Origin: Verrucomicrobiota bacterium
GTDB lineage: Bacteria > Verrucomicrobiota > Verrucomicrobiia > Limisphaerales > UBA11358
Direction: 5' to 3'
DNA length: 64,000 nt
NCBI GenBank assembly: GCA_049517655.1
Contig: JBEKRQ010000003.1
Location: forward strand, 132,906-196,905
In this document: positions 1 through 64,000 of the stretch, piece by piece
How the letters are laid out: the number at the start of each line of letters is the position of its first letter
Numbering within the stretch: position 1 is the first letter of the stretch
Translations under genes and position numbers: made by a program
The notes under the pieces: generated by a model
What the model saw: the letters and a program-made list of their open reading frames with translations, nothing else
Databases searched by the model: none
Told to the model about the DNA's origin: nothing

Positions 1-119
1 TAGGACGAACAGGCGATGGCGTCAAGTCGCACCCGGGCGCGGTGAATTCCACCGTCATGGACCGGGTGCCAATCCGGACGTTGACCCCCGCTTTCCAAAA
101 CGTTATCAAGAATCCCGTT

Positions 120-1481
120 ATGGACGTTTTGATGCTATCGCGCATCCAATTCGGGGCGACAATCTCGTTCCACTACATTTATCCGCCGTTGAGCATCGGC
201 CTCGCTGTCCTGCTTGTCATCATGGAGGCGGCGTGGCTCAAAACCAACAATCCGGTTTATCACCAGATGGCGCGGTTTTGGACGAAGATTTTCGCGCTGA
301 CATTCGCCATCGGCGTGGCGACGGGCATTGTGATGGAGTTTGAATTCGGCACGAACTGGGCGACGTATTCGCGTTACGTGGGCGACGTGTTTGGCAGCGC
401 GCTGGCGGCGGAAGGCATCTTCGCATTTTTCCTCGAATCCGGTTTTCTCGCCGTGCTGATGTTCGGCTGGGACAAGGTAAGCCGCAAAATGCACTTTTTC
501 TCAACGTGCATGGTTTGCCTCGGCGCGTATTTCAGCGCGGTGTGGATTGTCGTCGCTAATTCGTGGATGCAAACACCTGCGGGCTACCACATCGTCGGCC
601 AGGGCATGCACGCGCGCGCCGAAATCACGGACTTTTGGCAGGTGGTGTTCAATCCATCCTCGATGGACCGTTTGTTCCACACGCTGTGTGGCGCGTGGCA
701 GGCAGGCGCGTTTCTTGTCATCAGCGTGGGTGCGTGGTATGTGCTGAAAAATAAATTCACCGGCTTTGCGCGGGCATCACTGCGCATTGGTTTGATTGTC
801 GGATTGGTTGCATCACTGCTCCAACTTGGCAGCGGCGACAGCAGCGCGCGCAGCGTGGCGAAAAATCAACCAGCCAAACTCGCGGCGTTTGAAGGACTTT
901 ACCGCACTACTTCCAATGCACCGCTCACGCTCGCCGGCTATGTGGACGAAAAAGATGAAAAAGTCATCGGACTGCAATGGCCGGGGCTGTTGAGTTGGCT
1001 GGTAGCCCATAACACGCACGCGACCGTGACCGGCTTGGATACTTTTCCGCCAAAAGACCGGCCGCCGGTGGAAGCATCGTTTTTGTTTTTCCACGGCATG
1101 GTGGCGATTGGTTTCGCGCTCATTGCCATTGCCGCGCTGGGCTGTTTTTATTTGTGGCGCGATGTGCTGTTTCAAAAACGCTGGATGCTCTGGATCCTCG
1201 TTTTTTCCGTGCTCGGCCCGCAAATCGGCAATCAACTCGGCTGGTTCGCGGCGGAAGTCGGGCGGCAACCGTGGATTGTTTATGGCCTGCTGCGCACGCC
1301 GGAAGGCCTGTCGGCGGTGGTAAAGGCGGATGCAGTGCTGACGTCGCTGGTTTTGTTCACGGTGATTTATTTTCTGCTGTTCACGGTTTTTATTTATTTG
1401 CTCAACGACAAAATCCAGCACGGCCCGGATGATACCGATTTGACACCTGCCGGCAAACTGGCTCTGCCAACAAAAAATTAA
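120..1481 (+). CDS. cydA: cytochrome bd-type quinol oxidase subunit I
   Basis: ORF 42..1481. [24 protein letters not shown] matches the conserved CydA N-terminus, so ATG at 120 is preferred. Multi-TM protein followed by cydB. Confidence 0.93.
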
Positions 1482-1508
1482 CTCAACCACGAATGAACAC
1501 AGGCACGA

Positions 1509-1582
1509 GTTTCAAGTTTCAAGTTTTCAGTTTTCAGAAAATGCGATTGGTTTTACTGAAAACTTGACACTGAAAACTGAAC
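1509..1582. repeat. imperfect inverted repeat (TTTCAAG/TTTTCAG units) inserted between cydA and cydB
   Basis: Left arm gtttcaagtttcaagttttcagttttcag pairs with right arm ctgaaaacttgacactgaaaactgaac. Confidence 0.7.
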
Positions 1583-1594
1583 ACTTTTTTCGCC

Positions 1595-2617
1595 ATGAAT
1601 TATGATTTGAACACCATCTGGTTCATTCTCGTCGGTGTGCTGTTCACCGGCTACGCGATGCTTGACGGCTTCGATCTCGGCATCGGCGCTCTGCATTTAT
1701 TCACCAGAGACGACGCCGAACGCCGCACACTGCTCAATGTTATCGGCCCGGTCTGGGACGGCAACGAGGTCTGGCTCGTGACGGGCGGCGGCGCGTTGTT
1801 CGCCGCGTTTCCGAACGTGTATGCGACGGTGTTCTCCGGTTTTTACATGGCGTTCATCCTGCTGCTCGTGTCGTTGATTTTTCGCGCCGTCGCCATTGAG
1901 TTTCGCAGCAAGCAACCGATGCGCTGGTGGCGGCAGACGTGGGACATCGGCTTTTCCGCGGGCAGTTTGCTGTCGGGCCTGCTCATCGGTGTTGCCATCG
2001 GCAACATTGCATGGGGTGTCCCGATTGACGAACGCGGTGAATTCGCGGGAACCTTTATTGTTTTGCTGAAACCGTATCCGCTTCTGCTTGGTGTAACGAC
2101 TGTGGCGCTATTCATGATGCACGGCGCGATTTACGGCGCATTGAAAACCGAGGGCGCGTTGCATGACAAACTGCGCAGATGGACAATGAAGGCGATCATT
2201 TTCTTCGTGATTTGTGCCACGGCGCTCACCATTGCCACGCTGCTTTGCGTGCCGCACATGACCGGACGCGTGCGCAACTATCCGTGGCTCTTTGCCATCG
2301 TGCTGGCGAACCTGCTGGCCATTGCCAACGTCCCGCGTGAATTTCATCATGGATGTGACTGGCGGGCATTTCTGTCGTCGTGCGCCGCGATGATTACCTT
2401 GATGGCGCTGTTCGGCCTGAACATGTATCCGGACCTCGTTTACAGCCTGCCGAATCCTGAAAACAGCCTGACGATTTACAATGCCGCCTCGTCGCCGAAG
2501 ACGCTGGGCATCATGCTCATCATCGCGTGCATTGGCATGCCTCTCGTCATCGCCTATACCGTGAGCATCTATTGGATTTTCCGCGGCAAGGTAAAACTGG
2601 ACAAGACGAGTTACTGA
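1595..2617 (+). CDS. cydB: cytochrome bd-type quinol oxidase subunit II
   Basis: N-terminus MNYDLNTIWFILVGVLFTGYAMLDGFDLGIG is typical CydB. Lies directly downstream of cydA. Confidence 0.93.
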   Translation: MNYDLNTIWFILVGVLFTGYAMLDGFDLGIGALHLFTRDDAERRTLLNVIGPVWDGNEVWLVTGGGALFAAFPNVYATVFSGFYMAFILLLVSLIFRAVAIEFRSKQPMRWWRQTWDIGFSAGSLLSGLLIGVAIGNIAWGVPIDERGEFAGTFIVLLKPYPLLLGVTTVALFMMHGAIYGALKTEGALHDKLRRWTMKAIIFFVICATALTIATLLCVPHMTGRVRNYPWLFAIVLANLLAIANVPREFHHGCDWRAFLSSCAAMITLMALFGLNMYPDLVYSLPNPENSLTIYNAASSPKTLGIMLIIACIGMPLVIAYTVSIYWIFRGKVKLDKTSY

Positions 2618-2624
2618 AACTTTT

Positions 2625-2698
2625 CCGCAGATTACGCAGATGTCGCAGATAAAAACAGAAAAGAAATCTGCGTAAATCGGCGAAATCTGCGGATAAAA
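2625..2698. repeat. ATCTGYGG-family palindromic element (full hairpin) between convergent cydB and GH97 genes
   Basis: ccgcagattacgcagatgtcgcagat ... atctgcgtaaatcggcgaaatctgcgg. The arms are reverse complements. Likely bidirectional terminator. Confidence 0.8.
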
Positions 2699-2703
2699 CA
2701 ACT

Positions 2704-4662
2704 CTACTCGAAGACCATGATAAAACCACCACGCGGTTGCAGCGTGACCTTCAGTTTCCTGTCGGAAGCAAGGCGGACCTTCTCTTGTCGGAACGAAAGG
2801 TTGCCGTCTTTGCCATCGGTGATGAGCGTGCCGGAGCCGCGAATGGGCAGTTCGCCCAGATCCAGCGTGAGGGTTTTTGCGGTCGCTTCGCCGTTGATAC
2901 CGGCAACATACCAGCGGCCTTCGCCCTGGCGCGCAAGGACCACAAACTTGCCCGGGAAACCGTCCAGGAACTTCGTGTCATCCCAGACGGCCGGCACACC
3001 CTTGAGAAAATTCCGCACATAGCCGGGTGCCTTCGCCATACCCTCCGGAATCTCCGCGTAATGCTGGATGCCCGAGGTGAAGAGCACCGACAATGCCAGC
3101 TCGAATGCGCTGGTGGTGCGGCGCTGGATATGGTTGATGTGATCGAGCACCATCGGGGTGAAATCCATCGGATCGAAGACGTTTCGTGTGAACGGCAACA
3201 TGGCCGCGTGCGAAGGCTCCTGGTCGGCGTTGTTCTGTTCAAACGTGACATATTCGAGGCCACGGACCGCCTCCATTGTCATCAGGTGCGGATAGGTCCG
3301 CTGCCAGCCGCGGGGCAGCGTCGCGCCGTGGAAGTTCATCAGGAAGCCATACGGCGCCGCGTCATCGAGAATGTCCAGATAGTAATTAATCACGGACTGT
3401 CCATCGCCGCCGAAGAAATCAATCTTAAGTCCGGCGACGCCCATGTCCTTCAGTTTCGCGAACTCCTTGACGCGGCTCTCGTGGGTGAGCATAAGGTCGC
3501 GCGGCGTCTGCGGGGCTTCGTTCCAATCTCCCGCCGAATTATACCACAGGAGAATGCCCACGCCCTTGCCGCGGGCGTAATCCACCAGTTTCTTCATCTT
3601 ATCATAACCGATCTGTTTGTCCCAGCCGGAGTCAATCAACGTGTAACGCCAGCCCATCCCGGCGGCGTAATCGATAAATCGTTTTTGCACCTCGTAAATC
3701 GTCTGGCCATCCCCGAGCAGCGGCCAGCTCCACGACGCCTTGCCGGGCCGGACGGACGTGTCCGCGGGATGCGCCGGCGGGTCGGCCAGATCAATGCCCA
3801 GCGTGGATTCGGCAATGGTCTTGAGACTGCCGACCGCGATGATGCGCCACGGCGTGAGCCACGGGAGCGGCGATTCGGGATTGACGGGACCGTTCTGAAA
3901 ATTCTCGCGCGGGTCGGGAAAGCCGACCGAATACTCCCCGTCCGGCGATTCGGCGCGCAGCCGCGTGGCGCAATAATTTCGCGACAGCGAACCTTCGCTC
4001 ACCAGGAGCCATGTGTCCCCGGAACAGAACAGGGCGGGATAAACCCAACCGGCGCTCGTCGGCGACGGCGTGCCGGCGGGGATGTCCTTTTTGTAGAATT
4101 CCTCGTAGGCAGGGTTTGTCTTTTTGAAACCGGTCTTGGCCACCGACATCGGCTGGAGCCATGCGCGCGTGCCCGGCGGAAAATGAAACGAGGAAACTTC
4201 CTCCGTCAACCGGCGCGTGCCGGAGTTCATCCCGGGGAAGAAATAGCGGAAGGCCACCCCGTCGTTGGAGACTTGGAAGATGATGTCCATGTCTTGATCG
4301 TCGGCGTTCAGCAAATGGAACACCTTCCGGTTCGCGAAATAGGTGTTCAACCGCCGCTTGGCGGTGAGAATCTCATATTGGTCCCGCACCGGTTCCGTAT
4401 CAACCGATGCCAGCCGAAGGCCTTTGGAAAAATCGGCGTCGTCGCGCACCAAACCGAGGCGCGAATCCAGTAGCACGGGTTTGCCATCGAACCAGATGGT
4501 ATAACGCGGCCCGTCGGCGGCACCGAGATAAAACTCGACCTCCAGCCGGCCATTGGGACTGGCAATGCCAGGCGCTTTTGACTCCGGCGCCGCATTGGCA
4601 ACACTGCAACAAATGAGGACCGCCGTTAATGTGGCGAATGGTTTGAGCGGATTGGATAACAT
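2704..4662 (-). CDS. glycoside hydrolase family 97 (alpha-glucosidase-like), secreted
   Basis: ORF 2704..4917 trimmed to the ATG at 4662 (MLSNPLKPFATLTAVLICCSVANA signal peptide). GH97-like blocks include RFIDYAAGMGWRYTLIDSGWD and GLKIDFFGGDGQ. Confidence 0.85.
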   Translation of the reverse strand: MLSNPLKPFATLTAVLICCSVANAAPESKAPGIASPNGRLEVEFYLGAADGPRYTIWFDGKPVLLDSRLGLVRDDADFSKGLRLASVDTEPVRDQYEILTAKRRLNTYFANRKVFHLLNADDQDMDIIFQVSNDGVAFRYFFPGMNSGTRRLTEEVSSFHFPPGTRAWLQPMSVAKTGFKKTNPAYEEFYKKDIPAGTPSPTSAGWVYPALFCSGDTWLLVSEGSLSRNYCATRLRAESPDGEYSVGFPDPRENFQNGPVNPESPLPWLTPWRIIAVGSLKTIAESTLGIDLADPPAHPADTSVRPGKASWSWPLLGDGQTIYEVQKRFIDYAAGMGWRYTLIDSGWDKQIGYDKMKKLVDYARGKGVGILLWYNSAGDWNEAPQTPRDLMLTHESRVKEFAKLKDMGVAGLKIDFFGGDGQSVINYYLDILDDAAPYGFLMNFHGATLPRGWQRTYPHLMTMEAVRGLEYVTFEQNNADQEPSHAAMLPFTRNVFDPMDFTPMVLDHINHIQRRTTSAFELALSVLFTSGIQHYAEIPEGMAKAPGYVRNFLKGVPAVWDDTKFLDGFPGKFVVLARQGEGRWYVAGINGEATAKTLTLDLGELPIRGSGTLITDGKDGNLSFRQEKVRLASDRKLKVTLQPRGGFIMVFE

Positions 4663-4676
4663 GCGGACTTTCACAA

Positions 4677-5768
4677 CTACATCACGCGCGCCCGGCCGCG
4701 GCCCTTGACCACTTCGCCAATCAGCCACGCCTTGTGCTTTTGCGCGCGGATGAATTTCAAGACCGCATCCGCCTGGTCCGCCGACACGATGGCGACCATG
4801 CCAATGCCCATGTTGAACACCTGGTAAAGCTCGGCATCCGGCACGCCGCCGCGCTTGGCGATGAGCCGGAAAATCGGCGGCACATTCCACGAACCTTTGC
4901 GGATGACCACGTCGCAATTCTTCGGCAACACGCGCGGGATATTGTCCACGAACCCACCACCGGTGATGTGGGCGAAAGCTTTTACCGGGTAGGGCGCGCT
5001 GTCCCCAGCGCGCCGCGGCGCTTTCGGAGAAAGCGCCCTACCATTGAAACGTTTGAGAAGCGCCTGCACCAGCGGGCCGTAGCTGACGTGGACCTTCAAT
5101 AATTCGGCACCGATGGTGTTTTTCAATCCCGGCACGCGGCTGGTCGGCTTGAGCTTCAGTCGCTCGAAGAAAATTTTTCGCGCGAGTGAATAGCCGTTCG
5201 TGTGCAGGCCACTCGATGCAATGCCGATGACGGCGTCCCCGGCCCTGACGGTTTTCTGGCCGTCGAGCATTTTGGATTTTTCCACGACGCCGACAATCAT
5301 GCCGCTCACGTCATATTCACTCTTTTGGTAAAAGCCCGGCATCTGCGCCGTTTCGCCGCCGATGAGTGCGCAATGATTTTCCGCGCACGCCTTCGCAAAA
5401 CCTTTGATGATTTCGATGAAAACACGCGGCTCCAGTTTTCCCGTGCCGAGGTAATCAAGGAAAAACAGCGGCTCTGCGCCCAGCACGGCGATGTCGTTGA
5501 CGCAATGATTTACGAGGTCGGCGCCGATGGTGTCGTGCCGGTTCATCGCGAATGCGATTTTCAGCTTTGTGCCAACACCGTCCACGGACGACACGAGGAC
5601 TGGCTCACGATATTTTTTCACGTCGAGTGCAAACAGACCACCGAAGCCGCCGACCTTGCCGAGCACCTCGCGGCGATGCGTGGCAGCGAGCAATTGCGGC
5701 AGCGTCGCCTTGACCTTGTTGCCCAAATCAATGTCCACGCCCGCGCGGGCGTAAGCCTTTTGTTTCAT
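4677..5768 (-). CDS. purM: phosphoribosylformylglycinamidine cyclo-ligase (AIR synthetase)
   Basis: MKQKAYARAGVDIDLGN..., DGVGTKLK and AHITGGGF motifs. ATG at 5768 preferred over 5807. Confidence 0.93.
   Translation of the reverse strand: MKQKAYARAGVDIDLGNKVKATLPQLLAATHRREVLGKVGGFGGLFALDVKKYREPVLVSSVDGVGTKLKIAFAMNRHDTIGADLVNHCVNDIAVLGAEPLFFLDYLGTGKLEPRVFIEIIKGFAKACAENHCALIGGETAQMPGFYQKSEYDVSGMIVGVVEKSKMLDGQKTVRAGDAVIGIASSGLHTNGYSLARKIFFERLKLKPTSRVPGLKNTIGAELLKVHVSYGPLVQALLKRFNGRALSPKAPRRAGDSAPYPVKAFAHITGGGFVDNIPRVLPKNCDVVIRKGSWNVPPIFRLIAKRGGVPDAELYQVFNMGIGMVAIVSADQADAVLKFIRAQKHKAWLIGEVVKGRGRARVM
4988..5042. repeat. GGTAGGG-type compound palindromic element inserted in frame in purM
   Basis: ggtagggcgc...gcgccctacc outer stem encloses two 9-bp stem hairpins (ggcgcgctg/cagcgcgcc and ggcgctttc/gaaagcgcc). 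It encodes the extra loop GRALSPKAPRRAGDSAPYP. Confidence 0.8.
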
Positions 5769-5880
5769 GCGCACAGACATTAACCGCCAAGACGCGCGGC
5801 ACGCCAAGTTAAAAAATTACGGAACGATGCCAAATTCGGAATCGCATTGCACTCCGGCGCGCTTATTGCAGAATGGACGG

Positions 5881-7104
5881 ATGAATTTGGACACGCTTTA
5901 TTCCGAATTGACACTTAAGCCCAATGCCAAGCTCGCGCTGGTCGTGCTCGACGGCTTGGGTGACATCGCAACGAAGGAACAAAACAGCCTCACGCCACTG
6001 GAAGCCGCTCGCACGCCGAACCTCGATGCGCTGGCAAAAAACTCGGCGCAAGGCCGCATGATCCCCGTCGCGCCCGGCATCACGCCCGGCAGCGGACCGG
6101 GACATCTCAGTCTGTTCGGCTATGATCCGCTGGAATTCCAGGTCGGACGTGGCGTGATTGAAGCGCTTGGCCTGGGCATGGAACTCAAGCACGGTGACGT
6201 TTGTGCCCGCGCCAATTTTGCCACACTCGATGCGAAAGGAATTGTCACCGACCGCCGTGCGGGGCGCATTCCCACCGAAACGTGCGAGAAACTGTGCGCC
6301 ATGCTTTCCGCAAAGGTGAAAAGGCTTGGCGACACGGAAATTATCATCAAGGCAGGCAAGGAACATCGCTTCGTTGTGGTCTTTCGCGGCAGAGAACTCG
6401 AAGGTCCGCTCACGGACGCCGATCCGAACCGCGAAGGTTTTCCCATTCCCACGGTTCATCCGCGCAACGAAAACAATGTTGGCCAGAAAAAAATGGCCGG
6501 GTTGATTGCTGATTTTTACAAGACCGCGCTGCCGATCATCGCGAGGGAAAAACCGGCGAACGGTTTTCTCATGCGCGGCATTGCGCATAAGCCGCACATT
6601 CCGCTGTTCGAAGAGCGTTACAAACTGAAGGCCGCGTGCCTGGCAGTTTATCCGATGTATAAAGGCCTCGCGCAACTCGTTGGCATGAAGAAAATCGAAG
6701 GCCCGGCAACCATTGCGGAGCAATTCGAGCGCTATCTCGAGGAACACGACAACTTCGATTTCTTTTTCATCCATTACAAATACACCGACAAATACGGCGA
6801 GGACGGCAACTTCATGGCGAAGATGAAGGCGATCGAGGATTTCGACGCCGCGTTGCCGATTTTGCTGAGGAAAAAGCCGGACGTGCTGGCCATCACCGGC
6901 GACCACTCGACGCCCTGCGCGGTCAAGGGCCATTCGTGGCATCCGCAGCCGGTGCTGCTGCATTCGGCGTTGAGTGGCTCGGACAAGCTCGAACGCTTCA
7001 CGGAAACCGGCGCGAACAGCGGTTCGCTTGGCGTATTTAAGGCGAAGTATTTGATTCGTCTCATGCAGGCCAACGCGAGGATGTTTGACAAGTTTGGCGC
7101 GTAA
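5881..7104 (+). CDS. apgM: cofactor-independent phosphoglycerate mutase, archaeal-type (ApgM family)
   Basis: LVVLDGLGD..., PGSGPGHLSLFGYDP and ITGDHSTP motifs. ATG at 5881 (MNLDTLY) preferred. Confidence 0.85.
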   Translation: MNLDTLYSELTLKPNAKLALVVLDGLGDIATKEQNSLTPLEAARTPNLDALAKNSAQGRMIPVAPGITPGSGPGHLSLFGYDPLEFQVGRGVIEALGLGMELKHGDVCARANFATLDAKGIVTDRRAGRIPTETCEKLCAMLSAKVKRLGDTEIIIKAGKEHRFVVVFRGRELEGPLTDADPNREGFPIPTVHPRNENNVGQKKMAGLIADFYKTALPIIAREKPANGFLMRGIAHKPHIPLFEERYKLKAACLAVYPMYKGLAQLVGMKKIEGPATIAEQFERYLEEHDNFDFFFIHYKYTDKYGEDGNFMAKMKAIEDFDAALPILLRKKPDVLAITGDHSTPCAVKGHSWHPQPVLLHSALSGSDKLERFTETGANSGSLGVFKAKYLIRLMQANARMFDKFGA

Positions 7105-7118
7105 ACTTTCCGGCAGCC

Positions 7119-7715
7119 ATGAATTTGCCGAACAAGCTGACGGTTTTGCGCTTCGCGCTGACGGCGCTTTTTCTGTGGGCGCTGTTCTCGCCGATTCGGT
7201 ATAACAACACTCTGGCGCTGGTTTTCTTTTCCCTGGCCGGTGCCACGGATTTTCTTGACGGCTGGCTCGCCCGCCGTCGCGGTCTCATCACCAATTTCGG
7301 CATTTTGATGGACCCGCTCGCGGACAAAATTTTGACGTGCTCGGCGTTCATCGCTTTTGTTGAGAGCAGTCACCTGAATCCAGGCGCGCCGGTCAAGGTT
7401 GCGGCGTGGATGGTCATCATCATCGTCGCGCGTGAACTGGCGATTACCGGCTTGCGACTGCTGGCGGCGTCCAAAAATGTCGTGCTGGCTGCGGAGAAAT
7501 TCGGCAAGCACAAAACCGTCTCACAAATCGTGACCATCAATGCGTTGCTGGTCATGGACGCCAGCGATGAATGGTGGCCGTGGCTGCGCGATGCGTTTCA
7601 TCCGTGGGTGGGTGAGTTTGCGCAGATCATGCTTTGGGTGACGGTCGTGCTGACGGCGGCGTCCGGCTTGATTTATTTATGGCGCAACCGCGCGATTTAT
7701 TTAAGCGACGTCTAA
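7119..7715 (+). CDS. pgsA: CDP-diacylglycerol--glycerol-3-phosphate 3-phosphatidyltransferase
   Basis: CDP-alcohol phosphatidyltransferase motif DFLDGWLARRRGLITNFGILMDPLADK in a small multi-TM protein. Confidence 0.88.
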   Translation: MNLPNKLTVLRFALTALFLWALFSPIRYNNTLALVFFSLAGATDFLDGWLARRRGLITNFGILMDPLADKILTCSAFIAFVESSHLNPGAPVKVAAWMVIIIVARELAITGLRLLAASKNVVLAAEKFGKHKTVSQIVTINALLVMDASDEWWPWLRDAFHPWVGEFAQIMLWVTVVLTAASGLIYLWRNRAIYLSDV

Positions 7716-7720
7716 AAGCA

Positions 7721-7794
7721 AATGGAGAATGAAGAAGGAAGAATGCAGAAATAAAACCTGAAGTTGAACGAAATGCGCTTCTTCACTCTCCATT
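7721..7794. terminator. hairpin between convergent pgsA and rodZ-like genes
   Basis: aatggagaatgaagaag (7721-7737) pairs with cttcttcactctccatt (7778-7794) with one mismatch. Confidence 0.55.
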
Positions 7795-7807
7795 CCGCCT
7801 TCTACAT

Positions 7808-8299
7808 TCAATGGTGCGACGGTAATGGCAGCGTTTCGCTGGAGTTCGCGGACTGATAAACCGCCGGCGGCAAACCGGCCAGCGGATCACTGTGCTTGTG
7901 GTACCGCCACGCAAAACCGACAAGTACGACAATCAAAACGATTCCCAATGCCGCGCCGCCTGCCAGCCCGATTCTCCAATTCAATCTTGCGAGCAAAAAC
8001 ATCAGATGGTCAACCACGGTCTTGGATTCTTCGGTGAACGGCGGCGGCTCCTTGAATTTTTCCGTTTGCCTCAACTCGACATTCAGCGCGGCCATGATGG
8101 CCGGCACATCGAGTTTGAGCAGTGTGGCGCAATTTTTCACCGAGCCGCGAATGTAAACCGGCGCGGAAAACACCTCGTAATTTCCTTCTTCAAGCGCGCG
8201 AATGTGATCGGTGCGGATTTTGGTGGTTTCCGCAACTTGATAAACCGTCAGTTTCCTGGCCTCGCGCGCGGAGCGGAGTTGTTCGGCGACCGTTGGCAT
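7808..8299 (-). CDS. RodZ-like HTH domain membrane protein
   Basis: N-terminal HTH (LRSAREARKLTVYQVAETTKIRTDHIRALEEGNY) followed by a single TM segment. Confidence 0.7.
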   Translation of the reverse strand: MPTVAEQLRSAREARKLTVYQVAETTKIRTDHIRALEEGNYEVFSAPVYIRGSVKNCATLLKLDVPAIMAALNVELRQTEKFKEPPPFTEESKTVVDHLMFLLARLNWRIGLAGGAALGIVLIVVLVGFAWRYHKHSDPLAGLPPAVYQSANSSETLPLPSHH

Positions 8300-8406
8300 T
8301 TCCCCTTATTTAGCGCGTTTGAAAGCCAATTGGCAATCATGGAAATTAACCACCAAAGCCCAAGAAACACCAGGTGGGTCTGGCGGTATCCGGGGAATTG
8401 AATTGG

Positions 8407-8509
8407 GAACATCGAACAACGAACGCCCAACATCGAACATCGAATGAACCGCAGACGGTCGGTGGCGACCAATTCGACGTTCAGTGTTCAATGTTGGATG
8501 TTCGATGTT
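8407..8509. repeat. long imperfect inverted repeat built of CATCGAA/TTCGATG units
   Basis: gaacatcgaacaacgaacgcccaacatcgaacatcgaatg faces attcgacgttcagtgttcaatgttggatgttcgatgtt and is followed by a T-run. Lies between the PAP2 and rodZ-like genes. Confidence 0.7.
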
Positions 8510-8549
8510 TTTTTTCCATGCTTGCAGAGCATGGTGCCCGGCGTTCCCA

Positions 8550-9212
8550 TCAACCTCGGGAATGAGATGCCGACGTGTCCGGACAAAAACTTTTTCCGAC
8601 CACTGCGCCGATGACCGAGCCAATGACCGCTCCGCCCACGGAATCCGAGAACCAATGGATGGTCATGGAGACACCAATGCCGACATAGAAAGCGTAGAGA
8701 AGCGCTATAAAACCCAGCCACCGTTGTTTCGGACAAAGCGTGAACACCGTCACGGCCATGGCGAAAGCGAGGGTGGCATGCGACGACGGCCAGCCCCAGA
8801 AGACTCCACCGCGCAGAAAACCGAAATGGAAGACGCGACTCATGTCTGCGCCGATGGCATGCGAAGGGTGGGCGCGACCCGTAACCGCTTTGTATGCGGA
8901 AGAGACAAGCGAGCCGAGGAGTGCGGCCTGACCGACAGCCCAACCGGTCAAAATAACCCTGGCATTTCTGGCAATGATGCCGAGCGCAAAAAGGATCAGC
9001 GGCAGGGCGAGAGGCAATAACCCGCCGATGTGGACGGCTGGAAACATCCATGAACGAAGCGTCGGATTGTGGGTGGCGAGGAAATAGCGCCAGTCGAAAC
9101 CGGACATGACGAGGATGAAAGTGAAAAGGATGGCAATGATATGCCAGACGATCATCCAGCCCTTGAAGCAGCCAATAAGATTGCCAGGCAACGTGACAAA
9201 AAACTGTTTCAT
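8550..9212 (-). CDS. PAP2-family membrane phosphatase
   Basis: PAP2 motifs KAVTGRAHP, WPSSH and SMTIHWFSDSVGG in a multi-TM protein. Confidence 0.8.
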   Translation of the reverse strand: MKQFFVTLPGNLIGCFKGWMIVWHIIAILFTFILVMSGFDWRYFLATHNPTLRSWMFPAVHIGGLLPLALPLILFALGIIARNARVILTGWAVGQAALLGSLVSSAYKAVTGRAHPSHAIGADMSRVFHFGFLRGGVFWGWPSSHATLAFAMAVTVFTLCPKQRWLGFIALLYAFYVGIGVSMTIHWFSDSVGGAVIGSVIGAVVGKSFCPDTSASHSRG

Positions 9213-9272
9213 GGCTTTCTATTATTTAGGTCGGTTGACTCGACATTAGCAATCCTGTAAAACGGCAATTAA

Positions 9273-10589
9273 TTGAAGATCATTGTTAAAACTTTAATCG
9301 CGTTGACTGGTCTGAGTGTCTTGATCGTACTCTTTCATTTTGAGGAGGACTGGCGTGGCAAACATGCATGGGAAAATTGCAAACGCGAACTCGAAGCCAA
9401 AGGCGAAGCGCTGGATTGGAACGCTTATATTCCCGCACCGGTTCCGGACGATCAAAATATCTTCAAGGCGCCCAAAATGCAGGAATGGTTTGTTGGTAGG
9501 AGCGAAACAGATTTATCAAAACGATTGGCAAATTCAAAAACGCCTTTTTTCGGAGAGTCGAGCCAAATCACGAATGAAGTTGAAGCTAAAAATTATCTGG
9601 CATGGAGTGATCAATTCACTCCGGACTTCGATCTGATTCGCAGTGCGCTTAAGCGTCCTTATGCGCGAATGGAAGGTGATTACAAGCCCCTTGTTGTGCC
9701 AGTCCCTAATTTTGTCACCGTCCGAATTGTGGCACAGACCCTGGCGCAGCGGGCGCATTGTTATTTATTATTGAATCAACCGGAGCAAGCGCTGGCCGAG
9801 TTGACAACCATGCACGATATGTGTCGTTTGCTTGAAGGTGTTCCAACAGGCAAACCCACGACTTTGGTTTCTGCAATGATTGATGTAGCTGTTGCAGGGC
9901 TATATGTGGATATCGTTGCCGAAGGTTTCCGGCGGCAGGCATGGCAAAAACCGCAACTCATCACACTGCAACGCCAACTCGGGCAAATTCATTTGACTCC
10001 TTTCGTTGTTGGGGCCATACGCCAGGAGCGTGCAGGGATGTGCTACATAATTGAAAATAATATGCTTCCCAGAATCAAAGATGTAAGAGCGCCTTACCTC
10101 ATGCGTGGATGTCTCTATCAGAATTTGGTGACTATTGCGCACCTCGAGCAGGAAGCGATTGACAGCTTTGACCCCGAAAGAAACGCCATTTTACTTGCAA
10201 ATGCGAACAATCTTCAACGTGAAGTGGTTGCGATGGGAAAGCGAAAATTTTTAAAGCCTTATACTTTCTTGGCTGCAATTGCTGTTCCAAATTTGACGCG
10301 GGCTTTCCAGACCCTTGGCCGAAATCAAACGAGTGTGGATGAGGCACAGATTGCCTGCACTTTGGAACGTTGCCGGCTCGCGCACGGCGAATATCCTGAA
10401 AAACTTGACGCGCTCGCACCACAGTTCATCGAAAAGATTCCAAATGACATCATCAACGGCCAGCCGTTGCATTATCGCCGCACAGCCGATGGAAAATTCA
10501 TGCTCTATTCCGTCGGTTGGAATGAAAAAGATGATAGTGGAGTCGCCAGCGACGAAATTAGCCAAGGCGATTGGGTCTGGAAAAATTAG
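9273..10589 (+). CDS. hypothetical membrane-anchored protein
   Basis: 438-aa ORF with a TTG start and one N-terminal TM segment. No family recognised. Confidence 0.55.
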   Translation: MKIIVKTLIALTGLSVLIVLFHFEEDWRGKHAWENCKRELEAKGEALDWNAYIPAPVPDDQNIFKAPKMQEWFVGRSETDLSKRLANSKTPFFGESSQITNEVEAKNYLAWSDQFTPDFDLIRSALKRPYARMEGDYKPLVVPVPNFVTVRIVAQTLAQRAHCYLLLNQPEQALAELTTMHDMCRLLEGVPTGKPTTLVSAMIDVAVAGLYVDIVAEGFRRQAWQKPQLITLQRQLGQIHLTPFVVGAIRQERAGMCYIIENNMLPRIKDVRAPYLMRGCLYQNLVTIAHLEQEAIDSFDPERNAILLANANNLQREVVAMGKRKFLKPYTFLAAIAVPNLTRAFQTLGRNQTSVDEAQIACTLERCRLAHGEYPEKLDALAPQFIEKIPNDIINGQPLHYRRTADGKFMLYSVGWNEKDDSGVASDEISQGDWVWKN

Positions 10590-10656
10590 CCACAGATAAA
10601 CACAGATTCACGCAGATGATCTTTTTATCTATGTTTCATCTGTGCAAATCTGTGGC
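10590..10656. repeat. ATCTGYGG-family palindromic element between convergent genes
   Basis: ccacagataaacacagattcacgcagatga ... tcatctgtgcaaatctgtgg. Confidence 0.8.
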
Positions 10657-13269
10657 TTAAACCGCTTGTTGTCCGCCGCCGTCCATTCCCGTGCCGTCCA
10701 GATCAATCAAAATGTCGCGCGGCTCGGCGCCTTTGCTGGGACCAACGATGCCGCGATTTTCCAGTTCGTCCATGATGCGCGCGGCGCGGGTGTAACCGAG
10801 CCGCAGCCGCCGTTGCAGCAGCGAGACGCTCGCCTTTTGTTCGCTGCGGATGACCTCGATGCACTTCTGAATCAGTTCCTCGTCCTCGTCTATGCCACTT
10901 TCATTTTCAAAACTGCCCGCCGGTTTTGAAAGTTGCCGGTGAATTTCCATTTCGTAACTCGGTTTGGCCTGCTTGGCAATGAACCCGACGATGCTGTTGA
11001 TTTCTTGGTCGGTGATGAGTGCCCCCTGCGCGCGAATCAACCTCGCCGAGCCGGGCGGCAGATAAAGCATGTCGCCTTTGCCGAGCAATTTGTCCGCGCC
11101 CATCGCATCGAGAATCGTGCGCGAGTCCACCTTCGCCGCGCACTGAAACGCGATGCGCGCGGTGATGTTCGCCTTGATGACGCCGGTGATGACGTCCACG
11201 CTCGGCCGTTGCGTGGCGACAATGCAATGGATGCCGGCCGCGCGCGCCATTTGTGTGATGCGCGCGATGGCCATTTCCACGTCAGCGGGCGCGACGAGCA
11301 TCAGGTCGGACAATTCGTCAATGATGACGACGATGTAGCTCAACTTTTCGGGAATAACGATGTCGTCGTCGCGCGGCACGACGATTTCCTCGTCCACTTC
11401 GACGGCGAAACCTTCCACGCCCGGCTCGACTTTTTCCCTTTTGGCCTTGAGCGGCAATTCGGGTTCGGTCTCCAACAACGGTTTGTTTTTGGGGCGCGAA
11501 TTGAACGAGCCGATGTTGCGGACCCCGACCCGCGCAAAAATCTGGTAACGCTTTTCCATTTCATTCACAACCCAGCGCAGGGCGAGAATGACTTTTTTGG
11601 GGTCGGTAATAACCGGGACGACAAGATGCGGCAGCCTGTTGTAGTGCTGCAATTCGACGACCTTCGGATCAATCATCACGAAGCGGAGCTGGTCCGGCGA
11701 GAAGCGGTAGAGCAGAGACGTGATGATGGCATTGATGCAAACCGATTTGCCGGAACCGGTGCTGCCGGCGATGAGCAAGTGCGGCATTTCGGAAAGGTCC
11801 GCCACGATGGGATGGCCATAAACGTCCTTGCCAAGCGCAATTGGAATTTTTGCCTTGGTGTTGCGCCACTCCTCGGACTCGAACATGTCGCGCACGATGA
11901 CATAGGAGGTGATCGGGTTCGGCACTTCGATGCCGACGGAACTTTTGCCGGGCACGGGTGCAAGGATGTGAACACGCTCGGCTTTGACTGCGGCAGCGAT
12001 GTTGTTGGAGAGCGCGCTGATTTTTTCGAGCTTCACGCCCGGCGCCGGATGAAATTCGTAGCGCGTGATGGTCGGGCCCTTGGTGATGTCGCCGAGCGAA
12101 ACTTCGATGTCGAACTGCGCAAGCGTCTGCTGCATGAGCCGCGCGTTGGCCATCAATTCCTCCTTCGACTCGGTTGGTTTGATGGTCGTGTCCGGGTATT
12201 GCAGAAGATCCAGCGGTGGCAACTGGTAATTGCCAATGACAGGCGTTGAAGCGACGCTGAGAGGCTTTGTTTTTTTCGCCGCAGCCCTGGTTTTGGGCGC
12301 GGGCGGCGCAACGGAAACCGTCGGTTCAGATTTTTCCGCTTCAATTTCCTCTTCAGTGACTTTCTCTGGCGCCGGTTTTTTGCCAAGGATGTCTTCCGTC
12401 GTCGCGGCTGCAGCTTCCTGGCCGGAAACCGCCTCACTTTCATCGGTGGGCCCGGGTTCTTTGAACACACCACCGGGCAAAATGGTTTTGCGGACGCGAG
12501 TGGATTTGGCCTGCGACACACTCAAATCGCGGACGGTCGGTTCAGGAACAGGTTGCAAATCCGCGCCGAGACCGGTGCGTGCGACTTCCTCCTGTAATTT
12601 TTTTGCCTGCCTTTCGAGTTCGCGCGCCCGGTGTTCAAGTGCGCCTTCGTCGGCGGATTCCGGTTCGGCTTCGTCGGATTCCTTTTCAAGGAAACCACGA
12701 ATCCATTCCCCGAGACGGAAATTCGTCAGGAACAGCAGGCTGATGAGGCACAGTGTCGCGTAAACAATCGTCGCGCCGACGGTGCCAAGCAGGCAAAAAC
12801 CGTATTCGTGACGCGGTGTCTGCCCGTAAGTTGCCCATCCAAGCCATCCCCCCGCGCTTTGCGACCCGATGGCTTCGTGAATTTTTCCTCGCTGGCCGCC
12901 ACCGTCCATGATGTAAAGCAGGCCGGTAAGCGACACCAGCAACACGGCTGACCAAACCAGCGACCAACGCAAACGCTCACGCAAGTGACTCGGAAAATTC
13001 AACAGATAAGCTAGGCCAAAGGCTGCGAACAGCACGGGCAAAAGGTACCCAACCAAACCAAAAGGTATAAATGAGGCCCACGCCAGGTACGCGCCCAACG
13101 GGCCAATCCAGTTATGCGCGGGTTTGTTCAGTTGCGTGGTCAGGAACGAAACGTCGTTGCGGTCGAATGAAAACTGCGCGACCAGCAGCAACAGCGCGGC
13201 GGCGAGCAGCGCAACGCCAATAATGTCGCTAAAGCCGTGTGCAGAATCCGATGGCGTCTTCCGTGACAT
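10657..13269 (-). CDS. ftsK: DNA translocase FtsK
   Basis: N-terminal TM segments, Pro/Glu-rich linker, FtsK/SpoIIIE motor with Walker A GSTGSGKS, and a C-terminal gamma domain. ATG at 13269 preferred. Confidence 0.93.
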   Translation of the reverse strand: MSRKTPSDSAHGFSDIIGVALLAAALLLLVAQFSFDRNDVSFLTTQLNKPAHNWIGPLGAYLAWASFIPFGLVGYLLPVLFAAFGLAYLLNFPSHLRERLRWSLVWSAVLLVSLTGLLYIMDGGGQRGKIHEAIGSQSAGGWLGWATYGQTPRHEYGFCLLGTVGATIVYATLCLISLLFLTNFRLGEWIRGFLEKESDEAEPESADEGALEHRARELERQAKKLQEEVARTGLGADLQPVPEPTVRDLSVSQAKSTRVRKTILPGGVFKEPGPTDESEAVSGQEAAAATTEDILGKKPAPEKVTEEEIEAEKSEPTVSVAPPAPKTRAAAKKTKPLSVASTPVIGNYQLPPLDLLQYPDTTIKPTESKEELMANARLMQQTLAQFDIEVSLGDITKGPTITRYEFHPAPGVKLEKISALSNNIAAAVKAERVHILAPVPGKSSVGIEVPNPITSYVIVRDMFESEEWRNTKAKIPIALGKDVYGHPIVADLSEMPHLLIAGSTGSGKSVCINAIITSLLYRFSPDQLRFVMIDPKVVELQHYNRLPHLVVPVITDPKKVILALRWVVNEMEKRYQIFARVGVRNIGSFNSRPKNKPLLETEPELPLKAKREKVEPGVEGFAVEVDEEIVVPRDDDIVIPEKLSYIVVIIDELSDLMLVAPADVEMAIARITQMARAAGIHCIVATQRPSVDVITGVIKANITARIAFQCAAKVDSRTILDAMGADKLLGKGDMLYLPPGSARLIRAQGALITDQEINSIVGFIAKQAKPSYEMEIHRQLSKPAGSFENESGIDEDEELIQKCIEVIRSEQKASVSLLQRRLRLGYTRAARIMDELENRGIVGPSKGAEPRDILIDLDGTGMDGGGQQAV

Positions 13270-13383
13270 GGCCCCAGCGTAACAATTCCGCACGGCAATT
13301 TCAAAGTTGAAATTGTCCGTGCCGGGTCAGTTCGCGCTTGCCAACGCGCGTCGGAAATTTGAGACTAACAACTCATTTGGAAT

Positions 13384-13459
13384 GCGCGGTTAGCTCAGTT
13401 GGCAGAGCACTACCTCGACACGGTAGGGGTCACAAGTTCAAGTCTTGTACCGCGCACCA
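13384..13459 (+). tRNA. tRNA-Val (anticodon GAC), CCA encoded
   Basis: Manual cloverleaf: acceptor GCGCGGT/ACCGCGC, D arm GCTC-AGTTGGCA-GAGC, anticodon arm CTACC-TCGACAC-GGTAG, T arm ACAAG-TTCAAGT-CTTGT, then A-CCA. Position 33 reads C. Confidence 0.8.
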
Positions 13460-13587
13460 GCCTTCGCTTGGAGCGCAGCGTAGAGCGAAGGCTGCCGCGC
13501 CGAAGCATGAAGTGCGTAGGCGGGCCAAGAGACACAGTGAACAACGCGCTCCAAGCTGCGGCTCGGCACGCCAGCCAGTTATTCAGT

Positions 13588-13833
13588 ATGAAATTCTTCT
13601 ACGTCTATATCTTGCAAAGTGAGAACAACGCGAAGCATTTTTACATCGGCTTCACAGAAAATTTACGAGACCGTTTGAGAGTGCATAACGCCGGACACGT
13701 TCCACATACAGTTAAGTTCCGGCCATGGCGGATAAAAACCGCAATTGCCTTTATTGAACGCCAACGCGCTATTGAATTTGAATGTTACTTGAAGACGGCT
13801 TCTGGGCGGGCATTTGCAAAAAAACGGTTTTGA
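13588..13833 (+). CDS. small GIY-YIG nuclease-domain protein
   Basis: MKFFYVYILQSENNAKHFYIGFTENLRDRLRVHN matches the GIY-YIG motif. 81 aa, immediately downstream of the tRNA. Confidence 0.8.
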   Translation: MKFFYVYILQSENNAKHFYIGFTENLRDRLRVHNAGHVPHTVKFRPWRIKTAIAFIERQRAIEFECYLKTASGRAFAKKRF

Positions 13834-13876
13834 GGCTTTCACTCTTCGAGCTACGCCTGGCACGCCAGCCTTCATT

Positions 13877-15208
13877 TCAGCAGGCCGGCGCGGATGGCGT
13901 CGCAGTCCATTCATTCAGGCCGCGCTCGTTGGTGTTCACTGGAAACAATCCGAGCAATTCCAACGCTTCGCCGACCAGATAAAGCGAGCCGGTGATGACA
14001 ACGGAATCATTATCTGGAATTTTTTCCAACGCTCCACGCAGAGAATCGCACGCGGAAATTTCAGCCGACAAATTTGCCGTGCGACAAGCCGCTGCCAATT
14101 GGCCCGGATTGGCGCTGCGTTCACTGGAAACCGGGACGGTAAAAATGCGCGACGCCAGCGGCGCAAGTATTCCGCAAATCCGCTGCCAATCCTTGTCCTG
14201 AAGCACGCCAAGAATCAGCGTCCGTTTCGTTGCGGGGGAATTTTTTTCCAGGGCTTCGCGCAGGACTTTCGCGCCGGCAACATTGTGCGCGCCATCGAGC
14301 AACAGCTTTTGACCCGAGGGCCGCGCGACCAATTGCAACCGTCCGGGCCAGTTCACTTTCGACAAACCGGCTCTGATATTTTCTTTGCTCACGGGAATTT
14401 TATTTTGAAGCGCTTCGACCGTTGCGAGTGCGAGCGCTGCGTTCAATTTTTGATGTTCGCCAGATAAGGACAAAACCTCAATTTGGGAGGGTTGCCATGT
14501 TGGCGACCCCAATTGATTTGGGACGGCGACACGCCGTCCCTCCCATGAATTGATTTTTGTTAAAGGCGCATTTTTTTCTTTCGCGATTTTTTCAATGACA
14601 GTCATGGCCTCCGGCTCGTCGGTTGCGGTCACGACCGGCACGCCGGGCTTGATGATGCCCGCTTTTTCGGTGGCGATTTTTTCGAGCGTGTCGCCGAGCC
14701 ATTGTTGATGGTCAAAGGCGATGTTTGTGATGACGCTGGCCAGCGGCGTGACGATGTTCGTGGCGTCCAGCCGCCCGCCAAGGCCGGTTTCCCAGATCAC
14801 CAAATCACATTTTTGCGCGGCGAAAAACCTCAGCGCCATGACCGTGACAACTTCAAAAAATGTCGGATGATGATCAGCGGGAAATTGTTTGAGCAAGGGC
14901 TGCAATTCTTCGACCAGCCGCACCACGTCCTGTTCGCTGATGAGTTGCCGATTAACCTGAATCCGTTCGCGGAACGAGACCAGATGTGGTGAGGTGAACA
15001 ACCCGGCGCGCAAACCGGCCGCGCGATAAATACTTTCGAGCATGGCGCAGGTCGAGCCTTTGCCATTTGTGCCGGCGACATGAATGAAGCGAAGCCGGTT
15101 TTGCGGATTGCCCGCGAGCGCGGCGAGTTTGTAAGTATTTTCCAGCCCAAACTTTGCGCCCAAAAGCCGCAAGCCGTAGAGAAATTGGATGGCTTCGGTG
15201 TAGGTCAC
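13877..15208 (-). CDS. folC: bifunctional folylpolyglutamate synthase / dihydrofolate synthase
   Basis: Mur-ligase P-loop HVAGTNGKGST with FolC-length architecture. Confidence 0.9.
   Translation of the reverse strand: MTYTEAIQFLYGLRLLGAKFGLENTYKLAALAGNPQNRLRFIHVAGTNGKGSTCAMLESIYRAAGLRAGLFTSPHLVSFRERIQVNRQLISEQDVVRLVEELQPLLKQFPADHHPTFFEVVTVMALRFFAAQKCDLVIWETGLGGRLDATNIVTPLASVITNIAFDHQQWLGDTLEKIATEKAGIIKPGVPVVTATDEPEAMTVIEKIAKEKNAPLTKINSWEGRRVAVPNQLGSPTWQPSQIEVLSLSGEHQKLNAALALATVEALQNKIPVSKENIRAGLSKVNWPGRLQLVARPSGQKLLLDGAHNVAGAKVLREALEKNSPATKRTLILGVLQDKDWQRICGILAPLASRIFTVPVSSERSANPGQLAAACRTANLSAEISACDSLRGALEKIPDNDSVVITGSLYLVGEALELLGLFPVNTNERGLNEWTATPSAPAC
14484..14545. repeat. GGGACGG-type palindromic element inserted in frame in folC
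   Basis: tgggaggg...ccctccca outer stem. Inner hairpin gggacggcg-aca-cgccgtccc is perfect. It encodes SWEGRRVAVPNQLGSPTWQPS. Confidence 0.8.
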
Positions 15209-15226
15209 TTTGTGTCTCGACCCAAC

Positions 15227-16840
15227 TTACAACGGCTTCTGGTGAACGTGCTGATGCGCAGCAGCGATAAAGCCTTTGAACAGCGGGTGCGGCTGGTGCG
15301 GCTTGCTCAAAAATTCCGGATGGAACTGGCTCGCGATGAAGAATGGATGCTCTTTGAGCTCGATGACTTCGACCAGCTTGCCATCGGGCGATAGGCCGCT
15401 GAAAACAAAACCGGCCTTCTCGAATTTCTCGCGGTAGGCATTGTTGAATTCGTAGCGGTGACGGTGTCGTTCGTTGACCACGAATGAGCCGTAGAGTTCC
15501 GCCGCCTTTGTGCCGAGCGCCAACTGGCACGGCTGCGCGCCGAGTCGCATCGTGCCGCCTTTCTTGGTGATTTTGCGCTGCTCGTCGAGCATGGCGATGA
15601 CCGGATGCGGTGTGGCCGGATCAAATTCCGTCGAATGCGCCCTGGCCAGTTTCAAAACGTTGCGCGCGAATTCGATGGTGGCGATTTGCATGCCGAGGCA
15701 AAGGCCGAGATAGGGAATTTTGTTTTCGCGGGCGTATTGCGCGGCCTTGATTTTGCCTTCAATGCCGCGTTCGCCAAAACCGCCGGGCACGAGAATGCCG
15801 CCGAGACCCTTCAATATTTTGGCTGCGCCGTCCTTTTCAATTTCCTCCGCGTCCACACGCACGATCTCTACGCCGCAATCATTGCCGATGCCGCCGTGGC
15901 TGATGGCTTCATAGACGGACTTGTAGGCGTCCTGCAACCCGATGTATTTGCCGACGACGCCGATGCGCACGCGATGCTGCGGCGCGATGAGCTTGCGTAT
16001 GATTTCCTGCCAGTGCGCCATGTTGGCGGGCGGCACATCGAGGCGCAGCAATTTGCAAACCAGGTCATCGGCATGCTCGCGCTGGAGCATGAGCGGCACT
16101 TCGTAAATGGAATGTTCTACATCCTGCTCTTCAATCACGGCTTCCACTGGTACGTTGCAGAACAATGAAATTTTCTGGCGCAACTCCTTTTCCAGCGGCT
16201 TTTCGCAGCGGCAGACGATGAGGTGCGGCGTGATGCCGATTTCGCGCAGTTTGGCGACGGATTGTTGCGTCGGTTTGGTCTTCAATTCGCCTGCCGCCTT
16301 GATGAACGGCACGTAGGTCACGTGCACAAACGCCACATTGCCCGCGCCGGCGTCCAGCGCAAACTCGCGGATGGCTTCCAGAAACGGCAGGCCTTCAATG
16401 TCGCCGGTTGTTCCGCCGATTTCCGTGATGACGACATCAGCCTTGCTTTGCTCTGCCAGGACGTGGATCCGATTTTGAATTTCCCCGGTGACATGCGGAA
16501 TGACCTGCACGGTCTTTCCGAGATATTTCCCCTCGCGCTCGTTGTTAAGCACGCTTTGATACACCTGGCCGCTGGTAAGGTTGTTCAGACGCGTGAGTTT
16601 GCAGTTCGTGAACCGCTCGTAATGCCCGAGGTCGAGGTCGGTTTCCGCGCCGTCGTCGAGCACGTAAACCTCGCCGTGCTGATACGGATTCATTGTGCCG
16701 GGATCCACGTTGAGATAGGGATCGAACTTCTGGAGCGCGACCTTGAGACCGCGATTTTCGAGAAGCGTGCCGAGCGACGCCGCTGTCAGGCCCTTGCCCA
16801 GCGAACTCACCACGCCGCCAGTAACAAAAATGAATTTCAT
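15227..16840 (-). CDS. pyrG: CTP synthase
   Basis: [17 protein letters not shown] start plus a C-terminal glutamine amidotransferase domain (GLCLGMQ). Confidence 0.95.
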
Positions 16841-16848
16841 TTTTTTAG

Positions 16849-16937
16849 GCCACAGATGAACACAGATTCACACAGATAATAAATTTACTTTGCTTGTCTT
16901 TCAAAAAATCCGTGTCCATCTGTGATAATCTGTGGCT
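16849..16937. repeat. ATCTGYGG-family palindromic element between kdsB and pyrG
   Basis: gccacagatgaacacagattcacacagataa ... atccgtgtccatctgtgataatctgtggc. Confidence 0.8.
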
Positions 16938-17682
16938 AAAGTTTTTTCAGAATTTGTTCCACCCGCGCCACGTCTTCCGGCGTGTCCACGCCCACGCCGT
17001 CGTAATCCACCTTCACGACCGCGATTTGAATTCCGTTTTCCAGCGCGCGCAACTGCTCCAGCTTCTCCGCTGTTTCAAGCGGCGACGCCGGGAATTTCAC
17101 CAGCCGCAACAGCATTTCACGCCGGTAACCGTAAATGCCCAAGTGTTTCAAAAAAACAAACGCCGCCAACTGTTCGCTCACCGAACCACTGGCGGCCTCG
17201 CGCAGATATGGAATCGTGCGCCGGGAAAAGTATAACGCATGACCGGCGGCGTTGACAACGACTTTTACAACGTTCGGATTGTCGAATTCCGCGGGATTTT
17301 TGATGCGCGTCGCGGCAGTGGACATTTCATTGTCGCGCAAAACGCCGGCGACCGCATCAATTACCGACGGCTCAATCAACGGCTCGTCGCCTTGGATGTT
17401 CACAACGGCATCACACGCGCAGCGTGCGGCGACTTCGGCGATGCGATCCGTGCCGCTCGGATGAGCCGCGAGCGTCATTTCCACACGACAGAATTTTTTT
17501 ACAACGTCGGCGATGCGCGAATCGTCCGTGGCCACGATGACTTCGCTCAACGATTTTGCCTTCCGGCACTGCTCAACGACGCGTTGAATCAGCAGTTTGC
17601 CCGCGATGGGCACAAGCGGCTTGCCGGGAAACCGCGTTGAAGCATAACGCGCGGGAATAATGCCAGCGATTTTCACGGGCAT
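16936..17682 (-). CDS. kdsB: 3-deoxy-manno-octulosonate cytidylyltransferase
   Basis: IIPARYASTRFPGKPL and NIQGDEPLI motifs. Confidence 0.92.
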   Translation of the reverse strand: MPVKIAGIIPARYASTRFPGKPLVPIAGKLLIQRVVEQCRKAKSLSEVIVATDDSRIADVVKKFCRVEMTLAAHPSGTDRIAEVAARCACDAVVNIQGDEPLIEPSVIDAVAGVLRDNEMSTAATRIKNPAEFDNPNVVKVVVNAAGHALYFSRRTIPYLREAASGSVSEQLAAFVFLKHLGIYGYRREMLLRLVKFPASPLETAEKLEQLRALENGIQIAVVKVDYDGVGVDTPEDVARVEQILKKL

Positions 17683-17707
17683 TGATTAAGCCACAACTTG
17701 CCGTGCC

Positions 17708-17747
17708 GAAGCAAGAAGCGAAGGCGGGATTGAACCCGGATGAAACA
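17708..17747 (+). repeat. 40-bp direct repeat, copy 1 (downstream flank of the RiPP-like locus)
   Basis: gaagcaagaagcgaaggcgggattgaacccggatgaaaca matches 23556..23595 at 39/40 in the same orientation. Confidence 0.85.
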
Positions 17748-17974
17748 TAGATTTTTTCAACCTGTCGCAGCCGTGGGTTTTTGCCGGCATGGGTTTCCGG
17801 GTCCTACCACGGCACCCGCATCGCTTTGAGCGGATGGCGCAGGACGAAGCGAGCCAGATTCCTGCGCAGGGGCCAGCGCCCCCGGCGCTCGGCGGCGGGT
17901 GTGTCCCGGAGCAATGCCCACGTCATTTGTGGACGAATGAAATATTTCATGAACTTCCGATACAATTCATCAAT

Positions 17975-19267
17975 TTACCGGTCTGGCATGGCGGTCAGAT
18001 TGACCGGATTCACCTGGCTGTCCGGGTAACTGAAATCTTCCCAACCGATCTTTGACCGCACGGCGGGATCAAGGTTGTTGTAGATGGGTGTTCCTGGCAA
18101 CGGACAAAGCCGTGCTGCGGAAATAATTTCAGGCCGGGCCCAGCGCAGGAACCGCACCGTGGCTTTAAAATCTTCGGGAGTTTCGCCCGGCAGACCCACC
18201 ATGATGTCCGCGAAAATGCGCAAGCCCGCCCGCCGTGTCAGTTCAACGGCGCGCCGGTTCAGCTCGATGTCCGTCTGTTTGCCAAGCCGCCGCAGCGACT
18301 CCGTCGAACCGCTTTCAAAACCGTATTCAACCTGGATGCAGCCGGCTGCCTTCATCTCGGCCAGTATTTCGGCGTCAGCTTGGTTGACCCGGAGGCACGC
18401 TTCCCATTTCAGTTGCTTGTGCAAGCCGGCCCGGCGGATGGCCGTGCATAATTCCAGCAATCTTCCACGATCCGCCCCGACAGTGTCGTCCTCAAAACGT
18501 ATGGCTGTCACGCCGAGGCACGTCGCGGCGTGGCGCATCTGGTCGAGGACGTATTCGATGGAGTGATAACGCACGCCCAATCCGGCGACGAGGTGGCCGG
18601 CGCAGAAGCTGCAGCGATGAGAACAGCCGCGGCTCGTGCGGAGATTGGTGGCCGGGAGTTTCAGGAACCGGATCAGCCACCGGCTGGGCGCTGTGAAATG
18701 TTTCACGTTGAACAGGTCGTAGGCGGGTGGCCCCAGACGATCGAGATCCTCCACCGCCGCGCGGGGAAGCGTGCGCGCCAGCGTCCCCTTGCGGCGGAAA
18801 ACAATTCCATTGACGGACGGCGAGAGGCCATGATCGGCCAGTTCCAGCATGGTTAATTCGCCTTCGCCGATGACAGCCGCGTCAATGGCCGGGCAACTGG
18901 TCAACAGTTCTTCCGGTAGAGCGGTTGGGTGCGGGCCGCCAGCCATCACCAGTGTTTGCGAACCCAACAACGTTTTGGCGTCTTCGGCAACAACCGCCGC
19001 TTCAGGCACACTGGAACTGACGAGCGACAAGCCCACGAGTTCGGGGCGAAATTCCTGCATCTGCGCCTGTAGTAATGCCCGTGCCGCAGCCCGATCGTAA
19101 CGATTCAACTCCAGCGTCTCCTCACAGAGATGGATTTTTACCTGATGCCCGCCCCGGCGCAGCACGGTGGCAATGCAGGCCAGTCCGGATGGAATCCAGC
19201 GGGAACGAAAAGCGCCCTTGGGCCAGGCCGAAGGCGGTGGTGCTGGATAGACGAGCAGGACGTTCAT
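17975..19267 (-). CDS. B12-binding domain radical SAM enzyme
   Basis: N-terminal B12-binding-like domain and CxxxCxxC (SRGCSHRCSFCAG). Its ATG overlaps the upstream stop (ATGA). An in-frame TAA at 17975-17977 is followed by a 56-codon continuation down to 17804. Confidence 0.85.
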   Translation of the reverse strand: MNVLLVYPAPPPSAWPKGAFRSRWIPSGLACIATVLRRGGHQVKIHLCEETLELNRYDRAAARALLQAQMQEFRPELVGLSLVSSSVPEAAVVAEDAKTLLGSQTLVMAGGPHPTALPEELLTSCPAIDAAVIGEGELTMLELADHGLSPSVNGIVFRRKGTLARTLPRAAVEDLDRLGPPAYDLFNVKHFTAPSRWLIRFLKLPATNLRTSRGCSHRCSFCAGHLVAGLGVRYHSIEYVLDQMRHAATCLGVTAIRFEDDTVGADRGRLLELCTAIRRAGLHKQLKWEACLRVNQADAEILAEMKAAGCIQVEYGFESGSTESLRRLGKQTDIELNRRAVELTRRAGLRIFADIMVGLPGETPEDFKATVRFLRWARPEIISAARLCPLPGTPIYNNLDPAVRSKIGWEDFSYPDSQVNPVNLTAMPDR

Positions 19268-20274
19268 TTGTGTTTTAGGAATTCCCGCAACAACTGTCGG
19301 CGGAACGAATCACGTGAAGCGTGGGCGCGCAGCACGACGCCACGGGTCAGCAATAGATTGCCCGGCCAGGCCCGGCGCTCAATCCCCAAACGTTTCATCA
19401 GGTTCACGCAATTTGGTTCGTCATACATTTTATAGGCCAATGCCAGTGCCGTTGCCAATGCGCGGTTCGTCCCGGTTCGTGGAACGGCTTGAGCAAGCCA
19501 GGTTTCGTCCAGCGTTCCCGCCGTCCCGCGAACGGCCTGGACAACGTCGCCAAGCACTTGCAGCCGGTCAACGCCGTGACTGGCCACACCGTGCACTGCT
19601 GCAATCAGCAACGTAGCCGCAGCGCTGGGGCGGAGTCGGTTCTGATGCGTCTCCAGTTGCAGGTCTTCATACGTTACGGACAATGCGCGCCGCAGCGACG
19701 GCGAATTCACCAGGTTCCAATGAATCTCCACCATGCCGCCGGAGCGATTGGGATGGCGCCAGCTTTCCTCGCCGTAACCGGTTTGATGCTTCATTGGCAC
19801 TACGACCGGCTGGTAACCCAATTCTCTGAACACCTGCCGGGTTTCTGGAAGAATCCGTTGTGGAATCAGCAGGTCCACATCGGTGAATGGACGCAACGAC
19901 GGATGCGAATAGAGACGATCGGCAAAATCGCCACCCTTCAGGATGACCGCCGGCAACCCCGCTTCTTGCATACGGGCGATGATTTCCAGGGCCTGCCGGC
20001 GCAGCACGAGTGATAATCCTGTCCGCTGCCGCATTCGTTGCCGTGCCCAATCGCACACTGCTGGGTCCGGCAGAAAGGAATGCCGTTGTTCATTTTCCCG
20101 GCTGGTCAACCGTTTAAGATTTTCCATGACGATGGCCAGCACGCCATGCCGATCCGCCAACTCCAGCAGCCGCCGCAGTTTTGCCGGTTCTGGTGGAGCA
20201 AGCTTGATGACCTCAGCCGGGCCGCGGGGATCCGCCAGCGCTAGGAGCAAGGAATGGATTTGATTCGGGAACAT
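19264..20274 (-). CDS. NTP_transf_5-like uncharacterised nucleotidyltransferase
   Basis: ILKGGDFADRLYSHPSLRPFTDVDLLIP block. Start MFPNQIH at 20274 overlaps the upstream stop (TGATG). Confidence 0.75.
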   Translation of the reverse strand: MFPNQIHSLLLALADPRGPAEVIKLAPPEPAKLRRLLELADRHGVLAIVMENLKRLTSRENEQRHSFLPDPAVCDWARQRMRQRTGLSLVLRRQALEIIARMQEAGLPAVILKGGDFADRLYSHPSLRPFTDVDLLIPQRILPETRQVFRELGYQPVVVPMKHQTGYGEESWRHPNRSGGMVEIHWNLVNSPSLRRALSVTYEDLQLETHQNRLRPSAAATLLIAAVHGVASHGVDRLQVLGDVVQAVRGTAGTLDETWLAQAVPRTGTNRALATALALAYKMYDEPNCVNLMKRLGIERRAWPGNLLLTRGVVLRAHASRDSFRRQLLREFLKHK

Positions 20275-21263
20275 CAAGACCACAGTGAAGCGAGCCGATC
20301 CGGCAACTCTTCCAGGCGCGGGCAAAGGCTGGCTTGGAAAGTCCGGCTGGAACGCACCAGTTCCCCCAGTGCCTCAAACGCCCGGCCCGCCACAGCCTCG
20401 CGACGCCGATCGGGCGCACGGACGTTTTCGCGGGTCAGGCGTGTCAGCGCCGTGACCTTGTCCACCGGCTCAATCCGATGGGACTTCGTATTTCGCGGAT
20501 TCAGAAAAAGAATCAATCCCGGTGATGCCGTCAGGCCGGTTGTCTGCGGTTTCAATGACCGTGCATCCAGAAGCCGCTCGCCGTGCAAACTGACGCCGCC
20601 CATGGGCAAATCCCGCAGCCAGGGGAGCAACTCAAACGTTCGTGAATGCACCTTGCAACGGATTCGGATTCCCCAGATTCGTCCCGGCTGGTTCGTGGTC
20701 GCGGCCTGGTAAAAAGTCATGTCGTCAGCCAGCATGCCCAGACCCGCCCCGGCCAGCGCCAGTGCCAGTGTGGTTTTTCCACGGCCGCTCATGCCCGAGA
20801 AAATGAGCGCGCGCCGCTGGCCGCCGACTTGGACGAACAGGCTGGCGGCATGGATTACGTGATGGCCGGCCAACCCGAGGCAATCACACAACAGCGGCAG
20901 GAAACAAGTTTCCAACAGACCAGCTTTGCTGTTTGGACTCACAACAATCCTGGCAATGCGCCCAGCCAGATCAATGTCAGCGCAGACATGATCCGGTATC
21001 TCAATCCGCCGCCGATTAAGACCACTGCGACAGATCATCCGGGTGCCGCCGGGCAGTGTGCCTGTCCAGAAGTTGCGCAATTCCGGGTCGGCTTTCTGAT
21101 GTGGCTGCCCATAATCCAGAATCACATGGAATCCCTCCACACCGTCGCCGGAGTCTGCATAAGCGCCCAGAAGCACATTAATCACATCCAGCAGCGATTG
21201 ACTTGGTGTCTCCACCGTCATTCGCATGCCATGCAGGTTGTAATGCGCCCTTGCCAATCTCAT
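20274..21263 (-). CDS. HPr-kinase-C-like P-loop protein (HprK-related kinase)
   Basis: GMSGRGKTTLALALAGAGLGMLADD resembles the HPr kinase/phosphorylase C-terminal P-loop region. Confidence 0.75.
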   Translation of the reverse strand: MRLARAHYNLHGMRMTVETPSQSLLDVINVLLGAYADSGDGVEGFHVILDYGQPHQKADPELRNFWTGTLPGGTRMICRSGLNRRRIEIPDHVCADIDLAGRIARIVVSPNSKAGLLETCFLPLLCDCLGLAGHHVIHAASLFVQVGGQRRALIFSGMSGRGKTTLALALAGAGLGMLADDMTFYQAATTNQPGRIWGIRIRCKVHSRTFELLPWLRDLPMGGVSLHGERLLDARSLKPQTTGLTASPGLILFLNPRNTKSHRIEPVDKVTALTRLTRENVRAPDRRREAVAGRAFEALGELVRSSRTFQASLCPRLEELPDRLASLWS

Positions 21264-21427
21264 GCTCGGCTCGATAGGGAAAATAAAAACAAACAGACAA
21301 TGCCGCTGCTGTCTTCAAGAAGACTGCAACATATTCAAAATTGGAATCCACACATAAACCAAACCTCTCCGAAAGTCAGCACAACTGGTTACCGACATCT
21401 CAAGGACGAGAAACTAGAGGCCTTTTG

Positions 21428-21453
21428 GCAAGCGTCTTTTGCTGGCCGCTTGC
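21428..21453 (-). terminator. hairpin 6 nt downstream of the last precursor gene (possible attenuator)
   Basis: On the minus strand GCAAGCG-12 nt loop-CGCTTGC. There is no clear U-tract. It sits in the 196-bp gap before the kinase gene. Confidence 0.35.
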
Positions 21454-21459
21454 GAGTCT

Positions 21460-21594
21460 TTACCCCGGTTCGGTTGTGACGCCCGGGCTGCCGTCTTCGG
21501 TTACTTCCTTGATCTGTTCACGCTTTTTGATCTCCGGCGGGGCGTAGTCGCGCTTTTTGGTCTCCGGCGGGGTTTGTTTTTTTGATGTTTTCAT
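21460..21594 (-). CDS. RiPP-like precursor peptide, paralog 6 (44 aa)
   Basis: Manual translation MKTSKKQTPPETKKRDYAPPEIKKREQIKEVTEDGSPGVTTEPG*. Its ATG overlaps the stop of paralog 5 (ATGA). Confidence 0.75.
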   Translation of the reverse strand: MKTSKKQTPPETKKRDYAPPEIKKREQIKEVTEDGSPGVTTEPG

Positions 21595-21728
21595 ACAGGC
21601 CCGGTGCTGCCCGGGGGAACGCCTTCTGTGACTTCCTTGATTTGTTCGCGCTTTTTAATCTCCGGCGGGACGTAGTCGCGCTTCTGTTTCTTGTTCTCCA
21701 GCGGGGTTTGTTTTTTTGATGTTTTCAT
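21591..21728 (-). CDS. RiPP-like precursor peptide, paralog 5 (45 aa)
   Basis: Manual translation MKTSKKQTPLENKKQKRDYVPPEIKKREQIKEVTEGVPPGSTGPV*. Confidence 0.75.
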   Translation of the reverse strand: MKTSKKQTPLENKKQKRDYVPPEIKKREQIKEVTEGVPPGSTGPV

Positions 21729-21742
21729 ATGATATTTCTACG

Positions 21743-21874
21743 TCAAACGGTGGTCCCGGGGGATGGGAATTCCGTGACTTCCTTGATTTGTTCGCGCTTT
21801 TTGATTTCCGGTTTGACGTAGTCGCGCTTCTGTTTCTTGTTCTCCGGCGGAGTTTGTTTTTTTGATGTTTTCAT
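21743..21874 (-). CDS. RiPP-like precursor peptide, paralog 4 (43 aa)
   Basis: Manual translation MKTSKKQTPPENKKQKRDYVKPEIKKREQIKEVTEFPSPGTTV*. Confidence 0.75.
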   Translation of the reverse strand: MKTSKKQTPPENKKQKRDYVKPEIKKREQIKEVTEFPSPGTTV

Positions 21875-21879
21875 ATAAT

Positions 21880-22347
21880 TTAATTTCGGATCAATTGTGA
21901 AACCAGTTGCTTGAGTTCGGCAACGTTCCGCTTGAGCGCCTGAATTTCCGTATCCTTTTCTTCCAGTTTCTGATTCAACCCCTGGATCGCCGCCAGCTCC
22001 ACGCCATGGAATTCCAAAGTGCTGATGTTCTTGTCATCGCGGCCGGGATAAAATGCGCCTTTAAAATCCTGCGCCATTGGACCGAGATGCGGGACATCAC
22101 CATCCTTCTCCCATTTGTAATTCCACCGTTCAATGGGAATGGCAGCCAGCTTTTCCAGCACGGCCACCGTATTCACTGATCGGAAGTTTTTCTTGGCGTT
22201 GCGATCCGATATGAGCACCGGTGTGATAGCTGGGCCCGAGCCTTCCGTGGTTTCCTTGATTTGTTCGCGCTTTTTGATTTTCGGCGGGACGTAGTCGCGT
22301 TTCTGTTTCTTGTTTTCCGGCAGGGTTTGTTTTTTGGATGTTTTCAT
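21880..22347 (-). CDS. precursor-leader paralog 3 fused to a Peptidase_S74 (endosialidase intramolecular chaperone) domain
   Basis: MKTSKKQTLPENKKQKRDYVPPKIKKREQIKETTE-GSGPAITPVLI-SDRNAKKNF... The C-terminal 109 aa carry S74-like blocks (SDRxxKKN, LEKLAAIPIERWNY, HLGPMAQDF, coiled-coil tail). Confidence 0.8.
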   Translation of the reverse strand: MKTSKKQTLPENKKQKRDYVPPKIKKREQIKETTEGSGPAITPVLISDRNAKKNFRSVNTVAVLEKLAAIPIERWNYKWEKDGDVPHLGPMAQDFKGAFYPGRDDKNISTLEFHGVELAAIQGLNQKLEEKDTEIQALKRNVAELKQLVSQLIRN

Positions 22348-22361
22348 ATAATGTTTTTACG

Positions 22362-22493
22362 TCAAAAGACGGTCCCGGGGATTTGTTGTTCTGTGACTTC
22401 CTTGATTTGTTCGCGCTTTTTGATCTCCGGCTTGACGTAGTCGCGCTTTTGTTTCTTGTTTTCCGGCTGGGTTTGTTTTTTAGGCGTTTTCAT
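22362..22493 (-). CDS. RiPP-like precursor peptide, paralog 2 (43 aa)
   Basis: Manual translation MKTPKKQTQPENKKQKRDYVKPEIKKREQIKEVTEQQIPGTVF*. Confidence 0.75.
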   Translation of the reverse strand: MKTPKKQTQPENKKQKRDYVKPEIKKREQIKEVTEQQIPGTVF

Positions 22494-22518
22494 ATTGTTT
22501 TCGTTTTTTCCACTCTTT

Positions 22519-22659
22519 TTAATCTATTGCCACAGTGACGGGTCCGGGGCCTTGTTCTGTGACTTCCTTGATCTGTTCGCGCTTTTTGATCTCCGGTTTG
22601 ACGTAGTCGCGCTTCTGGTTCTTGTTTTCCGGCAGAGTTTGTTCTTTTGAAGTTTTCAT
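22519..22659 (-). CDS. RiPP-like precursor peptide, paralog 1 (46 aa)
   Basis: Internal ATG of track ORF 22519..22737: MKTSKEQTLPENKNQKRDYVKPEIKKREQIKEVTEQGPGPVTVAID*. Confidence 0.75.
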   Translation of the reverse strand: MKTSKEQTLPENKNQKRDYVKPEIKKREQIKEVTEQGPGPVTVAID

Positions 22660-22745
22660 GCGATTAAAACTCGTTATTGAATGGCCGATTTGGAAATTCA
22701 AGTCTAATTGCGCGTGTTGTCCCAATTTAACAGACATCTGTCAAA

Positions 22746-23210
22746 CTATTTGCTCACGCCACCCATTGTTGCTGCACGTTCTTCTGCCAGACAGTAGGTC
22801 AGGAGTGTCGCCGCCGGCTGTTCTGGCGGCGGAGACAGACAGACGTCGTTGAGGGTGACCCAGCAATGCGCGTGCATTCGCCGACTGTCGAGCCGTGGCG
22901 GAAAAACTCCAATGTGCAGAACCGCCGGGCAACCCGCCAGCCTCAGGAAATGGAATAAAGTCAGCCCATGCCGCAGGCAGGCGCGCCGGCGCATATTTCG
23001 CGGTTGACGCAACCGATGGGCCACCAACCGGGAGATTTCTTCGGGCGGCATGCCGCCATAGGGTTTGAAACGGGGCAGCGGGGTCAACAAACGCAATAAT
23101 TGTTTTAACGGAAGGATTTTCACCAGCAACGGAATCAGCGTTGCCAGCAGCCAGATATGACCGCGCAACAGCAGTCGGCCTGCGGAAAACGTATGTTCAG
23201 GGTTCTTCAA
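22746..23210 (-). CDS. lasso-peptide B2-type (transglutaminase-like) cysteine protease
   Basis: ACLRHGLTLFHFLRLAGCPAVLHIGV....MHAHCWVTLND carries the Cys...His arrangement of the McjB C-terminal/B2 family. Overlaps pqqD by 14 nt. Confidence 0.78.
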   Translation of the reverse strand: MKNPEHTFSAGRLLLRGHIWLLATLIPLLVKILPLKQLLRLLTPLPRFKPYGGMPPEEISRLVAHRLRQPRNMRRRACLRHGLTLFHFLRLAGCPAVLHIGVFPPRLDSRRMHAHCWVTLNDVCLSPPPEQPAATLLTYCLAEERAATMGGVSK

Positions 23211-23487
23211 CGAGAAGTTTCTCCTCCAGCAACTTCGCTGCTAATGCCGTCATGTCCCTGCTCAACGTTTCCCGGGGAACCTGAAACTCGTTGAAGAGCG
23301 TGTCAATCACTGCGGCCAGCGATTGCCTGCCGTCCAGTCCACGCAAAAAGGCGGCGGTGGTTTCATTGCAGGTATACAGATAACCGGAGTTGAGCGAGAG
23401 CACGACCGTCTCTTCACCGGGCCCCAGCGATTGAAAGGTCACATCATCCGCCAATCGCAGGCGCGCATTCTGGGATAACGAGGGCAT
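23197..23487 (-). CDS. PqqD-family RiPP recognition element protein (lasso B1-like)
   Basis: 96 aa from the ATG at 23487. LADDVTFQSLGPGEETVVLSLNSGYLYTCNETTAAFLRGLDGRQSLAAVIDTL is typical PqqD. Confidence 0.78.
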   Translation of the reverse strand: MPSLSQNARLRLADDVTFQSLGPGEETVVLSLNSGYLYTCNETTAAFLRGLDGRQSLAAVIDTLFNEFQVPRETLSRDMTALAAKLLEEKLLVEEP

Positions 23488-23555
23488 TGAATTATTCACA
23501 CAGGTATTTAGCCACAGCCCCCGCCGACTCGTCACGCCGAAATGCAATGGAGTCG

Positions 23556-23595
23556 GAAGCAAGAAGCGAAGGCGGGATTGAACCCAGATGAAACA
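23556..23595 (+). repeat. 40-bp direct repeat, copy 2 (upstream flank of the RiPP-like locus)
   Basis: gaagcaagaagcgaaggcgggattgaacccagatgaaaca matches 17708..17747 at 39/40. Confidence 0.85.
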
Positions 23596-23681
23596 CCGCA
23601 ACGACTGGGGATTGGAAAACAGCCGGCGGGGGGTTAGACTGAACCCTGAATTACAACGCTGAACCTGAACCAAAAACCATT

Positions 23682-24029
23682 ATGCCATTGTTAAAACTCG
23701 AAACCACCGTCGCGCTTGCTGATGAAAAGAAGCAGGCGCTACTTGCGTCCCTCTCCAAAATCGTGGCCGGGACGATTGGCAAACCTGAACAATACGTCAT
23801 GGTCGTCGTCAACCCCGCGTCCATCCTCATGTCCGGCAAACCGGGCGCCGCCGCCTTCGTGGACATCCGCAGCATCGGCGGTTTGAACGATTCCGTGAAC
23901 CGGCAACTATCGCAAAAGATTTGCAGTCTGTTGAAAGAATCCCTTGGCGTTCCGCTAGACCGGATTTACCTGAACTTCACCAATGTCGCTGGTGGCAACT
24001 GGGGTTGTAACGGCGACACTTTCGGGTGA
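23682..24029 (+). CDS. MIF/phenylpyruvate tautomerase-family protein
   Basis: 115 aa with Pro at position 2 (MPLLKLETT...) and MIF-like spacing (VMVVV...MSG...AAFVDIRSIG). Confidence 0.7.
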   Translation: MPLLKLETTVALADEKKQALLASLSKIVAGTIGKPEQYVMVVVNPASILMSGKPGAAAFVDIRSIGGLNDSVNRQLSQKICSLLKESLGVPLDRIYLNFTNVAGGNWGCNGDTFG

Positions 24030-24163
24030 AACTCGTCACGCTTTCAAGAAACTGCCGGTGACGGCACTCATTCGCAATGCGCACGGCGTCGCGGAGTGGA
24101 AGCTGTTCCTCAATGAATGAACAATGGGAGGGCAAGCAACAAACTCTCCGCCACTGCGATGAA

Positions 24164-25315
24164 TCACGCCTCGCCGAGCAGCGCGTGAACCTTGGGCATC
24201 CATTCGCTGATCGGGATTTTCTGGGGACAGAGGTCTTCACAGTCGTGGCAGGCGATGCAAGCACTGGCCCGCGCCGCTTCCGGGATAAAGATCTGATACT
24301 TGAATCGCGCGCCGGGAATGTCTTCGTGGAGAAACCCTTCGTTGTAGATTTCGAAATTGGCCGGGATGTCCACTCCGTTGGGGCAGGGCATGCAGTAATT
24401 GCACTTGGTGCAGGGAATAGCGGCTCGTTCCCGGTACTTTTGCTGCAGGTCTGCGATCAGTTTCAGGTCCGCCGCGTCAAACGAATGGCTGCGAGCGTGA
24501 GCCGCCGAATCCAGGTTGGCTTTCACCTGCTCCATGTCGCTCATACCGCTTAACACAACCGACATTTCGGGCTGGTCCCAAAGCCATTGTAACGCCCAGT
24601 CCGCCGGGGAGCGCTTCACGCTGGAGCGCTCGATCATCTGGCGAATGGACGACGGCGGACGGGCCAGCCTGCCGCCGAGCAGCGGTTCCATGATCACGAC
24701 GGCCAGTCCCCTGGCGGCGGCGAGCTTCAATCCCAGAGTGCCCGCCTGATTCTCCGTGTCCATGTAGTTGTATTGAATCTGGCAGAACGTCCAGCGATCA
24801 TAACCGTTGATGATGTCACGGAAGCTCTCGTAATTGTCATGGAATGAGAAACCCAGGTGGCGGATGCGTCCGTCGCGAATGGCGGCCTCGGCTTTTTCTA
24901 GGAGCTTGAATTTCGGCACGACTTCGTTCCAGCGCTGTTTATCCAGGCCGTGGAGCAGGTAAAAATCAATGTGATCGGTTTGGAGCTTGCGCAGTTGTTC
25001 GTTCAACATCCGGTCAAAATCCGCCTCCTGTTGGATCAACCACACCGGGGATTTTGTGGCGATTTTCACCCGGTCCCGATGGCCGCGCAACGCCTTGCCG
25101 AGAACGGTCTCGCTGGCGCCTTCGTGATAGATGTAGGCGGTGTCGAAATAGTTCACGCCCCGGTCAAGCGCGTGGTGGATCATGCGCACGGCTTCCGCTT
25201 CGTTGATATTTGGGCCGTTGGGATTTCCGTCCACGGTGGGCAGGCGCATACAGCCAAAACCCAGAACCGACACATTCCAATCCAACTTGCCGAATTTTCG
25301 AAATTGCATGGTCAT
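24164..25315 (-). CDS. aldo/keto reductase with C-terminal Fe-S cluster domain
   Basis: AKR N-terminus (LGFGCMRLP, DTAYIYHEG) plus a C-terminal Cys cluster CTKCNYCMPCP...CIACHDCEDLCP. ATG at 25315 preferred. Confidence 0.8.
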   Translation of the reverse strand: MTMQFRKFGKLDWNVSVLGFGCMRLPTVDGNPNGPNINEAEAVRMIHHALDRGVNYFDTAYIYHEGASETVLGKALRGHRDRVKIATKSPVWLIQQEADFDRMLNEQLRKLQTDHIDFYLLHGLDKQRWNEVVPKFKLLEKAEAAIRDGRIRHLGFSFHDNYESFRDIINGYDRWTFCQIQYNYMDTENQAGTLGLKLAAARGLAVVIMEPLLGGRLARPPSSIRQMIERSSVKRSPADWALQWLWDQPEMSVVLSGMSDMEQVKANLDSAAHARSHSFDAADLKLIADLQQKYRERAAIPCTKCNYCMPCPNGVDIPANFEIYNEGFLHEDIPGARFKYQIFIPEAARASACIACHDCEDLCPQKIPISEWMPKVHALLGEA

Positions 25316-25360
25316 TGTTTCACGAGTGGAGATTTGAGGAAGCTCATTCGCGAACCAGCG

Positions 25361-25397
25361 CATCCGTGCTTCATCTGTGTTCGATCTGTGGCTAAAA
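25361..25397. repeat. ATCTGYGG-family half element
   Basis: catccgtgcttcatctgtgttcgatctgtggctaaaaa lies between the AKR start and the glmS stop. Confidence 0.7.
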
Positions 25398-25400
25398 AGG

Positions 25401-27341
25401 TCATTCCACCGTCACGCTCTTGGCCAGATTTCGCGGCTTGTCCACGTCACAGCCGCGCGCAACGGCGATGTGATACGCGAACAATTGCAGCGGCACGGTC
25501 GCCAGAATCGGGTAAATCGGCTCCAACGTCTTGGGCAGATAAATCACGTCGTCGGCCACTTTCCTGATTCGTTTGTCGCCTTCGGTGGCCAGTGCGATGA
25601 TGGGGCCTTTGCGCGCGCGAATCATCGCCAGGTTCGCCATGGTCTTGTCATACATCGAATCCTGCGGCACGACAAAAACCGTCGGCGTCTTCGGGTCAAT
25701 CAACGCAATCGGGCCGTGTTTCATTTCCGCCGCCGAATAGCCCTCGGCGTGGATATAGGAAATTTCCTTCAGCTTGAGCGCGCCTTCCAGCGCAATCGGG
25801 AACGTGTAGCCGCGACCAAGGAAAAAGAAATCGTCGGCCTTCGCATATTTTTTCGCGAGCTTCTTGAACGCGTTGTTTTGCGCGAGGATGGATTCAAGCT
25901 GTTTGGGCGCGGCTTCGAGCGCGCGCAGAATTTCCAATGCGCGATGGGCCGAAAGCTTCCGCATCCGGCCCAAGTGAACGGCCAGCAGCGCTAGAATCGT
26001 AAGCGTGGAAATAAAGGCTTTGGTCGAGGCGACTCCGATTTCCGGACCGGCGTGCATGTAAATGCCGCCGTCAGACTCGCGCGCGATGGTGCTGCCGACA
26101 ACGTTGACGATGGCCAGCGCGCGATGACCGCTGCGTTTGGCTTTGCGCAGCGCGGCGAGCGTGTCGGCGGTCTCGCCGGATTGCGAGATGACCAGCAGCA
26201 CGGTGTTTTTTTCAAGCGGCGCGTTGCGATAACAAAATTCGTGTGCGAACTCAACCTCCACCGGAATTTGCGCGAGTTCTTCAATCAGATATTCGCCCAC
26301 CAGCGCCGCATGCCAGCTCGTGCCGCTGGCGGCGATGACGATGCGGTCAATCGCGCGCAACTCGGCGGACGTCAAATTCAGGCCGCCGAACTTAGCGGTC
26401 GCGCCTTTGATGTCCACGCGGCCGCGCAGCGCGTTTTCCACCGTTTCCGGCTGTTCGAAAATTTCCTTGAGCATGAAGTGCGCAAAATCGCCGCGCACAG
26501 TGTCTTCCTGGCTGAATTCGAGCTTGCTGATTTGCACGTTGGCGGTGTCCGTGCCCAGATTCAAAACGTCAAACCGCTTGCTCGTGACCGTCGCCACGTC
26601 GTAGTCGTTTAGGTAAACCACTTTTTTCGTGTGGGCGACGATGGCATTGGCGTCGCTGGCCAGAAAATGCTCGCCTTTGCCGATGCCGATGATGAGCGGC
26701 GAACCGCGTCGCGCGCCGACGATGGTGTCGGGCCGGTCGGCACAAACGACTGCAATGCCGTAAGCGCCGATGACTTCGCGCAGCGCATCGCAAACGGCCT
26801 GCGTCAGGGGATTGGAACCATTCACCGGCTGGCGGGATGAGCCGGATTTGGACTGCGGTGACATGTCACCGCTTTTTAAAGCGCCGACATGTCGGCGCAC
26901 TCCAAAATTTTCCATGCGTCGTTTCTCGTAATAGTCACCGATCAAATGCGCGAGGACTTCTGTATCGGTGCCGGAGCGGAATTTATGTCCGGTCTTGAGC
27001 AGTTTTTGTTTGAGCGCGTCGTAATTTTCGATGACGCCATTGTGGACGACGGCGATTTTGCCGGATTGATCGAGATGCGGATGCGAATTTTCGTCGGACG
27101 GCGGGCCGTGCGTGGCCCAGCGCGTGTGGCCGATGCCGAGATTGCCTGCGACCGGTTCGGCTTTCAAGAGTCGTGCGAGGCCCTCACCGATTTTCCCCTT
27201 TTTCTTGAGGACGATTAGATCGCCATTGCACACCACAGCCACGCCTGCGCTGTCGTAGCCGCGATATTCCAGCCGCCGCAATCCTTCGAGCAAGATGGGC
27301 GTGGCCGCCTTTTTACCGACGTATCCAATAATGCCGCACAT
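25401..27341 (-). CDS. glmS: glutamine--fructose-6-phosphate aminotransferase
   Basis: MCGIIGYVG Ntn start, two SIS domains, and a C-terminal ...NLAKSVTVE. Confidence 0.95.
   Translation of the reverse strand: MCGIIGYVGKKAATPILLEGLRRLEYRGYDSAGVAVVCNGDLIVLKKKGKIGEGLARLLKAEPVAGNLGIGHTRWATHGPPSDENSHPHLDQSGKIAVVHNGVIENYDALKQKLLKTGHKFRSGTDTEVLAHLIGDYYEKRRMENFGVRRHVGALKSGDMSPQSKSGSSRQPVNGSNPLTQAVCDALREVIGAYGIAVVCADRPDTIVGARRGSPLIIGIGKGEHFLASDANAIVAHTKKVVYLNDYDVATVTSKRFDVLNLGTDTANVQISKLEFSQEDTVRGDFAHFMLKEIFEQPETVENALRGRVDIKGATAKFGGLNLTSAELRAIDRIVIAASGTSWHAALVGEYLIEELAQIPVEVEFAHEFCYRNAPLEKNTVLLVISQSGETADTLAALRKAKRSGHRALAIVNVVGSTIARESDGGIYMHAGPEIGVASTKAFISTLTILALLAVHLGRMRKLSAHRALEILRALEAAPKQLESILAQNNAFKKLAKKYAKADDFFFLGRGYTFPIALEGALKLKEISYIHAEGYSAAEMKHGPIALIDPKTPTVFVVPQDSMYDKTMANLAMIRARKGPIIALATEGDKRIRKVADDVIYLPKTLEPIYPILATVPLQLFAYHIAVARGCDVDKPRNLAKSVTVE
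26857..26898. repeat. double perfect palindrome inserted in frame in glmS
   Basis: ggtgacatgtcacc (14 bp) and gcgccgacatgtcggcgc (18 bp) separated by gctttttaaa. They lie within an extra segment of roughly 30 aa (FGVRRHVGALKSGDMSPQSKSG...). Confidence 0.8.
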
Positions 27342-27350
27342 AGTTTTTCG

Positions 27351-27429
27351 TCCGCAGATTGCGCCGATTTCACAGATTTTTCTTCATAAACTCAAAATAT
27401 AATCTGCGTCCATCTGTGTAATCTGCGGA
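27351..27429. repeat. ATCTGYGG-family palindromic element between gmhB and glmS
   Basis: tccgcagattgcgccgatttcacagat ... atctgcgtccatctgtgtaatctgcgga. Confidence 0.8.
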
Positions 27430-27430
27430 T

Positions 27431-27976
27431 TTATTTTTGTTTCAAAATCCATTCCGCTGCGCCGCGCAAATCGTCCACAATCACCGCGCGCTTCAGTTTG
27501 TCCGGTTCCGCGCGTTCCAGTTCCGCGCCGTAGCCGGTGCGGACCAGAATGCTCTTTTTCACGCCCGCGTTCCAGCCGCATTCCAAATCGGCCAGCTTGT
27601 CGCCGATGACAAAGCTTTGCGCCAGATCCACGCCAAATTCATCGCGCGCGTCGAACAAAAATTGAGGCGACGGTTTGCGTCCGCGCTGCGGCTGGCCGGG
27701 CGCTTCCGGCGCGATGTATATTTTCTCGAAGCGCACACCGTGGCGCGCCAGTTTGCTGCAAAGATGCTCGTTGACGCGTTCCACGTCCGCAAGTGTGAAG
27801 TAACCGCGTCCGATGCCGGATTGATTTGAGATGATGAACAGTTTGCAGCCTGCGGCGCAAAGCTGTTTCAAGCCGATGGGCGTGGACGGAAAAATTTCCA
27901 CGTCCTCCGTCCGGCACAGATAATTTTTTTCCACGATGATTGTGCCATCGCGGTCGAGAAAGACAGCCCGGTTCAT
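27431..27976 (-). CDS. gmhB: D-glycero-D-manno-heptose 1,7-bisphosphate phosphatase (HAD-IIIA)
   Basis: FLDRDGTII and ISNQSGIGRGYF motifs. ATG at 27976 preferred. Confidence 0.82.
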   Translation of the reverse strand: MNRAVFLDRDGTIIVEKNYLCRTEDVEIFPSTPIGLKQLCAAGCKLFIISNQSGIGRGYFTLADVERVNEHLCSKLARHGVRFEKIYIAPEAPGQPQRGRKPSPQFLFDARDEFGVDLAQSFVIGDKLADLECGWNAGVKKSILVRTGYGAELERAEPDKLKRAVIVDDLRGAAEWILKQK

Positions 27977-28162
27977 TCTTTTGATTGTGAGTTCAACTTC
28001 CACCGGAGTTCAAGCTTTAGCTTGCAAGGTTCAGACTCAAAGAGCGGCAGTCACCCTGTGACCAAATTGTGGTTTGATTATGGCAAGAATGGAATTGAAT
28101 TTTTTCCAATCTTTGCGCAACCTGTGATGATTTCATTTTTTCATCAACAACCAAAAATACAC

Positions 28163-29449
28163 ATGAGCAAAGGCAAAATGGGAATTCTGGTCGGTGGCGG
28201 CCCGGCGCCGGGCATCAACGGCGTCATCGCCGCGGCCACCATCGAAGGCATCAACCAGGGCTTTGAAGTCATCGGCTTTCAAGACGGGTTCAAATCGCTC
28301 GCGGCTGGCGAAGCAAAAAATTACAGGCCGCTGACCGTCCATGACGTGATAAACATCCATCTGCGCGGCGGTTCAATCCTCGGCACTTCGCGCACGAACC
28401 CGACCAAATCCGAGACCAGCATGCAGAACGTGTTCAAGGTTTTGGAACAGCTGGGCATCACGACGCTGGTGACAATTGGCGGCGATGACACGGCATTTTC
28501 CGCCAGCCAGGTCGCCAAGCGCAGCAACGGCAAAATCAAGGTGGCGCACGTGCCCAAGACGATTGACAACGATTTGCCGCTGCCCGGTGTGACGCCGACG
28601 TTTGGTTTCGAGACCGCGCGGCACAATGGCGTTCAGATCGTTCGCAACCTGATGGAGGACGCCCGCACAACGTCGCGCTGGTATATCGTCATCGCCATGG
28701 GACGCGCGGCGGGGCATCTCGCGCTCGGCATCGGCAAGGCGGCGGCGTCCGCGCTCGTCGTCATCGGGGAGGAATTTCGCAACCGGCAGGTCACGGTGGA
28801 TGAAGTGTGCGACATGATTATCGGCTCCATCATCAAACGCCGCGCCGAAGGCACGCAACACGGCCTCGTCATTCTCGCCGAAGGCCTGATTGAAGCGATG
28901 GGCGAGCAGGGTTTGCTCAAGGCGCTGCCTGAAGGACAATTGGAACGCTACGGCAAGGTTGCCTACGACGAACACGGCCATTTGCGCATGGCCGAAATCG
29001 AATTTGGCCGCCTGATGAAAGACCTTTTGACCGCCCGCCTCGAAAAGCTCGGCCTCAAAATGGCCTTCATTGCCAAGGATGTCGGTTACGAACTCCGCTG
29101 CGCCGACCCGATCCCGTTCGACGCCGAATACACGCGCGACCTCGGTCATGCCGCGATAAAATTCCTGCTGTCGCCCGAAGCCAAAAAATACGGTGCCATC
29201 ATCAGCTTCGTGGACGGCAAAATGAATCCGCTGCCGTTCGAGAAAATGCTCGACCCGAAGACCGGCCGCATGCAAAACCGCCGCGTCAATGTGGACGGCG
29301 AACCCTTTGAATGCGCCTGCGCCTACATGACCCGGCTCAAGCGCGAGGATTTCGAGGACGCAAAGCAACTCGCCAAGCTCGCCGTCGTCGTCAAATTGAC
29401 GCCGGAACAATTCCGCGCCCGCTTCGGTTACCTTGCAGGTTTGAAGTAA
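28163..29449 (+). CDS. pfp: phosphofructokinase, probably pyrophosphate-dependent
   Basis: PFK fold (GGGPAPGING). GGDD and PKTIDND occupy the two positions that in characterised enzymes separate PPi- from ATP-dependent PFKs. ATG at 28163. Confidence 0.8.
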   Translation: MSKGKMGILVGGGPAPGINGVIAAATIEGINQGFEVIGFQDGFKSLAAGEAKNYRPLTVHDVINIHLRGGSILGTSRTNPTKSETSMQNVFKVLEQLGITTLVTIGGDDTAFSASQVAKRSNGKIKVAHVPKTIDNDLPLPGVTPTFGFETARHNGVQIVRNLMEDARTTSRWYIVIAMGRAAGHLALGIGKAAASALVVIGEEFRNRQVTVDEVCDMIIGSIIKRRAEGTQHGLVILAEGLIEAMGEQGLLKALPEGQLERYGKVAYDEHGHLRMAEIEFGRLMKDLLTARLEKLGLKMAFIAKDVGYELRCADPIPFDAEYTRDLGHAAIKFLLSPEAKKYGAIISFVDGKMNPLPFEKMLDPKTGRMQNRRVNVDGEPFECACAYMTRLKREDFEDAKQLAKLAVVVKLTPEQFRARFGYLAGLK

Positions 29450-29613
29450 AAAATTTTAGAACTCATACAGCGGCGGGAAAATTCCCGCCGCCTTTTTTAT
29501 GAACCACAAAGGCACAAAGGTTTTATCCGCGAATTGCGCGAATTTTCACAAATAATTTTAACCGCAGCCTGTCCGCCGTAGCCTTGGCGGAGGCGGAAGA
29601 CGCAGAGAAGAAA

Positions 29614-29743
29614 TCCGCAGATTACGCAGATTGCCGCAGATTTTGAGGTAGGGCGCGCACTCCGTGCGCGCCGCAGGTAGGGACGCCTGCGCTACATTCT
29701 TTCAGAAAAGAATCCGTGTTTATCCGTGTCATCCGTGGTTAAA
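29614..29743. repeat. ATCTGYGG-family element with a GGTAGGG-type element nested between its arms
   Basis: Left arm tccgcagattacgcagattgccgcagat and right arm atccgtgtttatccgtgtcatccgtgg. The interior 29647..29695 is ggtagggcgcgcac-tcc-gtgcgcgcc... Confidence 0.7.
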
Positions 29744-29751
29744 CTTATTCC

Positions 29752-30453
29752 ATGAAACCGCTCGCCGATTGCCGGCTTTACGCCTTCGTTGACACGGCCT
29801 ATATGCATGGCCGCGCACCGGAAGTTGTCGCGCAACAACTCTGCGACGGCGGCGCCGATTTGATTCAACTCCGCGCAAAAAATTCTTTGCCCGATGAAAT
29901 CCGTGCAATGGCTGAAAAAATCCTGCCCATTACCCGGCGGGCAAACGTCGGCCTCGTCATCAATGATTACGTGGACATCGCCTACGACCTCAATACGGAT
30001 TTTTGTCATTTGGGACAGGAAGATTTTTTCGGTGCCGGGTTTAAAAACGTTTCTCAACTTAAAGGTAGGGACGGCTCTCCGAGCCGTCCGTTGGGACGCG
30101 GAACTTCCGTCGGCGCGCTCGGAGAGCGCGCCCTACCAGAAGTGCGGATTGGTTTGTCAACGCATTCTCCGGAACAGGCACAGCGCGCATTGGCGGCGGG
30201 CGCGGATTACATCGCCATCGGACCGGTGTTTGCGACGGGCACAAAGCCGACTGCAAAACCGGTAACGCTCGAATACGTCCGCTGGGCGGCGATGAATGTG
30301 ACCATTCCATGGTTCGCCATTGGTGGCATTAATCTGGAAAATCTCGACAGCGTTTTGGCGGCAGGCGCAAAGCGGATTTGCGTGGTGTCAGCAATTTTGA
30401 ATGCGAAAGATGTGACAAAAGCCTGCGCGGAATTTCGGAAAAGGTTGTGCTAA
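29752..30453 (+). CDS. thiE: thiamine-phosphate synthase
   Basis: LIQLRAK, HLGQED and ADYIAIGPVFATGTK motifs. Confidence 0.88.
   Translation: MKPLADCRLYAFVDTAYMHGRAPEVVAQQLCDGGADLIQLRAKNSLPDEIRAMAEKILPITRRANVGLVINDYVDIAYDLNTDFCHLGQEDFFGAGFKNVSQLKGRDGSPSRPLGRGTSVGALGERALPEVRIGLSTHSPEQAQRALAAGADYIAIGPVFATGTKPTAKPVTLEYVRWAAMNVTIPWFAIGGINLENLDSVLAAGAKRICVVSAILNAKDVTKACAEFRKRLC
30064..30137. repeat. GGTAGGG-type compound palindromic element inserted in frame in thiE
   Basis: ggtaggg...ccctacc outer stem with hairpins ggacggctc/gagccgtcc and ggcgcgctc/gagcgcgcc. It encodes GRDGSPSRPLGRGTSVGALGERALP. Confidence 0.8.
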
Positions 30454-30525
30454 ACACCTTCTCCAATCAATAGTTTCAATTTCGCTTGTCTTGAATCCTC
30501 ATTCATTCAAGCATTCATCCAAGCC

Positions 30526-32214
30526 ATGAAAACTCCCACTTCAGACAATTTCTTTCACCGGGCATCTGCAGTTTGTCTGGTCGGTTTGTTCCTTTGTGTT
30601 TTATTGCCGCAGTCACGCGCGGCTGAACCATACAAAGCGACGAATGGCGAATTTTCCGTCGTCGGCGATGCGGTGGTTGAATTGTTGCAAAGTCATGACA
30701 CGGCACGGTTCGCCAAAGAGTTAGCTCCGACCATCGAGGACTTTCGAGCCATCCTTTCAACTAATACGGTGGTGAAGGATGCAGACCCATTAAAAGGTTT
30801 TCAAGGCACGGTTGAAGACGACCGCCGAAGGGTTGAGTCAAGTGCCAAAGCGCTTTTAGCAAAGGCTGAGACATTGCATTTGGATTTTTCGAAGGGAAAA
30901 ATCCAAATGCACATTAACACACCAAAGTATTTGGGAACAACGCGATGGTCTAGTCTTCAAGCTGAGAATGAATCAGTGCCCTATGCGGAAGAAGTGGAGA
31001 TTGAATTTAATCTGGATTCGGACGCAACCAGTTCAACCAACGGCAATTTCAAGATCGCTGTGCGAGGTTTGAACAAGTTTCCGGGCGGCTGGCGAACTTA
31101 TCAAGGGGTTCAATGGCTGGCTTTTCCCACCAACATCGCGGATGAAAAGACTCAGCGTGAGATAAGCATCATGTCCTTGGCGATGGCATATAAAGGTTTC
31201 GATAGTCAACTTGATCCGTCACTCACCAAACTTGGTGAAACACTGGTTCGTTTCCTTCGCGAGCGGGATATGCGCCTTTACCAGCAAGAAGCTCTGGTCA
31301 CCGCCGACATGACTTGGGCGCAGCTTCAAAAGAGTGCCGGGGGGAAAGGGCCTTCACGGCAGGAGTTTGATAAGATGTGGAACGAGCATCAATCAGATTT
31401 GATTGACGCGGCACGTTCGACCCTCAAGCAGATGGATGACGCTGGCATTGATTTGAAGGATGCCAAGATTCAAATCCAAGAAGCTGCCGTTGAACAAAGC
31501 GATCTCCGCAGTGGCCCCGGCTCGTTGGATGGCTTGGAAGGTAATCAGTTTCAAGTCAAACTGTCGGTCAAATCGGAAAGGAAGGCCAAGATTGGAAAAT
31601 CTTTATCTGGGGACTATGTCCTTGCTGTCAACGAAATCACCCGCTTTGGGGATGATTGGAGAATTACCGACAAGGTTCGCTGGGATAAATTTCCGGCGGG
31701 CGTGGTTGACGAAAAAACCGAAGCAACTTTGGAGTTTGAAAACCATGTCGCCAAATATCGCAGTTTGCCACCAGGAATGGCTGCTCCCGAGATTGAATTC
31801 ATACGCTTCGACAACGAACAGAAGATGAAACTGTCCGATTTGCGCGGCAAAGTGGTGGTGCTGGATTTTTGGGCGACTTGGTGCGGCCCTTGTCAGGAGC
31901 CGATGGCAAAGTTGCAGACCATCCGGCAAGCCCATCCTGATTGGAAAGATAGCGTAACCATTGTGCCTTTAAGCATTGATGACACGTTGAAACAAGTCCG
32001 CGACCATGTGGACAAACGCGGCTGGACAAACACCTTCAATGTTTGGGCTGGGCCGGGCGGTTGGATATCAACGCCAGCAAAGACCTTTCGCGTGACTGGT
32101 GTTCCGACCACCTACATTATTGATACCAAAGGCAAGATTGTTAACGCTGGCTATCCTCTTGAAGATTGGATCGTTCAGATAGTGAATGGTTTGCTGAAAG
32201 CACAAAAGCCGTAA
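30526..32214 (+). CDS. secreted protein with C-terminal TlpA/redoxin-like thioredoxin domain
   Basis: Signal peptide. The C-terminus carries VVLDFWATWCGPCQEPM (CxxC redoxin). The N-terminal ~400 aa are unassigned. Confidence 0.75.
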   Translation: MKTPTSDNFFHRASAVCLVGLFLCVLLPQSRAAEPYKATNGEFSVVGDAVVELLQSHDTARFAKELAPTIEDFRAILSTNTVVKDADPLKGFQGTVEDDRRRVESSAKALLAKAETLHLDFSKGKIQMHINTPKYLGTTRWSSLQAENESVPYAEEVEIEFNLDSDATSSTNGNFKIAVRGLNKFPGGWRTYQGVQWLAFPTNIADEKTQREISIMSLAMAYKGFDSQLDPSLTKLGETLVRFLRERDMRLYQQEALVTADMTWAQLQKSAGGKGPSRQEFDKMWNEHQSDLIDAARSTLKQMDDAGIDLKDAKIQIQEAAVEQSDLRSGPGSLDGLEGNQFQVKLSVKSERKAKIGKSLSGDYVLAVNEITRFGDDWRITDKVRWDKFPAGVVDEKTEATLEFENHVAKYRSLPPGMAAPEIEFIRFDNEQKMKLSDLRGKVVVLDFWATWCGPCQEPMAKLQTIRQAHPDWKDSVTIVPLSIDDTLKQVRDHVDKRGWTNTFNVWAGPGGWISTPAKTFRVTGVPTTYIIDTKGKIVNAGYPLEDWIVQIVNGLLKAQKP

Positions 32215-32414
32215 ATTTATTTCAATCTCCACTCGCTGCGGCTGCCGTGAATTAAAAAACCTGTATCGCGGAGAACTTGAAGTTACTGGCGGATTTTGAA
32301 AGCGGCGGAGGGCCGCCGCAGTCCAAGACGTGGGCGCGTTTTCCAACGACCTTTAAACCTCGCGAAGCGTCTTGGAGTGCGCCAGTCCTCGGCGCTTTGG
32401 GCGGGCGGGAAATT

Positions 32415-32447
32415 ATTTCAGCGCGATGACCCGGATGGGGACGGTGA
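32415..32447 (+). repeat. 33-bp repeat (D-type), copy 1
   Basis: atttcagcgcgatgacccggatggggacggtga matches 35495..35527 at 31/33. Confidence 0.8.
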
Positions 32448-32477
32448 ATGTGGACGCAACCGGATGAAACCGGCGGC

Positions 32478-32825
32478 TCACTCAATCGGCACGCCCAAGG
32501 CTTTGGCAGCCGCCTGTATCGCCTGCTCTTTTGTGGTGCGCTCACGGTCGGACTTCTGTAGGCGCATCACATCAGCATGTTTCAAGAATGACTCTGCGCT
32601 GCTCAAAAGGCGTTCCACGTTTTCACGAAAACCGGGCGGGAAGGTTGAAGGACTAAAAATGAGAATCCCGTCCCTGACAAAGGCTGGATGATAATGACCC
32701 AGTTGCTCGTCAGTCTCCAACATCTGCCGAAACTTTTCAAAGACCTGCCCGCTCAATTTCGGGTCTGTGGTCATGGCAATGCTGTTTTCACCACAGAGTT
32801 CTCTGTTGATGGATTTGATTTTCAT
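32478..32825 (-). CDS. hypothetical protein
   Basis: 115-aa ORF with no recognised family. Confidence 0.4.
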   Translation of the reverse strand: MKIKSINRELCGENSIAMTTDPKLSGQVFEKFRQMLETDEQLGHYHPAFVRDGILIFSPSTFPPGFRENVERLLSSAESFLKHADVMRLQKSDRERTTKEQAIQAAAKALGVPIE

Positions 32826-32940
32826 GTGGTGGTAGTTGGTTTAGAATGCAATTAACTGCCACATTTTCAGATCTGTCAAACCGAATCGGAACTCCGGTAA
32901 CAATCTGATGCACCATGACCAGCCACCAGGCTGGGAGACA

Positions 32941-33240
32941 CTACGGCAAACGCCAGCCACCGCGCTCGATGTGCAATAGCAGACCAGTATCACGCAGGAC
33001 TTGAAGCCTGATTTTATCGTGGATGTGGCGATTATCTGGATGAAGCTTTTCCAACTCGCGAGTGAAATGGGGAGCACACGCGCCCCGCGTGTTGTTCGTC
33101 GCGCCCTCGCGGCGAACATTTCGGGTGTAATGAACGACATTGTGTAGCCTCATTCCCACGAATGCCAACGACGAGGGCGTCGTTGGCTGCACGCGAGGCG
33201 CGTGCGCTCCCCAGCACGATGTTCAAAACGTCCAATCCAG
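32941..33240 (-). pseudogene. fragment of a DpnI-like restriction enzyme gene (C-terminal winged-helix part), frameshifted and repeat-disrupted
   Basis: FTRELEKLHPDNRHIHDKIRLQVLRDTGLLLHIERGGWRLP* parallels the C-terminus of the intact gene at 38591..39358. LDVLNIV lies upstream in another frame. Inverted ggggagcgcacgcgcc / ggcgcgtgtgctcccc arms interrupt it. Confidence 0.75.
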
Positions 33241-33404
33241 CATGGTGGGACAGAGCCGCCGCTCTGCCCTAAAATTGGGGCGGCGCAGCAACGCCGCCCT
33301 ACCGTGATTTCACCCGAGGGGTTTGACGCGACAGAAGTGGACTCGCTCGCGCCATGGGGTGTTCACCCCATAGCCAGCCAGCCAGAACCGGTTAATCTAG
33401 CAGC

Positions 33405-33797
33405 ATGAAAATAAATCAACTCCGCTGGACAATCCGGCTGCTGTTATTGAATGTGACCCTTGCGCTTTTAGCCACTGGTTGCGCCACACCCACTGGATCC
33501 TACAATCAGGATTTCCATCAAAACCTTCCCACCTCACCCAACTATGCCATTGAGAATGTTAATGACACGGATTTCCACGTTATCGTCCATCAAGGCACTG
33601 CTTTGAAGGGATCGGATCGCATCATTTATGTGAAACAAGTGGCCTCGGCTGTTGCTGAAAACGAAGCCAAAAACAGGGGCTGGAAAAACTATGACCTTAA
33701 TTATGTTCAAGAATACGACCAAGGGTGGATGCACGTTGTTGTAGCCGATATCACCCGTAAGAACGCTGTCGAAAAAACACCCAGATCAACCCAATAA
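33405..33797 (+). CDS. hypothetical lipoprotein
   Basis: Lipobox LLATGC after a signal peptide. 130 aa. Confidence 0.6.
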   Translation: MKINQLRWTIRLLLLNVTLALLATGCATPTGSYNQDFHQNLPTSPNYAIENVNDTDFHVIVHQGTALKGSDRIIYVKQVASAVAENEAKNRGWKNYDLNYVQEYDQGWMHVVVADITRKNAVEKTPRSTQ

Positions 33798-33824
33798 CAA
33801 ACCATAGGTTTCACCGATTCGGTT

Positions 33825-33869
33825 TTAACCGCCAAGACGCCAGACACCGCGCTCGACGTGTAATAGTAA
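33825..33869 (-). repeat. relic of DpnI-like gene 3' end (copy R2)
   Basis: The minus strand reads LLLHVERGVWRLGG*. Confidence 0.65.
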
Positions 33870-33951
33870 GGACAAGGCGCTACTCAGCTCCACCTGTGAC
33901 CTAACATGACGAGTTTTACGGCTGATACCTAGTTTTGTCAGATTGGCTCCG

Positions 33952-34299
33952 TTAAACTGTAAATACTTTTGCGGCAAGATTTATCGCTTGATCCATCGCG
34001 TTGGTCACTTGCGTTGCAACTGAAATAACATGAATCCAATCACTTATTTGTGTCTGGACACTCTGTAGTTTGGCGTTCACCGCAGCGACATTGGCTTTGA
34101 GTATGGTGTACTGAGTCGTGCTGGAATCTAAAGCTCCTTGGTTCAATGTGGTCAAGATATCAGACACAGCTTGAGCTAAACCGTTAATGGCGTCTTTTGC
34201 TTCAATAGTTGAAGCAACCCAATACGCTTGATTTAACAAGTTGTACAACCGTTGAAGCGACTGCTGGTAATTGTTCTGGACAGGAGAAGAGATAATCAT
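33952..34299 (-). CDS. hypothetical protein (helical, A+T-rich gene)
   Basis: 115-aa ORF 12 nt downstream of the 34311..35357 ORF on the same strand. Confidence 0.5.
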   Translation of the reverse strand: MIISSPVQNNYQQSLQRLYNLLNQAYWVASTIEAKDAINGLAQAVSDILTTLNQGALDSSTTQYTILKANVAAVNAKLQSVQTQISDWIHVISVATQVTNAMDQAINLAAKVFTV

Positions 34300-34310
34300 A
34301 TGCGAGTATT

Positions 34311-35357
34311 CTATTTAGAACTTTGCAGAGAGTTATAATATGTGTTGATTCTTTGTGATTCGGTGATGAGTTCGTTGATAAGCGTGTTGATATTGGTCGT
34401 GTTATTTGAAAAGGCTTCTCCTAAGGCTTTATGGGCTGCTGCCAATTTAACCGTGGCCGACTCCATCGATGCAAACGTAGTATCGGCATTTCTCATTTCT
34501 TGTGTCAAAGCTGCCATTTCCTGAATCTCTGTGCGCTTTTCACCGGGATTCTTATCAAATTGACTCAGGTTGTTTAGAATATACTGGTTGTTGTTTCGTA
34601 AAGTGTCATCGTAATCATTTGCCAACTGTTGCCTGAGAATTTCAAAATCCCTCTGCAAAAGCTGGCAAATGTCCGCAACAGGCTGTTGCATTAGGGCAAT
34701 GTTTTTTTCGGCTTCTTTTTGTTGCTTCCAAGTGATCAGCCAGTGTCCCAGTGTATTGACGGCAACCGTAAAAATCTGAAGTTCCTGTGTTGTGGCCGGT
34801 GCCTTATTGAAAAAAGATGCTTTGACAAGAGCCTGATCAACATTGGTCAAAGCTTGTCCAAGCTTTGTTGTATCCTGGTCGAAGTTCGTGAGTGAACTAT
34901 TACCCATAAGGACAGACAAATTGGCCGCATATGATTTTAATCCATTAAGAACGTCAAGCCTGACCTGCAACGCATTCGTATCCATAAAAGGCTTAATGGC
35001 ATCCGGGTTATAACCTGTTTTGATGTCATAATTTAAAACCGTAACGCTTACTTCCTCCTTAAAGTGATTGTCCTCAACCAGCTTGAAGGCCTGTGTGGTG
35101 TTATTTGCTGTTAACGTTACTGCATCTGAAAAATTTTTGATCTGCTTGGCGGCATCAGGACTGGCACACCCCGCAATAGCGGCCATCAACGCAGCCAGCA
35201 ACAAGTAATTGATGGATCTACGGTGAAATTTAGAGTCTTCAGTTCTATCCGGCTGTAGCTCGAGGTTGAGCTTCCCGTAACAAAAGTGACCCGGACTTAG
35301 TTTGCCCAACGGCTCGGGTTGTTCGAGTTGACGAATGAGTCTTTCTCTGTTGGCCAT
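34311..35357 (-). CDS. hypothetical lipoprotein
   Basis: 348-aa ORF with an internal signal/lipobox LLLAALMAAIAGCASP, so the true start is uncertain. No family recognised. Confidence 0.5.
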   Translation of the reverse strand: MANRERLIRQLEQPEPLGKLSPGHFCYGKLNLELQPDRTEDSKFHRRSINYLLLAALMAAIAGCASPDAAKQIKNFSDAVTLTANNTTQAFKLVEDNHFKEEVSVTVLNYDIKTGYNPDAIKPFMDTNALQVRLDVLNGLKSYAANLSVLMGNSSLTNFDQDTTKLGQALTNVDQALVKASFFNKAPATTQELQIFTVAVNTLGHWLITWKQQKEAEKNIALMQQPVADICQLLQRDFEILRQQLANDYDDTLRNNNQYILNNLSQFDKNPGEKRTEIQEMAALTQEMRNADTTFASMESATVKLAAAHKALGEAFSNNTTNINTLINELITESQRINTYYNSLQSSK

Positions 35358-35494
35358 AATTTTCCTCTGGATTTTCGAAAATCAGCAGAAATTTCAGATT
35401 ATGTCAATATCCGTCTTATTCGCGGCGGGCTTTTATTCATCCAATCACTCGCTTGCCAACGTTTAGTGTTTTGGTCAAACGCAACGCCGCACTC

Positions 35495-35527
35495 ATTTCA
35501 GCGCGATGACCCCGATGGGAACGGTGA
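35495..35527 (+). repeat. 33-bp repeat (D-type), copy 2
   Basis: atttcagcgcgatgaccccgatgggaacggtga, directly abutting relic R3. Confidence 0.8.
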
Positions 35528-35532
35528 TTGAC

Positions 35533-35586
35533 TCAAGGAATCCGCCAGCAATTCCGTTCAACATGCAAAAGCAGATTGCGGTCGCG
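35533..35586 (-). repeat. relic of DpnI-like gene 3' end (copy R3)
   Basis: The minus strand reads RDRNLLLHVERNCWRIP*. Confidence 0.7.
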
Positions 35587-35617
35587 GCTTGCTTTGCCTC
35601 TTGGCGTTGAAAAGGAT

Positions 35618-35656
35618 TTCACGGAATCTGCCAGCAACCGCGTTCGATTGTAGGAG
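35618..35656 (-). repeat. degenerate relic of DpnI-like gene 3' end (copy R4)
   Basis: The minus strand reads LLQSNAVAGRFRE. Nucleotide pattern ttcacggaatctgccagcaaccgcgttcga parallels the other copies. Confidence 0.5.
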
Positions 35657-35801
35657 TCGAGGTCACAAGACTGGTTCCGAAAAGGAAATTTGAGACTCGT
35701 TTCTTAATCCAACGAACAATATACAATCAGCGAACAAGTAAGAGTCAAAAAACACCGGAAGTTTACTTGACGTCCGGAGTTGAAAGCAGAAAGGTTCCGT
35801 T

Positions 35802-36806
35802 ATGCCTGCGTATTGGATGATTACGGATCGGGCCATCAAAAATGGCCTGCCCACCGACGACCAAGGGCCGTTGAAATATTTTGTAAGCGACAAGGCGCCG
35901 CTCGATAACTTTAAAAACTGGCAGCCCGTTTCCTCCGATGCCTTCACAAAGTTGCTCACCGCTGCCGCCGACCAATTCCCCGCGTTGGACCACGCCGAAA
36001 ACGAGAAGCAAAATCACGTCACGTTTTTCGTTCATGGCTACAATGTCGGTTGGGACGATGCCGCCCGCCGTTACCAACAACTCTGTGCTGACCTTTACAG
36101 CGGCCCGGACAGTCTCGGCATTTGCATCAGCTTCGACTGGCCATCGCTCGGCAGCGTGCTCGGTTATTTGCCCGACCGTGACCACGCGCGGGATTGTGCG
36201 AACGACCTGGTTGATGTGCTCGGCCAGCTTTACGACTGGTTGCTGGACAAACAGCAAGCCGCCATGGATGACCCGGCTGATGCGTGCAAAGCCAAAATAT
36301 CCGTGATTTCCCACAGCATGGGCAATTATGTCGTCCAGAAAGCCATGGCCGCCGCTTGGACGCGCAAAAACCAGCCACTGCTCGTCAGCCTCATCAATCA
36401 ACTCGTCATGATTGCCGCCGACGTGGACAACGACCTCTTTCAACCGGACGCCAGCGACGGCAGCGATGGCAATGCACTGGCGAATCTCACCTATCGCATC
36501 ACCGCGCTTTACAGCGGGCGCGACGCGGTGCTGGGTGCTTCCGCCGGCCTGAAACATTTCGGCACACGCCGTTTGGGACGCACCGGGCTGGCCGTTCGTC
36601 CGCCCACCGGCAAGGACAATGTCTGGGACATTGACTGTTCGAGTTTTTTTCCGGACAGCGTGGGCGGCATGGACATCCACAGCGCCTATTTTGGCCAATA
36701 TGGGACCCTGCCTTTGATTCGCGATTTATTGCGCGGGCTTGACCGTTCCGTTCTCTACGCACTCGGCGAAACGCAAGGTCACGCCTGGCCACCGGCTCCT
36801 AAATAA
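35802..36806 (+). CDS. alpha/beta hydrolase, DUF900-like
   Basis: HVTFFVHGYNVGWDDA and the nucleophile elbow ISHSMGNYV. Confidence 0.7.
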   Translation: MPAYWMITDRAIKNGLPTDDQGPLKYFVSDKAPLDNFKNWQPVSSDAFTKLLTAAADQFPALDHAENEKQNHVTFFVHGYNVGWDDAARRYQQLCADLYSGPDSLGICISFDWPSLGSVLGYLPDRDHARDCANDLVDVLGQLYDWLLDKQQAAMDDPADACKAKISVISHSMGNYVVQKAMAAAWTRKNQPLLVSLINQLVMIAADVDNDLFQPDASDGSDGNALANLTYRITALYSGRDAVLGASAGLKHFGTRRLGRTGLAVRPPTGKDNVWDIDCSSFFPDSVGGMDIHSAYFGQYGTLPLIRDLLRGLDRSVLYALGETQGHAWPPAPK

Positions 36807-36823
36807 TCACAAAACAATGACAT

Positions 36824-37660
36824 ATGAGCATTACCATTAAGAGCAAAACCGTGGACATCAAAATAGAAATTAACGGCAATGAAGCGGACGGTCATGTGAT
36901 CCCATTAGATGTGCAACATGAAGAATCCGAAAAGATCATGCGGATGCATTACTCGCTAATGGGTGAAACAATACCAATGTTGTCTCCGCTGTTCGGTGAA
37001 TTCTCAACTGATGAAAAAACTGATGAAAAGATGGCAACATACCGTTACGACTGGTCGGTCGGCCTCACATTGATAGACCCTTGTTATTTGTGGAACTGGA
37101 TGAAAACCATACGGGAGAAACGCGCCATGGCAGTTCAATTGTTAATTGACTGCGGCGATAGCGGATACAGCTTTACAGAACTTTCCGCAGTCTTGCTTAC
37201 ATTGCAACCCTCTCTCGAAGGCTCGTCATTATATGATAAGTATGCAGATAAAATTGGGGATAGCCTGTCAAAGTTGTCAGAGATCACCCAACCGTTTAAT
37301 CAGACGGCTGCAGGTGTCTTCAGGCTTACCGCAGCGATGTCTAATTTAATTAGTTCCGGTGAAAAGAATGACAAAAAATGGTTCATTTACAGGTTTCTTG
37401 ATGAAAGAAAGAAATGCTGTGCCATAGAATGGAACATCAATCGGAACGTATTCGAGAATTACGGACCGCTTTTGCGGGGTTCCCTAATCCTAAACTTTCA
37501 CGGAACCAAAAATGCAGGCAGTAATGGTTCAATAGAAATGCTTCTTCGGCCTCGACTTGGGTTTGCCAAGTACGAGATTGCTTATTTGCCGCCGGAAAAC
37601 GAATTGGAGAAGAAAGATCCGGTTGCTTTATCTATAAAACCAACCGAAAAAAAGCGCTGA
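36824..37660 (+). CDS. hypothetical protein (partner of DUF900-like hydrolase)
   Basis: 278-aa ORF 17 nt downstream on the same strand. No family recognised. Confidence 0.55.
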   Translation: MSITIKSKTVDIKIEINGNEADGHVIPLDVQHEESEKIMRMHYSLMGETIPMLSPLFGEFSTDEKTDEKMATYRYDWSVGLTLIDPCYLWNWMKTIREKRAMAVQLLIDCGDSGYSFTELSAVLLTLQPSLEGSSLYDKYADKIGDSLSKLSEITQPFNQTAAGVFRLTAAMSNLISSGEKNDKKWFIYRFLDERKKCCAIEWNINRNVFENYGPLLRGSLILNFHGTKNAGSNGSIEMLLRPRLGFAKYEIAYLPPENELEKKDPVALSIKPTEKKR

Positions 37661-37731
37661 AATGTAAAATGGGTGGATGCTTAAAACATTCACTTCAGCC
37701 CGACTCGTCGCGGCTAAACGGAGTGAAGATG

Positions 37732-37754
37732 GATGACCCAGATGGGAACGGTGA
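37732..37754 (+). repeat. D-type repeat, partial copy 3
   Basis: gatgacccagatgggaacggtga, 15 nt upstream of relic R5. Confidence 0.7.
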
Positions 37755-37769
37755 CGGTGCCGCGCAACC

Positions 37770-37805
37770 TCACGGCAGACGCCAGTGACCGCAAAGTGGT
37801 TGAAG
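37770..37805 (-). repeat. relic of DpnI-like gene 3' end (copy R5)
   Basis: The minus strand reads LQPLCGHWRLP*. tcacggcagacgccag is identical to the intact gene end at 38591. Confidence 0.6.
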
Positions 37806-37930
37806 GTTGAGATGCGCGATTGCTGGCCCTTGAATTGATATTCATTTGTGTCAATATCAAGAACTGACCCGTTTTTTTGGCGATTGGTGTCGCGGGCAGA
37901 GCAACCATCAACGAATGAAAGATCCGGTTT

Positions 37931-38590
37931 ATGAAAACTGACCTGGAATTGAAGAAGGACATATTAGCTGAACTCGCATACGAGCCAAGCATCAACGCCG
38001 CAGACATCGGTGTCTTGGTGAAGCAAGGGGGTGTATTGCTCAATGGCTCGGTAAGCAGTTATGCTGCGAAAGAGGCGGCGGCGCACGCGGCCAAACGGGT
38101 TGCCGGGGTGAAGGGTGTGGCGGATGAAATTGCCGTTCATCTGCCTGCTTCCTCCCGCCGTACCGACGACGAGATTGCTGCTGCCGCAACCAAATCGATA
38201 GACTGGACTATCACGGTTCCGGCCGGTGCCGTCACGGTAATGGTCCGCGATGGCTGGCTTACTTTGAAGGGCGTTGTCGAGTGGGCGCACCAGAAGTACG
38301 CCGCTGAAGAAGCGGTGCAGCGTTTGACGGGGGTTAAAGGGATAAACAATTTAATCATAATCAGACCGAAGCAACCGACCCCCTCGAACGTAAACACGGC
38401 AATTAAGGCAGCCTTTGAGCGGCACGCACTGCTCGACGCCGGGAAGATCACGGTGGAGACTTCCGGAAGTAAGGTGGTGCTCCGCGGCACTCTTGGCAGT
38501 TGTTTGGAGCGTGAGGAAGCTGAGCGCGCTGCCCGGTCTGCACCCGGCGTGTCCGAAGTCGAGAATAACATTATTATTCATATGTGGTGA
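37931..38590 (+). CDS. BON-domain protein (OsmY-like, three BON repeats)
   Basis: Repeated ...V.V.V..G.V.L.G.V........A...A..V.GV..V.N.I... units. Confidence 0.75.
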   Translation: MKTDLELKKDILAELAYEPSINAADIGVLVKQGGVLLNGSVSSYAAKEAAAHAAKRVAGVKGVADEIAVHLPASSRRTDDEIAAAATKSIDWTITVPAGAVTVMVRDGWLTLKGVVEWAHQKYAAEEAVQRLTGVKGINNLIIIRPKQPTPSNVNTAIKAAFERHALLDAGKITVETSGSKVVLRGTLGSCLEREEAERAARSAPGVSEVENNIIIHMW

Positions 38591-39358
38591 TCACGGCAGA
38601 CGCCAGATGCCGTGTTCGACGTGAAGCAATAATCCGGCGTCGCGCAAGACTTGGAGTTGTTGGCGAATCTTATCTTTGACGTGCCGATTGTCGGGATGAA
38701 GTTTTTCCAACTCGTGGGTGAAGACGTAAACATTTTCGTTGGTGAATTCCGTTTTTCCCAAGCGACGGACGATATTCAAAACGTCCAGCGTCCAGCCGCG
38801 TTCTTTGGCTTTGATTTCGCCAAGTGGTTTGACGCGTCGGAATTTCTCGCGGACTTCATTCTCCGGCGTAACTCGACTTTCCGTGACCACAGCAATTCGT
38901 GCGTCAACTGGAATCCGATTCAAAGCAAAGTTGCATCCAATCCAACCAGCGCGTCTTGCTGTTGGCGAAAGCGGTTTTCGTTTGATGATGGCTGACGGCG
39001 GAAAAGCAAAATATGGAACAAGTAACAAATTTCTAACTCTCCAAGTTGCCAAGTCGTAGTGTAGAAAATAGAAGTTCGGAGTTCGGTCGTTTTTAATTGC
39101 TTCCATCATTGCGCCATAAGCGCCATCCGTGATGGAACTGCCGATTCGTGTCTTTTGGCTTTTTAGCTGATACCAAAATCCGCAATTCGGGCAGCGATAG
39201 TCATTGGCTTTCGTGTTCGGTTTGAGCCAATCCAATTTTGGTGAAGAACAATTTGGACAATAAAAATTATCAGCGCCCCAAGCTTCTGTGACATTTCCAG
39301 CCTTTTGCGAACCGCTTTTGTAAGTGGCTGCAAGTTCGCCAGACATGGAAAGCTTCAC
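38591..39358 (-). CDS. DpnI-like (methyl-directed type IIM family) restriction endonuclease homolog
   Basis: Collinear with my recollection of S. pneumoniae DpnI: TYKSxSQKA, YCPNC...CPNC, LKS, DGAY..MM, PNF.FL.Y, RKPL.PTARRAGWIGCN. C-terminal winged helix ...KIRQQLQVLRD. GTG start. Confidence 0.8.
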   Translation of the reverse strand: MKLSMSGELAATYKSGSQKAGNVTEAWGADNFYCPNCSSPKLDWLKPNTKANDYRCPNCGFWYQLKSQKTRIGSSITDGAYGAMMEAIKNDRTPNFYFLHYDLATWRVRNLLLVPYFAFPPSAIIKRKPLSPTARRAGWIGCNFALNRIPVDARIAVVTESRVTPENEVREKFRRVKPLGEIKAKERGWTLDVLNIVRRLGKTEFTNENVYVFTHELEKLHPDNRHVKDKIRQQLQVLRDAGLLLHVEHGIWRLP

Positions 39359-39389
39359 GCGCTGATTAGATCAACGCGGCTGCAAAGAC

Positions 39390-40817
39390 TCAACTCGATT
39401 TCACGCGAAAGATTTCTGTTTCGCAGCGGACGACGTGCGTTGTTTCCCGTTTCTTACCAGTCGGTGTTTTAGCCCATGCCTCCTGCAAACCTACGTCAAC
39501 AGTCGTGTGAACGACCGCGCCGCGCTCGACCTCGGCGCATGAAAGAAACACGAACTTGCATTCGTGAAAGATGCGCTCGGTCGGCACTTGCGGTTTGTCG
39601 TCCATCGAGCGCGATCCATTGATCGAATCGGAAAACAGATCAAGATCATTTTGAGAAAAAACTGAAACTTCAATTCTTACTTGGAAATTCCGCAACCAAA
39701 TCAAAACGATTTCCCGTTCGGCGCGTTTGGCCGTCAGCGTGAGGTAGGCGAAGTTCAATTCAATTCCGACGCAGCCGCGTTTGATGTGGAGCGCGGCGAT
39801 GGCGGTTGTTCCGCCGCCGAGAAACGGGTCGAGAACCAAATCGCCTTCGTTGGTCGAGGCCAACAGGCAGCGTTCAACCAGCGCAATCGGTTTCTGAGTA
39901 GGGTGCTTGCCGAAAGCTTTCTCGCCGTTGGACGGAGAAGGAAGCGTCCAGACGGACGAGAAAGAGGAGTCAGGAGTATGGAGTAAGGAGGAAGTGTCAG
40001 ATTCTTGCTCCCTGCTCCTTGCTCCTTCATCCTTCGTCGCGCTGGCGACGTCTCTCCACACGGTTTTCATCTGTTTGCCGGTGACTTTCCGCATTTCCTG
40101 ATAGTTAAATACGTGTTTACTTTTTTCATTTTTGGCCGCCCACAGAACGGTTTCAGTTGAGTGCGTGAAATAGCGGCAGCTCAAGTTCGGCGGCGGATTG
40201 GGTTTTTCCCAGGCGATGTCGTTGAGGATTTTGTAGCCGAGTTGTTGCAGGGCATAGCCGATGGAGAAAATGACGTGATGCGTGCCGCTCACCCAAATCG
40301 TTCCGTTGGGTTTGAGCACGCGCTGACAGCGTCGCAGCCATTCGAGATTGAATTCGTGGTTCAGTTCCGGTCCACGCGATTTATCCCAGTCGCCTTTATC
40401 GACCTTCACCATTTTGCCGGCGTGACAGGTGATGCCGCCGTTGGACAAGAAATACGGCGGGTCGGCAAAGATGGCGTCGAACCGGCCATCGGGATATTTG
40501 GTGGCGATGGCGTCGAGGAGTTCGAGACAATTACCGTGGTAAAGCCAGAGGCCGCGCGCGGAATCAGAGTAAACAAGGCGCGGCAGGCCAGAAGCCGGAG
40601 GTCGGAGATCGGACTTCTGACTTCCGATTTCTGACATCTGAACAATTGAGCCGTCTTCGCGAAGTTTGAAATGCGCGGAGGTCAGAGGTCGGAAGGCGGA
40701 TGCCGGATGCCGGAGGTCAGAGGTCTGACTTCTGTCTTCTGTCTTCCGGCTACCGGGTTTCGGCGGCTTGGATTTGTAGAACGAGCGGCGTTTGGTTGGT
40801 TTCGACTTTTTCGGCAC
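39390..40817 (-). CDS. beta-class N6-adenine (or N4-cytosine) DNA methyltransferase, DpnA/M2.DpnII-like
   Basis: FADPPYFLSNGG ... DKGDWDK ... NLSCRYFTHSTET ... GKHPTQKP ... LDPFLGGGTT. The start is uncertain (GTG 40817 or ATG 40637). The N-terminal part, an internal loop and the ~110-aa C-terminal tail are non-canonical. Confidence 0.82.
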   Translation of the reverse strand: MPKKSKPTKRRSFYKSKPPKPGSRKTEDRSQTSDLRHPASAFRPLTSAHFKLREDGSIVQMSEIGSQKSDLRPPASGLPRLVYSDSARGLWLYHGNCLELLDAIATKYPDGRFDAIFADPPYFLSNGGITCHAGKMVKVDKGDWDKSRGPELNHEFNLEWLRRCQRVLKPNGTIWVSGTHHVIFSIGYALQQLGYKILNDIAWEKPNPPPNLSCRYFTHSTETVLWAAKNEKSKHVFNYQEMRKVTGKQMKTVWRDVASATKDEGARSREQESDTSSLLHTPDSSFSSVWTLPSPSNGEKAFGKHPTQKPIALVERCLLASTNEGDLVLDPFLGGGTTAIAALHIKRGCVGIELNFAYLTLTAKRAEREIVLIWLRNFQVRIEVSVFSQNDLDLFSDSINGSRSMDDKPQVPTERIFHECKFVFLSCAEVERGAVVHTTVDVGLQEAWAKTPTGKKRETTHVVRCETEIFRVKSS

Positions 40818-40822
40818 GCCCA

Positions 40823-40949
40823 GATCAATTGATCAGATCACACTTTGAGATCAAGGCATTTTCAGAGCACTTGAATGGAGTACGGAATGGCACACCGGGA
40901 TCAACTCCGATAAATCGCGAGCGGGTTGATCAGAAGAGCGGATCGGATC
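40823..40949. promoter_or_regulatory. cluster of eight GATC sites upstream of the methyltransferase/DpnI-like operon
   Basis: GATC at 40823, 40831, 40836, 40849, 40899, 40928, 40941 and 40946. The first two form the perfect palindrome GATCAATTGATC. Confidence 0.6.
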
Positions 40950-41089
40950 AAGGGAATTCCTGCCGCAAAAAGGCACAAAAGTCTCAAAGAATTTCTTTTG
41001 CGCATTTTGCGACTTTTGGCGGCAAAGATTTTTATCCTTTGTGTTCTTTGCGTTCTTTGTGGTTAAGCCGCATCCGTGTCCAAGAACTT

Positions 41090-41608
41090 TTATTTTTCTC
41101 CCTTGTCGCCGGTAAGATACCGTTCGATGTGGCGGTCGAGGTCGGAAAGGGCTCCGGCACAAGTCGCGGCCTGCACGCGCTCCACCATTTCAAAGCACCA
41201 AGCCTCTTCCTCCACCTGTTCATTGATGAACCACTGCATGAGAACCTGCGCCGGGTAATCCCTGGCGCCAAGGGCGGCTTCGTAAACCGAATTGATGCCT
41301 TGTGTGTTGGACTGTTCCATGGCTTGTGCGTGACTGGCCACTTCGAGGAGCGACTTGAAATCGTACTTGGGCGCGGCGATGGCAGTTGTCTTCGGCATTG
41401 CATCGCGGTCAATAATGTGGGCGCTGATTTTCTCCGCGTGAACGTGTTCTTCGGCAGCCTGTTTGGCGAAATAACCCGCAAAGCCAGTCAAGTTCTGGGC
41501 CTCACACCAGATGGACAAGGCACGATAACTGTGGGCGGCACTGAGTTCCTGATTAAACTGGCGGTTGAGTTCGGTTAGCACTTTGGCGGGGATTTTAGAG
41601 GGATGCAT
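41090..41608 (-). CDS. ftn: ferritin
   Basis: LNRQFNQELSAAHSYRALSIW...EEHVHAE ferritin-like di-iron motifs. ATG at 41608 preferred. Confidence 0.85.
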   Translation of the reverse strand: MHPSKIPAKVLTELNRQFNQELSAAHSYRALSIWCEAQNLTGFAGYFAKQAAEEHVHAEKISAHIIDRDAMPKTTAIAAPKYDFKSLLEVASHAQAMEQSNTQGINSVYEAALGARDYPAQVLMQWFINEQVEEEAWCFEMVERVQAATCAGALSDLDRHIERYLTGDKGEK

Positions 41609-41854
41609 AGTTATTCTTTTGTTGGTTTCCTTATGCACCAGATTGGTGCCAATAGCAAGCATGCACTTGCCGAAGAACATGCCCGCTTCGCTGATGATTT
41701 TCACACAACTGCCTTCGCGCGAGTGGCGCTACGGCGCGTCAAGAAGACGCAAAGACGCAGATGTTTGAATCGCGCGAAGGCCGCGACGGTTGCGAAGGAT
41801 TTTGAAGAATTATTTCCCCTTCGTGTGCTTCGTGTTCTTCGCGCGAAACTTTTC

Positions 41855-41884
41855 GCGTTTATCTGTGCTATCTGTGGCTAAAAG
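41855..41884. repeat. ATCTGYGG-family half element
   Basis: gcgtttatctgtgctatctgtggctaaaa. Confidence 0.65.
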
Positions 41885-41990
41885 TGCCTTCGTGTCTTGG
41901 ACTCGCTCGCGCCCGCTCGCTCGGCCCTCACGGGCTTTCGGCTTTGCCAAACTCCTCTCATCGCTTCCCAAGCGATTCGAGTGTGGTTAT

Positions 41991-43001
41991 CTAATTGCGC
42001 GTGATGATGACATTCCCGCCATCGGGCACGACGTCGAACATGACATACTTTTTCGAGGCGACATCAACGATTTGCGCGTTGACCGGTTTGTTGTTCTGTG
42101 AAACGGCGGCTGACAGCCAATTCTCCGGCAACGGCCTGCGCAACGTAATTGGATAGTTAAAAATCGTGTCATCGAGATTATCGGTTACCTGAAGGGTGAT
42201 GCTGTCGTTGCCTGCGGCGGTTTCCCTGACCGATGCCGCGTTGCGCTCGAGGATGTAACGGGCGACGTTGCCGAATGTTTCCACCCAGAATTTATCCTTG
42301 TTGGCGCTCAAATAATCAATGCTGCCTTGCAGTGTCGCGGTCGTAATGGGCGAATAACCTCCGTCGTTGTCGATGCCATGAATCAGATACACGCACCAAC
42401 GTTTTGTGGCGGCGGTTTGATTCGCTTTGTTATTGAAATCCTGCGCGGTCTTCACCGCGCCCTGCGTGCCGCAAACGAACGAGCTTATTTCCATGAAGTT
42501 CGCGGGGTTGGCAGGCACCAATTGCCCCGAGCATGTCCGCGCGGCGATGTAATATTGCGAAACGAGCGAATCGTTACCGGGCACGCAATACGGGTAGGCC
42601 ATGGTAACGCATTTTTGGCCGGGGATGTTCGTGCTGATTGCGTCCTTGGAATCCTTGAGTTCTGTTGCCTGCTGTGAGTCCGGCAATTTCCCAAAATTGG
42701 CATGTGTCACGGTGTGACTGGCGATTTCGTGTCCCTTGGCTGCGGCGGCTTGCAGTTTTGACCATCCGGGAAACATGGAATTACCAGTCACGGTGAACAG
42801 CGTCAGCTTGAAACCTTTCTGATCGAACATCGGTATCGCCACGGTAAATTGGTTCGAGCAACCGTCATCGAACGTGTAGGAAATCGCCGCCGGCCGGAAC
42901 CCACGCCATGTTCCTACCTCATACGGCGACGCAATCGAACCGGCCAGGCTGGCTGAAGCGATGAATGTCATGATGAAAAAAAAGAGGACAGATGTTTTCA
43001 T
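41991..43001 (-). CDS. polysaccharide deacetylase (CE4/NodB-like), secreted
   Basis: Signal peptide, then ISYTFDDG...GHEIASHTVTH. Confidence 0.8.
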   Translation of the reverse strand: MKTSVLFFFIMTFIASASLAGSIASPYEVGTWRGFRPAAISYTFDDGCSNQFTVAIPMFDQKGFKLTLFTVTGNSMFPGWSKLQAAAAKGHEIASHTVTHANFGKLPDSQQATELKDSKDAISTNIPGQKCVTMAYPYCVPGNDSLVSQYYIAARTCSGQLVPANPANFMEISSFVCGTQGAVKTAQDFNNKANQTAATKRWCVYLIHGIDNDGGYSPITTATLQGSIDYLSANKDKFWVETFGNVARYILERNAASVRETAAGNDSITLQVTDNLDDTIFNYPITLRRPLPENWLSAAVSQNNKPVNAQIVDVASKKYVMFDVVPDGGNVIITRN

Positions 43002-43048
43002 AAATGTATCTTTCCTGAATTATTGCCATAATGTTGCGAGATAACAAG

Positions 43049-43114
43049 CATCCGCAGATGACGCAGATTGCGCAGAAAAAACAAATCAGCGAAATCTGTG
43101 GAATCTGCGGATAA
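43049..43114. repeat. ATCTGYGG-family palindromic element
   Basis: catccgcagatgacgcagattgcgcag ... cgaaatctgtggaatctgcggataaa. Confidence 0.8.
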
Positions 43115-43201
43115 AGAAAGCTTAGTGTCTTTGTGTCTTCGTGGTTATTCCTTTGGGTTATTCGCTCGAATTGGCGTTCATGGCAGGTTAAATTAATTTG
43201 C

Positions 43202-43567
43202 ATGTTGTTGGTCACGTCGGACAAGTCGAAGCAGTTGCTGTATTTGAGTTACATAGGGCAAGTGCGGCTGGATGAGCTTCAGCGCGCTGAAAAGGATTTG
43301 ACGATGCAAATGGGGGAATTGTCACCGGGCTTTCGAGTGCTGGCGGATTTCAGCCGGGTTGAGTCCATTGGATTGGATTGCGCGCCTGAACTCGGCCGGC
43401 TGATGGATTTGATTGGGCAAGCGGGTGTGGGCTTGGTGGTGCGAGTCATTCCGGATCTGGGAAAGGACATCGGGTTGAACATCCTGACGGTTATTCATTA
43501 CCCGCAACAACTGCAGGTGATTACTTGCAAAAGCGTGGCCGAGGCAATCAAAGCGCTGGCACTTTAA
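43202..43567 (+). CDS. hypothetical protein (possibly STAS-like)
   Basis: 121 aa from the ATG at 43202. The fold assignment is a weak impression only. Confidence 0.45.
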   Translation: MLLVTSDKSKQLLYLSYIGQVRLDELQRAEKDLTMQMGELSPGFRVLADFSRVESIGLDCAPELGRLMDLIGQAGVGLVVRVIPDLGKDIGLNILTVIHYPQQLQVITCKSVAEAIKALAL

Positions 43568-43761
43568 TTTTTGGTTCGCGCGAAGGCCGCGATGGTTGCA
43601 AAGGATTTAAAGAATAATTTTCCCTTTGTGCGCTTCGCGCTCCCCGCCTCGGCGCAGCCAACGGTGAAGCCTGGGTTCGCGCGAAAACATTTTTTAATAC
43701 AAGGACGCGAAGGCGCAAAGAAAGGCTTGTTTTCCGCCACTTTTAAGGCGATAATTCCATC

Positions 43762-43968
43762 ATGGAAATTGTCTTCACCGTGACGCAGGAAAGCGATGGC
43801 GGTTATGTCGCTGAATGTCTTTCGCATGACATTTTCACGCAAGGCAACACGTGGGAGGAATTGCGCGCCAATGTGCGCGAGGCTGTGTCGGCATTTTTTT
43901 TCGACCAGCCCAAGCCCGCCGCCGTGCGGCTGCATCTGGTGCGGGATGAACTTCTGGCCAACGCATGA
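43762..43968 (+). CDS. hicB: HicB-family antitoxin
   Basis: MEIVFTVTQESDGGYVAECLSHDIFTQGNTWEELRANVREA is UPF0150/HicB-like. 4-nt overlap with the next gene. Confidence 0.75.
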   Translation: MEIVFTVTQESDGGYVAECLSHDIFTQGNTWEELRANVREAVSAFFFDQPKPAAVRLHLVRDELLANA

Positions 43969-44204
43969 AACTACCGCGCGATTTGAGCGGCGCGGAGTTA
44001 ATCAAGCTGCTCTGCAAGCATCATGGTTATCGCCGGGTCAATCAGGAGGGCAGCCATGTGATTCTGGAGACGAATTCACCGCGACACCATCGGCTTGCGG
44101 TTCCCGACCACAATCCACTGCGCATCGGGACACTCGGCGCCATTCTCCGTGCCGTGGCGGAAGTCAAGGGCGTGCAAAGGGAAGACATCCTTAATCCGCC
44201 TTAA
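43965..44204 (+). CDS. hicA: HicA-family mRNA interferase toxin
   Basis: LSGAELIKLLCKHHGYRRVNQEGSHVIL...RLAVPDHNPLRIGTL is YcfA/HicA-like. Confidence 0.72.
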   Translation: MKLPRDLSGAELIKLLCKHHGYRRVNQEGSHVILETNSPRHHRLAVPDHNPLRIGTLGAILRAVAEVKGVQREDILNPP

Positions 44205-44205
44205 C

Positions 44206-44300
44206 TGGGAGGGACGGCATGTTGCCGTCCTTGATATTTGGGACGCGAACATCGTGTCCCTCCCGAATTACGCGGCTCGCTTGGGACAGCGAGCCCTACC
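44206..44300. repeat. GGGACGG/GGTAGGG-type compound palindromic element (intergenic)
   Basis: tgggagggacggca-tgt-tgccgtcc ... gggacgcga-aca-tcgtgtccctccc ... ggctcgct-tgggac-agcgagccctacc. Confidence 0.8.
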
Positions 44301-44488
44301 TTCAAAGACGCTCTGCGCCTCTGCGTCTTCCGCCTCCGCCAAAGCTTCCGCCTTCATCTGATTTCGGCGAGACAAGCCGGCTGCCAGGCTGCGAACTTCA
44401 TGAAGCCGCCCTGGTACCATTATGAAAACAGGAGGCCCGCGCCTCGCTGTCGGTTGCGAAATTTACTGGCGACGGAGTCTCTCTAGAA

Positions 44489-47101
44489 CTACTTGATCAA
44501 CCGGTAAAACGTGGCGGCTGGAGTTGGCGTGTTGGTGATGATGTTAAGGCCACCCACGACTGACGGAGAGCCCGGTACAGCGGTCCAGATTGACCCAGCG
44601 GACAAATTATGCGTTTCCTCCAAGGAGAACCCCCCCGGAGCCACAGGCCAGGAAATCACGACCGAACCGCCCGAACCCGCAATGCCTAGTCCTGGCGCAT
44701 TGAGCACGTTGAAGGGAACGCTTTGACCGGAGTGTCCAGGAATGCTGGATTGAAGGGTCACGTTGGCCGCAGGCTGGAGCACTGCAAGATGGCCGGCCCA
44801 GACACCATTGGTGAAGTTTCCGGACACGGCAGGGCTGACCGGGACAGACACGACATTGGTGCCATACCGCAAATCAACATAATACGTAACACCGTCCTCA
44901 GAGTTGGGAAAAACATCTCCCGATCCCCACCAGTAGGCATTGATGGTTCCATTCGTAAACGTTGCCTGCAGGGTATCGTCAAAATAGGCGGTCCAGTTCA
45001 CGCCACTTCCGTGGACCCCTATCCTGTAGGTGATGCCGGCGAGCAACACGACGGAATTTGTCAAGGGCGTCTCCACCCAGGTGCCTGGAACACTCGTAAC
45101 ATTTTGGGATGCGAGCAGAACCCCATTGTCTGTCCAGAGCGAGACCTTGTCCCCGAAATAGTAGCGGAAGCTGGTCACCACCAGGTTGGTGCTGGGCGTG
45201 AATGAATAGCCCAGGGTATACTCAATACCACCGGTGAAAGAATCTGGCTGTACCGGAGGACCCAAGACGGTATTGGTGGCCGGGGCCGTGCCCGGCGCCC
45301 AGGCGCCGATGGTGACGGGCAGCATGTAGTTCACTCGATAATTGTTGATGTCCTGTGCGGTGATATTGGTGACTTGGAACGGTTGGGCTACGAATTGAGG
45401 CGAGGGCACGACGCTCCATACAAAATGGTCAGGCGGGGGATTGTTATCAAGGATCGTCATGGAAGCGGATCCATCGGTCCACCTCGGAACGTGCGCGGTC
45501 ACGGTGACGATCTGTGGCCCGTCAATCAGAGTGTTGCCCGGAACCGTGACATTGAACACAGCCGACGTTTGGCCCGTGGGAATGACGACGGTGGACGGAA
45601 CAACCAACTTTGAAGTGTCACTGGAAGCAAGATTGACGGTGTAATTTGCCGCCACGACCGAAGATGCGCTCACGTGGCCGGCGTTGACCAATGTCCCGGC
45701 GCCTTTTGTAGCGGTCGCGGGGAGTGTTACCGTCAATGTCGCTGTGTGGATGTTGGAAACCAGAATCATGGACTGCCTCGTGCCGTAACCGATGGCCACG
45801 GCGGTGATGGTGGCGCTTTGATCCCCGTCCAAGAGCCCGTCGTCAACGATGGTCAGGTCAAAAGAGACGGCGTTGGTTTGCCCGGTGGGAATGACCACAC
45901 TGGCGGGCACTGTCACTTTGTTGGTGTTGCTCGAGGTCAAATTGACAACCAGATCGTTGGTTGGAGCCGGATTGATCGTGATACCGCCCTGACCGGCGAG
46001 CACCCCCTGGCCTTCGATGGCCGTTGGAGGAATGACCAACTGAAAGTTGGAGCCCGGCACAACGATTTTGGCGATGGTCACGTCCCCGCCATTGGGTACC
46101 ACGTCGAACATGACGTACAACTGCGAATTGTTCGTAACAATCTGTGTCGGGACAGTCGCACCGTTCTGCGTGACGGCGGCCCAGGTCCAATTGGTCGGCA
46201 GCGGCCGGCGGAGGGTGATGGGATAGTTGAAAATCGAGTTGTTGAGATTGTTGGTGACCTGAAGGGTAATGCTGCTGCCTGTATTGGCGGTTTCCGTGAC
46301 CGACGACGCATTGCGCTCTTGTATATAACGAACGACGTTGCCGAAGGTTTCCACCCAGAATGTGTTCTGGTTGGTGCTGAAAAAATTGACGCTTGCTTGC
46401 AGTGTCGCACTTGGAAGCGGCGAATAGTCATCGTTAATGTCAATCGAATGAATGAGATACACGCACCATCCGCCCGAAGCGATGGCACTGTTGGCTGTGT
46501 TCGTAAAATCCTGGAGTGTCTGCACCGATCCAGAGTTACCGCAAATGAACGAGCTTATTTGCATGAAATCCGGGGGAGTGCTTGGAACGACTTGTTGCGA
46601 GCAAGTCCGCGCGCCAATGTAGTATTGGGCTACGAGTGCTTCATTGGTGGGAACGGCGCAATTGGGATATGCCAGGGTCACGCAGAGCTGATTAGTTATA
46701 TAGGAATTGATGGTACTCTGGGAATTCGCCAGTTCGTTCGTCAATTGCGTAGGCGATACTCCGTTAAGGCTGGGATGCGTCACGGTATGGCTGCCAATTT
46801 CGTCTCCATACGACGCTGCGGTTTGTGCCATTGACCATGTAAAAGTGGTCCAGTAATTAATAACAGTGAATAATGTTATCTTGAAACCCGCCTGGTGAAA
46901 CATCGGAACCGCTATGCTATACTGATTGGGCACGTTATCATCAAAGGTGTAGGAAATTGCCGCCGGGCGGAATCCCTCCCACGTTCCAATTTCGTACGGA
47001 GCCGCTATCGAACCGGCACGGCTGACTAGGGCGGTGGACGCCATCATCAAGAAAACAACTACCGGTGAGATGAAAAAGGAATTTACGAAAGGCTTTTTCA
47101 T
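44489..47101 (-). CDS. large secreted polysaccharide deacetylase (CE4) with repeated beta-sandwich domains and a DUF4082-like region
   Basis: The N-terminal ~330 aa are paralogous to 41991..43001 (ISYTFDDN...GDEIGSHTVTH). Two tandem ~100-aa repeats follow (VVIPTGQT..V.F...V), then a C-terminal extension. Confidence 0.75.
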   Translation of the reverse strand: MKKPFVNSFFISPVVVFLMMASTALVSRAGSIAAPYEIGTWEGFRPAAISYTFDDNVPNQYSIAVPMFHQAGFKITLFTVINYWTTFTWSMAQTAASYGDEIGSHTVTHPSLNGVSPTQLTNELANSQSTINSYITNQLCVTLAYPNCAVPTNEALVAQYYIGARTCSQQVVPSTPPDFMQISSFICGNSGSVQTLQDFTNTANSAIASGGWCVYLIHSIDINDDYSPLPSATLQASVNFFSTNQNTFWVETFGNVVRYIQERNASSVTETANTGSSITLQVTNNLNNSIFNYPITLRRPLPTNWTWAAVTQNGATVPTQIVTNNSQLYVMFDVVPNGGDVTIAKIVVPGSNFQLVIPPTAIEGQGVLAGQGGITINPAPTNDLVVNLTSSNTNKVTVPASVVIPTGQTNAVSFDLTIVDDGLLDGDQSATITAVAIGYGTRQSMILVSNIHTATLTVTLPATATKGAGTLVNAGHVSASSVVAANYTVNLASSDTSKLVVPSTVVIPTGQTSAVFNVTVPGNTLIDGPQIVTVTAHVPRWTDGSASMTILDNNPPPDHFVWSVVPSPQFVAQPFQVTNITAQDINNYRVNYMLPVTIGAWAPGTAPATNTVLGPPVQPDSFTGGIEYTLGYSFTPSTNLVVTSFRYYFGDKVSLWTDNGVLLASQNVTSVPGTWVETPLTNSVVLLAGITYRIGVHGSGVNWTAYFDDTLQATFTNGTINAYWWGSGDVFPNSEDGVTYYVDLRYGTNVVSVPVSPAVSGNFTNGVWAGHLAVLQPAANVTLQSSIPGHSGQSVPFNVLNAPGLGIAGSGGSVVISWPVAPGGFSLEETHNLSAGSIWTAVPGSPSVVGGLNIITNTPTPAATFYRLIK

Positions 47102-47263
47102 AAAGGAATGCGAGATGATAAATCCTGCAGGTGTTCAGGGCAAGCAAAAAACCTGATGAAAACCGAAAAAACAGTAGCGATCTTGATGGGTAATTTCCCG
47201 GAAACGGTGGCGGCGGGCGGTTTCCGGCCTTGCATAACCGCTGCGGGTCACAAACCCGCGCTC

Positions 47264-49360
<2,097 letters not shown>

Positions 49361-49938
49361 TTAGCCATATGCGAATCAAAAGGAAAGCAGGGTAGGGCTG
49401 CGCTGCCGCGCAGCCTAAATTCCGCAGTTGATTTAGCCGCAAGAGAACACAGAAATCACAAAGAGAAGAACCCAATCCGCTCCATCACCAAGGTTTATGT
49501 TCACCTGCCAGGTGAAGCCGTTGGCAGATAACCATTCGATGGATCCCATTTCTTATGTGTTCTTTGCGTTCTTTCATGGCCATTCCAATTGCGCTTTTTA
49601 GGATAATTTTAAGCTCCAGCGGAGCGCCATCTTCTGCAAGGAGGGAGAATATATCGCCCCGACGGGGCTTTGTGTTTTTGGTTTTACAACTACAAAGATG
49701 TCGCGCCTACGGCGCTTGAACCCGCAACTACCCAAACCCTCATCCGGCCTACGGCCACATGGACTTGCTCACGCCCGTTCGCTCGGCCTTGCGGCCTTCG
49801 GCTGTGCCGAATTCTTTTCGCCGCTTCCCAAGCGGTTCAAATCTCCCATCCGATGGGAGAAGGAATATTTTTTGGAATGTTTTACCCACGGTTAAAACCG
49901 TGGGCTATTTTCTTTCCGCCATTACATGGCTTGTGTTG

Positions 49939-49970
49939 AAATCTGCGTCAATCAGCGCAATCTGCGGATA
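49939..49970. repeat. ATCTGYGG-family half element
   Basis: aaatctgcgtcaatcagcgcaatctgcggata. Confidence 0.7.
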
Positions 49971-50042
49971 GAGCGCCTTGGCGTCTTGGCGTGAGATTAA
50001 AAACCTTTTTGACCGGCTGGCGATACGGTTTAACGTAAGCGC

Positions 50043-50903
50043 GTGCGGAAGAACCTGGCCAGTGCGTTTCAGTTGTTCGGGGAGCAAAGCCTCCGGACTG
50101 CGGCGTTGCCGAAATCTTACACGGATTTGCTGGGGCGAAAGTTGTTCCTGTTTTTGCTGACGGTGCAGGGACTGGGCGCATTTGCGTTGATTACGCTGGG
50201 TGTCATGTTGAAAAAAACCCGCGTGGCGCGGAATGTGATCTGGCCCCGGATCCGGCAGGAAATCGTCCGCGCCGGGGTGGGATTGCTGCCGATGTTTTTG
50301 TTTGTGGCGTTTGCGCTGGGATTTCTCGTCATCGGACAGGCGGTATCGGCTTTGGCGCGCGTCGGGGCGACCCAGTATCTCGGCTCGACGATGGTGATTG
50401 TGGTGGTGCGCGAACTGGGGCCGTTGCTGGCGGCGATGCTGGTGCTGACGCGCGTGGGCACGGCGAACGTGATTGAGCTGGGCACGGCACGCGCGACGGG
50501 CGAGGTCGAGGCACTGGAGGCGCTCGGCATTGATCCGGTGCATTATCTGATTGTGCCGCGTGTGGTGGGAATGGCGGTGGGAGTTTTTGCGCTGACGATT
50601 TATTTAATCATCGGCGCGCTGGCGAGCGGGTATTTGTGGGCGTTCTTGCAGGATGTCCCGTTGACGCCGGGGACTTATTTCAAGGAACTGACCGAGGCAT
50701 TGGGCTGGCTGGATTTCGCGTTGCTGGCGTTGAAAACAATCGCATTCGGATTTTTCATCGCGATTGTGACGTGTTATCACGGGCTGGCGCAGCCGTTGCG
50801 GTTGACTCAAGTTTCGCAGGTGGCGGTGCGCGCAGTGACGCAAGGCATCATCGTGTGCGTGCTGATTGACGCGTTGTTCATCCTGCTTTATCTCGTCGCA
50901 TGA
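50043..50903 (+). CDS. MlaE-family ABC transporter permease
   Basis: Multi-TM protein with VVRELGPLLAAMLV and ALGIDP motifs typical of MlaE/YrbE. GTG start. Confidence 0.8.
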   Translation: MRKNLASAFQLFGEQSLRTAALPKSYTDLLGRKLFLFLLTVQGLGAFALITLGVMLKKTRVARNVIWPRIRQEIVRAGVGLLPMFLFVAFALGFLVIGQAVSALARVGATQYLGSTMVIVVVRELGPLLAAMLVLTRVGTANVIELGTARATGEVEALEALGIDPVHYLIVPRVVGMAVGVFALTIYLIIGALASGYLWAFLQDVPLTPGTYFKELTEALGWLDFALLALKTIAFGFFIAIVTCYHGLAQPLRLTQVSQVAVRAVTQGIIVCVLIDALFILLYLVA

Positions 50904-51688
50904 GTGAAAACCCGGACATGAAGGTGTTGGAAATGCGTGATGTCGCCGTCGGGACGATGCACAACCTGGAAAAGGTCGTGGTCGAAGGAGTGAATTGGAC
51001 GGTCGCGGCGGGTGAATTCTGGGTGATTGCCGGCGAACAACATTCGGGGAAGACTGATTTTCTCATGACGGTGGCCGGGTTGATGGCGCCAGTGAGGGGC
51101 AGTTACTGTTTTTTCGGGAACGAAGTGCGGCTGTTTGACGAGACGCGACTGGCGGAGCGGTTGCGGGTGGGATTTGTTTTTGAAGGCGGGCAGTTGTTCC
51201 ACCATCTCACGCTCGGACGGAATGTGGCGTTGCCGTTGCAATATCACCGCGATTTGACGGATGACGCGGCGGACCGCGAGGCGCAACCGCTGCTGGAACT
51301 GATGGAATTGTCGCCGCTGGCCGGCGCGTCGCCGGCGGGCGTAAGCCGCAACTGGCTCAAGCGCGCGGGTCTGGCACGGGCTTTGATGTTGAAACCGGAC
51401 GTGTTGTTGTTGGACAATCCGTTGCGCGGACTCGACACGCGGCACGCCAGATGGTGGCTGGATTTTCTCGACGGTCTGTGCCGCGGCCATAAGTGGTTGA
51501 ACGGCCGGCCGCTGACCGTGGTGGCAACGGCGGATGATTTGTCCCGCTTTGCGGGATGGCGGGATGATGCGCGGCGTTTCGCGCTGTTGCAGAACAAACT
51601 CTTCCGCCTGCTTGGATCGTGGAATGAAATGGAGTCGGCCACCGACCCGGCTGTGAGGGAATTGCTGGGCGCGCCGCATTCAGACTGA
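50900..51688 (+). CDS. ABC transporter ATP-binding protein (MlaF-like, degenerate motifs)
   Basis: Walker A GEQHSGKT. VSRNW occupies the signature position, and Walker B reads LLLDNP instead of LLLDEP. 4-nt overlap with the permease gene. Confidence 0.7.
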   Translation: MSENPDMKVLEMRDVAVGTMHNLEKVVVEGVNWTVAAGEFWVIAGEQHSGKTDFLMTVAGLMAPVRGSYCFFGNEVRLFDETRLAERLRVGFVFEGGQLFHHLTLGRNVALPLQYHRDLTDDAADREAQPLLELMELSPLAGASPAGVSRNWLKRAGLARALMLKPDVLLLDNPLRGLDTRHARWWLDFLDGLCRGHKWLNGRPLTVVATADDLSRFAGWRDDARRFALLQNKLFRLLGSWNEMESATDPAVRELLGAPHSD

Positions 51689-51705
51689 AATCGCAAAAGA
51701 TTTTT

Positions 51706-52896
51706 ATGGCACTGCAAGATTTGACACCGCAATTGCGAACACGCTTGAGCCGCATGGAACGCGCGGTGGGCTGGTTCGTGTTTCTGGCGACAGCGCTGCT
51801 GCTGTTCGGCTTCGGCTATTACATCTACCACACGGCGGACCGCAAAGGCTGGTTCGTCATCAAGGCGAAGTTTCATACCTACGTCCAAAGCTCGGCCGGG
51901 TTGAATACCGGGGATCCGGTGGTGATGATGGGCTTTCCCGTTGGCCAAATTACACTAATCCACGCGATGCCGCCGGGCGACACGCGCAATGTCCGGGTGG
52001 AATTTGAAGTCCGCGACCCGTATTTCCGCTATATCTGGTCGGAAGGATCCTTTGTAAAGGTGAACGCGGCCGACTTTCTCGGCAAACGGGAGATTGAAAT
52101 CACGCGCGGCACGAACGGCCCCGCAATCTGCGTCACACAGCCGGGTTCCGTGAAGACTATTGCTGAACTGGAACAACTCGTCGCCACGGAAACGAACCAC
52201 TGGCAGCTTTATCAGGATGTCTTCGACGAAAATTCCAACCTGGTTTTCGCCGTTTATACGATGCTGGACGCGACAAATCTGCAGCGCATCGCGGAATTGA
52301 AGCCCGATTCCATCTACGCCTACAATAACACCGTCAACCGCAACCGCATCGTGGCGTCATGGCACCGGCGGTCGCATCGTTACGAAAATTTCAAATCCGA
52401 TTCCGACGACTCCCGGCTACGCGCCGTCGAATCCCCCGCTGTTACCGAGCGTTTGGAGCAGGTCATTGCGCAGGTGGAACTGGCGTTGCCGAATATTCTC
52501 GCCCTGACGAATCAAATCGCCACGGTGTTGGATAACACGGCAAATGCCACGTCGAATCTCAACGTCACCCTCGTCGAAGCGCGGCCCATGGTGACGAATT
52601 TCTCCATCATCAGCGAGCAATTACGCGAGCCGGGCGGTCTCGGCGTTTGGGCGCTCGGCACGAATGGCAATCAACAGGTGCAGGGGAGTTTGACGAATGT
52701 GGATGCGCTGCTCACACATCTTGCCGACATCACAAGCAATCTCAACGCTCAGGTGCAGGCCAACTCGAACATGCTGGGCGGGATTTCAAAAGCGGTGGCC
52801 GATTCCGACGATTTCGTTCAAGGCTTGAAACGGCATTGGCTGCTTCGCTCGGCGTTCAAAACAAAAACCAACGCGCCACCGGTAAAAGGAAAGTGA
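51706..52896 (+). CDS. MlaD/MCE-domain protein
   Basis: N-terminal TM segment, then an MCE core (GLNTGDPVVMMGFPVGQI). Confidence 0.72.
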   Translation: MALQDLTPQLRTRLSRMERAVGWFVFLATALLLFGFGYYIYHTADRKGWFVIKAKFHTYVQSSAGLNTGDPVVMMGFPVGQITLIHAMPPGDTRNVRVEFEVRDPYFRYIWSEGSFVKVNAADFLGKREIEITRGTNGPAICVTQPGSVKTIAELEQLVATETNHWQLYQDVFDENSNLVFAVYTMLDATNLQRIAELKPDSIYAYNNTVNRNRIVASWHRRSHRYENFKSDSDDSRLRAVESPAVTERLEQVIAQVELALPNILALTNQIATVLDNTANATSNLNVTLVEARPMVTNFSIISEQLREPGGLGVWALGTNGNQQVQGSLTNVDALLTHLADITSNLNAQVQANSNMLGGISKAVADSDDFVQGLKRHWLLRSAFKTKTNAPPVKGK

Positions 52897-52897
52897 T

Positions 52898-53527
52898 TCA
52901 GGCGGGTTGCCCCAGAAACCGGCGCAGGCGGTTGAGCATCGTCCTGGCGAAGTGTTCGTAGTGCGCGAGCGGGCGGCCGTAGGTTTTGATTTCGTCAATC
53001 GTGGCCAGCGTCATGCAGAAATCGAGGTCATGAAAGCCGCGCCCGCGTTTGACACGCCGCAGCCAGCGGCTTAAGTCAGTGATTTCCTCGATTTCGTCGT
53101 CGAGCCCGGGATGAAATGACATGTTCCATTCGTTCCGGCACAGATAACCTTCGCTTTCATCCTTCGCGTCAAACCACGAATCGCACAGCAAAACACAGAC
53201 GGATTGGCCGCGATCCCGCATGGCGTGACCGAGCCGGTAAAACACGATGCGCGCGCCGGATTCGGAGAAGTGGTCGAACGCGATATTGAGCGCATCATCG
53301 GATGGGGTCGTGAATTTGGTTTGAAAGCCCAAATGAAAACCACCCTGCGCACCGAGCTCTTTTTCGAAGCAAAGATTTTCCTCAAAAATCCAGAGCAGAT
53401 TGGTCGAAAGGTCGCGCTCGGCCAGCAGTTTTTTCCAGATGTCAATGGCTTTGTCCAGAGTTGGACGATTGGACGGCGTGGATGGGTTCATTGGCGGTAG
53501 TATTAACCATGGCCATGGCGAAACCAA
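52898..53527 (-). CDS. hypothetical protein
   Basis: 209-aa ORF (alternative ATG at 53491). No family recognised. Confidence 0.45.
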   Translation of the reverse strand: MVSPWPWLILPPMNPSTPSNRPTLDKAIDIWKKLLAERDLSTNLLWIFEENLCFEKELGAQGGFHLGFQTKFTTPSDDALNIAFDHFSESGARIVFYRLGHAMRDRGQSVCVLLCDSWFDAKDESEGYLCRNEWNMSFHPGLDDEIEEITDLSRWLRRVKRGRGFHDLDFCMTLATIDEIKTYGRPLAHYEHFARTMLNRLRRFLGQPA

Positions 53528-54456
53528 TTCACAAATTGCGTGATACCCTGCTCGATTTTGACCTGCGGATTATAGCCAAGGTGGGCGTGTGCCTTCGAGA
53601 TGTCGGCGAAGGTGACGGGCACGTCGCCGGGCTGGACCGGCTGGCGGTCAATCACGGCTTTTCTGTCGAACGCGGCTTCGAGCAGTTCAATAATGCGGGT
53701 CAGCTTCACGGTTTGCGATTCGCCGAGGTTGAAAATTTCGTAACCGAATTCCTTTTTTGTGCAGGCGATGATGCCGTCGAGCGTGTCGGTGATGTAAGTA
53801 TAATCACGTTCCATGCTGCCGTCGCCAAAGACCGGGATCGGCTTGCCGGCGTAAATGAGCGTCGCGAATTTGCGGATGGCCAGGTCGGGTCGCTGGCGCG
53901 GGCCGTAAACAGTGAACAAGCGGAGCACTGCCACGTCCATGCCGTAAATGTGGTGATAAACATGGCCGAGCGCTTCGCACGCAAGCTTGCTGGCGGTATA
54001 GGGCGAAATGGCGGAAAAAACCGGGTCGCTTTCGCTGAACGGCACTTTGGAATTTACGCCGTAAACCGACGATGACGAGGCGATGATGATTTTTTTGACG
54101 CGGTTATTTCGCGCGGCTTCGAGCACATTGACCGTGCCTTCCACGTTGACCCGCTGGTAAAGGGCCGGGTCAAGGAAGCTCGGCCGCACCCCGGCGCGCG
54201 CGGCGAGATGGATGACCTGATCAAATTTGACGCTGCCAAACAGGGCGTCGAGCGCGGCGCGGTTGGTCAAGTCGCCGTGAACGAATTCAAACGGTTTGGC
54301 GAGTGATTTGATTTCACGCAGATTCTGGCGCTTGAGTTGCGGATCGTAAAAGTTGTTGAGGTCGTCGAACGCCCAGACAGCGTGGCCGTCGCTTAGCAAC
54401 CGCTCGCAAACGTGCGAGCCGATGAAGCCCGCGCCGCCGGTGACCAGAAAGTTCAT
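53503..54456 (-). CDS. NAD-dependent sugar-nucleotide epimerase/dehydratase (SDR family)
   Basis: MNFLVTGGAGFIGSH Rossmann motif and YxxxK (YTASKLACE). Confidence 0.85.
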   Translation of the reverse strand: MNFLVTGGAGFIGSHVCERLLSDGHAVWAFDDLNNFYDPQLKRQNLREIKSLAKPFEFVHGDLTNRAALDALFGSVKFDQVIHLAARAGVRPSFLDPALYQRVNVEGTVNVLEAARNNRVKKIIIASSSSVYGVNSKVPFSESDPVFSAISPYTASKLACEALGHVYHHIYGMDVAVLRLFTVYGPRQRPDLAIRKFATLIYAGKPIPVFGDGSMERDYTYITDTLDGIIACTKKEFGYEIFNLGESQTVKLTRIIELLEAAFDRKAVIDRQPVQPGDVPVTFADISKAHAHLGYNPQVKIEQGITQFVNWFRHGHG

Positions 54457-54465
54457 GGCCAGACG

Positions 54466-55137
54466 CTAACAATCAGAACGCGGGCTGTCGAGTGTGCAGG
54501 AAGTTTTGCAGTCTATCTGGGTGTTAGGTGACGTGTATCGCAAAACCAACACATTGAGAACGTAGGCGGCTATGCCTATCCAGGGAAAGACGGTCAATGC
54601 AGAAATTCGCTGCATGAGACCAACGTTTGCGCGCGTGACGAGTCCACCGATTCCCGTCATTATCGCGATCGTGCCAATCATAAGAATATTCGTGCCGATG
54701 GAATACATGTTAAGAAGTCTTGCCTCACGTCGCTTCCATAAGGCAGCCGTTAAAAACATCGGTCCAAAGATGATCACAAGCGCTAAATATTTTCCGCCAT
54801 GTCTGGGATCTGGCCATGGAAAGATTCCAGTCAATAAACCGGCCAATCCAAATAGGACAAGGACCGACGACGTAAGGCAAGTCAGCATCAGTCTCGCGCC
54901 AAGACGTTGCAATGCGCGGAAAAATCCGAATGCGCCGATTAAAATTGCGGCCCCGGTGATGATGACACCAACATTGAATATCTCGGGATGAGGCGTGCCA
55001 CTGGCCCCAAGATCGCTTATTACCTGCCGCATATGGCTGTAGCCAGGATAAAAAAGCGCACTCAGCACGATGATGCCAAAATAGATAAAGGGAACCATCA
55101 TCGCGACTCTGAGGGAAATCACTTCAAGCTTTTTCAT
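54466..55137 (-). CDS. DUF998-like integral membrane protein
   Basis: Six predicted TM segments. ATG at 55137 preferred. Confidence 0.55.
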   Translation of the reverse strand: MKKLEVISLRVAMMVPFIYFGIIVLSALFYPGYSHMRQVISDLGASGTPHPEIFNVGVIITGAAILIGAFGFFRALQRLGARLMLTCLTSSVLVLFGLAGLLTGIFPWPDPRHGGKYLALVIIFGPMFLTAALWKRREARLLNMYSIGTNILMIGTIAIMTGIGGLVTRANVGLMQRISALTVFPWIGIAAYVLNVLVLRYTSPNTQIDCKTSCTLDSPRSDC

Positions 55138-55414
55138 ATATTCTACCGCCACGAAGCTGCCTAACACATAATGGGCGGCAATTTCTGCAGCCCATCCTGT
55201 TTCATGGTTGCGACTTTATCTGGTTTCACAAGTTTCTGTCCAACATTCTCTGGCTTTGTTGCTTTGTTTCTTTGTTGTTCAATTTTCGGGATTGGCTTTT
55301 GTTGAGCCGTTTTGCGCATTGACAATGGCTGCGGTAAAACTATTCTCCGCGTCCGTTTATTTTGCGGGCAACCGCCAGTGCGGTTTTCCCGCCCGAGGAA
55401 GGAAGTGAATTGCG

Positions 55415-55612
55415 TTGACAGAAATCAGACTAAAAAAAGGCGAACCGGTGGATCGCGCGTTGCGGCGGCTGAAGAAAAAAGTCGACCGCGAAGGCACGCT
55501 CAAGATCGTGCGCAATCACCGGCATTTCGAAAAGCCGAGTGAAAAGCGTCGCCGCAAGGAAAAGGTCGCGCGTTTTTCCGCGATGCTCACCGCGCGCTAC
55601 GCGGATTTGTAA
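55415..55612 (+). CDS. rpsU: 30S ribosomal protein S21
   Basis: EIRLKKGEPVDRALRRLKKKVDREGTLKIVRNHRHFEKPSEKRRRK. TTG start. Confidence 0.9.
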   Translation: MTEIRLKKGEPVDRALRRLKKKVDREGTLKIVRNHRHFEKPSEKRRRKEKVARFSAMLTARYADL

Positions 55613-55982
55613 TTTTCTCATTGCAACCAGACCGGACACGGCAAAGATTTTGTCGTATCCGGTCTGCTGTTTTGTGCGTCAATCCGCAATCGCAAATCGG
55701 CAAGTGGATCGCGTTGGTCCAATCGGTGACGTTTGGGTTCATGCTTGTGGCTTCCAAAGGCGAAAGCTTTGTTAAAGATTCCAAATTAGGGCAATAATAT
55801 ACTTGACTCATTTTGCGTCTGTTCTGGATTGTCGCCGACATAATCGGTTTATTGCTTGGCGCGTTTCCGCGCTCGCTGTTCTTTAATTTTTTTATCCAAC
55901 TCTGCCTTTGGGACTTTCATCAGTCCTTTGGCTAGGGCTTGGAACTTTTGGAACGGCGTTTTCCCCGGTATTGTTTTTTCTT

Positions 55983-56927
55983 TCATGCTGGTTGAGGTTC
56001 GCCAATCAACTGTGCATAGGTCAAACGCTTTCCAAAGATTAAGCCGACCGCCTTCAAGAATCGCGTTTGGTCGTTTTCTTCACGGTTATTGAACCGGAAA
56101 ACTTGTTCATCAACGTAGCGTTTCAAATGAACCGGCTCGACGCTGACATACGTTCCTTTAATGCACCGCTTGAACAAGCTCCAAAAGTTTTCTAGTCCGT
56201 TGGTGTGAACATTGCCACGCACGTATTCTTTTGCGTGGTCAATTACTTGGTGAACAAAATCACGGTTAAGCCCCTTGTAGCCTAGCCAATAATCGGTGAA
56301 GATTTGTGAGCCTTTTTCGACGCTTTGATAAACTTCATCTTGGAGCGTTCGCATTTTGGTATCGGGAATGTGGTTGGCTTTAATTTTCCCGTCTCGCTCT
56401 AAAATTCCCATGACAATCGCTTTGCCCACTCCGCCCGTGCCACGTCCACGTCTGCAATTTCTTTCCTTGTGCATGTTACAGGCAAGTCCCCCAATCCAAG
56501 TTTCGTCCACTTCGACCTCACCCTTGAATTTTTCAAACGTGCCAGTCTGCATGGCGAGCCGGATTCTTTGGAGCATGAACCAAGCAGTCTTTTGCGTGAC
56601 GCCGATTGCACGGTGGACTTCGTAGGAACTGACGCCGTTCTTTGCATTGGCAATCATCCAGATTGCGGTCAGCCATTTATCCAACGGCAACGCGCTGTCC
56701 TCGAAAATCGTGCCGACACGCACCGAGAACTGGCTTTTCTCTTTGCAGCATTTGCATTTCCAGATTTTGCGCGTGGCAATGAAACTCACGTCCTCACATT
56801 GGCAACGCGGGCATTTTATTTTATCCGGCCAGCGCAGTTTCACCATAAAGTCAAACGCCACTTGCGGGTCTGCAAAATAGCGGACAGCTTCGACTAGGGT
56901 TTGGGGGAATTCGTTATTCATTTTCAT
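55983..56927 (-). CDS. IS1595-family transposase (zinc-ribbon + ISXO2-like DDE domain)
   Basis: N-terminal CPRCQCE...CKCCKE zinc ribbon, followed by VEVDETWIGG and the downstream DDE region. Confidence 0.88.
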   Translation of the reverse strand: MKMNNEFPQTLVEAVRYFADPQVAFDFMVKLRWPDKIKCPRCQCEDVSFIATRKIWKCKCCKEKSQFSVRVGTIFEDSALPLDKWLTAIWMIANAKNGVSSYEVHRAIGVTQKTAWFMLQRIRLAMQTGTFEKFKGEVEVDETWIGGLACNMHKERNCRRGRGTGGVGKAIVMGILERDGKIKANHIPDTKMRTLQDEVYQSVEKGSQIFTDYWLGYKGLNRDFVHQVIDHAKEYVRGNVHTNGLENFWSLFKRCIKGTYVSVEPVHLKRYVDEQVFRFNNREENDQTRFLKAVGLIFGKRLTYAQLIGEPQPA

Positions 56928-57723
56928 TTTGCTCCGTTTCTTTGGGATATTGCTTTCGGAAAGTTGTGTAGGCTTCTGTAATTATAGTGCTCATCATTGC
57001 CTTCCATGCCGCCCTAGTTTGCTGGTCATATTTAGAAATTGTATCTACCGTTGTTTTTATAAGTGCCAAAGCCCGCACTCCTTCGCTAAGTCTTATGCCG
57101 TGTTTCTTGCTGATAATTCCTACTTTTGTATCCCCTCCACAAAAGGCGTCCACTTTCTTTACTTCTTCAACGGTATAAATCGCGGTAATTATAGCCTCGC
57201 TGTCGTCTAGGTTGTAAATTTCAGAGCGATTCAAAATAAATTCCGCAACCGTAGCTCCACATCCCATAGTGGCGTAATTATATTGTCTAGTGGCGATTCC
57301 CGGCCAGAAGTTCAAAATGTATATGTAAGGTTTTGGTTTTTCCTTTCCATAATAATAGGCAACCATCAAAGCGAAATTATTGTCGGGGTCTTGAAAGTAT
57401 TCGTGTGCGAATTGTCTGTTGTCTTCCCAATGGTTCAGCCGGATGACTTCCTGTTTTAATTGCCGCAGAGTATCTTCACAAACTTCCGCTGGCTTTCGAT
57501 AATCGTTAATCGGCGTAGCCTTGGCAAGATTTGTAAATATCTCCACCGCACGAGAAGAAAGTTCTGCGTTGCCAGATTGCGCGACCAATGCGCCGTCTCC
57601 ACCCTCAAAAAATACGCCAGATATTTTGTTCGTGTCCGTCCTTTTGGACGAACCAGAAGAAGTTTGGCTGTCGCTGGCAAGAATAATACTGCCATCACAA
57701 ATTAATCCCACTATAATCGTCAC
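56914..57723 (-). CDS. proteasome-beta/HslV-like Ntn hydrolase (IS passenger)
   Basis: Track ORF 56914..58308 trimmed to the GTG at 57723, which is preceded by aaaaggaaaa. (M)TIIVGLICDGSIILASDSQTS starts with Thr after Met removal, as in HslV and proteasome beta subunits. The upstream part of the track ORF is antisense to cca. Confidence 0.7.
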   Translation of the reverse strand: MTIIVGLICDGSIILASDSQTSSGSSKRTDTNKISGVFFEGGDGALVAQSGNAELSSRAVEIFTNLAKATPINDYRKPAEVCEDTLRQLKQEVIRLNHWEDNRQFAHEYFQDPDNNFALMVAYYYGKEKPKPYIYILNFWPGIATRQYNYATMGCGATVAEFILNRSEIYNLDDSEAIITAIYTVEEVKKVDAFCGGDTKVGIISKKHGIRLSEGVRALALIKTTVDTISKYDQQTRAAWKAMMSTIITEAYTTFRKQYPKETEQNENE

Positions 57724-57825
57724 AGGCGTTTTCCTTTTCTTTAGTTTCTGAAAAGGATGCCCGTTTAGCCCTTGTGAGTCAAGTATATTATTACCCAAAT
57801 TAGCTTTGCGCCTTCGCGCCTTTGC

Positions 57826-59166
57826 GTGAGAATGAATTCTGTGAATTTTTCTCTGCGCGAGACCGCTGGTGAAATTGTCCGTCGCTTGCAAACGGCGGGC
57901 TTCGCCGCCTTCTGGGTCGGCGGTTGTGTGCGCGATTTTTTGCTCGGACGCGAGCCGCAGGATTACGACATCGCCACGGACGCGCGCCCGGAACAAATCG
58001 AAAAGCTGTTCAAACGCACCATCGCCGTCGGACGCAAATTCGGCGTGATGGTCGTCGTTGAAGACGGGCATCAATTTCAAGTCGCCACGTTTCGAGCCGA
58101 GGCGGATTACATGGATGGCCGGCATCCGGAGCAGGTAACATTCAGCGACGCGCAAGCCGACGCGCGTCGCCGTGATTTCACCGTCAACGGACTTTTTTAC
58201 GATCCGATCGTCGAAAAACTTCACGATTGGGTCGGCGGCGAAAAGGATTTGCGCGCCAAAATCATCCGCACCATCGGTTCGCCAGACGAACGTTTTGCCG
58301 AAGACCATTTACGTCTGCTGCGCGCGGTGCGATTTGCCGCGCAACTGGATTTTGAAATCGAGCCGCAAACGTTCGTGGCGTTGAAAGCCAACGCGCCAAA
58401 AATCGGAAACATCAGCGCCGAACGAATTCGCGACGAACTCATCAAGTTATTTTCCCCGCCGCATGCCGCACGCGGCTTGGTTTTGTTGCGCGACAGCGGG
58501 TTGCTCGAACCGATTTTGCCCGAACTCGCGGCGGCGATTTCATGCGAACAATCGCCGGATTTTCATCCTGAAGGCAGCGTGTTCGAGCACATCCGGTTGA
58601 TGCTCGAAAAACTGCCGCCGAACACGCCTTCATCGCTGCCGTGGGCGGTGATTTTGCATGACATCGGCAAGCCCGTGACGGCTGAACACGATCCGCAAAC
58701 CGGTGCGATTCATTTTTACGAACACGAAAAAACCGGCGCGGTGATGGCGGAAAGAATTTTGCAACGGCTGCGGTTTCCTAAAAAACAAATTGAGGAAATT
58801 GTCGCGTGCGTGCGGCAGCACATGCAGTTCAAGGACGTTAAACAAATGCGCAAGGCGACGCTGCGGCGGTTGTTGATGCGCGAGACGTTTCCCCTTGAGC
58901 TCGAATTGCACCGGCTGGACTGTCTCGGCTCGCACGGCAAGCTGGATCATTACGAATTTTTGGTGGAGCAGGCTGCGGAATTGAAAAAGAAACCGTCAAT
59001 TCGTCCGCCGCTGCTTACAGGGGATGATTTAATCAAGCTGGGCATGAAGCCCGGCCCGGCAATAGGCGCGCTGCTGGCGGAAATCCGCGAGAAGCAATTG
59101 CAGGACGAATTTAAAACACCGCGTGAGGCAAAAGCCTGGGTGAAGAAACAGCTCAAAGCGGAATGA
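57826..59166 (+). CDS. cca: CCA-adding tRNA nucleotidyltransferase with HD domain
   Basis: GGCVRDFLLGREPQDYDIAT and RDFTVNG motifs plus a C-terminal HD (ILHDIGKP). The start may be the ATG at 57832. Confidence 0.9.
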   Translation: MRMNSVNFSLRETAGEIVRRLQTAGFAAFWVGGCVRDFLLGREPQDYDIATDARPEQIEKLFKRTIAVGRKFGVMVVVEDGHQFQVATFRAEADYMDGRHPEQVTFSDAQADARRRDFTVNGLFYDPIVEKLHDWVGGEKDLRAKIIRTIGSPDERFAEDHLRLLRAVRFAAQLDFEIEPQTFVALKANAPKIGNISAERIRDELIKLFSPPHAARGLVLLRDSGLLEPILPELAAAISCEQSPDFHPEGSVFEHIRLMLEKLPPNTPSSLPWAVILHDIGKPVTAEHDPQTGAIHFYEHEKTGAVMAERILQRLRFPKKQIEEIVACVRQHMQFKDVKQMRKATLRRLLMRETFPLELELHRLDCLGSHGKLDHYEFLVEQAAELKKKPSIRPPLLTGDDLIKLGMKPGPAIGALLAEIREKQLQDEFKTPREAKAWVKKQLKAE

Positions 59167-59265
59167 ATCCGCTAATAGCGCGAATTTACACTAATTGGAG
59201 CCGACACCTTTTGTTGATACGGCCTGCGTCGTTCGTGGATGGTTACCACTGAACGATATGATATC

Positions 59266-59583
59266 TCATCCATTCGGCAGGATGGATTTGCAGACGGCGA
59301 CGAACTTCTCCGGCTCGTCGGGCGAAAAGCCGATGCGTTTGGTAAATAACAAACCGGATTTTTTTATCAGCAACACGTGACGGCAGAAGTTGCAATTATC
59401 AAGCTTCACGCCCCATATAGGACCCGGCGGGCGAACTTCGACAGCCTGAATTTCATCTGTCGGCACAACGAATGTGTGAAAGAGAAGCCACGATTGCAGT
59501 TCGAGCCGGTCGCGGTAGATGCGATATTCCTGCCACAGGCTTTTGGCGGTTCTTCTCGAAACGTAAATCGGTGTGGGGTTCAT
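59266..59583 (-). CDS. hypothetical protein
   Basis: Part of track ORF 59266..59808. Start ambiguous (ATG 59583 or 59637). No family recognised. Confidence 0.4.
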   Translation of the reverse strand: MNPTPIYVSRRTAKSLWQEYRIYRDRLELQSWLLFHTFVVPTDEIQAVEVRPPGPIWGVKLDNCNFCRHVLLIKKSGLLFTKRIGFSPDEPEKFVAVCKSILPNG

Positions 59584-59614
59584 TTTTGCGGAGGAGGTGA
59601 CAGGGAAAATTTCG

Positions 59615-60061
59615 TCACCATGAAACGAGAATTTCATACCAGTCTGCGCCGTCAAAATCGTTGTCACTGATCTTGATGGCGAGTGTTTCATCGTTCTGAG
59701 AAGTCGGCATCTGCGTGATCGTGACATCACCGCGTCCGGCTCGTTTCGATATTTGGATTTTTTGCGGGTCACGTGGTTTGAATGCAGGGCTGATACCTTC
59801 GAACGCACTGCTCACGTTGTCCTTCCAATTTGGCGACCATGCTTTGCCGTTCACGTATATTGCTTTCTCCGGTAGCTTGAACGTTTCATGCTCGATCCAG
59901 AGCCGGTTGCCGCTCAACTTGACAACATCACTTCCATCAATAAAAGCTCTAATCGTCAACTGCTGGCGATTGCCACAGCCGGAAGCCAGACTTGCAACGA
60001 GAGCCACCGCACATAGGAATCCGACGACATTGAATTTGAACAGGTTGATTTTCATATTCAT
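59615..60061 (-). CDS. hypothetical lipoprotein
   Basis: Signal peptide with lipobox LASGC. Confidence 0.6.
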   Translation of the reverse strand: MNMKINLFKFNVVGFLCAVALVASLASGCGNRQQLTIRAFIDGSDVVKLSGNRLWIEHETFKLPEKAIYVNGKAWSPNWKDNVSSAFEGISPAFKPRDPQKIQISKRAGRGDVTITQMPTSQNDETLAIKISDNDFDGADWYEILVSW

Positions 60062-60092
60062 TTATTTGTCTTTGTTGATTTTGTTGACCAGA

Positions 60093-63000
60093 TCACTTGA
60101 TGAAATATCCGGCGGACTTCCACTGCCCATCTTTTTCCAGCATGAACGTGATGGTTTCAATCGCGGATTTTTTGTTGGCGAATGAAGTCTCGAATTGCAT
60201 GACGACATATTGTCCGTCCGGCGCGCCGGGCATTTCCGTCATCCGTTGCGCCGACTTCAATTTGCGGGACACCAGATCGCCCAGAGGCTTGCGAAACGTT
60301 TCCATCGAATTTGCCCAATTCGGTTCCGTGACCCCGCCTTGGAAAATAGCGGCAGCTTCGTTCCAGCTCTCGGAATAGCGCCCGTCATCAATGAGCGCCA
60401 GCCATTTTTGCGCGGCTGAAACGGCGGCCTTTTCCGCTTCGGAGTTTGGATTGGAAGCGGGCGGAGCATTGGTGATCCAGCTTGCTTTACTTTCTTCCAG
60501 CGCTTCGGCCTTGGTTCCAAAATAGAGTGCAGCGAACGAACCACCATCGGTATACATAGATGCGTGTGGCAGTCCCGGAACGAGGTGGGAATCAATCAAT
60601 TCAAAATCGCCCCGCCCTTTGGCAATCTGCAACCGCTGTTGCGGGTCTTCGGGAACATTTTTATTTGTCGAAGTGATGTAAAGCGCCAGCTCCGCGTTGT
60701 CGCGACTGACTAGGTTGTAATGGCCTTTGACCGTCATCCGATCTTTGGTTCGCTTTACTGAAGTGATTTCAATGGAATCGCCTTCGGGGAAAGAAGCCTG
60801 GCCGATGTAATAGGCTTCGGAGTTTGAATTGGAAGCTGGCGACGCGGGAGAAGCAGGCTTGCCCCGCCGAAAGCTGATGCCGCCGTTGACGGTGCTGACC
60901 TTGACGCTCGCGCTGCCGTTGCCAAGACTGCCTTTCAAGTTGTTGCCGACGGGAAATTCCTTTTTCGCTTTGAGCGAAGGGAATTCTGAAGTGATGCTGC
61001 CGTTGACTGTGCTCGCCGAAAAGTTTGCGTCGGCATCATCAGGCAATGCCAGTTCGACCTTGCCGTTGACCGCATCGAGCGACACCGATTGTCCTCCGCC
61101 GAGCAAGATCATGTCCGCGGTGATCCGGCCGTTCACGGTGGAGAGTCTCAAATTGCGGGCGGCGTCCTTGATTTGTGTTTCGCCGTTGACGGTGGACGCG
61201 GCGATGTCGCCCGAAATGCCATCAATCACGATGCGTCCGTTGACGCTGCTGATGTCCGCCAGGCGCGCGTGCTGCGGCACCTGGATGGTGTAATCCACGC
61301 TGGCGTCATTTCGCTTGTCGTTTTTGAACCACAGCCAGCTCCATGGAAAACCAGTCACGCTTGAGGGTTGTTCCGTATGAACGATGGCTCTGTCCAGCCC
61401 CGAATCAATGTTGATTTTGACGGCTTCAACACTTTCGCTGGTCTTGCCGTGGATGGCGGCGTTGATGACGACGACGTTGCTGCTCCAGCCGTGAATTTCA
61501 ATCCGGCCTTTGACGTTGTCGAGACTGAAACTTCCCTCCGCGTTGAGCGGAAATGATTGGCTGGAATCCTTCCGAAACTCGCCTGCCTCCTGACGAATAC
61601 CGGCTTGCGGCAGATTCTGTGCGGTAAGTTCCGGCCCATGATCCCTTGTGTGATGCAACGCGAGCACATACAGGGCAGCCGCGATGATTGCAATCGCAAT
61701 TGGAATCAGAACGATGCAACCCGTGACAACCGCAAAGCGCCGCCAAAAACGGTCGGGTTGTGGTGCGGACGTTGCGGTGCCGGGCAAAGCACAACCGAAA
61801 GCTGATTTGACATCGTCACGCGCCAGGACAATGAGCGCCCAGATTCCGATGGGCAAACCGATGAGGCTGCAAGACACGATTGAAATGATGCCGGCTGCAA
61901 TGGCCCAGGCGTAACTCCGCCGCTGCAACATCTGGAACCCGCCGAACAGGATCAGCAGCCCAGGAATTACCTTGAAAAGCACGATACTGAAAATTGCCAC
62001 CGAACCCCATGCACCGAAAAAATTTCCGAAACCGGGGAATCTGTCCAGCCATCCGCTACCACCCGTAAACAAAAACAAAGCGGAAAATGCCGACAACAAT
62101 TTCCACAACGCCGCTACCATCAAGCCCACGGCAGGCGCAGTCACTTTTCCCTGGCTGAAGGCAGCCGGTCCGCCAGCCACCATCGCTGGCGGGATGGTCC
62201 CGGTCTGGGGAGACGTGCCTGGTTGTTTTCCAAGCGAGGTGGAAGCCAATGCCGCAGGAGCGATGGGTGCGGTACCGGCTGTCCTTGCGACATCGGTTTG
62301 CAATTCGCCGGTTTTTGGGTGAAGCCAGTTTGTTATTCTCCTTCCTTGGCCATCGGTGAACGCCTTGCAGAGGATTAAAATCCAGTCAATTGTAGCCCAG
62401 ATGCCGAGCCCGCCCAACGTGCATAACTGCAAGATCGCGGTCCCCGTTTTCCCGACGTAAAACCGGTGCGCGCCGAACACGCCGAAAAAGAAGGCCAGCA
62501 GAAATGCCGGCAGAATGATCTTATCACTGGTTGCCTGGCCTGCCGGGATCGAAAACGCAGGCGGGATGGTCCCGGCCTTGGCCGTAAATCCCACGGTCGA
62601 TGGAGGAGCCGTCCCAGCAATGGTTTCCACCGCCGTTTTCATCTGGCTTGCCTGTTGATAACGGCGCTCCGGTTCCTTTTCCAACGCGTGCAACACCACT
62701 TCATCGAGCCGCACGTCAATTTGAACTTTCTGCGACGGCGGCTGGAATTTTCCCAACGGCAATTCGCCGGTGAGCATTTCGTAGAACACGACGCCGAGCG
62801 AATAAATGTCCGCGCGATGATCCACCGTCATCGGTTTCTCAATTTGTTCCGGCGCCATATAATGCGGTGTGCCTACCACATCCTTCGCGCCGGTGAGTAT
62901 CTGTTGCCCGGCCTCGACACCCAGCATCTTTGCGATGCCGAAGTCGGCAATTTTCACCCGGCCTTGTTTGTCCAATAGGATGTTTTCCGGCTTGATGTCG

Positions 63001-63569
63001 CGATGGACAATGCCCTGTTCGTGGGCGTATTGCAGCGCTTTGCAAATTTCCGGCACGATCTTGAGCGCTTCAGCGGGCGAAAGTTTCCGCGCCTGAAACA
63101 ATTGCCGCAACGTCAGGCCATCCACAAATTCCATCAGCAGGTAATAATTTCCCTGCACCTCGCCGAAGTCGTAAACCGTGACGATGTTTGGATGATGCAA
63201 TCGTGCCAGCATCCGGGCTTCACGTTCAAACCGTTCGGCGAATTTCGAGTCATTCTGTTTTTCCGGTGAAAGGATTTTCAGCGCCACCAGCCGGTCGAGC
63301 CGCGGCTGGCGGGCTTTGTAAACCGCCCCCATGCCGCCGCGCCCGAGGCATTCGAGGATTTCCAACTGCGGAAATAATTTTGCGATTTCAGATACCGGCG
63401 CAGGTGGTGATTTGGAAACGGCAGGGCCATGCGGGTCAGTCTCGCCCGTGACCTCCGTTTGGGTGGCCAGATTCAAGGCGACCAGGCAGCGCGGGCAAAG
63501 CCCTTCCGGTGCGTCCGGCGGCAGCGGCGCGCCGCAACGATTGCATTTTGACGAAGTTTCGCTCATCAC
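60093..63569 (-). CDS. multidomain Ser/Thr protein kinase (zinc ribbon, kinase, TM2 domain, polytopic region, DUF4097-like repeats, DUF4019-like C-terminus)
   Basis: CNRCGAPL...CPRC; kinase motifs GRGGMGAVYKA, HRDIKPENIL, DFG; TM2-like FGAHRFYVGK; repeated VNG(R/K)I beta units. Confidence 0.85.
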   Translation of the reverse strand: MMSETSSKCNRCGAPLPPDAPEGLCPRCLVALNLATQTEVTGETDPHGPAVSKSPPAPVSEIAKLFPQLEILECLGRGGMGAVYKARQPRLDRLVALKILSPEKQNDSKFAERFEREARMLARLHHPNIVTVYDFGEVQGNYYLLMEFVDGLTLRQLFQARKLSPAEALKIVPEICKALQYAHEQGIVHRDIKPENILLDKQGRVKIADFGIAKMLGVEAGQQILTGAKDVVGTPHYMAPEQIEKPMTVDHRADIYSLGVVFYEMLTGELPLGKFQPPSQKVQIDVRLDEVVLHALEKEPERRYQQASQMKTAVETIAGTAPPSTVGFTAKAGTIPPAFSIPAGQATSDKIILPAFLLAFFFGVFGAHRFYVGKTGTAILQLCTLGGLGIWATIDWILILCKAFTDGQGRRITNWLHPKTGELQTDVARTAGTAPIAPAALASTSLGKQPGTSPQTGTIPPAMVAGGPAAFSQGKVTAPAVGLMVAALWKLLSAFSALFLFTGGSGWLDRFPGFGNFFGAWGSVAIFSIVLFKVIPGLLILFGGFQMLQRRSYAWAIAAGIISIVSCSLIGLPIGIWALIVLARDDVKSAFGCALPGTATSAPQPDRFWRRFAVVTGCIVLIPIAIAIIAAALYVLALHHTRDHGPELTAQNLPQAGIRQEAGEFRKDSSQSFPLNAEGSFSLDNVKGRIEIHGWSSNVVVINAAIHGKTSESVEAVKINIDSGLDRAIVHTEQPSSVTGFPWSWLWFKNDKRNDASVDYTIQVPQHARLADISSVNGRIVIDGISGDIAASTVNGETQIKDAARNLRLSTVNGRITADMILLGGGQSVSLDAVNGKVELALPDDADANFSASTVNGSITSEFPSLKAKKEFPVGNNLKGSLGNGSASVKVSTVNGGISFRRGKPASPASPASNSNSEAYYIGQASFPEGDSIEITSVKRTKDRMTVKGHYNLVSRDNAELALYITSTNKNVPEDPQQRLQIAKGRGDFELIDSHLVPGLPHASMYTDGGSFAALYFGTKAEALEESKASWITNAPPASNPNSEAEKAAVSAAQKWLALIDDGRYSESWNEAAAIFQGGVTEPNWANSMETFRKPLGDLVSRKLKSAQRMTEMPGAPDGQYVVMQFETSFANKKSAIETITFMLEKDGQWKSAGYFIK

Positions 63570-63610
63570 CTGTTACTTAAGAAAATCCGGCGGGTTGTTA
63601 CATGGTTTCG

Positions 63611-64000
63611 CTACGTGCTCAATACCGCCAGCAAATACCGGAGTTCGGTGTCAATGTCTTCACCTTCGGCGAGTGTATTGGCGATTTCCTCGCGGAACAA
63701 TTCGCGGTAGCGTTTCCGCAGCCGATGCACCGCCACGCGCAATGCATTCTCATTCATCTTGAGTTCATCAGCCACAGTTGTGTAGGGAATTTCGCGTTTG
63801 TCGGCGGTCAGAAAGATTTTGAGCCGTTCGAACTCATTGATTTTTCCCGACTGTTCAAACTCCGCGCGCAGTCGCGCCATCGTCTGTTCCAACAGGGTCA
63901 AAGCCCAACGGCGTTCATACGCGCGATCGGGCGAGATTTCCTCTGCCATGAATTCGGTTTGGAATTTGCGTTCGGCGAATTCGGTGTCGAGTGGGACATG
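63611..64000 (-). CDS. ECF-type RNA polymerase sigma factor (5' end outside window)
   Basis: The frame stays open to the window edge. The sigma-4 region reads IPYTTVADELKMNENALRVAVHRLRKRYRELF. Lies directly upstream of the kinase gene. Confidence 0.8.
   Translation of the reverse strand, partial: HVPLDTEFAERKFQTEFMAEEISPDRAYERRWALTLLEQTMARLRAEFEQSGKINEFERLKIFLTADKREIPYTTVADELKMNENALRVAVHRLRKRYRELFREEIANTLAEGEDIDTELRYLLAVLST

Follow-up and report, generated by a model that had tools for sequence, protein, structure and literature searches.

An uncultured Verrucomicrobiota bacterium carries a real and conserved gene cluster that, on balance, probably encodes a lasso-derived, cyclase-free RiPP pathway, a relative within the PVC superphylum of the Linear Polyphosphorylated Peptides (LPPs) of Bacillota. 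By analogy with characterized systems, its most likely products are ribosomal peptides that are very short, linear, and phosphorylated, arising through lasso-type leader processing with no ring-forming enzyme. The parts list comes from the sequence, and the chemistry of the steps is predicted by homology. Within the window (the whole 64-kb stretch of DNA analyzed), the following features were assigned:

Whole operon, 23487 to 17804, minus strand: order B1, B2, six precursors, K, N, B12-radical SAM
B1, 23197..23487, minus strand: discrete PqqD-type RiPP recognition element (RRE), 96 aa
B2, 22746..23210, minus strand: lasso-type transglutaminase-fold cysteine protease, 154 aa, TTG start
Precursor 1, 22519..22659, minus strand: 46 aa, predicted core QGPGPVTVAID
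Precursor 2, 22362..22493, minus strand: 43 aa, predicted core QQIPGTVF
Precursor 3, leader and core part, 22210..22347, minus strand: residues 1-46, predicted core GSGPAITPVLI
Follower of precursor 3, in frame, 21880..22209, minus strand: Peptidase_S74 domain and C-terminal coiled coil
Precursor 4, 21743..21874, minus strand: 43 aa, predicted core FPSPGTTV
Precursor 5, 21591..21728, minus strand: 45 aa, predicted core GVPPGSTGPV
Precursor 6, 21460..21594, minus strand: 44 aa, predicted core DGSPGVTTEPG
K, 20274..21263, minus strand: HprK/PEPCK-fold P-loop kinase, 329 aa
N, 19264..20274, minus strand: NTP_transf_5 nucleotidyltransferase-fold enzyme, 336 aa, start overlapping the stop of K (TGATG)
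B12-binding radical SAM enzyme, 17804..19267, minus strand: 487 codons, in-frame TAA at 17975-17977

All open reading frames listed in the preliminary description of this DNA were found at their positions on the minus strand, and its 196-bp gap between the precursors and K is correct (21264-21459), as are the gene overlaps it named at K/N (TGATG) and N/radical SAM (ATGA). B1 and B2 overlap by 14 nt, and an ATGA holds both the stop of precursor 5 and the start of precursor 6. A start of N at TTG 20325 was rejected in favor of 20274. The ORF at 17804-17965 was likewise rejected as a separate gene; these 53 codons are the conserved C-terminal end of the radical SAM gene, and the orthologue in the related locus L009 reads CAA at the TAA site and conserves the codons downstream of it. 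Every refutation test named earlier that is feasible in silico was run, and none overturned the reading.

The six short genes (46, 43, 155, 43, 45, and 44 codons, in order) share the N-terminus MKTSKKQT.PENKKQKRDYV.PEIKKREQIKEVTE, in which Y-17, P-14, I-12, and T-2 stand where they had been placed. Because mean identity is 88% over the 51-nt leader segments versus 41% over the initial 24 nt of each core, because leader differences favor third codon positions (50 versus 19 and 19) and synonymous changes (39/63 codon differences), and because the motif has no other occurrence in the 64-kb window, the common leader can be taken as not due to chance; its codons are under purifying selection. Positions Y-17, P-14, L/I-12, K-10, R-9, E-8, L/I-6, V/I-3, and T-2 are kept in 101 unique precursors, and dozens of related loci, spread over two phyla, preserve the small ORFs in their place between B2 and the kinase, with frame and strand unchanged.

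The cores had been described as diverging completely after the TE pair. This holds only in part: relatives keep Gly1, Pro4, Val/Ile 5-6, and Ser/Thr7. The L009 orthologues of precursors 1 and 2 read QQGPGPVTVE and QPTPGTVF. Among 94 unique cores, Gly occupies position 1 in 62%, and Ser/Thr is found at position 7 in 76% and within positions 6-8 in 96%, with Thr commoner than Ser at the target position. Judged from this pattern, the conserved Ser/Thr at position ~7 is the probable kinase target. The earlier concern over the lack of a terminal Ser in the cores is answered by this residue, which is mostly internal and is the exact C-terminus in five cores of relatives. Core length is 8-11 residues in the window and 7-21 across relatives.

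Profile HMM searches placed the PqqD and B2 assignments above their curated cutoffs, and the domain calls for PqqD, Transglut_core3, NTP_transf_5, Peptidase_S74, and B12-binding plus Radical_SAM stand. B1 matches PqqD (Pfam) with 48.4 bits (cutoff 23.4), among solved structures the lasso protein TfuB1 is nearest to it, and 21 orthologues all keep an Asn and, 37 residues from it, an Asp, a spacing equal to that of the leader-binding N33/D70 of LppB (PMC13381572). B2 scores 37.9 bits against Transglut_core3 (cutoff 26) and 52.2 bits against NF033537 lasso_biosyn_B2 (cutoff 33); Cys78 and His115 show no substitution among 13 orthologues, in which the third catalytic residue (Asp) is not conserved. 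N matches PF14907 with 117.7 bits (cutoff 31.2), and its KG...DxD...E residues are invariant in 16 orthologues. The radical SAM gene combines B12-binding (65 bits) and Radical_SAM (75 bits) domains with a CxxxCxxC motif, and over its core the closest relative with a solved structure is AprD4, which is not a methylase but a dehydratase. Catalytic residues are intact in K, N, B2 (Cys/His), and B1 (Asn/Asp).

The assignment of K as an HprK-like kinase holds at the level of fold and motifs: SGxSGxGKTT and DD are invariant, the best PDB profile match is the P-loop region of HPrK/P, and an AF2 model (pLDDT 88) finds its best fold matches in PEPCK (TM 0.52-0.58). The HMM match, however, is weak and below all curated cutoffs. 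TIGR04352 (HprK_rel_A), TIGR04355 (HprK_rel_B), and TIGR04249 (ScmC) describe the same general kinase fold with a PqqD-like partner, as here, and it was with these models that kinases were classified in the LPP study (PMC13381572); yet K reaches just 32 bits (TIGR04352, E=5e-8) and 22 bits against HprK-related TIGRFAM models with cutoffs of 200. Membership in TIGR04352 was thus rejected, and K belongs to none of the curated HprK-related families. In precomputed Pfam tables, relatives of K show only weak or faint matches to PF27840 (ScmC).

In the pathway that we propose, the six precursors would be translated and B1 would bind the leader motif Y-17..P-14..I/L-12. K would phosphorylate the Ser/Thr at core position ~7, possibly several times, and N might elaborate that phosphate, e.g., with a hexose or nucleotide-derived group. 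The B12-radical SAM enzyme would add a further modification, most likely C-methylation of a neighboring Val/Ile/Pro/Thr. B2, with the substrate presented by B1, would cut past the Thr-Glu pair (TE|G) to give linear peptides, and no macrolactam ring would be formed. There is precedent in the literature: Ser on linear lasso precursors that still bear the leader is phosphorylated by HprK-like kinases, and NTP_transf_5 enzymes attach a hexose to that Ser phosphate (PMC8498205), and LPP clusters with an RRE, a kinase of HprK-like type, and an NTP_transf_5 enzyme but no cyclase yield linear polyphosphorylated peptides (PMC13381572). Several observations speak against parts of the proposal: LppK accepts Ser, not Thr (PMC13381572), whereas Thr prevails at the target here; K matches HprK models weakly; the radical SAM enzyme has a dehydratase as nearest solved relative; the third catalytic residue of B2 is not conserved; a few loci do without B2; and in the window no exporter gene adjoins the cassette and the radical SAM gene carries a premature stop. 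As the only study of LPPs saw no activity of LppN (PMC13381572), elaboration of the phosphate by N is a guess.

The preliminary description could assign the products to no described RiPP class, a statement that is now outdated. LPPs (lppAKBSDN; Popov et al., Nat Commun 2026, PMC13381572), which their authors view as linear analogues of phosphorylated lasso peptides, fit best. Both systems have a discrete PqqD-type RRE, a kinase of HprK-like type, an NTP_transf_5 enzyme, a target Ser (here Ser/Thr, predicted) near the cleavage site, and a YxxPx(V/L/I) leader without a macrolactam cyclase; the LPP leader YxxPxVLxHQxIxFET and the leader found here line up in register (Y1, P4, hydrophobic 6, H/R9, Q/E10, hydrophobic 12, T16). 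The two also differ. LPP leaders are cut after T-1 by the SipW-like signal peptidase LppS, whereas a lasso B2 and no SpI-type peptidase gene is found here; LPP clusters carry an MsbA-like exporter, whereas an adjacent ABC exporter occurs here only in three Planctomycetota-type loci. LPP clusters lack a radical SAM enzyme, contain 1-3 precursors (here 1-9 per locus, some with a Peptidase_S74 fusion), and are stated to be restricted to Bacillota, and their target is Ser3 of a 45-residue core, in contrast to the predicted position ~7 of a 7-21-residue core. Paeninodin and pseudomycoidin (PMC8498205) share B1 plus B2 processing, an HprK-like kinase acting on the linear precursor, an NTP_transf_5 enzyme acting on the phosphate, and a YxxP/T-2 type leader. 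They differ in possessing an Asn-synthetase-like cyclase and Asp/Glu acceptor cores, whereas the clusters here have no cyclase and 90% of their cores lack an acceptor, and in targeting the C-terminal Ser of a threaded peptide, the predicted target here being mostly internal.

Alternatively, the phosphate at Ser/Thr7 might activate a leaving group, giving a dehydro-amino acid or, by attack of the Gly1 amine, a seven-residue amine-linked ring of lasso size made without a lasso cyclase. We regard this as unlikely, although the conserved Gly1 and Ser/Thr7 are the positions used by the lasso ring (Gly1 plus Asp/Glu7-9). Class III/IV lanthipeptide synthetases are an established case of kinase action followed by elimination and provide a precedent, the radical SAM enzyme has a dehydratase as nearest solved relative, the role predicted for N is tentative, and LppN was inactive in the LPP study. 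No lyase or cyclase candidate was identified, however; roughly one core in four has the Ser/Thr at position 5, 6, or 8 instead, Gly does not always stand first, and the place of the Ser/Thr could just as well reflect a kinase "ruler" measuring from the leader. Moreover, paeninodin, pseudomycoidin, and LPP maturation stops at the phosphate or phosphoglycosyl stage (PMC8498205, PMC13381572).

The linear, cyclase-free reading is favored over ordinary lasso peptides whose cyclase is encoded elsewhere in the genome. The latter is very improbable, even though B1 and B2 are genuinely of lasso type, the leader has the YxxPxL...T-2 motif, and the genomes are incomplete MAGs that might hold a distant cyclase gene. 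Precursors and enzymes co-occur without a cyclase, in about 55 distinct loci (groups after dereplication) with unrelated flanking genes from Verrucomicrobiota and Planctomycetota metagenomes (Verrucomicrobiota, Phycisphaerae, and Pirellulales). The order B1-B2-A(n)-K-N-rSAM holds over kinase identities that range between 88% and about 29-35%. Of the 27 groups with upstream sequence, 26 have B1 and 25 have B2; of the 29 with enough downstream sequence, all 29 have N and 25 have the radical SAM gene. The constant partners of the precursors are the kinase and the nucleotidyltransferase, not B1/B2; in a few loci either B2 alone or the B1/B2 pair is missing, so B2 does not remove the leader everywhere. 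The reported lack of a cyclase was borne out, no Asn-synthetase-like cyclase being found in the 64-kb window or, by Pfam tables, in related-locus flanks of up to 10 kb per side, and no PP-loop or Asn-synthase ORF in the window or among 856 ORFs of at least 200 aa from 78 loci, scanned for motifs. In Bacillota, Transglut_core3 and cyclase co-occur one-to-one (39 and 39), so that a separate cyclase would be atypical. The cores themselves argue against a lasso fold, which had been judged implausible: a median of 11 residues is too short to thread, five cores have only 7, and since Asp/Glu occurs at positions 7-9 in just 9/94, most are chemically unable to form a lasso ring. Least probable of all is a decaying remnant of a lasso cluster deprived of its cyclase and no longer yielding a product, as might be suggested by the in-frame stop in the window's radical SAM gene, the lack of an exporter gene adjoining the cassette in the window, and the lack of a recognizable promoter or terminator, since the stop is private to this sequence, the cassette is kept in two phyla and about 55 distinct lineages with catalytic motifs intact, leaders are under purifying selection, arrays have expanded to as many as nine copies, and the kinase family comprises 257 clusters at 50% identity (E<=1e-30).

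Precursor 3 extends in frame into a Peptidase_S74 domain (PF13884; 45.9 bits, cutoff 22), giving a 155-aa protein that the AF2 model ends in a long helix (residues 110-154, pLDDT 89-95). Ser47 aligns with position 1 of the profile; among 41 relatives K52 is invariant and Ser47 nearly so (90% or more), and their spacing is that of the Ser-Lys dyad of the S74 family. The domain is thus a predicted autoproteolytic intramolecular chaperone, and the fused precursor would first cleave itself before Ser47 to leave a 46-residue leader-core like those of the other five genes. As far as we know, and in the literature searched, an S74 follower has not been reported on any RiPP precursor. Phage tail spikes and fibers and Verrucomicrobiota YadA-like proteins carry the same SDRNAKKNF... 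module, with this Ser-Lys spacing and then a coiled coil; there it follows a trimeric beta-helical fiber, whereas here it follows a 46-residue RiPP leader-core. The same module, with 50-65% identity to this protein over the whole alignment, terminates many repeat-rich proteins of the same phylum, and at least 44 protein clusters (90% identity) share the leader-core-S74 architecture.

The minus-strand gene set spanning 23487 to 17804 is present as laid out in the preliminary description. It comprises a PqqD-type RRE (B1), a lasso-type Cys protease (B2), an array of short precursor genes, a predicted HprK/PEPCK-fold kinase (K), an NTP_transf_5 enzyme (N) and a B12-radical SAM enzyme (rSAM), arranged as follows:

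23197-23487, minus strand: B1, PqqD protein of 96 aa
22746-23210, minus strand: B2, 154 aa, overlapping B1 by 14 nt
Six short genes, minus strand: precursor array of 46, 43, 155, 43, 45 and 44 codons in gene order
196-bp gap, minus strand: between precursor array and K, followed by the three overlapping genes K, N and rSAM

K and N overlap by TGATG, N and rSAM by ATGA, and N starts at 20274 and encodes 336 aa. The rSAM gene is broken by an in-frame TAA (17975-17977), which reads CAA (Gln) in the closest orthologue (locus L009). Stretch 17804-17965, considered as a separate 53-aa gene, was rejected as such, as it constitutes the conserved C-terminus of the rSAM gene. Because the 53 codons beyond the stop (17804-17974 region) are still conserved, the TAA is either an error in the sequence, a polymorphism among strains or a private nonsense mutation that arose recently. 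Between positions 17600 and 23900, promoter and terminator sites were no more numerous than in shuffled sequence. Folding of the 196-nt gap before K does not surpass that of shuffled versions (z = 0.03), so we claim no attenuator. The short genes had been described as invisible in the ORF track; the 60-aa cutoff does hide them there, but public gene callers do call short genes.

Assignments of B1 and B2 are confirmed at curated thresholds, with B1 scoring 48.4 bits for PF05402 (PqqD, cutoff 23.4) and B2 scoring 52.2 bits for NF033537 (lasso_biosyn_B2, cutoff 33) along with 37.9 bits for Transglut_core3. The closest PDB entries of B1 are TfuB1 and TbiB1. Its orthologues all retain an Asn and, 37 positions away, an Asp, the same spacing as that of the leader-binding N33 and D70 in LppB (PMC13381572), a protein of the Linear Polyphosphorylated Peptide (LPP) pathway of Bacillota (lppAKBSDN). 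In B2, the Cys and His are invariant; conservation does not extend to the third residue of the triad. N scores 117.7 bits for NTP_transf_5 with an intact catalytic motif KG...DxD...E; a PDB sequence search with N found no relative. The rSAM protein combines an N-terminal B12-binding domain (PF02310, 65 bits) and a Radical_SAM domain (PF04055, 75 bits) with a CxxxCxxC motif that reads CSHRCSFC, scores under every equivalog cutoff and displays the features of class B (B12-dependent) radical SAM enzymes.

K is the weakest HMM call of the cassette. The preliminary description had pointed to database models for an ‘HprK-related kinase’ with a PqqD partner; with 32.3 bits compared to a cutoff of 200, membership of K in TIGR04352 (HprK-related kinase A) is excluded. 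Its motifs SGxSGxGKTT and DD are nevertheless invariant (S159, G160, G162, K163, T164, T165, D180 and D181), the family profile matches the P-loop region of HPrK/P in the PDB (E = 3.8e-4), and the AF2 model (pLDDT 88) superposes best with PEPCK (TM 0.52-0.58). Profile and predicted structure place K in the HprK/PEPCK P-loop kinase fold. A lead towards ScmC was dropped: PF27840 appeared solely as a weak or faint precomputed match in K relatives and gave no match in our own Pfam scan, and the literature on ScmA/B/C offered unrelated acronyms alone. Relatives of K are full-length, range from 100% down to ~26% identity and derive mainly from Verrucomicrobiota MAGs. Searched with a profile, 1.84 billion representatives yielded 257 clusters (50% identity) at E<=1e-30, matching over the full length for most of those listed; the K family is much bigger than the loci inspected here.

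Among the six window precursors, identity is 88% across the 51-nt leader segments, compared with 41% across the initial 24 nt of the cores. Differences between leaders fall on third codon positions in 50 cases and on the other two in 19 and 19, with 39/63 being synonymous, and no further copy of the leader motif exists in the window. A chance array of ORFs was ruled out by this codon-position evidence together with synteny. From related loci we assembled 101 unique precursors with 94 unique cores and 68 distinct leaders. Nearly all are encoded on the operon strand in the interval from B2 to K; loci lacking B1 and B2 have them immediately upstream of K, and those of L006 and L078 lie downstream of the genes for the enzymes. 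Counting from the predicted cleavage site after Thr-Glu (TE), Y-17 and P-14 are found in 68/68 leaders, but both were required by the search pattern; L/I-12 occurs in 67/68 and T-2 in 54/68. K/R-10, R/H-9, E/Q-8, L/I-6 and V/I-3 are kept as well. The lasso leader motif YxxPxL...Tx, claimed with G-8 as the only missing element, is thus borne out, with Glu replacing Gly-8.

Cores had been regarded as completely divergent, a view that does not extend to the relatives, where Gly1 (62% of the 94 cores), Pro4 (51%), Val/Ile at positions 5-6 and Ser/Thr7 (71/94) are conserved; a Ser/Thr lies within positions 6-8 in 90/94 cores. Cys is absent from all 94. Core lengths range from 7 to 21 residues with a median of 11, and an Asp or Glu at positions 7-9 exists in 9/94 unique cores and in one of the six of the window, in agreement with the earlier judgment that a lasso fold is implausible. 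A lasso macrolactam is ruled out for ~90% of the cores. The preliminary description further saw a difficulty in the lack of cores with a C-terminal Ser. In the window there are none, but the difficulty is removed by the relatives, since five of their cores stop exactly at Ser/Thr7 (GNAPIVS, GTPSRVS, GGDLRVS, GVGPPVT and GIGPPVT). Judged by this conservation, the probable target of K is the Ser/Thr, mostly internal and sometimes C-terminal.

The reported absence of a lasso cyclase from the window was substantiated by two scans. No [ST]GGxD[ST] PP-loop was found in ORFs of at least 200 aa in the window and 78 loci (856 ORFs), and Pfam scans of the 20 other large window ORFs returned housekeeping genes and no Asn_synthase; PF00733 is likewise absent from the precomputed Pfam tables of 11 loci. 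A distant cyclase is argued against by the cores themselves. Literature searches on cyclase-less lasso clusters and the Pfam names found nothing, and no paper describing the cassette was found in the literature searched. For lasso-type discrete RREs, about half were found without peptidase and cyclase by RRE-Finder (PMC7470986).

Genomic context was determined by gene-context look-ups, a species-representative genome scan based on a 10-sequence kinase alignment, and a metagenome scan. The species-representative scan identified 9 loci in Verrucomicrobiota/Limisphaerales, Phycisphaerae and Pirellulales, and the metagenome scan 60. The module B1-B2-precursor(s)-K-N-(B12-rSAM) recurs within unrelated neighborhoods, and the small ORFs are conserved in related genomes, precursors recurring with the enzymes, as their reading as precursor genes implied. 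Arrays contain one to nine genes (six in the window). Collapsing loci with >97% kinase identity left 55 groups. B1 and B2 occur in 26/27 and 25/27, respectively, of the groups with 3 kb or more of upstream sequence, and N and rSAM in 29/29 and 25/29 of those extending 2.7 kb or more beyond K on the downstream side. Variants include L006 (3165-4545), where the kinase is 29% identical and rSAM is replaced by a formyltransferase (Formyl_trans_N); two candidate precursors of this locus, YDKPTVAKSDALLQKVA|AGGTTIVK and YSKPALVKSSLCVQVAA|AVSVISLQKIG, are both situated downstream of the enzymes and not between B2 and K. In L008 and the Pirellulales loci rSAM is not adjacent. L056 harbors B1 without B2, and L058 and L079 lack both. 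In the latter two (6300-7960 and 3388-4136, respectively), arrays of six to eight precursors with ...V-T/S-D-G... cores directly precede K-N-rSAM and retain the YxxPx[LIV] leader, with no B1 or B2 genes nearby. Since such variants without B1/B2 exist, the constant partners of the precursors are K and N, not the lasso proteins.

Two known systems invite comparison. With lasso clusters the cassette shares B1, B2 and the YxxPxL...T-2 leader, but the Asn-synthetase-like cyclase and a threadable Asp/Glu7-9 core are missing. The preliminary description could assign the products to no described RiPP class; among described systems, LPP comes closest (Popov et al., Nat Commun, May 2026). A discrete RRE, a kinase of HprK-like type and an NTP_transf_5 enzyme occur in both, with no cyclase in either, the families being matched via shared models; LPPs are detected by the models PqqD, NTP_transf_5 and TIGR04249/04352/04355, which are those that match here. 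The LPP leader YxxPxVLxHQxIxFETxxS is in register with the present one (at Y, P, hydrophobic, R/H, E/Q, hydrophobic and T). Unlike LPPs, which are targeted at Ser+3, cores of this clade contain no conserved Ser at +3 and carry Ser/Thr at about +7. The leader peptidase of LPPs is a SipW-like, archaeal-type signal peptidase I (LppS, TIGR02228), a role occupied here by B2, and a SipW-like peptidase is absent from the cassette and from the Pfam tables of related loci. LPP clusters also encode an MsbA-like ABC exporter, whereas the window cassette has none. In the LPP study, Transglut_core3 co-occurs only with the cyclase of a neighboring lasso cluster (39 and 39), and LPPs are described as confined to Bacillota (PMC13381572). 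The clade thus lacks two features that define LPP, the signal peptidase and the exporter. Beyond LPP, it is characterized by B2, B12-rSAM, short multi-copy cores, Ser/Thr at position 7 instead of 3, S74 followers and PVC hosts. The cassette would be LPP-like in operation and is probably lasso-derived in evolution, but belongs to neither family as defined. Phospeptin is reportedly LanM-related. It was set aside as a comparison, as no mention of an HprK-type or NTP_transf_5 enzyme was found in its description (PMC9259500).

By homology, B1 would bind the YxxPxL leader and K would phosphorylate the leader-bearing peptide on a Ser/Thr near position 7, N would decorate that phosphate, rSAM would add a further modification, and B1/B2 would cut after TE; the parts are present in the sequence with intact catalytic motifs. 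HprK-like kinases act on linear lasso precursors by phosphorylating Ser, and the phosphate is then extended with hexose by NTP_transf_5 (PMC8498205). The LPP product is a linear polyphosphorylated peptide, and unphosphorylated precursor is processed poorly (PMC13381572). In a more radical scenario, which we consider distinctly unlikely, the K/N pair would replace the lasso cyclase both chemically and genetically: activated Ser/Thr7 would allow the Gly1 amine to close a seven-residue, amine-linked ring or would yield a dehydro residue, and the S74 domain would be the first self-removing RiPP follower. If true, these features would define a new RiPP class instead of a linear phosphopeptide. With the homology-based phosphopeptide route, the cassette extends a cyclase-free, kinase-centered RiPP family, described only in 2026 and from Bacillota, to the uncultured PVC superphylum in peat and sediment, and indicates that a lasso B1/B2 pair can serve a pathway without cyclase. 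About a hundred natural short cores with a fixed Ser/Thr offer a substrate panel for HprK-like kinases and uncharacterized NTP_transf_5 enzymes, and two features are without precedent in the described family, the conserved B12-rSAM step and a precursor with a predicted self-cutting S74 domain. Given the LPP paper, a specialist would hardly be astonished; new and directly testable are a B2 that comes without a cyclase, a fixed Ser/Thr7 reminiscent of the ring positions of lasso peptides, conservation of the B12-rSAM and the putative self-cleaving follower.

This follower is the C-terminal domain of the third precursor (155 aa), which scores 45.9 bits for Peptidase_S74 (gathering score 22). Ser47 corresponds to profile position 1, and Lys52, five residues on, matches the Ser-Lys dyad spacing of the family; among 41 relatives, K52 is invariant and Ser47 nearly so (90% or more). 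Cleavage before Ser47, a step that depends on trimerization in this domain family, would release a 46-residue leader-core ending in GSGPAITPVLI, like the other five precursors. Fusions of leader, 11-15-residue core and S74 form at least 44 clusters at 90% identity and also occur in a distant branch (L078). As the AF2 monomer model is poor (pLDDT 62) and Foldseek and a PDB profile search with an alignment gave no match, the evidence for S74 is the Pfam HMM match together with the dyad motif. The follower might set the C-terminus, trimerize precursors or serve something else. Many small YadA/tail-fiber-like repeat proteins of Verrucomicrobiota carry an S74 plus coiled-coil module (SDRNAKKNF...) as a common C-terminus; those sampled share 50-65% identity with the window protein across the full alignment. 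Since the same module ends these repeat proteins (P0238-P0311), sequence comparison suggests that the precursor gained it through recombination.

Public annotation hides the system, its labels pointing to lasso B2, hypothetical proteins and a tail fiber. In the orthologous locus of GCA_050012035.1 (L010), B2 and B1 are annotated as ‘lasso peptide biosynthesis B2 protein’ and ‘PqqD family protein’, kinase and 44-aa precursors as ‘hypothetical protein’, and the S74-fused precursor as ‘tail fiber domain-containing protein’.

A fused ABC_membrane+ABC_tran exporter is encoded directly downstream of and convergent to rSAM in three Planctomycetota-type loci (L003, 13716-15851; L017, 13417-15961; L044, 7187-9361), and near none of the Verrucomicrobiota loci, including the window. 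The folC-like, pyrG and kdsB genes downstream (13877-17682) and a MIF/tautomerase gene upstream (23682-24029) are syntenic with an 88%-identical MAG locus (L001/L002); because distant relatives have other flanks, these genes are neighbors outside the cluster. Elsewhere in the window, a 438-aa ORF (9273-10589) matches no Pfam family at E<=1e-5. GC content drops to 0.45 at 34000-36800 compared with ~0.55 elsewhere, and this may be acquired DNA; the region contains a 348-aa ORF without a hit in a Pfam search (34311-35357), along with a gene for a DUF900 alpha/beta hydrolase (35802-36806). Further genes encode a separate N6/N4 DNA methylase (39390-40817), an IS1595-family transposase (DDE_Tnp_IS1595 plus zinc ribbon; 55983-56927) and, at 60093-63569, a Ser/Thr protein kinase of 1158 aa that carries TM2, DUF4097 (toastrack) and DUF4019 domains. 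GC skew spikes to 0.196 at 50001-52000, around 50-52 kb.

Follow-up and report, generated by a model that had tools for sequence, protein, structure and literature searches.

Can a RiPP precursor carry a follower that removes itself, taken from the tail fibres of phages? The question is raised by one small gene in a 64,000-nucleotide stretch of Verrucomicrobiota DNA (here called the window), where it stands third in a tandem array of six small genes. Its first 35 codons are common to its five neighbours, at the DNA as well as the protein level (repeat families D1-D4), and lead into an 11-residue variable segment, GSGPAITPVLI. The translation and the alignment of the paralogs agree on the shared leader and on the variable segment, both of which had been described in an earlier note on this DNA. 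After the variable segment the gene has no stop codon. It continues for 109 further residues, starting SDRNAKKNF, and the first of these, Ser47, is the exact point where the free-standing paralogs end. The earlier note had taken the added part for a Peptidase_S74 domain, the self-cleaving chaperone of phage tailspikes, and had proposed that it would act as a self-excising follower of a RiPP-type precursor. The gene and its parts are listed here.

21880..22347, minus strand: fused precursor gene, 155 aa, consisting of leader, core and S74/ICA domain (open reading frame; Pfam S74 match; 43 homologous protein clusters with the same architecture)
22243..22347, minus strand: leader, residues 1-35, with Y19 (-17), P22 (-14), I24 (-12), T34 (-2) and E35 (-1) in the spacing YxxPxI...TE, a lasso-type motif by the definition in PMC10368454
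22210..22242, minus strand: core, residues 36-46, GSGPAITPVLI, the hypervariable segment (20 distinct cores among the fused homologues)
21883..22209, minus strand: Peptidase_S74/ICA domain, residues 47-155, with the Ser47-Lys52 dyad, the predicted scissile bond between Ile46 and Ser47, and a coiled coil at about 110-154 (profile, BLASTP, PHROG, heptads, dN/dS, AF2)

The S74 domain and its known relatives

By the sequence-level criteria of profile, dyad and C-terminal position, the follower qualifies as a complete, bona fide S74/ICA domain. Pfam Peptidase_S74 (PF13884) matches residues 47-98 with its positions 1-52 of 58 (E = 7e-12, 45.9 bits; the gathering cut-off is 22 bits), and position 1 of the profile falls on Ser47. 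The BLASTP alignment with gp26 of Ochrobactrum phage POI1126, a 'chaperone of endosialidase', begins at the same residue (SDRNAKKN against SDENVKEN, E = 2e-12). PHROG families of tail-fibre and virion proteins match the fused protein with their C-terminal ends, and tblastn against phage genomes finds the C-terminal parts of proteins named 'chaperone of endosialidase' or 'intramolecular chaperone auto-processing domain'. The profile, BLASTP and PHROG thus bear out both the domain and the starting point that the earlier note had assigned. The dyad at the start of the domain, Ser47-x4-Lys52, is intact in 43 of 43 fused homologues, all of which read SDRN[A/V]KKNF.

Further towards the C-terminus, residues 121-152 follow a heptad pattern, with a hydrophobic residue at nine of the ten a/d positions, and the AF2 monomer models have a long helix at 110-154 (pLDDT 78-98). 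These models are of low to medium confidence, with a pLDDT of 57 for the full-length protein and of 72 for residues 36-155 modelled with 88 sequences. The leader-core upstream of the S74 part has a pLDDT below 50 in the AF2 model, and is probably a short, disordered segment. Foldseek searches with the monomer models (PDB twice, BFVD once) found nothing at E <= 0.001, and an S74 protein came fourth with E = 5.4; the absence of a match is what would be expected for monomer models of an obligate, intertwined trimer. PDB sequence searches with the fused protein, with a 32-sequence profile and with the S74 domain of phage POI1126 returned coiled-coil noise only.

In published structures, ICA domains cleave by means of a Ser-Lys(+5) dyad on the N-terminal side of the Ser, between P586 and S587 in MyRF and between T1263 and S1264 in T5 pb1 (PMC8326128, PMC4690869), which is where the earlier note had placed the cut for the family. 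Cleavage is active only in the trimer, and trimerisation is driven by the C-terminal coiled coil (PMC8326128, PMC4690869). Cleavage in phages needs, in addition, an Arg from the folded triple beta-helix upstream, R897 in endoNF and R1250 in T5 pb1 (PMC8326128, PMC4690869). MyRF cleaves irrespective of the fold upstream, and tolerates Pro at -1 (PMC8326128).

The fused protein resembles the phage proteins (K1F endosialidase endoNF and T5 pb1) in the Pfam family, in the position at the extreme C-terminus, in the Ser-x4-Lys at the domain start, and, as predicted, in a mixed alpha/beta part that leads into a long coiled-coil helix; the cut predicted here would likewise be the published one, N-terminal to the Ser and after trimerisation. 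It differs from them in the passenger, which is a RiPP leader-core instead of a trimeric beta-helix fibre. Only these 46 aa stand before Ser47, the upstream beta-helix or fibre of the phage type being absent, and there is no Arg at -14. The domain is also shorter, 109 aa as opposed to 133-153 aa, and it is found in a bacterial host, at a locus with no phage genes. Non-fused S74 proteins of Verrucomicrobiota keep a '...TSW..' segment before the Ser, and this is missing from the fused proteins, whose S74 part is 75-78% identical to that of fibre-like proteins of the host. Since the phage beta-helix Arg has no counterpart here, cleavage would have to be of the MyRF type. The ICA domain of MyRF and MrfA, a eukaryotic membrane-bound transcription factor, is a non-viral exaptation that releases N-terminal cargo by trimerisation-gated self-cleavage, as is predicted here. 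Unlike in MyRF, the cargo in the present case is a small substrate of RiPP enzymes and not a DNA-binding domain, and a membrane anchor is lacking; the two are similar at the family level only.

The surrounding gene cluster

The array belongs to a cluster of genes on the same strand, in the order PqqD, B2, precursor array, HprK-like, NTP_transf_5 and B12 radical SAM. The flanks are housekeeping genes, with kdsB, pyrG, folC and ftsK on one side and MIF, aldo-keto reductase and glmS on the other. The members of the cluster, apart from the fused gene, are given below.

23556..23595, plus strand: second copy of a direct repeat, 39/40 identical to the first, about 70 nt upstream of the PqqD gene
23197..23487, minus strand: PqqD-family RiPP recognition element (RRE), lasso B1-like, 96 aa as called in public assemblies (Pfam PqqD E = 4e-12)
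22746..23210, minus strand: lasso B2-type leader peptidase, a transglutaminase-like cysteine protease (NCBIfam lasso_biosyn_B2 52.2 bits, cut-off 33; Pfam Transglut_core3)
22519..22659, minus strand: free-standing precursor p1, 46 aa, core QGPGPVTVAID
22362..22493, minus strand: free-standing precursor p2, 43 aa, core QQIPGTVF
21743..21874, minus strand: free-standing precursor p4, 43 aa, core FPSPGTTV
21591..21728, minus strand: free-standing precursor p5, 45 aa, core GVPPGSTGPV, whose stop codon overlaps the start of p6
21460..21594, minus strand: free-standing precursor p6, 44 aa, core DGSPGVTTEPG
20274..21263, minus strand: HprK-related P-loop kinase-like protein, 329 aa, whose true start may be Met13 or Met15 (weak NCBIfam HprK_rel_A match, E = 5e-8, below cut-off; invariant GMSGxGKTT)
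19264..20325, minus strand: NTP_transf_5 nucleotidyltransferase, start codon uncertain (Pfam E = 8e-34)
17975..19267, minus strand: B12-binding radical SAM enzyme (Pfam B12-binding and Radical_SAM)
17708..17747, plus strand: first copy of the 40-nt direct repeat, just outside the radical SAM end of the cluster

The precursors have the generic features of RiPP precursors, namely, a conserved leader, a hypervariable core, tandem paralogs, and an adjoining RRE and tailoring enzymes. The leaders end in '...K-E-[V/T]-T-E' and have Y, P, I, T and E at -17, -14, -12, -2 and -1, respectively, in six out of six paralogs. The published leader motif of lasso peptides is YxxPxL at -17 to -12 with Thr at -2 (PMC10368454), and the Y, P, I and T of the six paralogs have this spacing, which makes the leader lasso-type. 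With such a leader, and with a PqqD RRE and a B2 protease next to them, the neighbours of the fused gene can be regarded as the RiPP-type precursors that the earlier note had supposed them to be. The free-standing cores of the window are 11, 8, 8, 10 and 11 aa long and the fused core is 11 aa; the product predicted in the earlier note, ending ...PVLI, does belong to the length class of the free cores (11 aa versus 8-11 aa). A P-x-[V/I]-[T/S] motif is common to the cores of the window (in distant relatives it is [V/I]-[T/S]-[G/D]-G) and is a plausible candidate for the site of modification. The [V/I]-T motif of the free cores is retained in the fused ones. No promoter, terminator or RNA structure stood out from background when the array and the 196-nt gap preceding the kinase gene were scanned.

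A lasso cyclase (Asn-synthetase-like) was found neither in the conserved set, from clusters in five neighbourhoods, nor among the large ORFs of the window, and may lie elsewhere in the genome. Five of the six window cores have no Asp or Glu at positions 7-9, the exception being DGSPGVTTEPG with Glu9. A true lasso peptide cluster was considered and rejected: there is no cyclase in the cluster, cores of 8-15 aa are too short, and the acidic residue at 7-9 is mostly missing. For the same reasons the cluster is, as judged from its genes and cores, a lasso-derived but cyclase-less RiPP system, which should make short linear modified peptides. NCBIfam relatives of the radical SAM enzyme include RiPP C-methyltransferases, all below their cut-offs; neither the fused protein nor the NTP_transf_5 protein nor the precursors are covered by an NCBIfam model.

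The closest known arrangement is that of the phosphorylated or glycosylated lasso clusters, including paeninodin (PadeK), pseudomycoidin (PsmK/PsmN) and Bradymonas Bsf. These also have a split B1 (PqqD RRE) and B2, an HPr-kinase homologue, an NTP_transf-type 'N' gene, and a YxxPxL leader with a small residue or Thr at -2. In the characterised members, the HPr-kinase homologue phosphorylates a Ser of the precursor and the nucleotidyltransferase adds a hexose to the phosphate (PMC8498205, PMC10368454). The present cluster differs in having no cyclase, cores of 8-15 aa, an extra B12 radical SAM enzyme, no transporter and one S74 follower. As to followers, that of bottromycin is alike in being a C-terminal extension past the core that must go, but it is removed by a separate amidohydrolase. 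Borosins are precursor-enzyme fusions in which the fusion partner is the modifying enzyme. Relative to such followers and fusions, the prediction here is of an obligately trimeric follower that serves as its own protease. No paper was found that mentions Peptidase_S74 in connection with RiPP biosynthesis, and self-cleaving followers are absent from a 2023 review of leader and follower proteolysis in RiPPs, in agreement with the earlier note, which had thought the combination unusual.

Distribution and history of the fusion

The assembly collection has the identical 155-aa protein in 104 blocks, with contigs as long as 374 kb, which excludes an assembly artefact. A homology search found about 45 full-length relatives with called lengths of 153-161 aa and 70-99% identity, all of them from Verrucomicrobiota/Limisphaerales MAGs or from peat or soil metagenomes. 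The same search returned hundreds of proteins that have S74 alone in common, behind YadA-like or fibre-like N-termini. Another short S74 protein (P0083) was rejected as a RiPP fusion; it lies directly after a 1718-aa GH2 gene, with no RiPP context.

The S74 part is always 109-111 aa in the 43 fused cluster representatives, which have 20 different cores of 11-15 aa. Mean pairwise identity among the 43 is 84% in the leader, 63% in the core and 91% in the S74 part, which is the classic RiPP pattern with an extra conserved follower. Most of the cores (17/20) begin with Gly and several end in Pro, the residue at -1 being I, V, A or P. Within each genome, the leader of the fused gene tracks the leaders of its array-mates in length and in sequence. 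The S74 part is under purifying selection, with pairwise dN/dS of 0.07-0.19 at dS of 0.27-0.85 (six orthologues). Among 88 S74 domains, those of the fused proteins form one clade, whose sole 'non-fused' member is a 5'-truncated gene call; their monophyly indicates a single origin of the fusion. In a library of 1.84 billion proteins, all fusions fall into one 50%-identity cluster, and the whole precursor family has 18 representatives.

A comparison of fused and unfused loci had been suggested in the earlier note. It was made with the kinase-like protein as the query in GTDB genomes and JGI metagenomes, together with the contigs of the fused homologues. The clusters were then dereplicated by their kinase genes, at 97% identity.

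Close relatives (kinase-like protein at least 70% identical): 18 dereplicated complete clusters, fused gene in 9, exactly one in each, beside 1-8 unfused precursors
Distant relatives (kinase-like protein 33-49% identical): 5 dereplicated complete clusters, fused gene in 0

Three further loci, which are incomplete, also carry the fusion. The commonest position of the fused gene in the surveyed clusters is at the head of the array. The set conserved across clusters consists of PqqD, B2, precursors, the kinase-like protein, NTP_transf_5 and the radical SAM enzyme, and the flanks are unrelated between lineages. One distant precursor (P0132) has the same kinase and NTP_transf_5 neighbours, on a contig that is cut off upstream; the contigs of another (P0136) are too short to show its surroundings. 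On a neighbour-joining (NJ) tree of the enzyme genes, fusion-bearing clusters are found on both sides of the root, and a cluster of the window's own clade (L012) is without the fusion. Most simply, the fusion arose once, long ago, and was lost at least twice, which makes the fused gene advantageous but dispensable. That half of the related clusters have lost it is easier to reconcile with an optional substrate than with an accessory protein that is essential.

Proposed self-excision and the alternatives to it

The reading that we prefer, with a probability of about 0.5, is that the 155-aa protein is a genuine substrate of the cyclase-less RiPP pathway and that its C-terminal follower removes itself. 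What the sequences show is the architecture, the catalytic motif, conservation, selection and genomic context; trimerisation, self-cleavage, the order of the steps and the modification chemistry are what we infer in this pathway. The S74/ICA domain would fold and trimerise via its coiled coil, thereby assembling the Ser47-Lys52 dyad. The dyad would then cut between Ile46 and Ser47, leaving a leader-core of 5,264 Da and an S74 fragment of 12,418 Da, the latter as a trimer. The released leader-core, ending ...PVLI, would match the free-standing precursors of 43-46 aa in design. Its leader (YxxPxI...T-2) would be bound by the PqqD RRE, its core would be modified by the HprK-like kinase, the NTP_transf_5 enzyme and the B12 radical SAM enzyme, and B2 would remove the leader after Thr34-Glu35. 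The net product would be an 11-aa modified linear peptide, excised from both sides, whose C-terminal cut is gated by trimerisation and made without a separate protease.

Several lines of evidence argue for self-excision. The domain has the identity and the register of S74, an invariant dyad and heptads, and MyRF provides a precedent, including the tolerance of Pro at -1, with which several of the fused cores end. The leader-core behaves like a real precursor in motif spacing, in tracking its array-mates and in the hypervariability of its core. Monophyly, the low dN/dS, the presence on both sides of the enzyme-tree root and the single fused gene in each of nine clusters point the same way, as does a gene set that stays constant while its genomic surroundings change. 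Against self-excision, both the upstream beta-helix Arg and the '...TSW..' segment are missing, the monomer AF2 models are of low to medium confidence with no significant Foldseek match, and half of the related clusters manage without the fusion. Moreover, if the product is a normal precursor, it is hard to see what is gained by carrying a 109-aa follower. All that can be checked by computation in the interpretation of the earlier note has stood, with the self-cleavage itself as a prediction.

The missing Arg and pre-Ser motif are also what would be expected if the S74 part were a trimerisation module that does not cleave. The product would then be a trimeric coiled-coil protein with three modified N-terminal tails, or a display of leader-cores that raises the avidity for the RRE and the enzymes. 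That S74 is the most conserved segment of the protein fits such a functional end product as well. We consider this reading rather unlikely, given that the Ser/Lys dyad is invariant in all fused homologues, that ICA cleavage, as MyRF shows, need not depend on how the part upstream is folded, and that the junction is placed exactly at free-core length, as a release mechanism predicts. It is less probable still that the fused protein is an accessory or regulator, serving, for example, as a leader-bearing decoy to titrate the RRE and B2, or as a chaperone-like platform, be it for organising the pathway or for co-assembly with the many S74 fibre proteins of the host. The constant dosage could be so explained, there being always one copy per cluster whatever the size of the array (1-9 precursors), most often as the first gene, and so could the 75-78% identity to the host fibre-like S74 domains. 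However, the protein is lost in half of the related clusters with all enzymes retained, and its core equals real cores in hypervariability and in carrying the motif, neither of which a decoy would need.

Self-excision might also end in something other than hydrolysis. In cis-autoproteolysis by a Ser-Lys dyad, the attack of the Ser on the preceding carbonyl would be expected to pass through an ester intermediate. The acyl-ester at Ser47 could be caught by the alpha-amine of Gly36, once freed by B2, or by another nucleophile, to give a head-to-tail cyclic or a C-terminally derivatised peptide. The want of a cyclase in the cluster is suggestive, though only that, and the Gly that begins 17 of the 20 fused cores would suit. 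But S74 is known only to hydrolyse, the domain is absent from free-standing paralogs whose cores likewise begin with Gly, and nothing in the sequence specifically supports the idea, which makes it very improbable. The last alternative is a non-functional chimera, produced by a recent recombination accident or an assembly artefact, or left by a decaying tail-fibre fragment whose 5' end was overwritten. The tandem array is indeed prone to recombination, with repeats of 80-119 nt at 75-100% identity. The earlier note had named an overwritten fragment as the scenario that would undo its proposal. The artefact, pseudogene and overwritten-fragment readings are effectively refuted by conservation, dN/dS, the survey and the S74 tree: besides the identical protein in 104 blocks, there are 43 protein clusters down to 70% identity in which the length of S74 hardly varies, dN/dS of the S74 part is about 0.1 and stays low at dS up to 0.85, and the fusion, of single origin, has persisted in at least nine dereplicated lineages that lie on both sides of the enzyme-tree root.

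By its sequence, then, this is a RiPP precursor that has acquired, as its follower, a module known for self-cleavage, and no published precedent was found for the fusion. It is unexpected for specialists of RiPPs as well as of phage fibres, and it is evolutionarily well supported. If the domain cleaves like its family, this would be the first natural RiPP precursor found to free its C-terminus by itself, in a trimerisation-gated manner and with no dedicated protease. It would also be the third independent use of the viral ICA module for the release of cargo, after phage fibres and eukaryotic MyRF. A traceless self-excising follower of 109 aa, leaving a native C-terminus after I, V, A or P, would then make a useful tag in RiPP engineering and in the production of peptides. 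Should the capture of the acyl-ester prove true instead, a phage tail-fibre chaperone would have been turned into a built-in, trimer-gated activating or cyclising module in a cluster without a cyclase. In either case, peatland Verrucomicrobiota carry an uncharacterised, lasso-derived and cyclase-less family of RiPPs whose RiPP link is invisible under public annotation, where the fused gene goes by 'tail fiber domain-containing protein', 'Chaperone of endosialidase' or 'hypothetical protein'.

Layout of the precursor array and the repeat bracketing the cluster

The array of six tandem precursors is tightly packed, with intergenic gaps of just 5-25 nt, and where one free-standing precursor (p5) meets the next (p6), its stop codon and the following start codon overlap in the sequence ATGA (window 21591-21597). 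The six precursors are probably cotranscribed, and their translation may also be coupled. The RiPP cluster is bracketed by a direct repeat, and two further features lie elsewhere in the window:

17708-17747 and 23556-23595, the two copies of a 40-nt direct repeat, immediately outside both ends of the RiPP cluster
39390-40817, N6_N4 DNA methylase ORF, with no relation to the fused-precursor finding
60093-63569, Ser/Thr protein kinase of 1158 aa with TM2, DUF4097, and DUF4019 domains, likewise with no relation to that finding

The repeat reads GAAGCAAGAAGCGAAGGCGGGATTGAACCC[G/A]GATGAAACA, its two copies matching at 39/40 positions, and is present in exactly two copies in the 64-kb window, where chance alone would be expected to give none. 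Two related loci, L011 and L012, the latter from the window's own clade, have diverged copies as well, located upstream of PqqD at a distance of about 50-70 nt. Since the neighborhoods of the cluster differ in other lineages, this repeat could be the scar of an insertion, or else a duplicated promoter or 5'-UTR element.

Related clusters

More distant clusters were compared over the region from the B2 protease gene to the kinase-like gene (L041/L043/L049, L053, L055-L057, L060, L061, and L064). Their gene order is unchanged, the kinase-like protein is 33-49% identical, and the arrays comprise 2-9 precursors, each of 33-45 aa, with leaders of the form Y..P.L.K.E.L.. and cores that share a [V/I]-[T/S]-[G/D]-G motif. 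Neither an S74 follower nor a cyclase was seen in any of these distant clusters, which look like an uncharacterized, lasso-derived RiPP family that lacks a cyclase.

At L010, a locus that carries the fusion, the kinase-like and radical-SAM genes (8373-9364 and 10370-11835) are each broken into several frames, which may reflect pseudogenization or assembly indel errors. The fused precursor is intact there despite these splits.

Other S74 proteins

In locus L018 (848-6387), a 128-aa S74 protein, P0083, has just 10 residues preceding the Ser, and overlaps the stop codon of a gene for a GH2/Laminin_G_3 glycosidase (1718 aa). The pair may correspond to a tailspike-like enzyme on a bacterial chromosome that is split, frameshifted, or encoded by two genes. 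Among the homologues, some S74 proteins of Verrucomicrobiota (P0062 and P0101) carry Cys in place of the Ser where cleavage would occur (VLCDRNAKKNF, SSVCDRDAKKNF), a substitution that retains a possible nucleophile there.

Follow-up and report, generated by a model that had tools for sequence, protein, structure and literature searches.

Layered 3' ends of a predicted DpnI-family restriction gene and unrelated cargo genes in Verrucomicrobiota DNA

Introduction

In the neisserial minimal mobile elements, at the dam/drp locus (which includes a DpnI-family gene) and at the pneumococcal DpnI/DpnII locus, alternative cassettes lying between conserved flanks are swapped by homologous recombination after DNA uptake. 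The array described here, contained in a 64-kb stretch of Verrucomicrobiota DNA (the window), resembles these loci in the involvement of a DpnI-family gene and in the exchange by homologous recombination that we propose for it. Those exchanges, however, are clean replacements, and no stacked remnants are left.

Stacked remnants are known from rhs/CDI orphan arrays, for which C-terminal displacement has been proposed to involve homologous recombination with a circular intermediate that bears part of the gene (Jackson et al. 2009, PMC2935791). As in the DpnI array, an intact gene is followed by same-strand, 5'-truncated fragments of the same family and of variable length; the likeness extends to fragments that represent different incoming variants, to a slow process and to arrangements common to related strains (PMC2935791). 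The rhs arrays repeat the conserved core and vary in an in-frame toxin tip with its immunity gene, whereas the DpnI array repeats the gene's own 3' terminus with its stop codon and varies in unrelated downstream genes of either orientation, with no evident toxin/immunity logic. For the T6SS effector-immunity modules of Vibrio cholerae, sequential displacement by homology-facilitated illegitimate recombination has been proposed (Kirchberger et al. 2017, PMC5361080). There too a conserved upstream homologous anchor is present and new modules push old ones downstream with no integrase (PMC5361080), but the old genes retained are immunity genes under selection, whereas pseudogene ends and miscellaneous cargo are retained in the DpnI array, which is anchored by a restriction enzyme gene.

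Results

The intact gene and its neighbour

The gene that anchors the array (copy c6, positions 38591-39358, minus strand) is predicted to encode a true DpnI-family methyl-directed restriction endonuclease, its product matching Pfam DpnI (5.6e-58) and DpnI_C (6.3e-24) and the type II methyl-directed REase of PADLOC (mREase_II, 1.8e-73). Directly upstream, at 39390-40817 on the minus strand, lies a gene for an N6_N4-class DNA methyltransferase (Pfam N6_N4_Mtase 3.5e-56; PADLOC MTase_II). Part of the tail of this ORF, MDDKPQVPTERIFHECKF, shows homology to the opening ~15 codons of a BglII-like gene, X; the tail resembles the start of X in locus L017, MADMPEIQTERERCEF.

The intact DpnI gene reads as a mosaic. 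Its identity to locus L045 was 96-100% over the 5' 250 nt, 68-84% across a patch in the middle and 72% over the final 50 nt. Nucleotide identity to L028 was ~94% from the last ~45 nt of the gene through the adjacent BON gene, and most of the 3' 150 nt of DpnI was only 70-78% identical to that locus.

Copies of the DpnI 3' end

A tblastn search of the whole 64-kb window with the DpnI protein gave same-strand copies between 32.2 and 38.6 kb and none elsewhere. The 3' end recurs at seven places, all on the strand of the gene; an earlier note, made from the sequence, had recognized the recurrence and the common strand but counted six, and the additional copy is c0 at 32217-32300 (minus strand; KIRQ-stop-LQVLRDTGFLIHGSRSEWRLK-stop, ending WRLK-stop). 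This copy was matched by tblastn at 32223-32297 (E 1.5e-4) and by nhmmer (E 1.9e-12), ends 2 nt from the stop of a convergent thioredoxin-like gene and is read as the oldest, since it is the farthest from the intact gene.

Copy c1 (32941-33336, minus strand) covers DpnI residues ~172-255, starting near residue 172 (RVKPLG), and was matched at 32944-33117 (E 5e-17). It is frameshifted, as had been noted, but extends beyond the 100-codon fragment at 32941-33240 first described, and it is split by a palindromic, MITE-like insertion of 146 nt (33068-33213) with a fold z-score of -7.55. In the repeat analysis of the window, c1 and its insertion appeared as families D2, D10 and D14 and inverted repeat I2. 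Small palindromic repeats were common in these genomes.

Copy c2 (33825-33910, minus strand; ...RHV..LLLHVERGVWRLGG-stop) was matched at 33834-33905 (E 1e-3), and its convergent lipoprotein-stop/DpnI-stop junction was also present in L028, L049, L052, L054, L060 and L061. A match at 35536-35691 (E 3e-3) fell on c3 (35533-35590, minus strand; RDRNLLLHVERNCWRIP-stop) and c4 (35619-35651, minus strand). The latter consists of ~10 codons (TIERGCWQIP-stop), has no cargo of its own and is the degenerate copy reported before at 35618; it is 81% identical to c3 over 27 nt (family D7). Copy c5 (37770-37876, minus strand) is a DpnI remnant with an internal deletion, in which YQFKGQQSRIS (residues ~62-72, 37808-37840) is fused to the last 6 codons and the stop (37770-37787). 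GHWRLP-stop (tblastn, 37773), previously taken for the entire copy at 37770, is thus only part of it. The remaining segment, 37841-37876, corresponds to a junction common to L028, L003 and L030, and the last 16 nt of c5 and c6 are identical (family D3).

The window copies were 50-81% identical to one another; they are remnants of different DpnI alleles and not a dispersed repeat. At least one, c3, belongs to an allele class other than that of c6; its nucleotide identity was 88% to the 3' terminus of intact DpnI in L003 versus 71% to c6.

Three of the DpnI copies are followed by 3' ends of the second gene, X, on the same strand (...TVPIWVIALK-stop). These are located at 37732-37761 (RLRGTVTVPIWVI..., the 3' end of the BglII-like endonuclease gene), 35493-35528 (ITVPIGVIALK-stop) and 32411-32470 (..TFTVPIRVIALK-stop, with a 1-nt deletion), all on the minus strand. 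The intact X of L017 matched Pfam Endonuc-BglII at 1e-7, scoring 32.3 bits where the cutoff is 26.

Layers of cargo

Behind each remnant comes a different small set of ordinary genes, which lie in both orientations, and seven layers can be distinguished, starting from the intact gene: DpnI with a BON gene; c5 and an X 3' end with a DUF900 gene and partner; c4; c3 and an X 3' end with genes for 348 and 115 aa; c2 with a lipoprotein gene; c1 with a 115-aa ORF and an X 3' end; and c0 with the chromosomal gene Trx562. The interval contents agree with those named in the earlier note, and the intact copy on top and the farthest copy adjoining a conserved chromosomal neighbour bear out the serial deposition that it suggested.

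The first block (37882-38590, plus strand) comprises a BON-domain (OsmY-like) gene at 37931-38590 (Pfam BON 1.2e-43) and 49 nt upstream. The stop codons of BON and DpnI abut, making TGATCA, and the same BON/DpnI-stop junction was found in L028, L089 and L090. This BON is an ordinary gene of chromosomal origin, usually located elsewhere in a stress-gene cluster without DpnI. The second block (35802-37660, plus strand) holds the DUF900 alpha/beta hydrolase gene (35802-36806; Pfam DUF900 2.5e-26) and its 278-aa partner (36824-37660), for which no PADLOC or NCBIfam match was obtained. The fourth layer carries an A+T-rich two-gene module (33952-35357, minus strand), to whose 348-aa and 115-aa products no family was assigned by Pfam, PADLOC or NCBIfam.

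In the fifth layer, a 130-aa lipoprotein gene (33405-33797) with short flanks (33338-33824, plus strand) was 90, 85 and 79% identical at the nucleotide level to L045, L028 and L029, respectively, and the shared block stops at the boundaries of c1 and c2. The 115-aa ORF of the sixth layer (32478-32825, minus strand) was 87% identical in nucleotides to L030 16854-17287, which likewise follows a DpnI pseudogene. Beyond c0 lies the conserved chromosomal flank (29752-32214, plus strand) with thiE (29752-30453) and the thioredoxin-like lipoprotein gene Trx562 (30526-32214), which c0 abuts. Elsewhere in the window, a 40-nt direct repeat (97.5% identical) bounds an insertion of 5.8 kb between kdsB and glmS; L045 lacks this insertion.

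Related loci

Comparison with 45 related loci, consisting of 10-kb flanks from MAG and metagenome contigs, showed that all DpnI units (95/95) lie on one strand. Among them 71 were partial, all on the gene strand, and the stop codon was kept in 44. The end bearing the start codon was present in two of the 71; since the loci concerned show nothing but partial matches close to where the fetched stretch stops, both are read as cut by the contig or locus edge, and none as truly keeping the start. The 5' limits varied from ~12 to ~700 nt before the stop (profile positions 59-712 plus very short classes), and some remnants were nearly whole genes. Very short remnants (4-17 codons) with the exact stop, for example xWRLP-stop, LHIERGxWRLP-stop and RDAGLLLH...WRLP-stop, were over-represented relative to random breakpoints.

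In the closest relative, L045, DpnI is 93% identical and the flanks (ligA...MTase-DpnI / thiE-PFK) are shared, but the cargo differs (isochorismatase, HicAB and the lipoprotein), so that cassette content is not fixed; this cargo is punctuated by thiE 3' ends. Remnants of the thiE 3' end (38-63 nt) were found in L045, L050, L051, L056 and L060. In these arrays the displaced copy has the window-type terminus and the intact copy a new one; in L051 the novel terminus is on the intact thiE rather than on the remnant. The same architecture is built on the thiE and BglII-like X 3' ends, whose sequences are unrelated.

A protein identical to the window DpnI (P0001) was encoded in 71 contigs, and one single arrangement was seen in 25 of 25 independently assembled contigs with identical DpnI protein (up to 566 kb). 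These organisms are known solely from metagenome assemblies and small palindromic repeats are frequent in them, so the copies might be put down to chance, to a generic dispersed repeat or to faulty assembly. Such an origin is extremely improbable and is effectively refuted by the protein-level homology (E values down to 5e-17) confined to one part of the window, by the strand bias of the codon pattern W-R-[LIVF]-P-stop (47 on the gene strand versus 4 on the opposite strand in all loci and the window), by the 25 concordant contigs and by similar arrays in many independent MAGs, some in contigs of up to about 1 Mb. Many Verrucomicrobiota genomes carry similar stacks. A generic repeat unrelated to DpnI, which the earlier note had set against its own proposal, was accordingly not what was found.

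Search for a site-specific system

The earlier note had explained the array by an attachment or cassette recombination site. The last DpnI codons would then act as an att or attI-like site for an integrase encoded elsewhere in the genome, and small integrase-less cassettes or degraded islands would have been inserted serially. Tandem island accretion at the 3' end of a tRNA or protein gene likewise leaves displaced 3' ends as direct repeats between insertions and the intact gene at one end, and integrons and CALINs (attC clusters without integrase) also hold small cassettes without mobility genes, the newest apparently beside the fixed site. The many very short remnants with an exact stop codon, the perfect 16-nt direct repeat bounding the BON unit, the small cassettes that lack mobility genes and recur beside DpnI ends in several genomes, and the apparent order with the newest next to the gene would suit such a system.

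Accretion islands, however, carry or depend on an integrase and have a fixed core at each boundary, neither of which was found in the array. It also differs from integrons, since no attC-like structured sites or IntI were found, the cassettes lie both ways and appear to bring their own upstream regions, and the repeat is coding sequence of the neighbouring gene. Neither the 40 large ORFs of the 64-kb window, in agreement with the earlier note, nor 20 cargo ORFs from the 10-kb flanks of related arrays encoded an integrase or recombinase; the distal cassette ends shared no recurrent motif or hairpin, and no plasmid or phage match was obtained. The spread of 5' limits, which includes near-complete pseudogenes, fits variable breakpoints and not one core site, the copy that carries the 16-nt repeat is an internally deleted DpnI pseudogene, the thiE and BglII-like ends give the same pattern, and 25 contigs of the same strain show one identical arrangement. 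An integrase-served site is therefore not supported and we regard it as improbable, although the serially displaced gene ends proposed with it remain.

Discussion

Insertion with long target duplication offers another explanation, in which the resident DpnI 3' end would be duplicated over tens to hundreds of bases at each insertion, by an unspecified mechanism, and the copies would then diverge by decay and allelic replacement of the intact gene. Such insertions, which lack mobility genes, lie between direct repeats >30 bp whose sequence occurs once in a relative (Nobusato 2000; Furuta et al. 2010, PMC2853133). They are documented mostly in naturally competent bacteria, the repeats sometimes overlap a gene 3' end, and R-M loci are involved (PMC2853133). 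The kdsB-glmS insertion of the window, an independent case, and the short thiE remnants of relatives would agree with this. In the published cases, however, the R-M system is the inserted DNA, with one event per site (PMC2853133), whereas in DpnI arrays the R-M gene serves as target or anchor, as many as about 15 events are stacked and the copies stem from different alleles. Moreover, c3 is closer to a functional foreign allele class than to the resident gene, and the novel terminus on the intact thiE of L051 argues that incoming DNA brought its own gene end. We consider this explanation unlikely.

On balance, the region is rather likely to record, in layers, successive homology-anchored acquisitions of DNA on the downstream side of a restriction gene that is conserved and exchanged horizontally. 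This reading is favoured because the DpnI units all lie on one strand with many partial units ending at the stop, the intact gene is mosaic and c3 derives from a different allele, no recombinase was found in the 60 ORFs covered and no plasmid or phage was matched, the thiE and X 3' ends anchor the same architecture, and published models exist for the same anatomy (rhs, T6SS). Donor DNA from related bacteria would bring a DpnI gene, or its 3' part, with the donor's downstream DNA, and the incoming DpnI would pair with the resident one through ordinary homologous recombination. At the far end, a circle with a 5'-truncated DpnI fragment could integrate by a Campbell-type single crossover, or homology-facilitated illegitimate recombination could make a join within or close to the resident gene. 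Either route would yield an intact, partly new DpnI, new cargo and then the 5'-truncated old gene still joined to the old downstream DNA. Repeated rounds would stack layers, the newest adjoining the intact gene, and the stack would be eroded and reshuffled afterwards as segments were deleted, small palindromic repeats inserted and remnants recombined with one another. DpnI would thus serve as a portable block of homology, and a dedicated integrase or att site would be unneeded.

Short homologies (4-17 codons) are poor substrates for RecA. The over-abundance of short stop-keeping remnants counts against serial displacement and calls for extra assumptions, such as later deletion, recombination between palindromic repeats near profile position 746, or joints that cluster at the end of homology. 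Neither a circular intermediate nor an empty site or a recent event was observed, and the 25 contigs with identical DpnI have a single arrangement, which also counts against it. As the related loci consist of 10-kb flanks, a recombinase may be encoded elsewhere in these genomes.

Serial displacement is further favoured because cargo units recur beside DpnI ends in other genomes, though some of this sharing may stem from an old array inherited vertically and not from transfer on several occasions. Lipoprotein cargo adjoined DpnI ends in L028, L029, L049, L052, L054, L060, L061 and L090, BON did so in L028, L089 and L090, and the 115-aa ORF in L030.

The repeated DpnI 3' ends and the genes between them

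Pfam and PADLOC place the gene at 38591-39358 (minus strand) firmly in the DpnI family of methyl-directed type II restriction endonucleases. The protein contains both domains that define the family, the N-terminal catalytic domain (PF06044, 5.6e-58, residues 1-179) and the C-terminal winged-helix domain DpnI_C (PF17726, 6.3e-24, residues 186-252), and it matched the PADLOC model mREase_II at 1.8e-73; from this family membership, the enzyme is predicted to cleave Gm6ATC-methylated DNA. A methyltransferase gene of the N6_N4 class (39390-40817) is located directly upstream. The identical DpnI protein is encoded in 71 public Verrucomicrobiota contigs, the longest of 566 kb, and the remainder of the window is core chromosome, with genes for cytochrome bd oxidase, FtsK, CTP synthase, GlmS, PFK and LigA.

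When the DpnI protein was searched against the whole window by tblastn, additional copies of its C-terminus were found on the same strand and confined to 32.2-38.6 kb. Together with repeat finding, this confirmed the recurrence of the 3' end described in the earlier note, which had counted six copies; there are seven, from c6 (the intact gene, with its stop at 38591) to c0, the farthest from it. Copies c4 (35619-35651) and c3 (35533-35590) read TIERGCWQIP-stop and RDRNLLLHVERNCWRIP-stop, respectively, c2 (33825-33910) ends in LLLHVERGVWRLGG-stop, and c1 (32941-33336) is a frameshifted copy of residues ~172-255. The newly added c0 (32217-32300) ends in GFLIHGSRSEWRLK-stop. Copy c5 (37770-37876), previously taken for a six-codon end, also contains YQFKGQQSRIS (DpnI residues about 62-72, at 37808-37840) joined to the last six codons, and is therefore an internally deleted pseudogene; its junction is common to three loci from other genomes (L028, L003 and L030). 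A 16-nt perfect repeat around the BON gene was discarded as target-site duplication or att core, since its distal copy is an internally deleted DpnI pseudogene. Inside c1 there is a palindromic, MITE-like insertion of 146 nt (33068-33213) with 24-nt terminal arms, which folds at -60.5 kcal/mol (z-score -7.55) and is single-copy in the window. Relatives of this element are present in the related loci L001, L017, L030, L032 and L035, in some cases apart from DpnI sequence.

The gene content previously assigned to the intervals was correct: a BON-domain gene, a DUF900 hydrolase gene with its partner, an A+T-rich two-gene module and a lipoprotein gene, to which a 115-aa ORF between c1 and c0 has to be added. 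These cargo genes are found on both strands. Their proteins gave no PADLOC or NCBIfam defence match, and a reading of the cargo as a defence island was dropped on that ground. The abutting stops of the convergent BON and DpnI genes form a TGATCA palindrome (38585-38596), which includes GATC, the recognition core of the DpnI family, and the same stop-stop junction occurs in the related loci L028 and L089.

A second repeated gene end

A motif of 23-40 nt follows c5 and c3, is also present at 32411-32470, and is at least 94% conserved in other genomes. On the DpnI strand it corresponds to the C-terminus (...DLIWLRSTLTVPLWVIALK-stop) of a 144-153-aa gene, here named X, which is intact in the related loci L017 and L030 and matches Pfam Endonuc-BglII (1e-7; 32.3 bits, cutoff 26). 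A reading of the 23-mer after c3 and c5 as a convergent gene end (...DDPDGNGD-stop) was rejected, because that strand has no upstream ORF and because the forward frame matches the C-terminus of the intact gene in L017 and L030. In loci of the window type, DpnI lies between an X-start remnant, inside the tail of the methyltransferase ORF, and the X-end remnants. Given the match of X to BglII-type endonucleases, the methyltransferase and X look like the original R-M pair. In L017 the anchor that was duplicated is a gene's 5' end: about 80 nt (the methyltransferase tail plus the first ~15 codons of X; window equivalent 39574-39653) are duplicated at 6350-6601 and 7987-8069, and these copies bracket two inserted ORFs, one of which matches a PD-(D/E)XK nuclease domain below threshold.

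Search for recombinases and recombination sites

The earlier note had read the 3' end either as an attachment site re-created at successive integrations or as a cassette recombination site. A scan that covered every ORF of the array, another 20 large ORFs of the window and, in related arrays, 20 large ORFs of the cargo found no tyrosine or serine recombinase (integrase or resolvase); IntI was absent from the 64-kb window. The sole mobility gene found in the window is an IS1595-family transposase gene (55983-56927). A related one is present near the probable native BON locus in L088, a locus from another genome. Repeat finding and hairpin scans revealed no recurrent inverted-repeat family, motif or hairpin at the distal cassette ends, and the only recurrent repeat families in the array were the DpnI-derived and X-derived coding ends. 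A promoter and terminator scan gave no enrichment over shuffled sequences, and plasmid and phage collections contained no match to the array. An Rfam search at permissive threshold (31.5-41.5 kb) and a tRNA/tmRNA search returned just sub-threshold miRNA-type matches; neither repeat, then, corresponds to a known RNA or to an att site of the tRNA type.

These results separate the array from two known systems. Integrons and CALINs carry attC imperfect palindromes with conserved R''/R' boxes at every cassette end and mostly promoterless, co-oriented cassettes, whereas no such palindromes were found here and the cargo is on both strands. In integrase-mediated tandem island accretion the integrase gene is in or next to the islands, but none was present among the ORFs scanned. 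One part of the attachment-site reading stood: the repeats are copies of the target gene's 3' end, with an intact gene restored on one side, as expected for serial accretion. A dedicated site with a shared core and a fixed crossover at each boundary did not stand, because the 5' limits of the repeats range over profile positions 59-712 and the copies in the window are mutually 50-81% identical over their last 36 nt. In view of this scatter a site-specific enzyme acting in trans seems unlikely, even though the excess of very short remnants that retain the stop codon leaves room for it.

DpnI arrays across Verrucomicrobiota

A scan of one genome per species provided 42 loci, mostly from Verrucomicrobiota MAGs. 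A DNA profile built from 13 intact DpnI genes was then run with nhmmer over 45 sequences, namely the window, the 42 scan loci and the related contigs L045 and L046 (L047 has no separate row, and the window duplicates L043, L044 and L048 were left out). All of the 95 DpnI units detected, 24 of them full length and 71 partial, share the strand of the main gene. The stop codon is the end of 44 of the 71 partial units, and a start codon is the beginning of two, both in loci that hold partial matches only; since these two lie near the end of the fetched stretch, they were read as cut by the contig or locus edge. The 5' limits are scattered over profile positions 59-712, plus classes of 4-17 codons, a length shared by many remnants. 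Very deep loci include L028 (14 units) and L035 (9 units), and arrays reach about 15 remnants. On the gene strand there are 47 occurrences of W-R-[LIVF]-P-stop, against 4 on the opposite strand. DpnI is a single gene in the loci assigned to Acidobacteriota, Armatimonas and Patescibacteria, with the exception of L032, which is binned as Acidoferrum yet holds a Verrucomicrobia-type array.

Insertions of ~75-150 nt resembling palindromic repeats recur in the DpnI genes at profile positions ~477-487, ~601-613, ~636 and ~746, around the linker before the winged-helix domain and within that domain (L006, L007, L010, L011, L021, L024 and other loci), and several of these genes are otherwise full-length. 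Their translated pieces resemble VRLRFASPRQ or PPSRCFGATRR, and many DpnI proteins in databases exceed 255 aa (the maximum being 297 aa), as would be expected from in-frame insertions. In the L035 array no full-length DpnI unit was detected, and just upstream of it (7549-9918) there are genes for a Dam-class (D12) adenine methyltransferase and a DUF6996/DUF6997/DUF7226 protein. These may represent a DpnII-like system replacing DpnI, which would fit the expected incompatibility between DpnI and Dam methylation.

Origin of the remnants and of the cargo

Copy c3 is 88% identical to the intact 3' end of L003 (allele class RDRNLLLHVGRNCWR) and 71% identical to c6; it belongs to the L003/L017 class and so is no decayed copy of the gene now present. 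Among DpnI alleles, variation affects the HV-xxxx-W segment of the winged-helix domain. The remnants would accordingly be distinct incoming variants instead of decayed resident copies, which is clear for c3 only. The intact gene is itself a mosaic. Compared with the DpnI gene of L045, the closest relative, the first 250 nt are 96-100% identical, a middle patch 68-84% and the last 50 nt 72%. Compared with L028, identity is ~94% from roughly 45 nt before the stop through BON, and 70-78% in the remaining 3' part.

Homologues of BON (81-94% identity) were found in a stress-gene cluster devoid of DpnI in three other genomes (L087, L088 and L091), together with cytidylate-kinase-like, Usp and HAD hydrolase genes. 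In L089 and L090 a DpnI remnant abuts the BON stop and is followed by more remnants. The genes upstream of BON in L090 are those of the L088 stress cluster (YflT, DUF308, DUF1269 and CBM_48), and these common neighbours suggest that the cluster is the native locus of BON. The top layer of the window (DpnI end plus BON) looks like a piece of a locus of this native type imported via DpnI homology. The cargo differs between loci and consists of ordinary chromosomal DNA. In related arrays it includes genes for an arylsulfotransferase, GH30 and GH99 enzymes, histidine kinases, an S1/P1 nuclease, and TPR and NHL proteins.

An unbiased scan for lipoprotein homologues yielded 38 metagenome loci; the same convergent junction of lipoprotein stop and DpnI stop appeared in at least seven contexts, and thiE remnants were present in others. 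The recurrence of one junction points to descent from a single ancestral junction and makes it less likely that the lipoprotein gene is a mobile cassette in its own right.

Arrays anchored at thiE and probable long target duplications

The earlier note had proposed a comparison of the cassettes among relatives. The arrangement of the window was conserved in 25 of 25 contigs with the identical DpnI protein, and is thus uninformative on rates. L045 (DpnI 93% identical) has the same flanks, with ligA...MTase-DpnI on one side and thiE-PFK on the other, but a different cargo: isochorismatase, HicAB and the lipoprotein gene between DpnI and thiE, with no extra DpnI ends in this interval. This cargo is punctuated by two thiE 3'-end remnants (54 nt and 38 nt), which keep the window-type thiE terminus, whereas the intact thiE carries a new one. 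Remnants of 38-63 nt were located in L045 (11457-11494 and 12021-12080), in L051 (2079-2132 and 2659-2696) and also in L050, L056 and L060, and the lipoprotein, HicAB and isochorismatase cassettes that they delimit are downstream of the intact thiE. The same stacked architecture exists, therefore, with a housekeeping gene as anchor. In the window the HicAB toxin-antitoxin pair (43724-44205) is upstream of the R-M genes, and its L045 counterpart (85% nucleotide identity) is inside the thiE-anchored array, indicating that the pair moved between the sides of the R-M module.

A second difference between the window and L045 is found between kdsB and glmS, merely ~100 nt apart in L045. In the window some 7.7 kb more DNA separates the two genes, and it includes a 5.8-kb segment, lacking in L045, with radical SAM/B12 and nucleotidyltransferase genes and tandem repeats. 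The segment is flanked by a 40-nt direct repeat (17708-17747 and 23556-23595; 97.5% identical) and resembles an independent insertion with long target duplication. Complex tandem repeats with units of roughly 130-150 nt (72-90% identity) lie within it at window positions 21481-22659.

Insertion with long target duplication, a related and mechanistically open description of events at R-M loci (PMC2853133), involves direct repeats of more than 30 bp, an insert with no mobility genes and a single-copy repeat at the empty site. All three features were observed for kdsB-glmS (window vs L045) and for thiE (L045, L051 and L060 vs the window). No relative yielded an empty site for the DpnI layers, whose copies belong to different alleles. 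In the cases described the insert is itself an R-M system, whereas in the DpnI array the R-M gene takes the part of the repeated target, with unrelated genes inserted. A true target duplication at DpnI, for which the very short remnants with a stop codon also leave room, is on this evidence improbable.

Probable serial displacement anchored by homology

The best explanation for the array, and one that we hold to be moderately probable, is homology-anchored serial displacement. Two routes would each be expected to leave an intact gene, cargo and a 5'-truncated same-strand remnant on the older downstream DNA, and to do so repeatedly. In the first, proposed for rhs C-terminal displacement (PMC2935791), the resident gene recombines by one crossover with a circle that bears a 3' fragment of the same gene; in the second, proposed for T6SS effector-immunity arrays (PMC5361080), homology-facilitated illegitimate recombination places the far joint inside the resident gene. 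The rhs, CDI and T6SS arrays likewise consist of an intact gene followed by same-strand, 5'-truncated fragments of variable length from one gene family. Their variable part, however, is a toxin tip with its cognate immunity gene, and here it is replaced by BON, the DUF900 hydrolase and partner, the lipoprotein and unknown ORFs, and in relatives by glycoside hydrolases, histidine kinases, arylsulfotransferase and others. The restriction-gene anchor, the miscellaneous captured chromosomal cargo and the wide distribution in an uncultured phylum set these arrays apart from known displacement arrays, and no earlier description of them was found in the full-text literature available for searching.

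Very short remnants ending in the stop codon are in excess, and this is the main loose end. Under serial displacement such remnants may come from joints clustering at the end of the homology, from recombination between small palindromic repeats near profile position 746 (the "SPRQ-ERGVWRLP-stop" class) or from later deletions. A bolder reading, which we regard as distinctly improbable, is that Verrucomicrobiota have a dedicated, hitherto undescribed gene-capture process in which cassettes land at the 3' ends of conserved genes (DpnI, BglII-like, thiE); an unrecognised trans-acting recombinase, or a lineage-specific repair or transformation pathway giving long gene-end duplications, would stack single-gene cassettes copied from ordinary chromosomal loci, as a functional integron analogue with neither attC nor IntI.

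Serial displacement suggests that a widely exchanged restriction gene may act as portable homology, hauling unrelated chromosomal genes between genomes, and that DpnI-anchored transfer leaves an ordered, readable record of past acquisitions. It would extend sequential displacement, so far a matter of polymorphic toxin loci, to a defence gene with miscellaneous cargo, and would give an abundant but uncultured phylum of soil and peat one more way to gain genes, with no integrase required. The arrays could serve as natural markers of recombination history and DpnI allele turnover, and they account for many short "hypothetical" ORFs ending in ...WRLP-stop in annotated Verrucomicrobiota MAGs.

Other repeats in the window

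The gene for a 336-aa polysaccharide deacetylase is a partial paralogue of part of an 870-aa deacetylase gene 4 kb away (42003-42982 against 46073-47055, 68% nucleotide identity). On either side of the 336-aa gene there is one copy of a 72-nt direct repeat (41761-41832 and 43567-43637; 85% identical). Short intergenic dispersed repeats of about 30-90 nt were found in both orientations at 2624-2703, 27342-27430, 29580-29674, 43051-43115 and 49938-49970, and members of this family are also present at several places in L045.

Follow-up and report, generated by a model that had tools for sequence, protein, structure and literature searches.

In enterobacteria, transcription can depend on the methylation of DNA. 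Examples of Dam-sensitive promoters or GATC clusters include pIN of IS10, dnaA P2, the pap and agn43 switches and SeqA sequestration. The leader of ccrM itself carries GANTC sites, and the dam gene is not known to have a GATC-packed promoter. In the methyl-directed enzyme R.DpnI, the methyl pocket is made of Leu129, Arg135, Trp138 and Gly140, and the residues that read the sequence are Gln18 and Arg126. Its active site consists of D53, E64 and K66, and the substitution E64A abolishes cleavage (PMC3424567); Glu64 is a ligand of the metal, which in turn positions the attacking water (PMC4117772). The control of methylases through the methylation of promoters has been described as "apparently rarely used" in a 2025 review (PMC12707154). 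In CfrBI, the promoters overlap, and once a single site in them is methylated, the methylase is transcribed less and the nuclease more (bioRxiv 10.64898/2025.12.04.692298; PMC12707154). In Caulobacter, the beta-class adenine methylase CcrM is accompanied by GcrA, a reader of methylated sites at sigma-70 promoters (PMC4647560). The same paper cites the OxyR and Lrp switches, where transcription depends on the methylation state of GATC.

Here we analyzed a cluster of GATC sites located between a ferritin-like gene and a DNA methylase gene in a window of 64 kb (the whole stretch of DNA under study) of a Verrucomicrobiota genome. These genes are found on the minus strand in the order ferritin-like gene, GATC cluster and methylase, with a DpnI-family gene 31 nt further. 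Our literature search found no described pair of a methylase and a DpnI-like protein, no inactive DpnI homologue and no description of this cassette.

A unique cluster of GATC sites

A preliminary description of the window reported eight GATC sites ahead of the methylase gene, the first two of them forming a palindrome. All eight were recovered by a check of the sequence (positions 40823, 40831, 40836, 40849, 40899, 40928, 40941 and 40946), as was the palindrome GATCAATTGATC. The cluster had also been placed just before the longest possible methylase frame; this frame begins with the GTG at 40817, and five nucleotides (40818-40822) separate it from the nearest GATC. We found no GANTC within the cluster sequence.

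The density of these sites had been presented as exceptional, and the host genome (2.29 Mb, 7 contigs) fully agrees with this view: its other 127-bp stretches hold at most five GATC, as compared to eight here. The motif is depleted overall. The 64-kb window contains 169 GATC versus 276 ± 16 in dinucleotide-preserving shuffles, and the genome contains 5708 (2.49 per kb), with a ratio of observed to Markov-expected counts of 0.58, which makes GATC its second most depleted 4-bp palindrome after GTAC. A cluster of eight GATC has a Poisson expectation of 2e-4 per genome and eight sites were reached in 1/2000 random placements. A chance origin of the eight-site cluster is excluded. Genome-wide counts further revealed that similar clusters are not common in the intergenic DNA of the host, and that tight clusters of at least four GATC number only four, two being those of the cassette and two being located within long open frames. 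As a separate observation, the most depleted 4-bp palindrome, GTAC, has an observed/expected ratio of 0.32, a hint that a restriction system specific for GTAC acts, or once acted, on this genome; for CTAG the ratio is 0.67.

The stretch 40820-40955 is present as a single copy in the genome and dispersed repeats are found on its flanks (blastn). The cluster was rejected as a dispersed repeat or MITE on these grounds, since it is single copy and the repeats are confined to the flanks. Likewise, we rejected a replication origin or SeqA-type cluster: dnaA is located 224 kb off (C3:397 kb), there is no GC-skew extremum at 173.7 kb, and the cluster accompanies the cassette in other phyla. The DNA from the ferritin stop codon to the GATC cluster includes a repeat of low copy number (3-5 in the genome) at 40960-41060, in which CACAAAG/GCAAAAG motifs abound; a similar motif is found ahead of the cluster of another locus (L019).

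The methylase and its start codon

The methylase belongs to the CcrM-like beta class (Table 1) and its best solved relative is CcrM (6pbd, E=1e-48). It scored 206 bits against the NCBIfam CcrM equivalog NF050803, which is below the 830-bit cut-off. The protein presents a basic N-terminus (MPKKSK...), in-frame repeat-derived segments and a 71-aa C-terminal domain. The ATG at 40637 was initially considered as the start codon, given that the CcrM homology begins later and that the first 60 codons are partly composed of REP-like repeats, within which a hairpin is found at 40711-40734. This candidate was rejected and the start was assigned to the GTG at 40817, because relatives keep a GTG/ATG and the MPKK tail directly after the cluster. 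Indeed, the last GATC is located 5-7 nt before the first in-frame GTG/ATG in 11 Verrucomicrobiota-type rows, the window's included, and in the relatives the protein read from the start right after the cluster opens with the conserved basic sequence MPKK(S/A)K.... Relative to CcrM, an insert of ~30 aa separates the methylase domain's two halves (39966-40032). Similar in-frame repeat-derived inserts are found in the inter-domain linker of several DpnI-like relatives (e.g., P0013 and P0048).

GATC is indirectly supported as the putative target of the methylase. When palindromic tetramers were counted upstream of the methylase, only GATC was enriched (2.6-fold), the others ranging from 0.55 to 1.29. 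The methylase is nearest to CcrM, a GANTC enzyme, rather than to a proven GATC enzyme.

Table 1. Features of the cassette and its flanks in the 64-kb window.
Feature	Position	Strand	Description
Ferritin-like gene	41090-41704	-	
Distal GATC cluster	40899-40949	-	four sites, spacing 5, 13, 29; alignment A2
Proximal GATC cluster (element A)	40823-40854	-	four sites, 40823-40852; spacing 13, 5, 8 in gene direction
Proximal cluster parts	TTGATC (-35-like) 40854-40849; GATCAATTGATC 40834-40823	-	sequence and comparative alignment
Beta-class N6/N4 DNA methylase, CcrM-like	39390-40817	-	475 aa; GTG start 40817; PF01555 E=3.5e-56
REP-like palindromic dispersed repeats	40580-40750		15-22 genome copies (blastn); in frame in methylase 5' part
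Cluster B (element B)	39613-39647	-	four GATC, spacing 6, 17, 8; linker between methylase core and C-terminal domain
Methylase C-terminal segment	39393-39605	-	71 aa; alignment A3: 59-94% identity, 25 invariant columns
Predicted promoter of the DpnI-like gene	39365-39393	-	TTGAGT 39393-39388, 17-nt spacer, TGATCTAAT box 39373-39365
DpnI-family gene	38591-39358	-	255 aa; PF06044 E=5.6e-58, PF17726 E=6e-24

Architecture of the upstream element

The alignment resolves the eight sites into two groups of four rather than one array (Table 1). The distal cluster was found to be a degenerate duplicate of the proximal element: it contains an insert of ~25 nt exactly at the palindrome centre, and a remnant of the tgggcGTGcc start comes after it. 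The same interrupted distal copy is present at another locus (L005). Half of the eight sites therefore represent an old duplication, and the distal four sites may constitute an auxiliary operator or a relic. As judged from the alignments, the conserved core element is composed of the proximal four sites only.

Across Verrucomicrobiota, the consensus of the proximal element is CTTGATCcGATCcgcnnttcTGATCAATTGATCTGGGCGTG, or CTTGATCcGATCcgcnnttcTGATCAATTGATCTGGGC with GTG coming next. The motifs that contain GATC, namely CTTGATC and TGATCAATTGATC, are kept in it, while the spacers are variable. The proximal group of the window matches it except that the second GATC is shifted, a feature shared with one of the relatives (L006). 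In ~20 Acidobacteriota loci, a canonical TTGACA is located 13 nt upstream of GATCAACGATC, often with a third GATC after it. One GATC is found there just upstream of the -10-like hexamer AACGAT and another one overlaps it, with the standard spacing of 17 nt. GATC pairs separated by 4-8 bp recur in all versions of the element.

By analogy to the Acidobacteriota loci, the TTGATC of the window would correspond to the -35 element and GATCAATTGATC to the -10 region, an assignment made by comparative alignment. GATC sites would then coincide with the -35-like TTGATC and the -10 region in the window; in Acidobacteriota, they lie 13 nt past TTGACA. A scan of 39300-41200 for consensus sigma-70 promoters returned no match, and the proposed -10-like hexamers of the Verrucomicrobiota version do not possess the usual A at position 2. 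Leaderless mRNAs are predicted here, and one that begins with GTG is unusual. The proximal cluster is the predicted core promoter/operator of the methylase gene. The preliminary description had placed the cluster where the promoter or operator of a methylase/DpnI-like operon should be, and the comparison agrees with this placement, since GATC clusters recur at this position in relatives from several phyla.

A second cluster and the predicted promoter of the DpnI-like gene

Another GATC cluster, cluster B, is located within the methylase gene and is built like the upstream element (GATCTTGATC ... GATCAATGGATC), with a conserved in-frame start 7-8 nt later. In the window this start is an in-frame ATG (39605), 7 nt past the cluster. 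The same spacing of sites was found in four other loci (L001, L002, L006 and L015), and equivalent clusters are present in Acidobacteriota loci and in a metagenomic locus (L083). The 71-aa segment encoded downstream of cluster B is well conserved (Table 1); it has no Pfam match and its AlphaFold model is of low confidence (pLDDT 64.5, pTM 0.35). This segment may be made as the C-terminus of the methylase and also as a separate small protein.

A third element precedes the DpnI-like gene. It contains a single GATC at 39369. The -35-like TTGAGT overlaps the stop codon of the methylase, and the GTG start of the DpnI-like gene is located 6 nt past the TGATCTAAT box, whose sequence is found in one copy in the host genome. 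This region looks like a leaderless promoter. A tGATCTAAT box is present 6-8 nt before the start in ~30 of 58 Gln64-type loci (i.e., loci whose DpnI-like protein has a glutamine in place of the catalytic Glu64) across phyla, and is absent from all four Glu64-type loci that were examined. In Verrucomicrobiota, a TTGA-type -35 is found 17 nt upstream of this box.

A DpnI-like protein with an altered active site

The product of the downstream gene aligns with R.DpnI (4esj/4kyw) over 246 residues (E=1e-61; D53, Q64 and K66). It possesses an N-terminal catalytic-type PD-(D/E)XK domain with a Cys4 zinc site, as well as a winged helix at the C-terminus. All the residues expected to form the methyl-adenine pocket and the GATC contacts are present (L130, R136, W139 and G141, with Q18 and R127). 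More broadly, the protein retains Q18, E25, D53, K66, R127, L130, R136, W139 and G141. The catalytic triad Asp53/Glu64/Lys66 is not intact, however, as Glu64 is replaced by Gln. This substitution is invariant in an alignment of 15 sequences and is found in 78 of 80 loci; among 115 representatives of the DpnI family, 63 have Gln64 and 50 have Glu64. We did not find any compensating acidic residue for Gln64 in the family comparison. Position 87 alone co-varies, with Ala accompanying Gln64 and Arg accompanying Glu64, and the window protein has Ala87. On a FastTree phylogeny of 88 representatives, which was midpoint-rooted and weakly supported and from which no direction of change was drawn, the two states were clustered without being cleanly separated (7 changes versus ~29 for shuffled labels).

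By its fold, the protein is a member of the DpnI family, with a nuclease activity that is not assured. It is a candidate reader of methylated GATC, and a binder of m6A-GATC would fit both the pocket and the Glu64-to-Gln replacement. Similarly, these features fit a Gln64 protein that would recognize methylated GATC with both domains and cut it poorly or not at all. Poor or no cutting would make the coexistence with a GATC methylase viable. Because E25, D53 and K66 are invariant in the Gln64 proteins, some residual catalysis is possible; their conservation is a hint that these proteins do more than bind.

About half of the Gln64-type loci have no adjacent methylase. Among five genomes with such a solitary gene, the cassette methylase was found in none and a clear Dam in one, but these are MAGs and absence constitutes weak evidence. 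The solitary genes argue against an orthodox nuclease cutting unmethylated GATC and show that the protein has a role beyond the regulation of the cassette methylase.

Conservation of the cassette across phyla

The cassette consists of the GATC cluster, the methylase, the linker GATC cluster, the TGATCTAAT box and the DpnI-like gene. Using one genome per species, we collected 80 loci with DpnI-like relatives, mostly from Verrucomicrobiota and Acidobacteriota. A relative of the methylase was found upstream on the same strand in 37 of them, most often directly adjacent. Three GATC elements are recurrent: A before the methylase, B in the linker before the last ~70 codons, and C, a single GATC ~14 nt ahead of the DpnI-like start. 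The window carries all three (A 40823-40852, with B and C as given above). Within 300 nt upstream of the methylase, at least three GATC per 40 nt were found in 24 of the 33 loci with enough upstream sequence (73%), as compared to 1.0% of the background (1639 segments from the same loci). This enrichment is highly significant (Fisher p ~2e-35), although the test was not corrected for shared ancestry and the counts overstate the independent support. Three loci that scored zero have the cluster placed further upstream. Despite the shared ancestry, the identity of the methylases goes down to 44% and the spacer sequences differ. A metagenomic Gln64-type locus with 42% identity (L083) presents the same three GATC elements.

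The methylase itself can be exchanged. In a Methylacidiphilum MAG (L009, 1-1430), the place of the cassette methylase, ahead of a Gln64 DpnI-like gene, is taken by a Dam-family (D12) methylase (239 bits against TIGR00571, cut-off 115). Five GATC are found 7 nt before its start, which encodes a similar basic N-terminus, and three more just inside the ORF. At three divergent loci, one with a D12-class methylase (L011) and two with N6_N4-class methylases (L066 and L075), the cluster is located within the shared intergenic region. This exchange and the divergent loci indicate that the element follows function and not one methylase lineage. Among the indirect arguments for GATC as the putative target of the methylase, the exchange is the strongest.

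Several loci present additional genes or unusual compositions. A different small ORF, encoding a Cys4 zinc ribbon, is located between the methylase and the DpnI-like gene of the Methylacidiphilum MAG. An XRE-like HTH ORF is found directly upstream of the Gln64 DpnI-like gene with the divergent D12-class methylase (L011:2250-2730); this C-protein-like arrangement would be odd for a harmless reader. At another locus, a BglII-family endonuclease gene directly precedes the Gln64 DpnI-like gene (L078:5224-5952), the BglII site AGATCT containing GATC. Two loci from Pyrinomonadaceae MAGs (L016 and L017) have 5-7 GATC in 12.7 kb, four of which form the cluster ahead of the cassette methylase. Finally, a Glu64-type DpnI gene was found in an operon with an N6_N4 methylase, DndB and an unknown gene (L081:97-3957). 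This locus has no GATC cluster and its GATC density is high (5.7 per kb), also inside the DpnI gene.

Discussion

We propose that transcription of the methylase gene, within a conserved cassette, is controlled from the cluster and that this region is methylation-sensing and autoregulatory, a reading to which we assign a probability of about 0.6. The putative GATC methylase and its DpnI-like partner would probably sense and limit their own methylation through the cluster. The position of the element, its uniqueness in the genome, its conservation, its specificity for GATC and its link to the Gln64-type relatives are direct observations. We infer that the methylase acts on GATC, that methylation of the element affects transcription and in which direction, and which protein is the sensor. 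Under this model, the cassette methylase would modify GATC and its own core promoter would be saturated with that target, such that its transcription would fall once the promoter sites are fully methylated. The shut-off could occur by two routes: RNA polymerase might bind the methylated -35/-10 elements poorly, or the promoter might be occluded by the Gln64 DpnI-like protein, which has kept both methyl-GATC-binding domains and could bind to the methylated sites, which are close to each other. The two domains of DpnI reach the DNA from different sides, the catalytic-type one through the minor groove and the winged helix through the major groove; on geometric grounds, two GATC half a turn apart might be held by one DpnI-like molecule on one face of the DNA. 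An unmethylated or hemimethylated promoter, as expected after replication or in a naive cell, would fire again. Through cluster B and the TGATCTAAT box, the same signal would reach the small domain and the DpnI-like gene. The preliminary description went further in proposing an epigenetic switch, which implies bistability. This goes beyond the evidence and a simple negative feedback fits as well. The autoregulation that it suggested is otherwise the best available reading, the functional steps being predictions.

Several other explanations can be considered. The closest one is a direct effect of promoter methylation, as for CfrBI, where methylated -35/-10 elements would lower the binding of RNA polymerase and the DpnI-like protein would play no role at this site. 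It overlaps with the autoregulation proposed above and the sensor is the sole difference. The coincidence of GATC with the -35-like and -10-like elements is compatible with this mechanism, which CfrBI operates with a single site, and some methylases are controlled solely via the methylation of their own promoter (PMC12707154). One or two sites would be enough, yet four to eight close sites are conserved; in addition, the element and the TGATCTAAT box track the Gln64-type DpnI relatives, including at loci with the other methylase class. We consider this explanation possible but less likely. An orthodox GATC restriction-modification system appears improbable. In such a system, the Gln64 enzyme would cut unmethylated GATC, the methylase would provide protection and the clusters would time the expression of the methylase first and of the nuclease later. 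The gene order is indeed typical of restriction-modification operons, GATC is depleted in the genome (0.58) and drastically so at the two Pyrinomonadaceae loci, and the XRE-like HTH gene found before one DpnI-like gene, next to a divergent Dam-class methylase, resembles a C protein. The methyl-binding pocket (L130, R136, W139 and G141) is nevertheless invariant, the catalytic Glu is gone without compensation, and many Gln64 genes are solitary, with four of five such genomes lacking a clear GATC methylase, a situation that would be lethal. The depletion of GATC does not discriminate between the models, because genomes that encode methyl-directed DpnI-like enzymes are also reported to typically avoid GATC (PMC4687349).

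It is also conceivable, and in our view about as improbable, that the Gln64 protein slowly cuts methylated GATC. The promoter would then keep the methylase near-silent or phase-variable such that the two states are mutually exclusive, or the induction of the methylase would trigger abortive infection. The invariance of D53, K66 and E25 in the Gln64 proteins and the GATC within the -10-like box of the DpnI-like gene leave room for this scenario, and complementary DpnI/DpnII populations exist in pneumococcus (PMC4687349, PMC12707154). We saw no sign here of bistability or of residual nuclease activity, and since the methylase and the DpnI-like gene are 31 nt apart on one strand, read-through would co-express both. 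Finally, the element might have no regulatory role and represent a relic of cassette recombination, a site for RNA-level pairing of GAUC with the GAUC located 5' of the 16S anti-Shine-Dalgarno, or an origin/sequestration site. The distal half is a degenerate duplicate and the GATC spacing to the three start codons is Shine-Dalgarno-like (GAUC 5-8 nt before each). Against these ideas, the GATC-bearing motifs are kept while the spacers vary, the cluster persists in GATC-poor genomes, and its position is fixed relative to TTGACA in Acidobacteriota, where leaders reach ~100 nt; all three points argue for selection at the DNA level. An origin is further contradicted by the distance to dnaA (224 kb) and by the lack of a GC-skew turn here. 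We find this last set of explanations barely credible.

We consider the predicted control element to be real, conserved and GATC-specific. Control by self-promoter methylation is known from few cases and would occur here in an elaborate multi-site form, with three GATC elements, one per coding start, that were kept across phyla and across a swap of methylase class. The cassette pairs a putative GATC methylase with a relative of an enzyme by which methylated GATC is destroyed. Should the Gln64 protein read without cutting, the pair would constitute a compact bacterial writer-reader circuit, and a large part of the database annotations as "DpnI restriction enzyme" would be functionally wrong. 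As a tentative extension, which we hold to be possible but doubtful, the Gln64 branch of DpnI (approximately half of the family representatives) might be a natural reader of fully methylated GATC instead of a restriction nuclease, forming a writer-reader feedback module together with a GATC methylase and multi-site operators. Under this same tentative extension, the GATC methylation state of the cell would be set by the module and perhaps also remembered, and the module would be spread over Verrucomicrobiota, Acidobacteriota and other phyla.

How the cassette relates to known systems

The nearest known mechanism is that of CfrBI, in which the system's own recognition sequence is present in the methylase promoter, as it would be here with GATC as the putative target. 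CfrBI, however, relies on one site and has divergent genes with an orthodox nuclease, whereas the cassette of the window combines 4+4 sites with two more GATC elements further downstream; its genes are co-directional and the partner belongs to the methyl-directed DpnI family. It is also widespread, in contrast to the rarity attributed to this type of control. CcrM and GcrA constitute the nearest pair of a writer and a methylation-sensitive factor, and CcrM, a beta-class adenine methylase, is the closest solved relative of the window methylase. The target of that pair is GANTC, and GcrA is an activator that is unrelated to DpnI and is not encoded beside ccrM. As in the enterobacterial systems, GATC sites in -35/-10 elements or in clusters would tie transcription to the methylation state. 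The enterobacterial sites control other genes via Lrp, OxyR or SeqA, proteins with a preference for non- or hemimethylated DNA; unlike them, the candidate sensor of the window should prefer fully methylated sites. R.DpnI and the window protein have in common the two-domain architecture, the zinc site, the methyl pocket and the recognition helix of the winged helix. R.DpnI, which is part of a pneumococcal cassette, has Glu64, is an active nuclease and is found in dam-minus hosts without GATC methylase, whereas the window protein has Gln64 and Ala87 and is encoded next to a methylase. Overall, the cassette differs from these systems by its multi-site architecture before three starts, its wide phylogenetic spread and its DpnI-family partner.
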